Assembly (NCBI GenBank): GCA_036630325.1
Contig: CP142733.1
Span: 496,001-560,000 of the forward strand
Length of the DNA stretch: 64,000 bases
Reading direction: 5' to 3'
From: Vairimorpha necatrix
Taxonomy: Eukaryota
Positions 1-64,000 of the stretch are shown piece by piece. Every line of letters begins with the position of its first letter. Positions within the stretch are counted from its first letter, which is position 1. A program made the translations under genes and the position numbers. The notes beneath the pieces were generated by a model that was given only the letters and a program-made list of their open reading frames with translations, made no database searches and was not told where the DNA came from.

Positions 1-587
1 GAGCTCCTTACTCGCCGACGACTACTGGATTGGTAGAGAGATTTAATCGGACGTACGCAGAGAAGCCGAAAAAAGTATCGAATTTTAACAAAAAAGACTA
101 CGCAAGGGAATAGGTAAGGCCTAAAGAGTATTTTAATTTGTTCCACCGCATGTTAAAATGCTCGACAGGAAATGTGGTTGAATAAAAGAATGTCGAAACA
201 GCAAAGGCGTTATATATCACGTTATAAAACAAGTTATTGTAAACTGGATGAAGTCAGACCTAAAAGGAAATTAAAAGATAAAATACTCTATCATAATTCA
301 AAGAGAAAGACCATCAATTGGAAGCGTATTATATTTTCTGCGCAACTATTATTTTAGAAACTTGGATCAGCCGAAATAAAGTTAGCAAATGGAAAAATTA
401 TAACCTAAAGTTTAAGAAACTTAAGGAAGTATATTTTTTTAAAGACGAAAGAGTGTTGAAAGTATAAGATGTAAAATGTCTTCCATTTATTTTCTAAATG
501 ACATTCGCCCAAGATATTTGACATTTGGACTATAAATTCAGTAAATAAATAAACCCATGTTTTCTAATAACAGATTTGCGTACAACA
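1..587 (+). mobile_element. 3' end of a degenerate Ty3/gypsy LTR retrotransposon (family 2): integrase remnant, PPT and 3' LTR; truncated by window start
   Basis: Frame from nt 3 reads APYSPTTTGLVERFNRT, the integrase catalytic-Glu motif, then stops and frameshifts. Purine-rich tract AAAGACGAAAGAG (441-453) precedes TGTTG...CAACA (454-587). Confidence 0.85.
454..587 (+). repeat. LTR of Ty3/gypsy family 2 (134 bp)
   Basis: TGTTG...CAACA inverted termini, preceded by a PPT; closely similar to the reverse complement of the solo LTR at 47699-47840. Confidence 0.85.
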
Positions 588-1025
588 AAAATAATAAATA
601 AACATCTATACTTTTACACATATAATTTTAATCATTTTTACTAAACCACATCTTAGGATTCTTAGTGACCTAATTTTGAAGGGGTTCTTTCCACTACATA
701 ATTAATTTTATAATGTAAAACTTTTCTATCTGATTTAAAAATATTCTTTAAATAAAGAATCTTATGAAATATCTTTAAGAACTAAATAATATAATTAATA
801 AACTTACTTAAGAAGTGTACTTTGGCTTAGTATGATAATATAAATTAATCTATAACATCTAAATAAATACCTGGTTGTTATATAAGAAATTTCATTAGTA
901 ATTGTTGTCGAGATACCACTGTAACTAATTTTCATAAAATAGAATAAAAATCAAAATTTATATATGTGTTTTGTATTTTGTCTTTTTATATTATAAATAT
1001 TTTTTTAAATAATTTCTTTTTATTA

Positions 1026-2105
1026 CTATATTAGTTGATAATGTGTCTTTCCTCCAGAAGTATCCACTATTTTGATCTTATTCCTCAAAACTAGATTATT
1101 TAGTAAGTTGCTCCACATTTTTACATGAAATTTTTTCAAAGGTTTACAGAGATAAATTCTTCGGATATCTGATACAGTAAAGGGGTTTCCAATGCCGACT
1201 TTATCTTTTAATTTGCCAATCCAGAAGTCGTCATTATATTCCTCATTTGGATATGTCAAATAACGTATATCTTGAGATGAATCCTCAATTGTATTTTGAG
1301 ATTTGTCACTTTCTTCTAGATTCTCCTTGTTGATCTTATTTTTATATTTAAAATCTCCTGCTTTAAGTTTTTCTTCTAAGCTGCTATTAAGTTTAATATT
1401 TTGAGTTATACTTTTTTTCATTTTATTTTCTTCGTCGATCTTTGTTTTGACTTCTTTTAGACTGTCTTTAATTTTGCTCTTCTCACTGTCTTTAATTTTG
1501 CTCTTTTCTTGTAAAGCTGTTTTTATCTTATTTTCTTCGCTAGCTTTTACATTGCTTTCTTTTAAACTGTCTTTTACATTGCTTTTTTCTTTTGAACTGT
1601 CTTTTACATTGCTTTCTTTTAAACTGTCTTTAATTTTGATCTTTTCTTGCGATGATGTTTTTATCTTGTCAGACACATTTTCTTTTACTTTGCTTTCTTT
1701 GACTTTACTCTTTTCATTTTCTTTGACTTTACTCTTTTCATTTTCTTTGACTTTGCTCTTTTCATTTTCTTTTATCTTGTCTGTCATATTGTCTTTATTT
1801 TTCTTTACTTTCTTTCTTGGATTTATAGTCTCAATTATCTCTTCTGATATCCTGCTCAATTCATACACATCTTTTGGTTCTTCTTTTAGTATCTTTTTTG
1901 TCTTGCTCCTGTTTTGGTTATTTTGTTCCATTAATAATTTTCTTATTGCCCTGAGATCACCACTAATCTGCTGGAACCAGTTTGCTACAAAGTGATTGCT
2001 TCCTACATTGAGATCAAATTCAGACATACTATCATTTAATTGTCTTTTAGTCTTAGTGTTCTTACGCGACGAAGAAGTTTTTTCTTCGGTCTCTTTTTTC
2101 GTCAT
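1026..2105 (-). CDS. Lys/Glu/Ser-rich repeat protein, 359 aa, possible C-terminal winged-helix-like domain
   Basis: Start moved to the ATG at 2105 (CCCTTAGG-ATG context). Central KENEKSKV / KESNVKDS repeats; globular-looking C-terminal ~70 aa. Confidence 0.75.
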   Translation of the reverse strand: MTKKETEEKTSSSRKNTKTKRQLNDSMSEFDLNVGSNHFVANWFQQISGDLRAIRKLLMEQNNQNRSKTKKILKEEPKDVYELSRISEEIIETINPRKKVKKNKDNMTDKIKENEKSKVKENEKSKVKENEKSKVKESKVKENVSDKIKTSSQEKIKIKDSLKESNVKDSSKEKSNVKDSLKESNVKASEENKIKTALQEKSKIKDSEKSKIKDSLKEVKTKIDEENKMKKSITQNIKLNSSLEEKLKAGDFKYKNKINKENLEESDKSQNTIEDSSQDIRYLTYPNEEYNDDFWIGKLKDKVGIGNPFTVSDIRRIYLCKPLKKFHVKMWSNLLNNLVLRNKIKIVDTSGGKTHYQLI

Positions 2106-2640
2106 CCTAAGGGTGAACAAAAAAAGATGAAAAATGAGCAAACAAAGACAAACACAGGTAAAATAAAATAAAAGAGAAATTTTACTATCAAATAAAGGGT
2201 TATATAGAATATGAAAATATTCATTACGACATTCTGTCTCATATCTTCTTTTTATTGTTTGCTTCTTTTGAAGACTTGCTAGTATCAAAGGAAGTCTTTA
2301 AGACCTTTACAGATCTAAAACATTATTTTTTAACTTTGGCCTTATTTTGGAATATTTGATCATTTTTTGATGATTTATTAGACCTCTTATTTTTTAATTT
2401 GTAGTACTAAGATATTTTAGTACTTAATATAAATTTCTTGAATATTTTAAGATATTCTAAATAGCTTAAATGACACTACTTTTTTTTCTTGTTTGTTGTG
2501 GTTAATTCTTATAGGACTCATCTTCATTCCTTCTAGAAGTAACTTCTTCTAGAACTTATTTGCATTTTAAAAAATGTCTCAGCATTAAATAAAAACATTG
2601 GAATATTTAAAATAAAGTATTAAACATAAAACATCTTTTT

Positions 2641-2744
2641 GTTTGTGTGACTCGTCTTGGCAGGCGACATGATATGGTTGACATGTCCTAATTTTGTGTG
2701 ACATCTGTCTCTGTGATGTAGTAATGTGCATCACAGAGACAGAT
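2641..2744. other. GC-richer structured intergenic island with a perfect 16-bp hairpin
   Basis: ATCTGTCTCTGTGATG (2703-2718) and CATCACAGAGACAGAT (2729-2744) are exact reverse complements; two smaller stems lie upstream. Function unknown. Confidence 0.5.
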
Positions 2745-2768
2745 TCCTTCTTGATAAAAATGAATTTT

Positions 2769-2843
2769 ACTTAAATTTTATTTTTAAAAAAGACATAAAT
2801 TTGACTTAAATTTTATTTTTAAAAAAGACATAAATTTCACTTA
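2769..2843. repeat. 35-bp tandem duplication upstream of GlyRS
   Basis: ACTTAAATTTTATTTTTAAAAAAGACATAAATTT(G/C) at 2769 and 2804, partial third copy at 2839. Confidence 0.85.
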
Positions 2844-2876
2844 GATTTTTTCTTAAGTTTGACCCCTCAAAATAAT

Positions 2877-4628
2877 ATGAGAAAATTTGATACTCAAAAA
2901 CTAGAGCAAATTCTAAAATCAAGATTTTTCATAAACCAAACTGCTCAAATCTATGGAGGCATGGCCGGTCTATTTGACATGGGTCCTATTCTCTTTGGTA
3001 TAAAACAAAATTTTTTTTCTTTATTCAGAAAACATTTCATCCAATACGATAAATTATTCGAAATTGATACATCTATTCTTCTTCCATACTCCGTCTTAAA
3101 ATCAAGTGGTCATGTTGACAAATTCTGTGATATTTTAATAATTGATAAAAAAAATAAAAATTCTTATCGTGCTGATCATTTAATTATAGATTATTTATCA
3201 AAACTAAATCTAAATGATACTATAAAAAATGATATAAAAAGAGTTGATGTAGCAAATTGTCTTGAAATTGATGAATTAATAAAAAAATATAAAATTTTAT
3301 CACCAGATAATAATGAATTATCATCTGCTATGAAATTCAATTTAATGTTTGAAACAAATCTTGGTTATAAAGAAAACCAATCTGTTTTTTTGAGACCTGA
3401 GACGGCACAAGGCCAATTTTTAAATTTTAAAAAATTATACGAATTTAATAATAAAAAAATGCCATTTGGATCTGCTAGTATTGGTAAAGCTTTTAGAAAT
3501 GAAATAAGTCCAAGATCAGGATTAATAAGAACTAGAGAATTTGAACAAGCAGAAATTGAATTTTTTGTTTCACCTACAAAAAAAAATTTTGAAAAATTTT
3601 TAAAAGTAAAAAATTTAAAATTAAAATTATGTTTTGATGATAAAGAAAAATTAATGTCTTTAGAAGACGCAGTAAAATCAAATATTATTGATAATGAAAT
3701 TTTAGGATATTTTATAGGTAGAACATATTTATTTTTAGAAAAAATAGGTATAGATACAAAATTGATAAGATTTAGACAACATAAAAAAGATGAAATGGCT
3801 CATTACGCTAAAGATTGTTGGGATTGTGAAATATTTTCGTCTTATGGGTGGATTGAATGTGTCGGTATAGCTGACAGGTCTGCTTATGATTTGACTTGTC
3901 ATAGTAAGGCGACAGGTATAGATTTATCTTTTAGTGAAAAAATTGTACCACCTATAAATAAAAAAGAATGGAAAGTTAATTTAGTAAAAAAAGATTGGAT
4001 AAAAATTTTTAAAAAGGATTATGAAGTTTTTAATAATGAAATTAGTAGTTTAGATGAAGAATTTATCAAAAATAATATGTTTAAAGAAAATGATAAAAAT
4101 TTTTTAAATTACAAATTCCAAGATAAAGATTATAAATTAGAATGTTCTTTAGTTGATATAACGATTCATGAGATAAAAACCATTCCTGATGTTATTGAGC
4201 CTTCATTTGGTGTAGGCAGGATTTTATACATTTTACTTGAGCACGCCTTTTATATGCGCGAAAACAGGCCTGTTTTACGCCTAAAACCCATCATGTCGCA
4301 TACTAAAGTGGTAATTTCTTATGTGGTTTTTAATACTGAATTTACTAAATATATTGAAGAGATAAATGATAAATTGTATAATAAGAATATTGTAGTAGAA
4401 ATTAATGATAGGTCTTGTAGTATTGGTAAGAAATATTCGTCATGTGATGAGATCGGCGTACCATTTTTCATTACATTTGATCCTGAATCACTTATTGATA
4501 ATAAAGTGACTATTAGAGAGCGAGACAGTATGGAACAGATAAGAGTGAAGATAAGCGAAGTGGTGGAATTGATAACAGAACTGGTTAATGAGAATATTTC
4601 ATGGGAAGAAATTAAATTAAAAAATTAA
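2877..4628 (+). CDS. GRS1: Glycyl-tRNA synthetase (eukaryotic class II type)
   Basis: Motifs SGHVDKF, LRPETAQG, FRNEISPRSGLIRTREFEQAEIEFF, EMAHYA, GWIECVGIADRS, VIEPSFGVGRI and a C-terminal anticodon-binding domain. ATG at 2877 follows CCCC. Confidence 0.97.
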   Translation: MRKFDTQKLEQILKSRFFINQTAQIYGGMAGLFDMGPILFGIKQNFFSLFRKHFIQYDKLFEIDTSILLPYSVLKSSGHVDKFCDILIIDKKNKNSYRADHLIIDYLSKLNLNDTIKNDIKRVDVANCLEIDELIKKYKILSPDNNELSSAMKFNLMFETNLGYKENQSVFLRPETAQGQFLNFKKLYEFNNKKMPFGSASIGKAFRNEISPRSGLIRTREFEQAEIEFFVSPTKKNFEKFLKVKNLKLKLCFDDKEKLMSLEDAVKSNIIDNEILGYFIGRTYLFLEKIGIDTKLIRFRQHKKDEMAHYAKDCWDCEIFSSYGWIECVGIADRSAYDLTCHSKATGIDLSFSEKIVPPINKKEWKVNLVKKDWIKIFKKDYEVFNNEISSLDEEFIKNNMFKENDKNFLNYKFQDKDYKLECSLVDITIHEIKTIPDVIEPSFGVGRILYILLEHAFYMRENRPVLRLKPIMSHTKVVISYVVFNTEFTKYIEEINDKLYNKNIVVEINDRSCSIGKKYSSCDEIGVPFFITFDPESLIDNKVTIRERDSMEQIRVKISEVVELITELVNENISWEEIKLKN

Positions 4629-4706
4629 GTTTTTAAGTTTTTTATACGTGGTTTAATAATGAGATTTTAAATGTAACCTCTTTTAAAAATCTTAAACTTT
4701 GCGTCT

Positions 4707-4776
4707 CTGCCAGATGAGACTGTAAGCGTATCCTGTGAAAAGTAATTAATAAGCCGAATATATATCCAATCAATTA
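4707..4776 (+). mobile_element. 70-bp 5'-truncated non-LTR retrotransposon insertion with a 14-bp TSD
   Basis: Matches the reverse complement of about 28790-28862 (3' end of the LINE). Flanked by TAAACTTTGCGTCT (4693-4706) and TAAACTTTGCATCT (4777-4790). Confidence 0.85.
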
Positions 4777-4988
4777 TAAACTTTGCATCTAAAGACTCCA
4801 GTGGTATCATATTTTAGATTTAAAATTTTCATTACAATAAGTTATATAATTATATTAAAGTTTGATGATAAGAAATCTAATTAAAATTATTTATTTTATT
4901 ATAATACATGTTTAAATTTCTTTGTTTATAGTATAGATACAATTATTATAATAGTATATTTGGTCATATTGAAATTTGGCCCTTAGAC

Positions 4989-6179
4989 ATGGTTGAAATA
5001 AATTCAAATCTCATGAAATACAAATCTATAAAACTCGCATCTTATCTCAATGACAAATTCCCTCTCTACGAAAAGTCAGTTTTACAAATCGAAAAAGACA
5101 AAATATCTTCTATAAAATCAAACATGGAAACCGAAATCTTCAAAATATTTATCCAAAATTCTGATTCCTTACTCGATATCCTTTACTCTTACGAATCTGT
5201 TTACTTAAAACTAAACGAATTAAAAGATTTAACTTTCCATACAAATTTCCAAAATGAAAAAATTTTAAATGTAAATAAAAAAAAACTTGAAAGTTTTAAA
5301 GCGATTTTGAAAAATTTTACTACTGATTTATCAAGTTTTGATACTGGTACACGAATTTTGGAACATTTCGAGTTTTTAGATGATTTCATTTTACTAATGA
5401 CAAATGACATACTTATTATTGGTAAGAAAAATGGTAGAGAATATTCATTAATTAATACATTTAATTATTCGATAATAGAAATGTATATTAAAAATGAACT
5501 TAAAATTAAAATGGGCGAGACAGAGTTATCTTTTAAAGGGGAAAAAGTTAAATTAATAGGAATTTTGGATAAATTTAAAGAATTAAGTTATAATTATGAA
5601 AATTCTGTAACAGAAGATAATAAAATTATAAATAAAGATGAAGATTTAGAAGAATATTATTTAGAAACAGAAAGATATGATAAATTAAGTAGTCGAAATT
5701 TTACTATACAAAAGAATATAAATTTTTTTATTGATATAAAAATTTTGGAAAATTTTTCAAAAAAAAATCAAGATTTTTTGATTTTTTTTCTAAAATACAA
5801 ATTTAATGAAAATTTACTAAGAATTTCAAAATGTAAACCACTTTTACAATTAATTGATGAAGTTTTTGAATATTTTTATAAATTTTTTGATGAAGAAAAA
5901 AAAATTTATAAAAAAATTAATATAAAAATTTTATTATTAATAGAAGATCACATATTAACTTGTTTTAAGTATTTTGAAAAGAGATTGATAAATAGAAGAT
6001 TTTATTCTGTGACACTTGATGATATTTTTAAGGATTTGAGGAGTAAATTAAAATTTAAAAATTTTGATTTTTCGTATTTGATAGAGTATTTTACAGATGA
6101 GATGCGAAAACAGAATGAGAAGTTTTTAAATCAAACTAAGAATGAAATCAAGAAAATTATAAGGGAGTTTCTTGAATAA
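4989..6179 (+). CDS. Hypothetical protein, probable exocyst Exo84-like (N-terminal coiled coil plus PH-like domain)
   Basis: 396-aa ORF with CCC upstream. LLMTNDILIIGKK resembles the Exo84 PH strand (LFLLNDxLLVA); helical N- and C-termini. Identity judged by eye only. Confidence 0.5.
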   Translation: MVEINSNLMKYKSIKLASYLNDKFPLYEKSVLQIEKDKISSIKSNMETEIFKIFIQNSDSLLDILYSYESVYLKLNELKDLTFHTNFQNEKILNVNKKKLESFKAILKNFTTDLSSFDTGTRILEHFEFLDDFILLMTNDILIIGKKNGREYSLINTFNYSIIEMYIKNELKIKMGETELSFKGEKVKLIGILDKFKELSYNYENSVTEDNKIINKDEDLEEYYLETERYDKLSSRNFTIQKNINFFIDIKILENFSKKNQDFLIFFLKYKFNENLLRISKCKPLLQLIDEVFEYFYKFFDEEKKIYKKINIKILLLIEDHILTCFKYFEKRLINRRFYSVTLDDIFKDLRSKLKFKNFDFSYLIEYFTDEMRKQNEKFLNQTKNEIKKIIREFLE

Positions 6180-6380
6180 TGAGAAATAAAATTATACATG
6201 TTTTTTACTATATTTAAAAATTAATAATGTAAATTTATAATGTAAATTATGGAAATTGTACAATTCACTTTTAAAATCTATAATTACATTATAAAGTTGT
6301 ATACATCACAATATAAATTTGTGTAATTCAAAATATAAATTTGTATAATCAATTTATAATTTGTTTTTTTTAATCCCCAA

Positions 6381-7793
6381 ATGTCTCTTTTGAATTACGA
6401 ACAACTTTTCGTCAAAACAGTCCCAATAGAATCAGCTATTAAAGTTAATATAATTCCATATTCTTACAAGAATAAAGAATACTCCACTTCTGATTCCTCT
6501 AATCTCGATTATCTTAAAAATCTAAACCCAGCCTCCAATTCTACTTATCGTATCATGCCTGACAAATCCATTGAGTGTTTCGTTTGCCTTTCTAGAAACG
6601 ACGAGGAGGCCGACGAATGGAGGGCGAGTGTCGCGACAAGCGGCGCGTCTTGTTACAATTTACTGTCTCATTTTGATAATCCACTAAACATTAATATCAA
6701 GAATATTGACAATATAAGAGATTTTATATCAGGAATAGTACTGGCTTATTATAAATACAACTTTTTATTTAAAAAATCTTCTGATCGACAAGCTATTTCT
6801 ATTATTAGCGAGTATGACGAATTTGTAGAAATTTCTAATGCCCAGAATTTCGTGCGTTTTCTAGGCGACACACCCGCAAATTTGATGACTCCAAGTATTT
6901 TCACTAAATATGTAGAGAAATATTGTCAAGGAATGGATTTCACAGTCTATGACAAGGATTTCATGTCTGAAAAAAATATGAATCTTTTACTAGGTGTTTC
7001 TAGAGGATCAAATGAAGACCCGAAACTTATAAAAATATCTTATAAAGGATCTAATAAAGACAATATTGATGTCTCATTAGTAGGAAAAGGTATTACTTTT
7101 GATACTGGTGGTATTTCTTTAAAATCCCCTGCTAATATGTCGGCCATGAAAGGTGACATGCTTGGTGCTGCCACAGTTCTCGCTACTATAAAATTGGCTC
7201 ATGATAAGAAATTAAAAATTAATATTGAGGCAATTTTGCCTCTTTCTGAAAATATGCCAGGAGGCCGCGCTACTAAACCCGGAGATGTGCATGTGAGCAT
7301 GTCTGGCTTGAGTGTAGAAGTAGACAATACAGACGCGGAAGGCCGATTAATACTTGGAGATGCACTTACATTTGCACAAGAAAGTAGTCCAGAATATTTA
7401 TTTGATATTGCTACACTTACAGGCGCCATGACAGTGGCACTAGGTGAAGATTATTTGGGATATTTTTGTAATAACGAAGATCTTAATGAAATAATTAATA
7501 AGTCGAGTGACGAGTCAGGAGACTTGGCCTGGAGGATGCCCCTGTCTAATCTTTTTTTGTCTTGTATGAAATCTAATGTGGCAGATCTTAAAAATGCAGG
7601 GAATAGAAAAGGAGGCTCGTGTAGTGCGGCGATTTTCTTGTCTAAATTTGTTAAAGAAAATGTCAAGTGGTGTCATTTTGATATTGCGGGTGTTGATTTT
7701 GACCATAGGAATAAAGTTTTGTATGGGAAAGGAATGACAGGGAGAGGGTTTCCTTTGTTGTATGAGTTAGTTAAGAATTTGAGTGATCAATAA
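6381..7793 (+). CDS. Leucine aminopeptidase, peptidase family M17
   Basis: VGKGITFDTGG, MKGDMLGAA, NTDAEGRLIL, DIATLTGA and HFDIAG motifs; CCCCAA-ATG. Confidence 0.96.
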   Translation: MSLLNYEQLFVKTVPIESAIKVNIIPYSYKNKEYSTSDSSNLDYLKNLNPASNSTYRIMPDKSIECFVCLSRNDEEADEWRASVATSGASCYNLLSHFDNPLNINIKNIDNIRDFISGIVLAYYKYNFLFKKSSDRQAISIISEYDEFVEISNAQNFVRFLGDTPANLMTPSIFTKYVEKYCQGMDFTVYDKDFMSEKNMNLLLGVSRGSNEDPKLIKISYKGSNKDNIDVSLVGKGITFDTGGISLKSPANMSAMKGDMLGAATVLATIKLAHDKKLKINIEAILPLSENMPGGRATKPGDVHVSMSGLSVEVDNTDAEGRLILGDALTFAQESSPEYLFDIATLTGAMTVALGEDYLGYFCNNEDLNEIINKSSDESGDLAWRMPLSNLFLSCMKSNVADLKNAGNRKGGSCSAAIFLSKFVKENVKWCHFDIAGVDFDHRNKVLYGKGMTGRGFPLLYELVKNLSDQ

Positions 7794-8014
7794 AAAACTT
7801 CATTTACATAAAATATGCTATATTTCATCTTTTATGCTTTGATCTTCTGAAATATGTTATATTTTGATTTTCTATACTTCATCTTCTATATTTTGATCTT
7901 CTATAAGTATTAATCTTCCAATACAGTCATGATATATTTATATCGCATTTTAATTGCACTAATTTGTAGTGAAATAAAGATCAAATTCATAAAATATTCT
8001 TTATATTTATCCCC

Positions 8015-8560
8015 ATGTTTGTGCTGTCATTCCTCACTGTCTTACATTGTGCTTCTTTCAATCAAGACATCATCAAAGCCAAACTCTTCATCAATGTTCT
8101 CTCCACTCCACTACTCATAGATCTTTTTTACAAAGATTGTCCAAAAACAGTAGAAAATTTTGTCGGTTTATCTACAGGCGAATTATCTTACAAAAAGTCT
8201 ATTTTCCATCGTCTTATTAAAGATTTCGTCATTCAAGGCGGGGACATTCAATATGGGAATGGTACAGGAAGTATGTCAATTTATAATAATAAGCCTTTTC
8301 CTGATGAGAATTTTAAGTATGAACACAAGTTTGGTTCTTTGAGTATGGCGAATAGTGGACCAAATAGTAATGGATCACAGTTTTTTATATGTTTTAAAGA
8401 TTTGGAATTTCTTAATGGTAAACATGTAGTGTTTGGACAAGTGACGAATACGGAGGTATTGAAGGAATTGAATGATATTGAGACTGATAAGAATGATAAA
8501 CCGAAGAAAGATATCATATTGGAGAAGGTAGAGTTTATACAAGAAGATAAGGAGTTATAA
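8015..8560 (+). CDS. Cyclophilin-type peptidyl-prolyl isomerase, secretory-pathway (cyclophilin B-like)
   Basis: [37 protein letters not shown] and GKHVVFG motifs; hydrophobic N-terminus; ends in DKEL; CCCC-ATG. Confidence 0.95.
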
Positions 8561-8649
8561 AAAAAAATAAAAAAAATTTGTTAATTTTAAAAATAATTGA
8601 TTTGTTTTTTTATTATATTTATAATTATTATTGGTTCTAAGTAGTTAGC

Positions 8650-8790
8650 ACAATATAAAATCTAAAAATTTTTATTTTGTCAACACACTACAAAATAAAA
8701 ATTTTAGATTTTGTTAACACACTATAAAAAAAAGATATCTTAGATTTTATCAACACACTACAAAATAAAAATCTAAAAATACACAAAATA
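8650..8790. repeat. Short direct and inverted AT-rich repeats between convergent genes
   Basis: AACACACTA(C/T)AAAA occurs three times; AAAATCTAAAA and TTTTAGATTTT form an inverted pair. Confidence 0.6.
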
Positions 8791-8816
8791 AATCTAAACA
8801 TTTTTAATATTTTTTT

Positions 8817-9971
8817 TTACATATTAAATATCTCATTCTCATTTTTCTCATACATTTCTTTCATCATCTTTTTAATTTCTCTCTCATCATCCTCATAATG
8901 TCCCCCTACAAGTTTCTTCATCAATTTCTCTTCAATCTGACTTATCAACTTATAAAACCCATTATCTTCCAAATACATTTCCTTCATTATTTTATCCACA
9001 TCACTCACTTCGTATTTCTTTATTACTTCTATACATGTATAATAATACACTCTATTTACAAATCTAATATAAATAATATTTCGTAATTTCCTAGCTAAAT
9101 ATTCAATTTTTTTTAGTCTAAAAAAAAATTTAAAAATTTTACTCAATTTTAAAATTAATTCTTTTGAGACTTGATCTAGTGGTGATATATTGTAATATAA
9201 CATGAAACTAGAGTCAGTTAGAAGTATTTCTAACTCTGGGATATTTTTATTGAAGGTTGATTTTATAGTTTCGTGGAGAATGTAAGTGTAAGAAATTTTT
9301 GATAATTTTTTTAGTTGTTTAAAATTATAAAAGAGGTTTTCTAAGAAGTCACTACGATGTAATAAAAAGATATCTTTTAAATTTTTCAAGTGATATGAAT
9401 TAAAAACATTATGACTTAAAATATTACTATGACTTATAGTAATATTATTTGTAGTACTATTATTATGACTTGTAGTATCTAAGTTTTTTACATTTTCTAC
9501 ATTATTATTAGATATCTTTTTTGTGCTCATCTTTATATATAAATCATACATTCCTATATAAAATCCCAATACATCATCTTCTAATTCTATAACTCTTTTT
9601 TTATATTCATTTTTATACTCACTTTTTTCATAAACCCGTGAATTGTACGCCACAATCTCCAATAAATTACAAATCTCCACAGGAAGATCTTCTTTCTTTA
9701 TACAACTCATCCCCAGTGCTATTTTCCTTGTCGGTATTTCTTTTTTATTTTTTATATTTACCAATACAAATATTAATTTTAAAGTATTTGGAGTTATTTC
9801 CAAATTCATAAAAATCAGAAAAGCTTTATAAGATTTATTTCTTATATTAGTAACAAGATAATCTACATTTATATCAATATCAATATTGTTAATATTGTAA
9901 TAACTTTTAGTTGATTTTTTATTATATTTTTTATATATTAAAAACGACATTTTGTTTATAAGTAAATCCAT
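8817..9971 (-). CDS. Reduced gamma-tubulin complex protein (Spc97/Spc98/GCP family)
   Basis: HLKNLKDIFLLHRSDFLENLF resembles the GRIP2 signature (HLxxLKxYFLLxxGDF); a later LSKIFKFFFRLKKIEY helix fits. CCCCC upstream of ATG. Confidence 0.7.
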   Translation of the reverse strand: MDLLINKMSFLIYKKYNKKSTKSYYNINNIDIDINVDYLVTNIRNKSYKAFLIFMNLEITPNTLKLIFVLVNIKNKKEIPTRKIALGMSCIKKEDLPVEICNLLEIVAYNSRVYEKSEYKNEYKKRVIELEDDVLGFYIGMYDLYIKMSTKKISNNNVENVKNLDTTSHNNSTTNNITISHSNILSHNVFNSYHLKNLKDIFLLHRSDFLENLFYNFKQLKKLSKISYTYILHETIKSTFNKNIPELEILLTDSSFMLYYNISPLDQVSKELILKLSKIFKFFFRLKKIEYLARKLRNIIYIRFVNRVYYYTCIEVIKKYEVSDVDKIMKEMYLEDNGFYKLISQIEEKLMKKLVGGHYEDDEREIKKMMKEMYEKNENEIFNM

Positions 9972-9996
9972 AAAGGGGGAATTTTATCCTTAAGAA

Positions 9997-10704
9997 ATGG
10001 AATATGAAAATGAATATGTACACAAGTTTTATAAAGAATATGCAGGAGATTTTAATATAACGAGAAAGAAGATGTGGCCTAAAATAAGAGAATTTTTAGA
10101 GAAAAATGATCAAGAAGATTTTATAAATTTAGATGCGGGATGTGGAAATGGTAGGAATTTACCAAATAAGAAACAAGATAAATCTACAAAAATAGATGAT
10201 AATATTAAATTATGTGATAATATTAAATTATGCGAATGTCATAATATTAAATTATGTGATAATAATATTAAATGTGGAACTTGGTTTGGTTTAGATTATT
10301 CTTTAGAACTCTTAAAATGTATAAATAAATCTTCTAATTTAGTAAGAGGTGATTGTTTAAATCTTCCTTTTCTTGATAAATCTTTCGATTTAGTTCTCAG
10401 TATCGCCGTCTTACATCATTTCAGTACCAGTGCCCGCCGATCTGCTGCCTTAAAGGAGCTCAAGCGTGTTCTTAAAGACACAGGGAAGATTCTTCTTTAT
10501 GTCTGGAATGAAGACACGAAGAGTAAGAAGAAGTTTAGACAAGTGAAAGATAAAGATTATCTAGTGAAGTTTAATGGAATATTTGAGAGATATTATTATT
10601 TATATAATATTGAAGATTTAAGAAAAGAGTGTGAGGAGACAGGATTTAGAGTAGAAGAGATAGGAATAGAACAAGAGAGTATATTTATAATATTAACTCA
10701 ATAA
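9997..10704 (+). CDS. TRM9: tRNA wobble-uridine carboxymethyltransferase (Trm9/ALKBH8 methyltransferase-like)
   Basis: EYVHKFY...[21 protein letters not shown] motif, [18 protein letters not shown]. Confidence 0.88.
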
Positions 10705-10879
10705 ACAACTATAAAATAAAATATTTATGCAAGATTTAGTTTATGTAAGATTTGTATTATTATAATGTAAGATTTGTATATAATATTTTTATGCAAGATT
10801 TAGTTTATGTAAGATTACATAAAATTATGCAACATAAACAAATCTAGAATAAATCTAGTACAAATATTTAGATAAATAT

Positions 10880-11167
10880 TTATTTATCAAGTAGACATTC
10901 TATTTGACTGTTCTTGTTCTTTAATCCTATCATACATATCTCACTCTTAAAATCTTCCAGTTCTTGGTCAAGTGTCTCCATGTTATTATCTAGGACATTG
11001 AGTAAGTGCACTAGTTCATTCTCTATTCCCATGTCTGCCTTCAGTGTCTTCAAGAGGCCTTTCCTTGTGTCTTCCTCTTGGACCAGAAGAGGCTTGATAT
11101 TAGTAGAAGATTTCTTAATGGCGTAAGTAACAGACTTAATATTCTCTAGATTTATCTGATGGATCAT
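10880..11167 (-). CDS. Hypothetical 95-aa coiled-coil protein
   Basis: Start moved to the ATG at 11167 (CCCCCTT-ATG); heptad-like LxxLDxxMETLDxELEDF segment. Confidence 0.7.
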   Translation of the reverse strand: MIHQINLENIKSVTYAIKKSSTNIKPLLVQEEDTRKGLLKTLKADMGIENELVHLLNVLDNNMETLDQELEDFKSEICMIGLKNKNSQIECLLDK

Positions 11168-11194
11168 AAGGGGGCAAAATATAAAAAACTTTTT

Positions 11195-11267
11195 CACCCG
11201 GTACGGGACTCGAACCCGCGACCCTTAGGTTAAGAGCCTAATGCTCTACCAACTGAGCTAACCGGGC
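11195..11267 (-). tRNA. tRNA-Lys (anticodon CTT)
   Basis: 73-nt cloverleaf GCCCGGTTAGCTCAGTTGGTAGAGCATTAGGCTCTTAACCTAAGGGTCGCGGGTTCGAGTCCCGTACCGGGTG, followed by a T6 terminator. Confidence 0.97.
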
Positions 11268-11398
11268 TTAAAAAATGTAATATTGCATATTATATTATAA
11301 ATATATTGTTATATTACAAATAGTATTATACAATATTAAATACAATATTGTATATTAAATATAATACTTTATAATTAAAATATAGAAGATAAATCTTT

Positions 11399-11848
11399 TT
11401 ATTTCTCTTCTATTGTTCCTTTGACTACATCTCTTAATTCACTATCTTCTTCTTCTTTCTTCTTCTCTTTAAGTTTCCCATATGCATATTCCTTATATTT
11501 CTTTATATTCTCCACTACTAGTCTCTTGATCTCCTGGATCTTCTCGTCTAGTTCCTCCTCGTATCTCCGCATAAACCCAGTGACGTAGAATCTGTAGATG
11601 AAAATTGACCCACTGCATTTTGGGACACTCATCCAAATGATAAGAATAAGCTTAAAGAACTGGTAGAAAGGAATAAATCTCAAGATGAAAGATAAGAGAT
11701 TATCTAAGATTAAGAAGATACACATAACTTTGAAATAAATATTGTAAATCTTTTTTAGATTTTTATTATCTTTTTCTACTTTAAATTGGTTGTAAGTGTT
11801 AAAGAAGACAAGACTTGTAGTGACAATGTTTACAATAATTCTAAGCAT
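11399..11848 (-). CDS. TB2/DP1/HVA22 (Yop1/REEP) family ER-shaping protein
   Basis: ILRFIPFYQFFKLILIIWMSVP...GSIFIY signature; CCCCC upstream of ATG. Confidence 0.88.
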   Translation of the reverse strand: MLRIIVNIVTTSLVFFNTYNQFKVEKDNKNLKKIYNIYFKVMCIFLILDNLLSFILRFIPFYQFFKLILIIWMSVPKCSGSIFIYRFYVTGFMRRYEEELDEKIQEIKRLVVENIKKYKEYAYGKLKEKKKEEEDSELRDVVKGTIEEK

Positions 11849-11968
11849 AAAATGAGGGGGAACAAAAAAAAATATGAAAAAATTAAAAAAGATTTATATT
11901 AAATATTTCTAATTCTAGTTATATTTATTATTTTTAATTTAGTTTTTTTTCTAGTTAAGTTTTCTAAT

Positions 11969-12109
11969 TTATGTTTTGTCTTCTTTTTTATATTTGTCAT
12001 ATTGTCTCCAATAATTTAAGTGCTCATGGGGAGTATTCTGGAAATGATCTCTAGTCAGAACTTTCTCTATCTTTTTCTTGGCTTCTAAAAACTTCTTGTT
12101 TGGTTCCAT
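11969..12109 (-). CDS. Small 46-aa protein (MEPNKKFLEAKKKIEKVLTRDHFQNTPHEHLNYWRQYDKYKKEDKT), absent from the ORF track
   Basis: ATG at 12109 with a CCC motif about 13 nt upstream; GC content above the flanks; fills the gap between two same-strand genes. Confidence 0.65.
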   Translation of the reverse strand: MEPNKKFLEAKKKIEKVLTRDHFQNTPHEHLNYWRQYDKYKKEDKT

Positions 12110-12251
12110 GGAAATTAATTAAGGGATTATAAAAAAGACAAGGAACCAATAAAAAAATATCAATTATTTAAATATATCTATTATAATATATAATAGATAT
12201 AATATTATAAATATTATACATTATATATATTATATATATTATATATTAAGT

Positions 12252-12875
12252 TTATTTTATTAGTTTTAAGGGTTTAATGTTCTCAGTTCTACATTTCTTT
12301 ACATATTCCTTATGCTTATTCAATCCACTAATTATATTCTCACAATACTCTTTATAAATCCCTCTACTTATCTTCTTTATCCCTTCTATCATAACACCCA
12401 CTACTTCTATAAATCCATATTTATCACTAAACTTATTCATATTCTCAAAAATCAAAGACTTAATTTCTCCAAGTACGAAAGTTGTATCAACTTTATTAAT
12501 ACTCAATGAGTCATAAGTCTGCGACTCATCAGACTCATTGGTATTAATAGTCTGATTTAATAAATCTACTAAATAAAAACTCATTGGTACAAAATAAAAA
12601 AAAGAAGATATATTTTTGATAATACGAAGTCTGAAAATTATAAAAGAAGTGTCTTTGTATTTATCAAGTACAAATAATAAAATATCTATTAATAATCTGT
12701 AATCATTAGGCTTTTTTATAATTTTTAATAAGATTTCTACTGAGAAAATGAATTTGACTCTGTTTAAGTCAAGAGAAGAATTTTTAAGGAGAAGGAGTTC
12801 ATTGGGAATATTTAAAAGAGCGAGATTTGAAGGGGAGATCTGGTCAATATTACTGTAAAGAAAATCAATATTCAT
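12252..12875 (-). CDS. NOC2: Reduced nucleolar complex protein Noc2-like, 207 aa
   Basis: IIFRLRIIKNIS..YFVPMSFYLVDLL and GFIEVV...LNKHKEYVKKCR parallel the Noc2 segments FPLRFHxIRSL..YIPL..LLEVL and AFPEL...LEENSKFIEEKR. Start at CCCCCATTTT-ATG (12875). Confidence 0.7.
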   Translation of the reverse strand: MNIDFLYSNIDQISPSNLALLNIPNELLLLKNSSLDLNRVKFIFSVEILLKIIKKPNDYRLLIDILLFVLDKYKDTSFIIFRLRIIKNISSFFYFVPMSFYLVDLLNQTINTNESDESQTYDSLSINKVDTTFVLGEIKSLIFENMNKFSDKYGFIEVVGVMIEGIKKISRGIYKEYCENIISGLNKHKEYVKKCRTENIKPLKLIK

Positions 12876-12926
12876 AAAATGGGGGATAAAAAAAAAAAAA
12901 AAAAATATTATAAATATTATGAATAT

Positions 12927-13050
12927 TGTCAAATGTTTTATTTGGATTTTCCATCCCCTCTTTCGGAAATGTTTTTAAATACTTTTTGTAGCCAATCAAA
13001 TCTGTCCATTTGTAAGAATATGATTGGTCAGCATTTGATCGGCTACGACA
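12927..13050 (-). repeat. 3' LTR of the family-1 element
   Basis: Identical to 16656-16779; adjacent to the PPT at 13051-13057. Confidence 0.97.
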
Positions 13051-13055
13051 CCCCC

Positions 13056-16000
13056 TCAATCAGTCTTCGACGTGTCCTTCTTAATATGACTTATGTTAAC
13101 TCTCAATTCGCCTGCTGAATTTTTTCTTTTTACCAGAAATGCGTCTTCACTTAAAATTTTGACAATAATATAACCAGGTGACCATTTAGCTTCTAACTTT
13201 CCACTTCCTGGGTAATCTCTGTAAACTAAAACATCTTCTCCTATTTTAAACTTTTGCTTTATATCTTTTTCCCCTTTAACGATGTATTTGCTGTATTTTT
13301 TAAAGTTTAAGTCCCTCTTCCGTAAAAGTTCTTGCTTCGTATAGGTCTTAGGGTAACTCCTATTCTCTCATCTATGGCTGTTGTTATTTGCTGACCGTAT
13401 TTTAGAATGTACGGCGATGTTCCTATTGATCGGTTAAACGATAGATTTACTGCCAATGTAGCTTCTTTGACAACTTTCCTCCAGCCAATTTCGCCATAGT
13501 TTGCTAATTTTCTAATTTTGTTCGTCAATGTTTGTATGACCCTCTTAACCGCGCCTGTAGTCTGGTGATGGTATGGCGAACAAAATTCCCATGATATATT
13601 ATACTTTGAACCTAATGCTTGTACCACGCTGTTGTCAAACTCTAAGCCGTTGTCTGTCAAGATTCTTTCGGGTATCCCATGCTTACTAATGATTAATTCT
13701 TCATACGCCTTATATATTTCACAGCTCTTTTTGCTTCGTAAGATCTTGGTTTCTATCCATTTAGAGTAGTGATCGATCGCTACAAATATGTATCCGCTTC
13801 CGCTGTTGTCCGAAAGTTTTCTAAGCAGATCAAATTCCCACAGCAGATTGGGTCTTTCTGAAAGTATTACTTTGTTCTTTGTCTTCACGCGTTGATATCC
13901 CGAACGAAGACATGTTTTGCAATTGCTTACGAATTTCGAAATGTCTTGGTGCATTGTTTTCCACTTATGTGCCTGTGGAATCATAAATTTCATAGTATTT
14001 GATGTCCCATGCCCTGATATTGTATGATACTTTTCTAGTATGTAGTTGATGTTATTATTCGAAAACTGATGTAAATCAATGTTACATGTTTCACACTCTT
14101 GGTGGAATCTACTAAAGCCATCAGCAATGTTATGCTCTCCTTTTATATACTCCAATTCGAAGTCGTATTCCGCCAATTTGAGTGCCCATCTGAGAATCCT
14201 ACTAGTTGGATCCTTCACTGTCCATAGATAGATTAAGGCTTTGTGGTCTGTTCTGAGCGTAAATTTGCTTCCCAAAAGGTAATGTCTAAAATGTTCTATT
14301 CCTTTAACCAAGCCAAGAAGTTCTTTATCGGTAACTGAATAATTCTTCTGACAATTATCTAGTCTTTTGCTAAAGGCGGCTATCATTTTTTCAGCTCCAG
14401 TTTTGTTCTTTTGCAGCAGCACTGCTCCTATTCCCGTTTCAGATGCGTCAGTAACCAGAATGAATGGAGCTTTAAAATTTGGCTGTGTACGTATTGTATT
14501 TTGGCTTAGTACTTTTTTAACGGTTTTAAACGTATCCAGCTGTTTGTCAGTAAGTTTAATTTTTTTACCAGATGTCTGTTTTTCGCCCTTAAGTACATCA
14601 TACAAGGGTCCCGTAATTTCTGCCATCTTTGTCACAAAATCCCTGCAATAGTTGGCCATTCCTAGAAAACTCCTTAATTCCTTTATGGTGGTAGGAATTG
14701 GGTACGCTTGTATATCCTTAATGCGCGTTTCGTCTACCTTTATGATTCCGTTTCCAATGACGTTCCCCAAGATCTTTATTTCCGATCTAAAGAATTTACA
14801 CTTTTTCTTATTAAGCGATAGATTTGCCGCTCTTATTTTTCCCAATACTATTCTCACATGTTTCTTATGTTCTTCCTTGTTCCTTGAATATATTATAATA
14901 TCGTCTAAGTATGGGATCACAAAATTATGGTTTTCTTTCCTGAATATATTGTCCATTGCCCTTTGAAATGTTGCTGGGGCGTTACATAGTCCGAACGGCA
15001 TACGATTAAATTCGTATAATTTCCCCCTATACGAAAATGCTGTCTTTTCCTTGTCTTCTTCTTGTAAAGGAATTTGATGGAATCCACTAGTCGCGTCCAG
15101 TATTGTAAAAATAGTTGCAGTTGATAGACTGTCAAAAATCTCGTCGATTCTAGGTGTCATGTATGCGTCCTTTACTGTTATGCTATTCAGACCTCTATAG
15201 TCTACGCACATTCTCCATGTTTTGTCAGGCTTCGGTACCATCAGTATTCTGCTACACCAGGGACTTCTGCTTTCCCTTAAAATTCCAAGTTCTAGGAGTT
15301 TGTTGATTTCTTTATTTACGGCTTCTTCTTGTGATACTGGTATTCTTCCGTTCCTTTGGCAAATTATCTTCGTACTGTTCGTCTGTATACGATGACTACC
15401 TGCAGTGCAGAGGGTATAGTCGCTTATTTCTGTTTTGAAGACGTCCTCGTACTCTTTCAAAATTTTGTTCTCTTCTAAATCACATGCGGAATTCGACATT
15501 TGGTTGATTCTATATTTTGGTGCATTTAGAATATCTAAAATCAGTTTTTTATTGTCGCATATTACATTTGCTCCTATTATAACATATTTTATGTCTTTGA
15601 TTATTAAGGGTGAGAAGATCACACCTTTTCCATTGATTTCGATTATACAGTCTTTTAAATAGCCTTCAATTTTTAATATTTCATTTCTTATACCTTTTAC
15701 TACGCCATTATATCTAATAATCTTATTACGTTCTTCTTGTGGAATATCATTGTAATTTATGACCGAAACATCGGCCCCAGTGTCTAGTAGTACTTTCGTA
15801 TTTTTATTAAAGAGACGGCTTTGAACAAACAATGGGTTAAAACTATTTTGTATAGGATGTAAATAGAATTCAATTTCTTTATTGTCATGATCTTTCTCGT
15901 CACTTTCGTATTCTTCAACGGCATTTATATTTTTTCTCTTCAAGTTGTTTCTTTCTCTATTGAGTATTATGGTAAGTGCTTTGCAATCTCTTGTGGAATG

Positions 16001-16683
16001 GTTACATTCCCCGTGGAGTGTGCACCGTTTATTAGTATGCCGCGGTAGTTTTTCATGGGTTATGTTTTTTTAAATCCTTTTTCTTTGTAAAAATTAGTGT
16101 GGGGCCCTCTGCCCGCGTTGTCGTGTAGCTTAGTCCTAGCTAACATCTTATCGGGATATGGAATCCACGATATCTCCTCCGCCTTTTGTATAAATCCTTG
16201 CCACGTCTGGACTGTAGTTGCGGTCTGGTATAACAGAGCTTTTATCTCCATTGGTGATTTATTAATTACCATTTGGCACAAAGCGTCCAAATTTATAAGA
16301 GATCTCTCATATATTACAGTAGCTTCCTGTAGCATCTGCGAGTAATCTTCTCTCGTTTCCGGGACCATTATTGAGAGGAACCTGCTTAGTGTTATATCGT
16401 TGTTCTTATACGATCCAAATCTTTTCTTTATTAAATGAAGTATTTCCTCTAAGCTGACTGTCTCCATTTTCCCGCCTTATGTCTGGGAAGCCCATGATAA
16501 TGCTTTCCCCCTGAGCTTGCTCACCAATGCCGTTTTGAATTGATCATTGGTCCATTTCGAAACTTCCCCTACCAACATTATGTCTCTCAGCCAGACATTT
16601 ACATCCTCACCTGCTTCTCCTGTGAAGCATCCGACATTGTTTGTCGTTGTCGCCATGTCAAATGTTTTATTTGGATTTTCCAT
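13056..16683 (-). pseudogene. Disrupted gag-pol polyprotein
   Basis: CX2HX4HX4C knuckle, protease LLDTGAD, RT YLDD, RNase H TDAS, integrase D..D with E replaced by K (GAVKRVIQT). In-frame TAA at 16477-16479, frameshift in an A7 run (16065-16071) and two more frameshifts near 13340 and 13125. Confidence 0.9.
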
Positions 16684-16779
16684 CCCCTCTTTCGGAAATG
16701 TTTTTAAATACTTTTTGTAGCCAATCAAATCTGTCCATTTGTAAGAATATGATTGGTCAGCATTTGATCGGCTACGACA
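16656..16779 (-). repeat. 5' LTR of the family-1 element
   Basis: Identical to 12927-13050; followed directly by the PBS. Confidence 0.97.
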
Positions 16780-17020
16780 AATATTATAAATATTATAAAT
16801 ATTATAAATATAATAAATTTTATAAAAAAAATATGAATATTGTGTAACCACATAATAGTATACAGAATTGGGTATAAATATAATTATTTCTGAAAATAGA
16901 AAAAAAATCTGGACAATGAAAAACTTTAAAAAATGACTTAGTTAATTCATTAAAAATTAATAGATGTGGAATTTTGTCTTTATAAAAACGGCCAAAAAGT
17001 CATTTCATTGGATTAAAAAG

Positions 17021-19897
17021 TACCAATGCTTTATTGTTATTTTTCTCCTCTTTTCAAGAGTGTTTTAAACTTTTAGTAATCAACTAATATTATTGGTCAG
17101 TCAGTGACGTATCCTTATTTATCGGACTTTTATTGACTCATAATTCAACAGAAGAATTTTTCTTAATACTCAAATTGTCTTTACCTAATATTCTGACAAT
17201 AAAATGGCCAAGTGACCATTAGATTCTAGATTACTAATGTATCTCCGCAGGGAAGAACATTTTATATAATTCTAAACTTTTTAATTTAACTTTTTGATGT
17301 ATTTTTTAAAGTTTAAATCACGTTTTTGTGTAAGTTAATGCTTCGTATGTATCTTAAGAAGCTCTTTTAATTTCATCTACTGCTATGTTATTTGCTGCTT
17401 GAAAAATTTACAAGGATGATCCCTTTGATCTAAAAACGATAGATTTACTGCCAATGAATCTTCTAGAACGACCTGTTCAGATTATTTCCTCATAGTTTGC
17501 TAATTTTGTTCGTCAATGTCTATGATTCACTGCATCTGTTATTTGGTGGTAAAAGGCGAACAAAATATCTAAGATAAACTGACTTAGACCCAAATGCCTC
17601 TACTTAAGCGTTGTCAAACTATAAACGTTTGTTTATCAAGATTCTTTAGGGTATCCCATGCTTACAAAGATTTATTTCTCTATTGTCTTATATATTTCGC
17701 AACGCAAAATTTTATTTTCTATTTGTTTTGCAGTAGTGATCGATTGCTATAAATATGTATCCGTTGTTTCTAAAACAGATTAACTTTTCAAAGCTGAGTC
17801 GGTCTTTTTAAAAGTATGGCATTGTTCTTTGTTGATATCTCGAACATAGACAAATTTTGCACTTACTTACGAATTTGATACTTCTTGATGCATGGTTTCA
17901 CGATATGACCGAGAAATCATAAATTTTATGTCACATGCCCTGATATTTTATGATACTCCTTTAGTATGCCGGTAGTGTTATTGTTCGATAACTGATGTAA
18001 ATCAATGTTAGACGTTTCACAATCTCGGTGAAATCTACCAATACATCGTCTATGTTATGCTCTCATTTTATATACTTCATTTAAAAGCCGTATTCCGACT
18101 ATTTGAGTACATATATGAGAAACCTACTTGTCGAAATCTTACGTGTACATAGATAGATTGAGGCTTTATGGTCCGTTTATAGCGTAAATTTGCTTCCTAA
18201 AAGGTAATGTCTAAATGCCCTATTCCTTTAACCAAGTCAAAGAGTACTTTATCGATAAATGAAGAAATTTTCAGACATTATTTAGTCTCTTGCTAAACAT
18301 AGTATTATTTTTTTAGTTCCACCTTTGTGCTGTTGTAGAAGCACTGCTCCGATTCCCGTTTAATATTAGTCAGAAACCAGTATGAATTGGGATTTATAAT
18401 TTTGTATTTACGTATTGTATTTTACTTAGTACTTTTTAGCGGGGTTAACAAACTTAATATTCGGTTTTAAATTTTTATACCAGAAGTCTGTTTTTCGCCC
18501 TTAAGCACGTCATACAAGGGTCCATAATTTCTGCCATCTTTGTCACAAAACCCCTGCAATAATTAGCTATTGATATAAACTTCTTAATTCATTTATGGTG
18601 GTAGAAATTGGGGCTGTTTGTATATATTTGATGCGCGTTTCGTCTACCTTTATGATTCTATTTTCAATGACATTCCCTAAACCCTTTGTTTCTGATTTAT
18701 AAACTTATACTCTTTTCTATTAAGCGATAAATTTAACGTTCTTATTTTTACCAATACTACTTTCACATGTTTCTTAAGGTCTCCCTTGTTTTTATAATAG
18801 ATTATAATATCGTATATGCATGGGGATCACAAAATTTTGGTTTTTTTTACTAAATTTATTGTCCATCCCCCTTGGAATGTTGCTGGTGCATCACATAGTC
18901 CGAATGGCATACGATTAAATTCGTATTTTTTTCATCTATAAGGAAATGCTGTCTTTCCCTTGTCTTTTTTTGTAAAGGAATATGATGGAACAAACATCGC
19001 GTCCAGTATTGCAAAATGGTCGAAGTTTAGGGCTGTCAAAAACACGTTGAACTCAAAAGTCAAGTATGCGCCCTTTAGTGATATTTCATTTAGACCTATA
19101 TAGTCTACGCACGTTATCCATGTTTTACCTGGTTTAGGTACCATCAATATTCTGCTACTCCAGTGGATTCTGATTTCCCTTAAAATTCCAAGTTTCAGGA
19201 GTATATTGATTTCTCCATTTACGGCCTCGGTAAATGACCGTCTGGAATCTGCATTAGCAAAATGAACCCGCAAAAGAAAACCAAATTCGCATTGGAAATA
19301 TGAAAAAATTATTAAAAAGAGAATTAACAACTTATTTTGAATAATAAAAAGAAGATAATTTATACTACACTTTTCGGTATTTGATAAGTCAAAGGAACTG
19401 TAAAAGGTACTCATATTATTCTTCATGGTTTATTTCACGTCTATACCGGATATATCTCCTAGAAATAAATTTAAATCTCCCAATTTTTCTGATATTGTGT
19501 CTCAAAATTATTAAAGTTTACGAAATTGACGACATGATCCACAGTCTTGTGATTCATCTCTGCGATTTATTTAATGCGGCATCATATGCTTTCCATTGAT
19601 CATATTAAAATTAGGTAATACAAAAGTATTACCGAAAGGGCAATGGCCGCATTTCTACTAGTCTCAGTACAAGTAGGGCACACGATGGTTCTGCATTATT
19701 CGATTTTTATAAAATAAACTTTAATTTTTTTCCATTTTCAAAAAAAATTCAAAAGTTATAATCAATTTTTTGTTTTTTGATAAGAAATCCTTTCCAATTT
19801 TCAATGCGGGTTCCCAACGGTCATGTACACCTTTAGTAAAGAATCAATTATTATATTTGTTAGAATATGATTAGTATGTCTTTGATTGGCTACGACA
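17021..19897 (-). mobile_element. Degenerate, internally deleted relative of the family-1 Ty3/gypsy element
   Basis: Colinear nucleotide similarity to 13060-15320 (INT, RH, RT); RT remnant ORF at 18932-19426; LTR-like end TTTGATTGGCTACGACA at 19897; eroded LTR near 17021-17100. Left boundary approximate. Confidence 0.85.
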
Positions 19898-20310
19898 TAA
19901 ATTATTTGTAATGAAAAATTAAACTAAATAATTTTTTTGCTTTTACACAGTAAATATAACTTTTTTTTATGACAATAGCATAAATGAAACATATAATTTG
20001 AAATATTGCATGTATATGGTACACCTTTTGTATGTTTTTTTACTTCTATTAGATTTTCAATTGCACTACTCTCTTTTAGCTATAGGCAAAATTTAATTAT
20101 AATTCGAAGTATCTAGTATATTTCTTAAATTTATCTACATTTTAATTTTATATGTCATTTTTTAATATAATGATAAATAAGGTTATTCTTCTAAGTTATA
20201 TATTTAACAGAATTTGGCAACAAATCATTCTCTTTATCGTAAAAGATCATTTTTTAATATAATAAAAAATTTTATATTTTCTTATATATAACTAATTATT
20301 TTCTATCCCC

Positions 20311-21363
20311 ATGATACATTTACTATTTTGTCTATTAAAAATATATTGTAACGGATCTGTCTTTGTTATTGAAAACAGCAATCATCATTTAGAAGTGTAC
20401 TTAAGTCTACTAGAAGAAAAAACGGATCAAACGTACATCTTAAAAGAATACGATAGTACTGCCTCCCATGTTTTTTCTAAAATATTGGAGCAAGACAAGG
20501 AATACGTAAACTATTTGCTAACTTATATCAGGAGCAGCGACTCGGAACAGAATTATCTATTAACTCTATTTCAAAACGGCAACATTTTTTTAAAAACAAC
20601 ATTTAAATTTGACAATACAAAGTCTTATTGTATAGAAACAAGTAATCAAGACAAGGTAATCATGAGTAGTGTAATAGATTTTGATAGTAATAAAAAACTG
20701 TATGAAGTAAAATGGACTATTATTGATGAAGAACCAATTAAAAATGAAGAAGAAGTTGATATTATCAATAAAAATATAGCGGATGATTCATCTTATACTG
20801 ATATAGTAAAGACGAATAAAGATATTAACACTAATAATGAAGAAAACAAAATTGAATCAACCTCAGAGATAGATGAAAATTTGGATTTAGAAATTAAAAA
20901 AGTAATTGAAAAAATAACATCAGAATCTGTTTATATTGATTCGCCAGATGCGAATGAAAAATCAAGATTTAAAATTGAGTCTGTGTCTACTGATGTAAAC
21001 GAAATTTCTTTTGTAGTTCTAGATAATCCAAATATTGTCGCAACGGAGATAGTCGGAAATCAACCAATAAACGAACAAAATATTGAAGAAGATAAGACAA
21101 TGAACTGTTTAACAACGGAAAAAAATGAAGAACAACAAACAACAAATTGTTCATTGAAAACTTCTGATCATAAAGATGATGAAACTAAGGAAAAAGAAGT
21201 GCTAGCAGTAACTAATAAAGAAAATGAAATAAATGAAGAAGAAAAACATGGGAACCTCACAAAAGATGATAAAAAAATGAACTTTATTGGCAAATCTGCT
21301 ATTGTGTTGTGGTTTGGGGCTGTCATACTAATTTTATATATGAAAAATAAAACTTCTTATTGA
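20311..21363 (+). CDS. Predicted surface protein, family A (signal peptide, conserved N-domain, acidic stalk, C-terminal TM)
   Basis: CCCC-ATG; hydrophobic N-terminus; VYLSL, GNIFLKTTF and LYEVKW motifs shared with paralogs; C-terminal AIVLWFGAVILILYM. Confidence 0.85.
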   Translation: MIHLLFCLLKIYCNGSVFVIENSNHHLEVYLSLLEEKTDQTYILKEYDSTASHVFSKILEQDKEYVNYLLTYIRSSDSEQNYLLTLFQNGNIFLKTTFKFDNTKSYCIETSNQDKVIMSSVIDFDSNKKLYEVKWTIIDEEPIKNEEEVDIINKNIADDSSYTDIVKTNKDINTNNEENKIESTSEIDENLDLEIKKVIEKITSESVYIDSPDANEKSRFKIESVSTDVNEISFVVLDNPNIVATEIVGNQPINEQNIEEDKTMNCLTTEKNEEQQTTNCSLKTSDHKDDETKEKEVLAVTNKENEINEEEKHGNLTKDDKKMNFIGKSAIVLWFGAVILILYMKNKTSY

Positions 21364-21926
21364 AATTTACGTATAAAAATACATTTTTATTTGCCAACGA
21401 CATAAACTATAGTCTATTGATTACATATTTTATTTTGTTAGCATAATACAAGTCATAATTGATAGAATTATAAGTTCTTACATTATTTTAAAATATGAAT
21501 TTTGGTCATCAAAAGATTAAAAATCTTTACCTGTAGAAATTATCTAAATATTGACGGAATAATAAGTTTTATCTGTACTTTTGTTTTTAACGTAGGCGAC
21601 ATTTAAGTCTTGGACCATCTTTCATTTTGTAAATTTCACAAGACTTTCTGGGTTTAGTCATCTTTTGTTTTGCAAACATTAAACTTCACTTCTCATCATT
21701 TCTTTTGATTCTTTATAGCAACTATTTGCCTAGGACACAAGATTTACTTTACTTCTGAATTCTTACAAAAAATACAATTTATAAAACAACGTTATACTAA
21801 AAATAATATATTTTTCCAAAATATCATACACTAATTCATTGGCACATATTTGATTTTATTTTCATCAATCCATGACATCATCTGTCAATATATTATTCAT
21901 ATAAATCCATCACAGAAATACACCCC

Positions 21927-23123
21927 ATGATACTCTTATATACATGTTTATTGGTTATAATTCGTTCTGATATTATCTTAGTCGTCCCGAACAATAATAA
22001 CATGGATGTATATCTAGGCATCACAAACATGCGCAAAAAATCTATATACGTATTGAGCCAGTTAGTTGATAAAGACTTTAAGAATAATAGGGTTAATACA
22101 TACAAAGAACGATCTGATAGAGGACGGAAAACCGAAAAATATTCTTTCAATGTATTAAACGATTCTGAAAGAAAAACACTTTGGAACTTGTTACAAACTT
22201 ATAATTTCAAAGATGAACAAGTAAATCTAAAAAACATGTTCATTACTAGCAAGGTTATATTAAAAACGACATTAAAGGTAGATATTAAGAAGGGGTATTA
22301 TATTGAGAAAACGGTTAGAGTACCACTAACAATTGATTTCAATTTTATAACTAGTGATAAATTTGTATTTGATACTACTACAATGTTCTATGAAGTAAAC
22401 TGGTCTAATTCGAGTTATTTACACAGGGTCATAAAAACTTGTGATAGTGTTTTTAGACCTAGAGACAAAATAGTGTCTGTTAATATAGTAAATAAAGATG
22501 ATAATAGTGTAATTATTGTAAAAAACGACGAATTGAACAACACTGATATGATTTTAGACAAAAATACAAAAGCCTCTGAAAAATCGGAAGATATAAGGAT
22601 CAGTAGAGAAAAGTTAAATAAGACAAGTATTATTTTTGAACCAATTCAAGAAGAACTCGAGCTTTGTGGAGAGATGAATGAGCAATCTATTAAATCAAGA
22701 GATAACGATGAAGAGAAATTTTTTTTTGAAGAACATAAAACAGTGTTAAATGAAATGTCACAAGTTTCTTTAGACAAAGAAGGATTGATATTTCAACATG
22801 CAATTCTTGATGATCAAAATGAAAAGAATGTTATTAGTGAATGTACAACTTTAGCAATTAACGAAAATAAAATCGATGCCGATAAAGGCTCAGATCCGAA
22901 ACAAATTAAAAATAATGTAAATATTATGAGTCTTAAAAATAACGAAGAAATTAAAAGTGTGAGTAATAAAGAAAATAGGGAAATAAGAGTAAATTATGAA
23001 ATCTATAATGAGGTTATAGAAGGTCTTAAAGTTTATTCTTCTATGTTTTTATTGGGAATTTTTTTAGGACTTGTTTCATTGTTTGTTCATTTATTATTAA
23101 GCAATAAATGGGAATTGTATTAG
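21927..23123 (+). CDS. Predicted surface protein, family A
   Basis: CCCC-ATG; signal peptide; DVYLGI, SKVILKTTL and FYEVNW motifs; C-terminal TM MFLLGIFLGLVSLFVHLLL. Confidence 0.85.
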   Translation: MILLYTCLLVIIRSDIILVVPNNNNMDVYLGITNMRKKSIYVLSQLVDKDFKNNRVNTYKERSDRGRKTEKYSFNVLNDSERKTLWNLLQTYNFKDEQVNLKNMFITSKVILKTTLKVDIKKGYYIEKTVRVPLTIDFNFITSDKFVFDTTTMFYEVNWSNSSYLHRVIKTCDSVFRPRDKIVSVNIVNKDDNSVIIVKNDELNNTDMILDKNTKASEKSEDIRISREKLNKTSIIFEPIQEELELCGEMNEQSIKSRDNDEEKFFFEEHKTVLNEMSQVSLDKEGLIFQHAILDDQNEKNVISECTTLAINENKIDADKGSDPKQIKNNVNIMSLKNNEEIKSVSNKENREIRVNYEIYNEVIEGLKVYSSMFLLGIFLGLVSLFVHLLLSNKWELY

Positions 23124-23799
23124 TTTTTATAATCAAAAATGCGATATTTTTATTTTTTTTTTAAAAAAAGATTATATAAAAAAAAAACAATAATTTTATT
23201 AATAATCAATATTAACGTTGAGTTAAAACAAAACAATATTAGATATATTGCAATATAATATCTTACTTACTAATTACTTTTCACAAGGTACATTCAAAAT
23301 CTCTTCTTTCAGTTCTTAAATTCCTTATGAAATTCACATTAGGCTCTTGAATACCCCCAACTTAACAAAAAAATCTTTATCTACATTTTTTTAATTTATT
23401 GATGTACTTATGATCTACATTTAAAGTTTTTAGTAGCAGCACAAGTTCTAAAATTCCGGACATATTTTTGTATACTTTGTAAAGTCTAATTTTTATATAA
23501 TAAACTTATAAGCTATGATTAATTTAACATTCATCAAAGAGCATGGAAACAAGCATAATACACATAAAATATGGTCAATAAATTTACGATTTGAGATATT
23601 TTGATTATCTGTTAGATGTATAAGCAAGTTAAAATTTCTCAAATGGTAGATTTTTTTATCATAAGTTTAAAAGGTTGCATATTATATATAATGATGAACA
23701 GAATTGATTCAAAATATAAAGATTAAAAAAAATAAAATAGAAAATTTTTATCGTTTTTTCGCAGTTGTTATCGTGGCACGTAGGAATCTTAATCGATCT

Positions 23800-25040
23800 A
23801 CAATAAATAGGTATACGCACTGAAAAGGGGGTAAGCAACAAAATACCATCAACTCAGTTTTATTATTCAAGCTATTCGCTGAACACCGGCTTATAGAGGC
23901 AAAATTTATGACCAGCTTTGTTTATTTTACTTAACAGCAGCCATTTTCATGATACTATAAAGCTCCCAGTACATAAATCGTCTGTAATAACTAAAGAAAA
24001 GCTTTGTGTTATTAGAAAAAAACTTTTTATAAAAAATGGCACATTACGAAGGAACGTGTGACATTACAAGACTTAATTAATCTATCATTAATCAAATCAC
24101 AATTAAAAATATGCTATACATAGATTACTTTTGTAGGAGATAACCAAATTTTATCAAACAAATCTCAAAAATAAATATATGACAGATACTTTGTAAGCTC
24201 TAAATTCGTCTACAACCATTCTCAAATAAATAATATTACTAAATAGATCGAAAATGGAAAGATTATATAAGTAATATAGATATAGTATAAACAGGCCTTT
24301 TAAATTAAAATTAATAATATAAGTCTTAAACTAACTATAAGAGAAGTACATCAATACAAAAATAGTGGAGATGAGAATATTATTTATTTTTCAACAAGAG
24401 TCGTTTGGATTATGTATAGTTTTTTAGGTGAGGTAACTCAAAGATGATAGTAGAGCCCAAAAGTAGATTTATAAAAACAAAATAAAATTGTTAACATACT
24501 CATGAGAGTAATTAAATATAATAAAAAGAATTAAAAGCATCAGTCATTTATACCTTGTTGAACAAAAAACAAACGGCTTATATCCGCAGCAATTTTTGCT
24601 CTCTACAGTATAGAAATATATTTTACAAAGGCTGCCAGACAACGACATTATATTGACATATATAAAGACCTTGGATTGTTAGATAACGATAGGTTGAAAG
24701 TCAAGGTATATATTAAAACACATCGAGTTGTATATATCCATCTCATGTATTTTAAAAATTAAAAAATAATAGAGCTACACATACAGTGCATGTGATCATA
24801 GAAGGCGATCAAGCTAAGATAAAGAACACGAGAAAATCTTGAAATAAAAAAATTTGATTTTCTTGTTTTTGACAAAAAGAAAATAGAATAGTATTGTGTT
24901 TGGAATAACTATCTAGGACGACGAATTTTTGTTTAAAATGAAAGCAAAGGAACATGATTTATATGAAAACATCTAAAATCATAACGATATGCTGAACAAC
25001 GATACTTATAGCCGTAAAGACAACACTGTAGTTGTAAGTA
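23800..25040 (+). mobile_element. Highly degenerate RLE-type non-LTR retrotransposon remnant
   Basis: Fragmentary translations resemble KLFAE, LQxRNIF and DFLVFDKKK...GIT of the better-preserved LINEs in the window. Boundaries approximate. Confidence 0.5.
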
Positions 25041-25405
25041 AACACTATATAAAGTACATTACTAAGCAAATAAATATAATATTGAAGGGTGAAGGATACT
25101 TTAGACCCCCCCCCCTTTGAAGCGCTTCAATTTTTTTTTCGAACCCCAAAATTGAAGTGCAAAAAAAAAGAGGAGCAAGAAAGGGACAAAAATTTCTTAT
25201 CACTTTAAACATTAAAAATACAAAATAAATATATGCTTTTATACAAAAATTAATTTTAGATTTAGTTATAATAATCATTTGAAGTATTGTGTCTTTTTTC
25301 GCCCTTCTTATTTTTTCAATTTTTTTTAATTGTTGGTTTATTATTAAAGTAGATTTTTGAAGAAAATCTACTTTAATAATAAACCAACAATTAAAATTAT
25401 AAATA

Positions 25406-25932
25406 TCATCATCATATATATAAAAGAATTTTATTTAATTTTTTACCCCTCTTTTTTGTGGTTTTGTAAAATCTAAACTTCATATTTCATACTTATTGTA
25501 TTTTAAAAATATCAAATTTACGTCTAATGTTTCGATATGATTATTGTAAGTGTGTATATTATGTATTAATGCATTTTTATTCTAATTATTATTTTTGTTA
25601 AACTCAGTTCCAAAATATCGTCAGAATCGTTTTTTAGAATTTATTTGACCCTTCCACGAAAAATTGTAAAAACATCTGACAAATAAAGATTTTAAATGTA
25701 AGTGTCAAAAATTGAGCTTAGAAGTTCCAAAAATTATCTCATTGAGATTATTAAATGTTTTAAAACAACATTACTCCTTATATGTTACTAAAAAGTTTTT
25801 TAAAAATCATGCTTTCCCCTTTTCAAATTCATTCATTCCAAAATGGAAACGCAACAAAATTTACCGAGGAGGGACATATTAAAAATCTTAAACATTTAGA
25901 TCCCGTTTTCAAAACGGGAAAGCATACGCTAG
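25406..25932 (+). mobile_element. Non-autonomous Helitron, unit 1
   Basis: 5'-TC start; subterminal palindrome CCCGTTTT-C-AAAACGGG; 3'-CTAG end; A^T insertion with no TSD (empty site visible in M1 copy B). Confidence 0.88.
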
Positions 25933-26454
25933 TCATCATATATATAAAAGAATTTTATTTAATTTTTTACCCCTCTTTTTTATGAAATGTAAACTTAAAA
26001 CTTCTTATTTCATACTTATTGTGTGTTTGTAATATCGAATATAGATTTATTGATTTAATTTGACTATTCTAAGTGTGTATGTTATAAGTTAATACTTTTT
26101 TATTTTAATTATTATTTTTATAAAACTCAGTTCCAAAATATCGTCAGAATCGTTTTTTAGAATTTATTTGACCCTTCTAGAAGAATTTTAAAAACAATTG
26201 ACAAAAGAAAAAGTTGAATATAAGTATCAAAAATTGAGCTTATAAGTTTTCAAATATATTTTATTGAGATTATTAAATGTTTTAAAACAACAATACTACC
26301 TTATATGTCACTAAAAAGTATGTTTTAAAATCACGTCTAAATCTGCCAAATTCAATCATCCCAAAATGGAAACTCAACAAAATTTAAGGATCAAAGACAT
26401 ATTATAAAACTAAACATTTAGATCCCGTTTTCAAAACGGGAAAGCATACGCTAG
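25933..26454 (+). mobile_element. Non-autonomous Helitron, unit 2 (head-to-tail with unit 1)
   Basis: Same TC / hairpin / CTAG termini; internally diverged from unit 1. Confidence 0.88.
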
Positions 26455-28789
26455 TTATTTATAAAAGAAAATTTAAATAAATGTTCAACGATCTACACAT
26501 ATTGTTAAATCAAAAAATTTAATTTAAATATGTTAAGTTATAAAGAATTATATAGTTTTATGGTTATAATCTTTTTTTAAATTAAATTTCGTATACAAAT
26601 ATATATTTATTTGGTATTTTTACTGTTTGAAGATGCAAGTAATTTGAGTACTAATGATTGCTTCTCCTTTATTTTGCACTTCGTTTTTGGGGTTCAAAAT
26701 TATAAAGTGAACACTCTCAGAGGGGAGCGTTTTTGTCCCCAATTCTAAAAAATCAGAAGGGCAAAATTAGCTTATTGGTTTATATTATTGTAAAAACTTG
26801 TATTAAAATATAATTGTGTACATAAATATATATTTATTTTGTATTTTTAATGTTTAAAGTGATAAGAAATTTTTGTCCCTTTCTTGCTCCTCTTTTTTTT
26901 TGCACTTCAATTTTGGGGTTCGAAAAAAAAATTGAAGCGCTTCAAAGGGGGGGGGGTCTAAAGTACCCCACCTCCAATATTGAAATATAAAAAAGTTTAC
27001 TACAACATAATTACAAAAAATCTAAATCATTTTAGATCAAAATGACGATATATACGTTTGATTTTTAGTAAAAAAGGATTAGGGCATTTATACTAGCTAA
27101 AAGTCAACTTTTAAAAAAGAGGTATGTAATATGACATTTTAATTTTTTAAGTTTTTAACATAAACATACCAACGGTAATCAAAATTTATGAAGAATTTAA
27201 TTCTTTAAGCTTTACTAAACATTTAAATGCCGAATTAAAAATAAAATTCAATGTAACATTAATGTTTAATTTCTGTATTTAAAAATATATAAAATCATAA
27301 CTACAAATTTAATTATATCTATGGCGAAATCTATTTAAGTGACAAAAAATTTAAGATCAAAATTTTTCGAAAAATGACTCTTATTATTTATTCTAAAAGA
27401 AAAAGATGAAAAAGGTGTTTTGATTATATAAAACGTAAATTGAATTTAAAATATTTAAAAGTGATTTCAATAGACCAAAAATTGTCTTTTCTATAAATAT
27501 GAAGCTAAAAATTAATCAGAATATAAAAAAAATCCTTGTTTTTTACCAAAATAGCTTTAAGGTCCATTGAAAAAATTCTTGATAATTTTATTTTTACATT
27601 TAGCAATTTCTAATATAAATGACATGGTTTCCCGTACTTTGTTCTATTAATTTTTTTACAAAATTGAAATAAACTTGCAAGATAACATATGAAGTAATAG
27701 AATCACAATGCGATATCTAAATGAAAAAGTGGTAGAGAATAAACTGTTTATCTCTATTGTCAAATAACAATTTTTAACATAGCATTCGTCTAACTTTTCA
27801 CAGAAACACAAACTCACTAACAACTACTAGTGATATTATTTATTCAATAATAGATTTATATTTTTCAAACGCATTTTAAATTCTTTTATTTCATTAATTG
27901 TCGTTTATTTAAAAAATGTTTATATAAATTTGACCTAGTTATTATAAAGCTGAGATTTTTTTTTATAGTATCTTATATTACTGCATATTAAATAATGAGA
28001 TAACTCCATATTTCATATATAAATCATTTTCGGCATCAAAAGGGTTATTTTGTGATGGAAAACAAAGTATGTTGCAAATAAGATTCGGTATTTATACATT
28101 ATCCAATTACTCTTTATTTTTACTTGTTCCTAAATATTTAAAATTATTAACCCAATATTTAAAAACTTTGTTCATTAAATCAAATCACAGTTGTCTTTAA
28201 ACACTTGCTTTTTATTTTCTAATTTGTTCTTGTCAAAAGAGATATTTTTCTAAAATAATTGGACCTAAACCTTTCGCTTCTAATGTTTTTAAACTTTTTA
28301 TTTATAAATGCTATATATATTTTAATACTTATTTCCTCTATAATGCTAAATTTTTGTTATTTATAAATGTTTGGAAGTTTAAACTGTTTATAAAATGATG
28401 ATATATTAAAAAAAAACATCATTTTGAAAAAAATCTAATAAATGTAATAATCAATGTATTAAATCTTTGTGTTTACAATTAGTGTCTTTGTAGAAGTATT
28501 TATTTTATTTACGGCCTAAAGTGCAAGATAATATGACATCGAACAAATATTTAGTAAATACTACAATACAACTTAGTACATATTTCATATTGAATGATAT
28601 TTTTAGGCTATATTGTAGCAAACTATTACGTTACAAAAATAATCCCCTATTGTAACAAATTTAATTTGACCATATTAATTTTTTCATGGTCGTTGTATGT
28701 TAATTAAATAGTTTCATTTTACGATCGTAGTATAAGATATTTGAAAGGTAAAAAAAATTGAAATTTATTGTTTAATATAAAATAAATAT

Positions 28790-31045
28790 ATAATTTATTT
28801 GGGCATAATATTCGGTTTATTAATTACTTTTCACAAGATACGCTTACAGTCTCATCTGGCAGTTCCAGGAGTTCCTTCCGAGATTCACTCATTGGGCTCT
28901 CGAAGACCCCTTCCTGATCTGTATCAAGCCCATGTCTGGCTGACATAGTTAGGCTTTCTAAAGTCATTTTAAGGACTCTTGACTGTATATATGCTTCCGT
29001 TCTGGGTTCTAATCTGATCACTTTGATATGCGTACGGTGAAAATTAGTTACTATTCCATCCCACGTCATCACATAAGGAATAATTTTCGGCTTGTACTTG
29101 TAGAGAGAAGCCACATGATTTGCGAGCAAGTCGTGTTTATGTTTCTTTTTTGTTTCTACTGCATGGAGGTTGTTAAAACTTGTGATTCCAACTTCTACAA
29201 CGATCACTTCTTTCCTCAACTTGTCTACAATTAGTATATCAGGCTTGTTATACTTTATTTTAATACTTGAATGTATAATACTGTCGACTAGTATCTCAAC
29301 AAACTCATTAGCTACACATTCCTGGACTGAATGATTTCTAATTCTTTTGGCATGTGATAGACCATACGTCTTACACAACTGCAGGTGGATGCATCGCAGT
29401 GCTTCATTGAGCCGTCTCATGTAATCATGTGAAAGCATACGATATCATTGCGTGGCCATATGATCTACTGTCTTTGTATATTCATGGCAGTGTGGGCATT
29501 TTATCTGTTCTAAGAAAATATTTCGGTCCTGTAATGCACATAAATTGCCTTCCTCTCTCGGGCTTATATTTCCTTTTGTGAGCCACGTGGCAGCCTGTTT
29601 TATATCAATAAGTGGATCGTCTCTTGGTCCAAATAGCCTTGAATGGTTTGTTTTAATTTTTATATCGCTATAAAGAGATTCGGCTTGAGCCTCTATTAAT
29701 ATTTTAGCTGTTACGTTTTCCTTAAGTTTATATTTCTCTTTTATATATCCTTCTATGGTAAATAGATATGTGTAGCCAGTTTTCTCGGAGTGGAAAATCG
29801 CTTTGCGTCTTAGAACAGATTCTTTCGTGCTTTCAAATTCTTTGGCTAGTTGTAAAAGCATTCTTTCACTTTTATGTTTTACGCATTGGAGCCCTCTTCC
29901 AAGTTCGGCTCTGGAGAGATAAAATCTTTCTTTAGTTGCAGGTTGTTGATGGACGTGATATTTAATCAATAATTTTCTGATGTTGTCGTATATGATCTTG
30001 TATTCTTCTGGTGTAGCATCTATTATTTCTATATAGTAATTTATTAGGCTTATTCCATGTTCATTGATTGCTTTAAACAAATGTTTCGCATTCAGCTTAG
30101 TCTTACATAACTTTTCGATTCTTAATAAGATGGCCTTCAATATTTTTTCCTTTGTTTCCTTCATTATCTTACCTTCGTGGCTTTCTGTAATGCCTAGATA
30201 TTTATACCCCTCATGTCCCTCTAGCAACTTGCCTTCATCTTTACACTTTATACTATTTGTAGCCGATTTTTCCGCGTTGATTTCTAGACCTACAGTATTA
30301 AAGAATTTTCTTGTCTCATCTATCATCTCTTTCAATACTTCCTCATTTTCCGCAAGTAATTTTAAATCGTCAATAAACAACAAATGGTTAGTTACAAATG
30401 CTTGTTCTCCCAACGGGATGCTTAACTTGGGGTATATACTATTCAATTTACGACTTAACGGGTCTATACACAGCACAAACAATAACGGGGACAAACTATC
30501 TCCTTGTAATATTCCTCTTCTGGCCTTCTTTTCCATGATCTTCTCATTTCCTTCAAATATTTCTAGATTCCACTTGCTGGGCAGTATTTCTATTGTCTTA
30601 CATATCCACTCTGGTAGTCCCAGAGCTTTAATGCATTATATTAAATAGTCATGTCTTACTGAGTCGTACGCCTTCTTAACATCTATCCAGGCCGTTTTGA
30701 TTTTATAATTATATTCTCTATTCAGCATGTTATTTGTCATTGCCTGTTCTTTAGCTCCCTGCACTTTCCTCTTTGTTTTCATCTGGTTATCTGCTAAAAA
30801 GAGTTTAATTCCACTAGTTCCTGGAGTACGTATGTAATACATTTTGTTGTAAGTCTGTACAATTTAGACATGCATGTAATGGGTCTAAAGTCTTTCCCTT
30901 CACTGGTTGCCCTTTAGGTATCAGATAAGTAATTTCTCTGTAAAACTATTCTTCTTCCGTATAACTCTCCAGGCATATTTTCTTAATTACTTTGTAAAGA
31001 GATCCATGTAGGCTAGACATTTTCTTTAATATAAAATTAAATATA
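28790..31045 (-). mobile_element. 5'-truncated RLE-type non-LTR retrotransposon (R4/Dong-like), subfamily L1
   Basis: RT motifs GILQGDSLSPLLF and LFIDDLKL; ERFYLSRAELGRGL; CPHC...H...C zinc knuckle; KPDILIVDK...EVGIT endonuclease. Several stops and frameshifts. Confidence 0.93.
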
Positions 31046-31083
31046 TATATATATATATACACTTATAAATAAAGTGAACCCCT

Positions 31084-31820
31084 ATGATATTGATTTTTTT
31101 TAATCTGCAATATATATTTGCTATTGATGCTATGTTTATGGCACAAAGAGATGATAAATTCGTAACGTTTACATAAGTTTAGCAAATGAAGAAAGAACAC
31201 CACCTATTCGATTTCTGAAATGGACAATGAAAACCATAATCAAAAATTAATAAATACATTTAGTCTAAGAATTCCTATAGGCAGAATATACAAAACGCAT
31301 TATTTTTTGCCTATATCTTAAAAGAAGGAATGTATATTCATAAATTATTATATTCTGTTGCTAATAATAACGTCGAACTATTGAACATTATAAATTTGTT
31401 CTACAATGGTAAAGATACATTTATAATTACAATTTAACCTGATGATAGAAAGTTATATTATACAGAATATAATAAATATAATTCTCTAATGACAAACTAT
31501 GCTTTCATAGTAAATACAAAATTGCAATTTACGAGATCTCAAAGCCTTTTAAGATAGAATGTTTGGACATTTTTGATAAGCGTGTTAATTATAAACCTCC
31601 AAAAATATAATTTATAATCCGTTACAGGAAAAAAACTGATAAAAAATAATTTGTTTATACATTAGTAAGCTATAATATTCTGTAAGATTTTCAATATCAT
31701 ATCAGCTGTAATGGTAACTTGAAAAATAAGTTTCAGACATAGGTAAAAAAGAACGTATTAGAAAAAAAGCTCCATAGGAAATTTGTTGAATTGACGTCAA
31801 ATAATAGAAATATCTTTTAA
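31084..31820 (+). pseudogene. Family A surface-protein pseudogene
   Basis: CCCCT-ATG, MILIFFNLQYIFAIDAMF..., then frameshifted NVYISL and NLFYNGK...KLYYTE matching the family motifs. End approximate. Confidence 0.7.
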
Positions 31821-34401
31821 TATTAGTTAATATTTATATGAAAATAGGTGTAACTTTAAAGAAACATTTTTTACAAGATTTCCTTGTCAGTCTTATACGA
31901 ATTTACTAAATAAAGAGTTTGATGTAAAGTCACAAAATAAAAATTTATCGATTAAGCATATGAATACTAACTGGTTATTAAATCTATGTAATTTGGTATT
32001 TAAAAAAAGAAAATAGATATAATTAAAACTAAGAACAAATAAGCATTTTGTATGAAGAAAAAAATCCGTGAATTTTCTTATGATATGTAATTATGTAATT
32101 GTTTGAGTCGAAATTTTTGACATCAAAAAAAAACTATTTAAAAAAATAAAAGAGGTAAGGTTATTCATTCGAAAAAAGAATCTATGTTTAAATTTTTGTG
32201 TGATTTAAAACTTTTTTAAAAATTTTGTTGGAAATTTTATGACTTTTTGACAATTTTAGAAACCATCTTTTTTGTATTATATAGATTCTATAACGCGTTG
32301 TGCGTTCGTAAATTATCTTAAATAATTGTTATAAAAAAATTCAAACGTATGTTAAACTAAAAAACGATGGACAATAAAAAACTTCTTTGGTAATAGAGCT
32401 TAATTCTACTTTATTAGTTCACAGTGAGAAATAAAATTAACATGGGGGTTTTAAGCGAACGAAAAGTGTTGCATGAAGTTTCTATTAGAGAAGAAATAGT
32501 TTATTTTAAAAAATTATAGTATAATACCATTAGCATGATGTTTTAGTTTGTGAGCAATTGTTTTTGAATCTGAAGCACGGAGTCCTTATTTTAAAGATGT
32601 AAAATTTTAAACATATTAAATTACACATTAAATAAAAATAGAAAATTTTCGATTGAATATATAGGCTTATTTACTGTAATTATTCTCATAATGTGGCAAA
32701 TTTTTTTAGTAAATTAAGGCCAACACTATACTAATGGCAGACAAAGTTAAAGCTAGCCAATGGTTTAGTTCAAAGATAGTCATACTATACATGTTCTTCG
32801 CTATAACATAATTATAGCGTAGAAGTTTAGTTCATCGTTTTTGTAATCATTTTTTTATATAACTTAATATAAATCTATTAAATCATTAACAAATCTCTAT
32901 TGATAATAAATTCTTTTGTAACAAATTTCTATCTAGTTTTTTTTACCATACAAATTCTTTATGATATGCAGGCTTGATAAAAGACAAATAAAAATCAAAA
33001 GTAACTTTTTTGAAGAATGCAAGACATGTTGGTATATTATGTTTGAGACTATAATCAAATGCTTTAAGCTAGAACAAGGTTGTATTGGTAATTAAAAATG
33101 ATATTTTCTCAATAATTCAACTTTTTTCTATCGAGATGGATTGATAATTATAAGTAATGGAATGTTTTGACGAAATTAAAACTTAATATAAAAAAAATAT
33201 ATAGATATCCTGATCAAAACACATAATTCTTAATAGAATTTCGTAGAGCAGTTAATATATGATGATAGTTAATACTTTAATGATCTTAAAAGAACTAATG
33301 AAAAAAAAGAATATTAAGTCGGTGCCCACAGATGATTTATAAATGGCAAAAAATAAAAGAAAAACGGTCATGTACCGAAGAATCTAAATTATATTCTATA
33401 AACCATCATTCTAGCATTTAAATTTTGCTCGCCAGAAACAAAAACATAAAAGAGTCTATAAGGTTGCCTTTATCACAAATTGAAAATGAATTAGGCTCAT
33501 ATGATTTTAATAGGTGTTAAAAACTCATAAGCGTTATTATGATTTTGACATCGTATATTTTCATATTTATACATTAGATGTTTTTCTACGCAATAATGTT
33601 TAGTGTGCACTTTGTTCTCTAATCAAATTAAGACATAGCTGAGCTTAATTATATGCTAGTTTTTGATATTCCATAAAAAATCCTCACAATCCAATAGTAA
33701 TAAGCTGATCACTATTTTGAGTCCTTTCCATATCTTTATAAGTGACGAAATAAGAATGAAGCAAAATAAAAATTATAGTGAGTTTGATACGTTAAAAATT
33801 TTCTATACTAATTGTAGATATTATGTACCAAAATGAACTGAAAAATACATATTTATAATTCAAATTTTATAGTTTGGTTTATTATTAATTTATTGTATTT
33901 GTCACATTTATAGAATTGGAATTTTTTATTAATTGAAAAAATTAAAATTCAAGAAGAAATAATGCTTGAATGCTAAAAATCTCAATTAAGTTGACGATAT
34001 AGTAAAATTGGACTATAAATCCTTTTCTAAAAGCATTCAGCATCTATAAGGTTTATAAAATAGGTCTCTCTATATAATCTGCGTTTGAATTAGTAGTATA
34101 AATTTGATATTTTACAAACTTTTATTTCTTTATGTTTGAAAATGTCAAAAATTATATTAAAAATGATGATCTTATAACATATAAGTTTGCTTTTAATTTA
34201 AAAATATGAAGATAAAAGTAAAGTAAATTTTGACGTTTTTAATTTATCAGTTTTTCGAAGTATTGTCAAACGATATCTAAATCAAAATTCTTTTATATAT
34301 ATGATTTCAAAAAAAATTGACTGTATTTTTATTTAAAAAATCAGGATTTAATTTAATGTTTATTAATACTTATTTATAAATAAAAAATTACGACGTACCC
34401 C

Positions 34402-35013
34402 ATGATTTTATTTTCCTTTCATTTACTATCGTTTTTTTGTAATAACTTACTTTTTGTTATTCGAAAAGGCAAAGATTGCAATATTTATCTCGCTATAAAT
34501 CTGAAAATAAATGGCGAACCGCTATCATCTCAACATATTTTTGAGATAACTAATTCATATGATTTTGATTTAGCTAAATCAGTAAGTAATAACAGACATT
34601 CGCTAATCAAAACCCCCGAAGAGCAAATTTTTGCACCCCTAAAGCATGATGATATTGATATGCAAGAGCTTGATGAAATGCAATCGGAATTTTATTCTCC
34701 GGATGGAGGGATACTTTACGGAATATATCTTACTAGTAGTAAAGTTATATTAAAAGCTAAATTTCCATTCGATTTAAAAGAACCATTTTACATAACAGTA
34801 AAGAAAATATCGCCCGAAAATACTCTTGAATACCGTGTAACAACAAGAGCCCTCAAGTTAAATCCAATTAAAAATATATACAGATTTAAACTATGTAAAC
34901 TTGATAAGGTCGATGAACAATCTAAAATTTTCCTTCCTGAGATATACAAAGGATACATAAATCGTCAGTCAAGTGTGATGAAATTAAATCAAAATTTTTT
35001 TAAGAGACTTTAG
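34402..35013 (+). CDS. Predicted secreted protein, family A (N-domain only, no TM anchor)
   Basis: CCCC-ATG; signal peptide; NIYLAI and SKVILKAKFPFDLKEPFYI motifs. Confidence 0.8.
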   Translation: MILFSFHLLSFFCNNLLFVIRKGKDCNIYLAINLKINGEPLSSQHIFEITNSYDFDLAKSVSNNRHSLIKTPEEQIFAPLKHDDIDMQELDEMQSEFYSPDGGILYGIYLTSSKVILKAKFPFDLKEPFYITVKKISPENTLEYRVTTRALKLNPIKNIYRFKLCKLDKVDEQSKIFLPEIYKGYINRQSSVMKLNQNFFKRL

Positions 35014-36575
35014 AATACTAAATGATTAAATATTTATTATGAAATTATTTAAGTTTGATTGTATGTTTAAGAAAATCAAATGTTTTGGTTTTTATAAAGT
35101 TGCATTAGAATTATTTGTTGTGCTTATAAAAGCTGTTTCGTTTATAAAACACCTTTAGAAAATGTATGTTTGTATAAACTAAATATTTTTGAAAAAATAG
35201 TTAGATAATAGATAATGTACACTGTGTAATAATTCAGAACGCAATAAAAGATAAAAATTTAGTCTTCATATAGTAACAGTTCAAAAATTCTGCATATGAC
35301 ATTTTTGTATGTTTAGTTCGAATATTATATTCATCTGCATTTAATTTTTTCTAATAATTATCTTGTCTCAGTTTAATGCAATTTTTTTTTATTTTTTTTT
35401 GTATTTTAGCAAATATCATTATTATTTAATACTTAGGTCATTTTACCTCATTTTATGTGCTATAATATATATCAAAGCTGAGTTACCAAGTTTTTTGCTC
35501 ATAATTTCTAAAATTTGTAGAAGGAAAATGCATAGCAAAAAAAATAGTAATAAATGCCTGTATGAAAATTATTTATAATGTAATGTGTTTACTTTAAAAT
35601 TTATAACTCCACGTCTTTGTATTAATTTAATTTTATAATTTCTACAATTATCATCTTCGCTCTTTAAGTTCATTACAACATTTACTAAATATTTTACTCG
35701 GAAAAAAAAGAGAATAAATATTAAGTATACGTAATATAACAATATTGTCTAAATTATACACCTTTTAAACAAATTTCTTAAAACATATATAATCGTACTT
35801 ATCGTTTAAAAAATAGAGTTTGGGCAATCCCGTAACTGTCGCTTAAGATAAAATTTTTATGCTTAAGTTTTCTTGTATAGTCTTCAAACGCTGTATAAGA
35901 TTATATTTATCTTTTGAGCAGTTTTTATTGGGATTATAATATATTACAACAAAAACGTGTTTATTTGTTATGATAAAAAAATACTCTAGGACTTTTTATT
36001 AACTATTGGTTGTATTGCGGTATCAAAAAGGTGAAAGATTTATGTTATATTTTATATTTTAAGCTAAAAAACTTTTTTTTTGTATTTTTGTTTAAAAGAT
36101 GTCAAAAAATTAAATTAAAACTTTAGAGATAACTTTTAAAAAAGCTTTGCACGCAACAGTATTGGAGATAAAAACAACATAATTTAAAGTATTTAAGTTC
36201 CATGCGTTTTAAAACACTTGAAAGTAATTGATAACTACAGTTCTTGGATATTTGACTATTTGTATTGACATAAAAAGCCTTTTAATAGTTATTGCATATA
36301 TTTATTTTTTTGTCGCAGAAAACTTTAGATCTCAAAAAAATTATCTTACTTTCTAATTAAACTTTTTAATTCATAATTAAAAAGAATCAATAATAAAAAA
36401 ATACAATGGTGTTTTTCGATTTATCAATCTTAAGAAATTTAACAAAGTATGTACTTATTATTCTAATTTATATTTTATATCTTTTTTTATAGAAATACAA
36501 ATTTTAATATAAGAAAACAATTTTTAATATAATATTTAATTTATTTTTTTAAAATGCAAAAAACTTTAGTGCCCT

Positions 36576-38046
36576 ATGATGTTACTTTGTTTTTCATTTT
36601 TACGTAGTCTTTGTACTGGCATTATGTTTATTAAAAGGAAAGATGTTGATTTTGAAATTATTATATGTTTTAACAATATAATTAACGGAGACAACTATTA
36701 AGCTCTTCATATTTTTTATATTTTGAATTTCTATGAATATTTTAAAGCTAAATTTATTAGATAACATTTAAAATTAAATGTGAAAAATACTTCGCATCTC
36801 CTCGTCCATTAATGCTCGAATATAGACAAGTATTTGAAAAAGATTTGAAAAATTACAGTGAAAGTGATGAAGGTCTTTCGAAGCTTGTAGAATTACTATG
36901 CAGTAGTCAGATTAGGAGGTGGGGTACTTTAGAACCCCCCTTTTGAAGCGCTTCGATTTTTTTTTCGAACCCCAAAATTGAAGTGCAAAAAAAAAGAGGA
37001 GCAGGAAGGGGACAAAAATTACTAAGCACTTATGACATTAAAAACAATAAATAAATATATATTTATGTACACAATTATATTTTAATACAAGTTTTTACAA
37101 TTATATAAACCAATAAGCATTTTTTGCCCTTCTGATTTTTTAGAATTGGGAACCCAAATGCTCCTCTCTGAGGGTGTTCACTTTATAATTTTGAACCCCA
37201 AAAACGAAGTGCAAAATAAAGGAGAAGCAATCATTAGTACATAAATTACTTGCATCTTCAAACAGTAAAAATACCAAATAAAAGTATATTTGTAAACGAA
37301 ATTTAATTTAAAAAAAAAGAATATAACCATAAAACTATATAATTCTAAATAAAATAACATATTTAAATTAAAATTTTTGATTTAACAATCTGTATAGATC
37401 GTTGAACATTTATTTAAATTTTCTTATATAAATAATATTTATAATTTTAATTGTTGGTTTGTTTTTAAAGTAGATTTTCTTCAAAAATCTACTTTCATAA
37501 TAAACCAACTTTTAAAAAAAATTGAAAAAATAAGAAGGGCGAAAAAAGACACAATACTTCAAATGATTATTATAACTAAACTAAAATTAATTTTTGTATA
37601 AAATCATATATTTATTTGTTATTTTTAATGTCATAAGTGCTTAGTAATTTTTGTCCCCTTCCTGCTCCTCTTTTTTTTTGCACTTCAATTTTGGGGTTCG
37701 AAAAAAAATCGAAGCGCTTCAAAAGGGGGGTTTTAAAGTATCCTTTACCCGTCAGATTATATTAAAAGCCAAATTATCATTTGATATAAATGAATGATTT
37801 AAAAACGTTAAATAAATATTTCCTGAACATAACATTGAATATTGGATAACATGTAGAAGTCTCAAGTTAAGTCGACACCGAAATATATACGAATTAAAAT
37901 TGCGACTATTTCAAGCTTTGATAAAAACTTTTCTGTATGTATATATCAGGGCATACAGTGAACACATAAATCGTCAATTAGAAGATATGGAATTAAACGA
38001 TAAGATTATTTTACCAGAACTTGATGAGACCATATATATGGAATAA
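36576..38046 (+). pseudogene. Family A pseudogene (closest to 34402-35013), interrupted by MULE M1 copy B
   Basis: CCCT-ATG, MMLLCFSFLRSLCTGIMFIKRK...; SSQI|ILKAKLSFD reads across the insertion; YSEHINRQ matches YKGYINRQ. Internal stops are also present. Confidence 0.8.
36915..37750 (-). mobile_element. Mutator-like MITE, family M1 copy B (836 bp, no nested insertions)
   Basis: Long TIRs; 9-bp TSD GTCAGATTA (36906-36914 and 37751-37759); reverse-complement homolog of copy A. Confidence 0.92.
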
Positions 38047-38455
38047 TATAAAATTTCGACTTTTAATATTTTTTAGTTGTATAGAATTTAATTTCTCGTT
38101 AATATTGCAATTTATATAATATATTGTCGTATAATCTTCACTTTATCTTCATAAAAATAACCTTGTACTTTTAATCACATCAAGAGCATTGTTTATTTTT
38201 AAATAGAAAATAGATACCAGGTAAATATGTCAAACACGAAAAAATATCACTGCAAATATAAATTCAAATTTTTTTTAATCAATCCTAATTTTGACATTTA
38301 ACGATTATATATGTCCAATTTTGACATTTCAAAAATAAATATCTTAGTTTCTGTTTAAACTTATTTAATATAATGAAAAAATTAAAATTATTCTATCCAT
38401 CAATATTTAATATAATTTTTCTATTTTAATATATATTATGGTTTTTTATGCCCTC

Positions 38456-39634
38456 ATGATACCTTTATTCTTGTATATATATGTTACAATATGTACTGAT
38501 CCTTTGTTTTTAGTTCCAAAAGACGATGAAAATGTTGATCTATACATTTCATTGAAAGATGTACTTACCCAAGAAATGTATTCAACATTCCTAGTAACTG
38601 AACTACTCGATGAAGACATTGTAGATGGAGTTGTAAGTACCTACGATAAAAGATCAGAAAATGGAAGAAAGACTAAGCCTTATTTTTTTAAACCGATAAG
38701 TTCAGAAGAAAAACAAAGTGTAAAGAAAACTTTATCAGATTATAGGGTTATACAATGTAAAGAAACCAATCTTGTCGATTTATTTTATAGCGGCAATGTT
38801 ATATTAAAAACGACATTTGTACTTGATGCAAAAAAAGCATATTTTATTGATGTTTTTAATATTACTAAAGAACCAATTTGTTTTTTTTATTCAACAAGTG
38901 AAAAAATAAGATTTGACAGATTAAATAGGCTATATGAAATAATTTGGTTAGGTTTTTATAGTCCACCGACAATAGAAAAAAATGTTAGTGTCCCCTCGTT
39001 ATACAGAGATAATTTATTTATACTAAATCAATTTATTAATTTAAAAGATGATTTAGAAATAATAAATAGGGATCTACAGTCAAAAATAGTTTTTGAGCAA
39101 AAAGAAAAAAACTTTGATGACTATGATTGTATGTTGTCGATTACGAACGACAACGAAATAAATTGTCCCATCGCTACAGACAATTTTACAGAAATAAAAA
39201 ATTTTGTTAAAGATAACAGCGCAAGAAATAGAGACTTAAAACATTGTAATGGAATTAAATATACTGAGAACAATAATAATAAAATATTAAATACTATTGA
39301 TATATCAACAGATAAAGATTTAAATTTTTTTGAGCGAAACAGTAGGTCTGTTAACTCAAATGCCAAAGAGCCTGTGAAAGTTGTAATGCCAGATATAGCT
39401 TTTTCTCCTGAACGAGTTGAAAATATAAACTTTAGTGGAGAGAAAAATTTTACAAATGAAGACAAGAAAGATGTAAAAGAAAAAGAAAAGAATAATGATA
39501 AAAATAAAGACGAAAAAAACAAACTAGAAAATGAAAAGAGTCATGTTAAACAATTTTTACTTGGATTTTTCTTTTTCAAAGTTGTATTAATCGTATATTA
39601 TAAACTTCTAAGATCTAATAAAAAGATATTTTAA
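38456..39634 (+). CDS. Predicted surface protein, family A
   Basis: Start moved to CCCTC-ATG at 38456; DLYISL, GNVILKTTF and LYEIIW motifs; TYDKRSENGRKT shared with the 21927 gene (TYKERSDRGRKT); C-terminal hydrophobic segment. Confidence 0.85.
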   Translation: MIPLFLYIYVTICTDPLFLVPKDDENVDLYISLKDVLTQEMYSTFLVTELLDEDIVDGVVSTYDKRSENGRKTKPYFFKPISSEEKQSVKKTLSDYRVIQCKETNLVDLFYSGNVILKTTFVLDAKKAYFIDVFNITKEPICFFYSTSEKIRFDRLNRLYEIIWLGFYSPPTIEKNVSVPSLYRDNLFILNQFINLKDDLEIINRDLQSKIVFEQKEKNFDDYDCMLSITNDNEINCPIATDNFTEIKNFVKDNSARNRDLKHCNGIKYTENNNNKILNTIDISTDKDLNFFERNSRSVNSNAKEPVKVVMPDIAFSPERVENINFSGEKNFTNEDKKDVKEKEKNNDKNKDEKNKLENEKSHVKQFLLGFFFFKVVLIVYYKLLRSNKKIF

Positions 39635-42600
39635 AGACTTTAAACGTTTTTTAAAATAATATTATGCTTATATACTAACTCAAACTCACATTTAAGAAGT
39701 ACTAGTATTTGTATTTTTTTTATTTTTTGCTCTAAAAAAATATCTATGTGCTTTAGTTAACGATAGGGCCGTGTTATGAAAGATTAATGAAGATGTATTC
39801 TTCAATAAATACTTTTATATTGCAATATCTCGCCGAATAAAGACTTCTGTTGCATTCCTTTATAAAAATCGTAATTAGCATTAAGGTGAAAAATCATAGG
39901 TATTATTGTCTTTTCTAGATAAATTCTACGTCAATTTGAAGAAAATAAGTTGAAAATAAACATAAAACATAAATCAAGGCTGTTACTAAAGCTATTTTTT
40001 ATATAAATACAAACATTGTTTTTTTAAAAAATACAAAAAAAGTTTTTATATAAATAATCATATAGTGTAATATTAGTTTTAAATTTGTTAAAGCAATAAA
40101 AATTGTCAATGGCGAATTAGCACATAAAATTTTTTATATTATTTGATTATGTGACAAATAAAATATTTATTTGACTTTGGTTTTTTTATAAACTTAATAT
40201 ATAATAGGAAAAAAATTCGTGCTAACTTAAAAATATTCTGCTTCTAATCTGTAAAAATAGTCGTATATAAAATAAAGGAAACAACTTATAATATAAATGT
40301 ATTTGTGAAATTTCAATCAAATTTTACTATCAATTTGGATCTATTTCTTATTATATCTAATTTAGTTAAAACCCATACGATTTTTTTTATTTCAATTTTT
40401 GACTACGTTTTGCTCTACAACTCTATTCTTGGTGGCTAAATATACTAACTGTTTAGATATATACTTAAGCTTTTTAAGTATTATTTTCAGACTATATATT
40501 TTACATATATTATCAATGAATTGATTAATAAAAATGATAATTATTGAATAATAAACACTTTATATGAAAGATTAAAAGAAGGTTAGTACACAATACTCAT
40601 GGTTTCAAACAAAAAAACGTTATATATAAGGAAATACTTTTGACTAATTATGAAATGCAACTCTTATGATGAAGAAGATATGTATCTAAGGAACTTATTT
40701 TGTTTATACAACAAAATTTTTAAATAAGAGTATCAATTGATCCTAAAAAATCTGATTTTATGATCTTCTAAATACAACTAATCTTTGTTTGATTAAAATT
40801 TTTAGAAAGCTCAAATTTATAATTTGAAATGCTTTAGAATTTCATGACATTATCTTAATATACATAAAAAACTTTCCATTTGGTTATAAGACATTATTGC
40901 AAAAAATAAAATCAAATATTTCAGTAAGTTTACATTTAAGATTTGAATTATAATGACTCAGATATTATAATAATTTAGGAAAATTACAGAATAAATGAAA
41001 TAATTTTGATCTTTGGTCTTTAGAAAAAGTAAGGTGTTGTATTTTAAGAATTGTTACAAAGATTGTGAAAAATTGAAGACAACCATAAAACCGAGATCTA
41101 ACTTTATTTTACATTTTCGGTCTAGTATGAATTTTTTTAATATAATCGGTTTAAAATTTCTTTATGTAGATTTTTCGATTAATATTAAGTTTTTTTTAAT
41201 TACATAATTCGAATCTGTTTTAAATAATACCGCAAATTTTTTTATCGTTAGTTCTATTAGTATTCTCTATATTTTAGATAAAATGTATGTTTGATCAAAC
41301 CTTTTCCTAAGAAATATAATTTTTTATCGTTGTGCCAAAAAATAAAAATCTATAATAAACATGGATTAAAAAGGGACAATATTTACATCGAATTTCAATA
41401 TAAAAATACAAAATAAATACTCGTTACTCAATTAACTTTTAGCCCCCATTTTATGCATCATTTAATACATTAAGTCTCTTTTTAATTTTTTATAAGAAGT
41501 TATATACTTGTAAAACTTAGAAGTTTAAGACAAATTAGAACATATAATTTTTTGTATTTTATAAAGCAATTATTTTAGAATTAATCAATTATTTAAATTT
41601 AAAAAAAATTTAAAAGCATATCGAATTATAAATATTACAGATAAAGCTGAAAATAATTATTATTAATATAAAAATGATAAGTAAATGTTGTAACTATGTA
41701 CTTACTCGTTTTAAGAAATTATTTAACAAATATAGAGACTAAAGAAAACCCCAAATATTTGATGTAAGGTGTCCGATATTATAGAAGATACAAAACACGT
41801 AAAGCTAAATTGTTTAGACTTCAATGTTTAGTATCTTATCAGTTAATACAATATTTTTCGCTATATTCAATCAAAATATATCATTTTTTGTAGGAGATTG
41901 GATTGGGCGTTACAACTATGACATAGAAAAATTTAAATATGCCTGTGCAATGTATATGTATGATTATTTAATATAGATTCGTAATTAAAACAAATGTAAA
42001 TAAAAAATTGCATGCGTAATTATAGCCAAATGGTAGTGATGTGTTTATAATTATAAAAACAAATTTTATGACTAATGGTGTTTAAACATTAACTTGTTAT
42101 CTACAAACGAACGTAGAAAAACGATTAAAACGTGTATTAAGAAAAAATATAAACTTTCCTTGAAAGCTATACTTGAAAATTCTTTTAAGGACGAATTGAG
42201 TAAGAAATTTTCATTATATATAAAAATTTGAATCTTTTATATTTTAGGTGCAAAATAATAGATTAATATATTTATATACAGGCTTTTGGTTACCCAGATT
42301 GTTTCTCTAAGCAAATTTTAATCAAAAAAGTACCTGATGTGATGCATTGAGACAAAATTTTGAGTAAATACACAGAGTACAAACTATAAAGCTCTAATTA
42401 AAACTCAAAAAAGAAACATATTACAAAAAGACATCTTCAAATGACAAAATATAGATTAAATGTGTCAGGCGTATTTTGTCTTGCATTAAATAGAATGGTC
42501 CATTTGAAAACATAATAGTTAGAGTCATAATAAAATTTTCGCCCGAAACGGCATAATTGAATACATTCTGTCTAGGAAAAAGGAGAATAAAAATTATATT

Positions 42601-43663
42601 TGTGCAAACTTTATTACATTTAAATCGATTGTTTAATTCGTGGTAAAAGTATATATTTATATAAGCATAAAGATTTCAATTTTTTATTATTTAAAAAAAT
42701 TATTTCTTTGATTTTATATGTTGTATAAATTTAATTTAATGAAGTTTTTAGGCTATGCGTTGTTTTCAATATTAGATGTGATGCTTTTATACATATAAAT
42801 TTATATTTTTTTTTGAGTCTATAGGAATCATTAAAATAGGTTAGAAACGCTCTAGAACTAAAATCGTCGATAAAAGTACTGTAATAATTTATCCAATTTA
42901 GTTTTCCTAGATTGAACTCACCCCATAATGCAAAATTTACGCTTTTTGAGAATTTATGAAATTTCATATTCAAGTCTTTATGTATTCCAGTAATATATAA
43001 AATTTGCCCATGTAATTCGTTTATAGTAAATGTAGCTTATAATATAACGTTGCTTAATCAAAATAATTTACATAATCACAACATACTCTATTGTAATATC
43101 AAGGATTATCCATAAAAATTATAATATTTTCTCTTTCTTCTAAAATATTGGCTTAAAATAATATATATAAATTTTCTCTTTCAAATTTTTTATCATATTT
43201 TTTTGTAATCTTTTATCGGTTTCTAGTATATTTAGCCTGCCGATTTAAAAATCTAGTGTACATGTCTTTATGTGAAACATTATCCAAAGCTAAGTAAACA
43301 TGACAAACATCTTTTTTTAGTATCTTTAGAAATATATTAAATGTCGGAACAAATAATAGGGTGAAGGATACCAGACCCCTTTTTGATGGTGTTCACTTTA
43401 TTTGTTTAAATCCCGAAAACGAAGTGCAAAATAAAGGATGAGCAAAGAAGAGACAAAAATTACTAAACATTTATTATGTTAAAAATAACAAATAAATATA
43501 ATCTTAGATACAAAAATTAATTTTAGATTTAAATATTATAATCATTTGAGGTATTGGACACTTTTCGTCATTCTTATTCTTTCAATTTTTTTTTAATTGT
43601 TGCGTTAATCATACAAAGAGTTTTTCTTCAAAAATCTTCTTTTATGATTAACTAACATTTATA

Positions 43664-46600
43664 AATATATATATAAAGATTTATTGAGTTAATTTTTCAT
43701 AAGATTATATATTCTTAGACCAGCTTTCCCCGGTATCGCTCATTGGATTCAGCTCTTAGCAGACTTTGGTTTCTGTATAATTATTTATGTTTTTCAACTT
43801 CAAATTTTAGCTTCATTCTCCTTTGCTGACACCACTCCTTAAACAGTCGCCATATTCGCCAGTGCGCTTACAGCTCTAGCTACTTCATCTTATCCTGCAT
43901 CCTCCTGATCGTATCCTCGTCGTCGTTCCAAAGAGATGGACTCTAGAGTCTTCTTCATCACAATAGACTGGATATATGCTTCAAGGTCGGGTTGGATTAC
44001 CACCTCCCTGGTGTACTTTCTGTGATATTTATTTACTCAACATCCCATGTCATTACATATTGAACTATTCTTGTCCGGGATTTTTGTATTAGTCCCAGTT
44101 TATTTGCAAGAAGGTCATATTTTCTTAGTTTTTCATTCTCAACTATAGTAAGTCGATCCTGGTTCGTTATACCAACTTCAACTATTAATTTTTTTCTTCT
44201 TCTTCTTGTCGAACAATGAATATCAGGCTGATTATGAGGCACCTTATATTAGTGGATATTCTCGTATCCGCTCTTATTTTCGCACGATAATTTTCCATGA
44301 TCTCTTGTACTGAGTGTTCACGAATTTTAATTGTCTTCTTAAGCCCATATTTAATACATAGTAAGAGATGAATGCATCTAACTACCTCGTTGTGTCTTTT
44401 CATATAACCAAAACCCAGCATTCGATCATTTTTGGTAGCTAAATGATCCATGGCCTTCCTATGAGATCCACAATGGGTACATTGTCCCTCTTGTCCACAG
44501 AAAAAATTTCTATCCTGTAGGAAGCAGTAAATTGCTTCGGATCTGGCCTGATTATTTCCTTTAACCAGCCAGGTAGAAGAGCCCCTAAAGCTTACTAAAC
44601 CATTGTTGCTAGCTTTAAACAACTTTCCACGGTTTGTATTATGTCAATTTTGTAAACGCTTCTTTTTGGGATTCCATAAGCATCTTCTGGGCTATCTCTC
44701 CTATAAAGCTATACCTAATCCTTAGATAATCGTTAATTGTAAACAAGTGGGATTTGCTCTCTGTTCTACTTTAAGTATCGCTGCCCGTCTTAGTGAGCTA
44801 TTTCTAGACCCAGCAACGTTTTATAAATATTCAAAAGCATACTTATGCTTAATCTTCGATACTTATGAGGCCTCTACCTATTTCGGATCTAGGTAGGTAT
44901 AGTCTTTCTTTGAAGGCTGGCTGTAGATGGACCTGGTACTTAATAAGTACCTGTCGGATATTAAAATCGAGAGTTTTGAAGTCCTTTACTTCTAGTTTTA
45001 ATAAACTATACATGATAGTTCATTACTGAAATTGCATGCTCGTTTATAGCTCGAATCATATTCTTACCATTTAATTGATTCTTGCACAGTTTAATAACCC
45101 TTTGTAGGATCTCATTCCTAATTTTCAAAAGTCTCTCCATTGACAGGACCAGAGGTATCCTCTGTCAATCTAATGTATTCGTATCTATGATGCCGATCTA
45201 ATACTACTGTATCTTCCTACAATCAGTACAGCTAGTCACAGACTTATTCCTGTTCATTTTTAAACCTAAAGCCGGAAAACCTTTTTAGTTTCTCGTTCAT
45301 CAGTTAAAACGACATCGTTCTCTGCGAGGAGCTTAAGATTATCAATAAATAGAAGATAGTTTGTTACATAAACACTTTCGTGGGTCTGTATTCTTACTTT
45401 TTGGTAAGTTGAATTCAATTTCCTGCTCAATGGGTCCATACATAGTACAAACAAAAGCGGCGACATGGAATCACCTTGTAGTATGCCTATTCAAACTTCT
45501 TAAAAGTATCATTTCAAATCTTGATTTTACCTCAATGTGCCCTATTTTAACTGTGACTTCTAAGAATTCACTTATTTTTAAAGGAGATTTAACTTGCTAA
45601 TGCACATTAATAGATAAGAATGGTCTAAGAAGTCGTAGGCTTTCTTTAATCTATCCACATGGTCTTCAGCTTGTTTCCATGCTCCTTATTGACTGCTATA
45701 TTAATCATAGCTTGTTCTTTTGCTCCTTGGACGTATCTAACTGTCCCTAATTGGTTCTCTGCCAGTAGCCCTTTACTTTCTACAATTAGCTGCATTTCTT
45801 TCGTAGTGCTTTCGTTGTAAGCTTGTAGAGGTTCGACATACAAGTAATGGGCCTGAATTCATTACCACTAGTAAAGATACCTTGGGGTATTAAATAAGCT
45901 ATCCCCTTGTAGAACCAAGCTTCAGGTTCTTTCCCATCCAGGCATACTTCCTTAACAATCTTGTAATGGAATGGATGTAGAGCTTCACACTTCTCAATAA
46001 AGAAATTGAAGATTCCATCACAGCCTGCAGCCTTCCAATTTGGTAAATATTTAATAATATCTACAAATTCTTGCAAGGTTGGGAAAGTGATCTGATCTTG
46101 GCTATCAGGAATGTATTCTAGAAGATATTCCTCGAAACTATTGCAGTTTAGGATTGCTCTTTCTTATTCCACATGGTAGACCAGAATGAACTAATGTCTT
46201 CTTTACTTACTTTATGAGTAACCTCATTGGCACACTTGAGTTTTCTATAGAAATTGCTTCTATATAGCTCAAAATTTTGATTTTCACGCCTATACTCTCT
46301 GCGTCGGTCTGCGACCTCTAGCTTCCTTGAGTATATGGCTTTCCTCTCGTTGAGTATAGCAATAGCTTCAGAAGTATCTCGGTGTAAGCATGCAAGCATG
46401 TTGAGTTCACGCATTACCTTCTTGACTTCACGCTTTTCCTCATTTGAGAGTTTATCAAAAGCCCTGGCCTTTTTGATAAGCACTACCTTGTCTTTGATCT
46501 CAGTAATCTTTTTCAAGATACTTTCTTTCCAAGACGAAGGTTTAGGCTTCTTACTGGCCATTTCCTGATAGCAGATCTGTGCAGCTTGCAGTATCCTTGC

Positions 46601-47250
46601 CATCTCTGTCATGTTATGAGGGGGGTGGTATCTAACATGACTATCTACCGCCTTGACTGTAGCATCAAGTTTCAACAGATCAACCTTCAAGGAAGAAATC
46701 TTCCTTGTTCTTTCTACCTGGTCCACACATGTGTTCTGAATACAACTGAGTTTCTCCAAGAACAATTTTTGTGCTTTCAGGAAGAGCTCGAATTCAAAGA
46801 GACTATTCCCTTCTTTCGAGCCAGCTTCGGCTTTTCTTCTTTTGGTAGGGTTCACTAAGAATTCCCGGGCTGTCATTTGTCTATCACTATTACTAGTGAG
46901 TGCTTTCTTCGCTTTGCCCTTGAATTCTAGTAAACTCATGTTAGACCCAAATTTTCCACAGAAGAACTCGGTAGCTTTATTCCACTCTCCTCTTGGCATT
47001 CTACCAAAGCTATTTATGATTTATAGAAATACTCTTTGAGGCCGCTCTTCTTCACTCGCTTCGGTACTCACAAGTACTGCTGCAAGAGTCTCAAAAGTGG
47101 ATTGAGTGGCAAGCTATTGTGTTCTATAGCCCCGGTTTTTTTCTTCTGTGTCTCTTATCTCTATATTTGCTTCAGAGGTTTGTTTAGTAATTTTTTCAGT
47201 TTTTTCCTACTGCTCTGTTCTTACCCTCATTTTACAATTTGAAATATAAA
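43664..47250 (-). mobile_element. Near full-length, degenerate RLE-type non-LTR retrotransposon, subfamily L2
   Basis: LPNWKAAGCDGI, FRPITCMSNLYK, MSPLLFVLCMDPL, CTHC..DHLAT, RHNEVVRCIH, EVGIT...KLRKYDLLA; 11-bp TSD TAACATTTATA (43653-43663 and 47251-47261). Confidence 0.92.
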
Positions 47251-47316
47251 TAACATTTATATAAAAAAAATTTAATAAATGTTCTACGATCTATACAGTT
47301 CGTTAAATCAAAAAAA

Positions 47317-47623
47317 TCGATATACATTATTGTGGTATAACCACATGTTTTTGAGTGACCTATCAATAAGGAAACGTCAGACAGTTTCAAAGCACGCCAA
47401 TATTTAGAAAAGGCTAATGATTCATATATAAAACATCAGAAGTGGTTCGTGAACCAAAACTTTAAATAGCAAAATTATGTCGTAGACATGAATCTATTAA
47501 AAGAAACTCAAAGGAACACTTTACAGCTAACTTATACAAACAAAAACTCGACAATAAAACCATTAAAAAAACCAACATTAATTCTATAAGCGTGCTGGAA
47601 CATTTTTACCAGCACAGATACGT
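47317..47623 (+). mobile_element. ~307-bp insertion in M1 copy C, possibly a Helitron-like element
   Basis: Absent from copies A and B; starts A^TC; subterminal hairpin GTGCTGG...CCAGCAC (47592-47615); canonical CTAG end missing. Confidence 0.45.
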
Positions 47624-47698
47624 CAAATATGTTAGGATAATTGGAATTATATAGTTTTTTAGAAATATTATTTTCTACAATTAAATTTTGTATACAAT

Positions 47699-47840
47699 TG
47701 TTGTACGCAAAACTGTTATTAGAAAACATGGGGTTATTTATTTACTGAATTTATAGTCCAAATGTCACATGTCAAATATCTTGTGTCGAATGTCATTTGA
47801 TAAATAATTGTATGACATTTGACATATTATACTTTCAACA
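47699..47840 (-). mobile_element. Solo LTR of Ty3/gypsy family 2 (142 bp)
   Basis: TGTTG...CAACA; 5-bp TSD ACAAT (47694-47698 and 47841-47845); homologous to 454-587. Confidence 0.9.
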
Positions 47841-47914
47841 ACAATATATATGTTTTTTTGGTATTTTTACTGTTTGAAGATGCAAGTAATTTGTGTGCTA
47901 ATGGATGCTTCTAC

Positions 47915-48771
47915 GATCAATTTCCACTTTACACCCCCCCCCCCCCCCCTACATATATCAATACCAATTTTTAAAAAATATCCTTTTTTTTACAAAACCA
48001 AAATGTAAAAAAAGGAGGAGAAAATAAATAATTTTTTTAGTACAAAAAAAAGTTTTATTAAGTTCTAATTTGATCATATTATATGCAAAAGATAAGAATA
48101 AAACAATTTTAAGTATTATTTTTTCTTAATTGTGTTAAAATATATGTCTAAATACATAAAGATATATTTATTTTCTTATGTCATTATAATTAGATTCTAA
48201 TGCTTATAATTTGTGTTTTCTTTATTTTTATGCTGTTTAAAGCAGATTTTAGATGTGCTTATGATTATTTTTAAATGTATAAAAAATTAGTATTTTTGTT
48301 AATTTATTTGTTTTTATAGAATAACGAAGATTCAAAATCTCATATTTATGTTCTTTAAATCATTCAAATGTATTATATAACATAAAAGATGTAAACCATA
48401 GTTTATAAACTGCTATACAATTAATTTCATGAATTTATAATAATCTATGATTTTACTTATTTTAAATTTATAACATTATAATTTAGTTCTGTTAAATGTT
48501 AATTATATATATTCAGTAATATTTCTATTATTATACAGATTAATGTATAATAAGTAAGGATTTAATCAAGTAGATGATAAGATAAAGAAACAAAAAGAAA
48601 TTAAAAAAACGAAAAAAATAATTTGTTTACTTTGAGTTATTTTCCTGTTTTATTAAATTTTTTTTAGATTTTTCTCCTTCCCGTTCTGTTCGCTTTGAAT
48701 TTTGTAATCAGGGATATTTATTAAAAATTGGTATTTATATATGTAGAGAGGAGTGTGGAGTGGAATTTGTC
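47915..48771. mobile_element. Second Mutator-like MITE family (M2), 857 bp
   Basis: Imperfect TIRs of about 110 bp (GATCAATTTCCACT... and ...AGTGGAATTTGTC); 9-bp TSD TGCTTCTAC (47906-47914 and 48772-48780). Confidence 0.88.

Positions 48772-64000: not shown

What the first reader, a model, noticed from the sequence alone, without database searches (positions are those of the whole stretch)
454..587. Two different LTR families embed a TATA-like box, a CCC/GGG signal and an ATG inside the LTR, in the same phase
Seen: the family-2 LTR has TATAAA (531), then CCC-ATG (557) and an open frame of 31 nt to the LTR end; the solo copy has the same layout (CCCC-ATG at 47729). The family-1 LTR has TATTTAAA 27 nt upstream of GGGG-ATG (16683), with 28 nt to the LTR end, in frame with gag. 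Both distances are 3n+1. In family 1 the LTR's last A plus the TG of the PBS forms a second in-frame ATG (16656). Established: microsporidian mRNAs have very short 5' UTRs with CCC/GGG-like motifs next to the start codon, whereas gag normally starts downstream of the PBS. Inference: these elements adapted to near-leaderless host expression by starting gag within R/U5, so every 3' or solo LTR is a portable promoter plus start codon (e.g. the 65-aa ORF 47532-47729).
Basis: partly seen in the sequence, partly recalled or inferred. Interest (0 to 1): 0.75.

Follow-up and report, generated by a model that had tools for sequence, protein, structure and literature searches.

The report
Gag starts inside microsporidian LTRs
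In the retrovirus-like jumping genes of microsporidian parasites, the short repeat at each end already holds a host-style gene start and the first codons of the coat protein, so the primer site that normally lies in an untranslated leader is read as protein; yeast Ty1 has a looser version of this layout.

Summary
All coordinates check out. The in-LTR ATG is very likely the real gag start, and the trait is lineage-wide. Among family-1 Gag relatives, 78 of 91 classifiable N-termini carry an in-frame Met upstream of the LTR/PBS junction ([DN]-M-A-[TS]); chance is 20-38%. A 99%-identical copy with continuous gag-pol begins MENPNKTFD. Family-2 gag is not in the window, but the closest full-length relative of its integrase begins MFSETRCEAN against MFSNNRFAYN here. 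In a published Anncaliia table, 43 of 50 complete elements have their ORF starting inside the LTR; the authors do not comment. Limits: CCC/GGG is present in only 20 of 50; the 3n+1 phase is fixed by the PBS-coded motif and is not universal; no transcription start was mapped; the 65-aa solo-LTR ORF is chance-level (P 0.12) and runs into a MITE-like repeat. Ty1 is a known precedent (PBS inside GAG). Adaptation to near-leaderless host mRNAs is plausible, untested against outgroups. The scan reported this layout five times before on other pieces of the same genome.

The parts
3..432 (+). decayed integrase C-terminal region of the family-2 element (element runs off the window start)
   Evidence: Pfam rve_3 on 3-110; tblastn to N. 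bombycis polyprotein P0153 residues 976-1123
441..453 (+). purine tract before the family-2 3' LTR
   Evidence: sequence
454..587 (+). family-2 3' LTR, 134 nt, TGTTG...CAACA
   Evidence: 87% match to solo copy; further variants with other flanks in two public runs
531..536 (+). TATAAA, 26 nt before the ATG
544..553 (+). two overlapping AATAAA between TATA box and ATG (putative poly(A) signal, transcribed only in a 3' LTR)
   Evidence: LTR positions 91 and 95; function inferred
554..587 (+). CCC-ATG and ten LTR codons MFSNNRFAYN
   Evidence: same length and 5 of 10 residues as the N-terminus of P0153
47699..47840 (-). family-2 solo LTR, 142 nt, target duplication ATTGT, inserted in a MITE-like repeat
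47532..47729 (-). 65-aa ORF: 10 LTR codons plus 55 flank codons; chance-level
16656..16779 (-). family-1 5' LTR, 124 nt: CCAAT/ATTGG pair, TATTTAAA (16710), GGGG-ATG (16683), AATAAA inside the coding part (LTR position 109)
16649..16655 (-). primer-binding site TGGCGAC..., directly after the LTR, read as M-A-T; LTR last A + TG = second in-frame ATG (16656)
   Evidence: primer tRNA not identified (the window's only tRNA, Lys-CTT, does not match)
16060..16683 (-). gag, starting in the LTR; premature stop at 16479-16477 in this copy
13056..16069 (-). pol: protease, RT, RNase H, integrase (Ty3/gypsy order); frame shifts near 16065 and near 13340 in this copy
   Evidence: Pfam; tblastn with full-length relatives
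12927..13050 (-). family-1 3' LTR, identical to the 5' LTR; ATG 12954 opens a 29-codon ORF overlapping the next host ATG out of frame
17030..19897 (-). older decayed relative of family 1 with two LTR relics that lack the ATG
   Evidence: weak alignment

Best explanation
These are microsporidian Ty3/gypsy retrotransposons whose single Gag-Pol frame begins inside the 5' LTR. Shown: an ATG lies 26-27 nt after a TATA-like box, often behind CCC/GGG, and its frame runs through the LTR end and the primer-binding site, which is conserved as codons [ML]-A-[TS]; the LTR-coded leader is 7-24 codons in the family-1 lineage. Inferred: RNA polymerase II starts a few bases before that ATG, as in host genes with leaders under 7 nt, so R, U5 and the PBS are all translated; the AATAAA in or just before R ends transcripts in the 3' LTR and is skipped in the 5' LTR (too near the cap in family 1, upstream of the start in family 2). 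The junction ATG is a by-product of the invariant LTR end (CA) abutting the tRNA-complementary TGG; some elements lack it, and a minority may use it as their start. The likely reason for the layout is that an element transcribed and translated by a host built for near-leaderless mRNAs cannot keep R-U5-PBS as an untranslated leader (this causal step about 0.55).
For: 78 of 91 classifiable Gag N-termini have an upstream in-frame Met versus 20% (ATG) or 38% (ATG/GTG/TTG) by chance; residue before the junction is D/N/Y in 76 of 78, as the LTR end ACA demands; 'NK' (AATAAA in frame) in 34 of 78 leaders versus 1 of 78 equal stretches downstream. Sister copy P0156 with continuous gag-pol starts MENPNKTFD. 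P0153 starts MFSETRCEAN-S-L-A-T with no further Met for 78 residues. Leu instead of Met at the junction in P0059, P0088, P0109, P0157, P0160, P0163, P0166 and Anncaliia O, S, CK, so there the upstream ATG is the only start for the capsid N-terminus. Anncaliia: ORF start inside the LTR in 43 of 50; element V shows directly that the D-M-A-S junction is LTR end/PBS (same N-terminus as P0071). Host genes here: CCC/GGG within 15 nt in 13 of 17, TATA at -26 to -32 in 5 of 17, against 8% of all ATGs. E. cuniculi 5' UTRs under 7 nt (PMC2803860).
Against: No transcription start or translation data at all. Protein starts come from gene callers that favour the first ATG, relatives are not independent, and the search profile included leader columns. 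13 of 91 start at the junction and 56 of 151 could not be classified. Family-2 gag was not seen; the link rests on a relative at 59% identity over 56 residues. LTR boundaries were not seen for the metagenome proteins. CCC/GGG is missing in 27 of 50 Anncaliia elements (3 unreadable). In 6 of 50 the consensus frame from the LTR ATG does not reach the listed ORF. Both copies in the window are defective. No outgroup was tested.
Confidence: 0.82

Rival explanations
1. Gag starts at the junction ATG (LTR A + PBS TG); the upstream ATG is a tolerated extra picked up by gene callers.
For: Sequence conservation begins at M-A-[TS] and the leader is variable in length and sequence; 13 of 91 proteins start at the junction; a TATA-to-start distance of 25-30 nt (recalled) could put the start on or just after the upstream ATG.
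Against: Upstream Met in 78 of 91, far above 20-38%; several elements have Leu at the junction and no Met for 27-78 residues; in Anncaliia groups with other junctions the frame also starts in the LTR.
Confidence: 0.08
2. The LTR start is real but is an inherited compaction trait, like Ty1, with no causal tie to host leader length.
For: Ty1's PBS lies within GAG in budding yeast (PMC4974528); CCC/GGG, the host signal, is absent from over half of the Anncaliia elements; one ancestral event could explain all microsporidian cases.
Against: TATA-to-ATG spacing is tight (23-29 nt in 7 Anncaliia elements measured by eye, 26-27 here) and equals that of TATA-bearing host genes; it holds across elements with unlike LTRs and unlike junction types; R-U5 length varies widely while the ATG stays tied to the TATA box.
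Confidence: 0.35
3. Solo and 3' LTRs act as portable promoter-plus-start cassettes that make new host proteins or control neighbours (the 65-aa ORF; the gene at 12875).
For: Every intact LTR copy carries the signals; the family-1 3' LTR ends 51 nt before a host ATG on the same strand; family 2 has many insertion sites.
Against: ORF lengths 14, 29 and 65 aa are chance-level (P 0.12 for one run of 55 codons among three); the 65-aa ORF reads into a MITE-like repeat and has no Pfam match; the family-1 LTR ATG is out of frame with the neighbour; decayed relics lost the ATG. Yeast solo-LTR transcripts are thought to be mostly non-functional (PMC1657058).
Confidence: 0.1

Closest known systems
Microsporidian single-polyprotein Ty3/gypsy elements (Parisot et al. 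2014, PMC4202319; N. bombycis Nbr elements, Xu et al. 2006, not held)
   Same: Same kind of element: short LTRs, one Gag-Pol frame, PR-RT-RH-IN; Table S1 already lists ORF starts inside the LTR for 43 of 50 complete families, and element V shares its N-terminus with a relative of family 1.
   Different: The paper's main text has no mention of start codon, initiation, ATG, overlap, UTR, PBS or CCC: the layout is in the data but not described there.
Saccharomyces Ty1 (Ty1/copia, Pseudoviridae)
   Same: PBS lies inside the GAG frame (PMC4974528, passages); GAG starts within the LTR and solo LTRs carry promoter and ATG (recalled).
   Different: Copia domain order, initiator-Met primer, 334-nt LTR and a leader of about 50 nt (recalled); here Ty3/gypsy order, TGGCG(A/T)C PBS, 124-142-nt LTRs and a predicted leader of a few bases at most.
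Saccharomyces Ty3 and canonical Metaviridae
   Same: Domain order, LTR ends TG...CA, 5-bp target duplication, purine tract.
   Different: Ty3's PBS segment is next to the 5' UTR, not in GAG; gag and pol are separate frames there.
Microsporidian core gene start (AT-rich or TATA-like tract, CCC/GGG, ATG; Peyretaillade et al. 2009, PMC2803860)
   Same: Same motif order and spacing; CCC/GGG was counted before 54% of predicted transposon genes in V. necatrix (PMC10759460).
   Different: Described for host genes; that paper does not mention LTRs or gag.

Membership tests
Ty3/gypsy (Metaviridae) | Direct LTRs with TG...CA ends and target-site duplication | tested here: met
   Family 1: identical 124-nt LTRs, ATATT; family-2 solo: ATTGT
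Ty3/gypsy (Metaviridae) | Pol order protease-RT-RNase H-integrase | tested here: met
   RVP 84-170, RVT_1 278-435, RNase H 507-635, H2C2 674-723, rve 738-834; for family 2 only through relative P0153
Ty3/gypsy (Metaviridae) | PBS after the 5' LTR and purine tract before the 3' LTR | tested here: met
   TGGCGAC at 16655; GAGGGGG before 13050; purine tract 441-453. Family-2 PBS not seen
Ty3/gypsy (Metaviridae) | Identity of the primer tRNA | not testable with these tools
   No genome held; only tRNA-Lys in the window, no match. A Ser tRNA is a recalled guess
Microsporidian single-polyprotein Ty3/gypsy groups | Gag and Pol in one frame | tested here: met
   Window copy broken, but P0156 (97-99% identical), P0154, P0155 and P0153 are continuous
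Microsporidian single-polyprotein Ty3/gypsy groups | Placement in Parisot groups 1-3 by RT tree | not tested
   No tree built; all named Gag-covering hits were microsporidian apart from two bacterial MAG labels on 3.8-4.2 kb contigs
Ty1/copia (Ty1-like) | Integrase before RT | tested here: not met
Ty1/copia (Ty1-like) | PBS inside the gag frame (works-like feature) | tested here: met
   Ty1 statement in PMC4974528
Microsporidian core gene start | CCC/GGG next to ATG after an AT-rich or TATA-like tract | tested here: met
   3 of 3 intact LTR types in the window; 20 of 50 in Anncaliia by eye
Microsporidian core gene start | Transcription start within a few bases of the ATG | not testable with these tools
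   No RNA holder listed

The most novel reading that the evidence does not exclude
Microsporidian LTR retrotransposons are obligately leaderless: the host cannot scan a leader, so R, U5 and the primer site are all translated, ribosome traffic directly gates primer annealing and packaging, and the many solo LTRs are ready-made gene starts that seed new lineage-specific proteins.
Probability: 0.12. Interest if true: 0.75.

Novelty: new variant of a known kind. Interest (0 to 1): 0.5.

Why it matters
LTR elements normally keep R-U5-PBS as an untranslated leader that holds priming, dimerisation and packaging signals. A whole lineage that translates all of it from almost the first base is a natural test of how translation and reverse-transcription priming share one stretch of RNA, and of whether microsporidian ribosomes can scan at all. 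It also shows a transposon promoter matching host gene-start grammar, and it has a practical side: LTR ends, gag starts and solo LTRs in microsporidian genomes will be mis-annotated by tools that expect gag behind the PBS. It is not without precedent (Ty1), and no function outside the element is shown.

Tried and rejected
No genome was held, so no genome-wide LTR census. Gag scans of viral contigs and metagenome contigs found no locus; two broader alignments were too divergent to scan with. No RNA holder listed; this says nothing about expression. Contigs laid on 1-1400 showed family-2 LTR variants with other flanks in X1 and X2, but no PBS-side loose end among the 18 shown (29 not shown) and the difference table was cut before the ATG, so family-2 frame and ATG conservation were not read directly. 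Cluster look-up for names could not be made. Xu et al. 2006 is not held and may describe ORF position in Nbr elements. Rejected: programmed frameshift between gag and pol (relatives are continuous); the CCC-ATG just after the gag stop as a pol start (it is in the gag frame and closes after 29 codons); the 65-aa ORF as a gene; 3n+1 as a general rule (26 of 43, with 14 and 3 in the other phases). Paper searches found no description of gag starting in microsporidian LTRs; the library lacks most subscription journals.

Full report
1. Observation. Family 2 has a 134-nt 3' LTR at 454-587 with TATAAA at 531 and CCC-ATG at 557, and a 142-nt solo copy at 47840-47699 with target duplication ATTGT. Family 1 is a whole element with two identical 124-nt LTRs (16779-16656, 13050-12927), target duplication ATATT, TATTTAAA at 16710, GGGG-ATG at 16683 and a second in-frame ATG at 16656 formed by the LTR's last A and the TG of the PBS. 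TATA-to-ATG distances are 26, 26 and 27 nt; ATG-to-LTR-end 31, 31 and 28 nt. In 20,000 shuffles of each LTR the full layout arose at 0.00055-0.00075, or 0.0019 without the phase rule (rules set after seeing the data).

2. What the elements are. Pol has the Ty3/gypsy order. The host is a microsporidian: a copy 99% identical over gag and 97% over pol is annotated in Vairimorpha necatrix (P0156), and the other named Gag-covering relatives are from Nosema granulosis, Conglomerata obtusa and Gurleya vavrai, plus two bacterial MAG labels on 3.8-4.2 kb contigs that I take for misbinned DNA (inference). P0156 reads through both the gag stop and the gag/pol shift, so the family has a single Gag-Pol frame, as Parisot et al. 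describe for microsporidian elements (PMC4202319, section 17 and passages). It begins MENPNKTFD.

3. Is the LTR ATG the gag start in family 1's lineage? A profile search gave 398 proteins, of which the best 150 were listed; with one more I examined 151. A motif rule found the junction in 95: 78 have an in-frame Met upstream, 13 start at the junction, 4 are open partials; 56 could not be classified, mostly fragments without the N-terminus. Walking upstream in frame from random window positions meets an ATG before a stop in 20% of cases, 38% if GTG and TTG count. Leaders are 7-24 codons in 76 of 78 (the other two are rule misplacements). The residue before the junction is D, N or Y in 76 of 78, as an LTR ending in ACA requires, and 'NK', the in-frame reading of AATAAA, occurs in 34 of 78 leaders against 1 of 78 equal stretches downstream. 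Caveats: starts come from gene callers, relatives share history, the profile included leader columns, and LTR boundaries were not seen for these proteins. One case closes that last gap: Anncaliia element V (LTR 105 nt, ORF at 69) encodes the N-terminus of P0071 and its D-M-A-S junction is the LTR end and PBS. Several relatives have Leu at the junction; in the four I measured the next Met is 27-78 residues on, so their capsid N-terminus can only come from the upstream ATG.

4. Family 2. Its gag is outside the window, and contigs laid on 1-1400 did not show a PBS-side flank among the rows displayed. The best full-length relative of its integrase remnant is the Nosema bombycis polyprotein P0153 (59% over 56 residues, with further similarity to the C-terminus; one of two hits). 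P0153 begins MFSETRCEAN-S-L-A-T; the family-2 LTR encodes MFSNNRFAYN: same length, five identical residues, and the PBS motif follows after one spacer codon. This makes an in-frame LTR start very likely, but it is indirect. P0153 is only 35% identical to family-1 pol, so the two families are distinct lineages.

5. Breadth. Table S1 of Parisot et al. lists LTR length and ORF position for 50 complete Anncaliia algerae families; the ORF starts inside the LTR in 43. I read the 5' ends of all 50 in File S1 by eye. Of the seven exceptions, S looks like swapped columns (GGG-ATG at 45, D-L-A-S junction), and B, J, Q, AL, AM and BQ have an ATG after a TATA-like box in the LTR whose frame does not reach the listed ORF (a stop is visible in J, Q, AL, AM, BQ; these are consensus sequences with N's). 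TATA-to-ATG was 23-29 nt in the seven I measured. CCC or GGG within 15 nt of the ATG was present in 20 of 50, absent in 27 and unreadable in 3; many of those without it have AATAAA or GG just before the ATG. The background in this window is 179 of 2232 ATGs (8%); host ORFs here have it in 13 of 17, and 5 of 17 have a TATA-like box at -26 to -32 (ORF starts chosen by me). The phase is 3n+1 in 26 of 43, 3n+2 in 14 and 3n in 3 (LTR ends in that table may be off by a base or two). So the shared phase is best read as a constraint of the TGGCG-PBS lineages, where the PBS is conserved as [ML]-A-[TS] (Ala invariant in 58 of 58), not as a general rule.

6. How it most likely works. Shown: promoter-like motifs, ATG and an open frame through LTR end and PBS, conserved across lineages. 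Inferred: transcription starts a few bases before the ATG, as for E. cuniculi genes with leaders under 7 nt (PMC2803860, abstract and passages), so R, U5 and the PBS are coding. AATAAA lies 12 nt after the ATG in family 1 and between TATA and ATG in family 2; either position lets it act only in the 3' LTR (inference). The junction ATG arises whenever the LTR's CA abuts TGG and is dispensable in some elements; a minority may use it as the start. The causal claim, adaptation to near-leaderless host expression, fits the tight TATA-ATG spacing but has no outgroup test; I give it about 0.55.

7. The 'portable promoter plus start codon'. True as sequence, unsupported as function. The three LTR-to-flank ORFs are 14, 29 and 65 aa; a run of 55 open codons occurs at 4% of positions, 12% for one in three. 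The solo LTR sits inside a MITE-like repeat, so the 65-aa ORF reads repeat DNA, and it has no Pfam match. The family-1 3' LTR ends 51 nt before a host ATG and its own ATG is out of frame with it. Two decayed LTR relics of an older relative lack the ATG (weak alignment). In yeast, solo-LTR transcripts are thought mostly to be degraded without function (PMC1657058, passages).

8. Known and new. Ty1's PBS lies within GAG (PMC4974528, passages); that its start codon lies inside the LTR, with a leader of about 50 nt, is recalled. These elements work like Ty1 in this respect but are not Ty1/copia. Parisot et al.'s main text has no hit for start codon, initiation, ATG, overlap, UTR, PBS or CCC; the V. 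necatrix genome paper counts CCC/GGG before 54% of predicted transposon genes but has no hit for LTR or gag (section 22 and passages); PMC7313128 has no hit for LTR, gag or PBS; PMC13174016 and PMC3614468 (passages) do not address it. Nine searches found no description; Xu et al. 2006 could not be read. PMC9503155, PMC6844567, PMC13709905, PMC4551931 and PMC5035971 were seen as passages and added nothing on this point. The scan's own notes report the same layout five times on other pieces of this genome; my reading was recorded before seeing them, and they are not independent support.

9. Verdict. Real, lineage-wide, apparently undescribed though visible in a published table, with a yeast precedent and no expression data. 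New variant of a known kind; interest 0.5.

Noticed in passing
window 12927-16779: The family-1 copy has 100% identical LTRs yet three lesions (one stop, two frame shifts); it may have been copied in trans from a defective template, or the shifts may be assembly errors.
   Followed up: partly
window 12865-12954 (-): The family-1 element inserted 51 nt upstream of a host ORF (12875-12252) on the same strand; the LTR ATG opens a 29-codon out-of-frame ORF overlapping the host start.
   Followed up: partly
window 17030-19897 (-): An older, decayed relative of family 1 (about 75% nucleotide identity) lies directly upstream of the younger copy.
   Followed up: partly
window 25073-26981, 36915-37763, 43358-43674, 47234-47912, 48772-49067: A family of MITE-like inverted-repeat elements with several nested copies; the solo LTR sits in one.
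   Followed up: no
window 28824-30635, 44185-47020, 63251-63998: Decayed non-LTR retrotransposons (RVT_1 match at 29448-30536; C-terminal endonuclease-like motif seen by eye).
   Followed up: no
PMC4202319 File S1: Many Anncaliia elements have a palindrome of the TTGAATTCAA type right after the LTR instead of a TGG primer site, which hints at tRNA-independent priming.
   Followed up: no
window 16725-16779 (-): Family-1 U3 is an imperfect inverted repeat carrying a CCAAT/ATTGG pair; an ATTGG box ahead of the TATA box recurs in many Anncaliia LTRs.
   Followed up: no
window 2105-12875 versus 20311, 21927, 34402, 49602: Two host gene-start types: T-run plus CCC in the housekeeping cluster, TATA at -26 to -31 plus CCC in lineage-specific genes; the LTRs resemble the second type.
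   Followed up: partly
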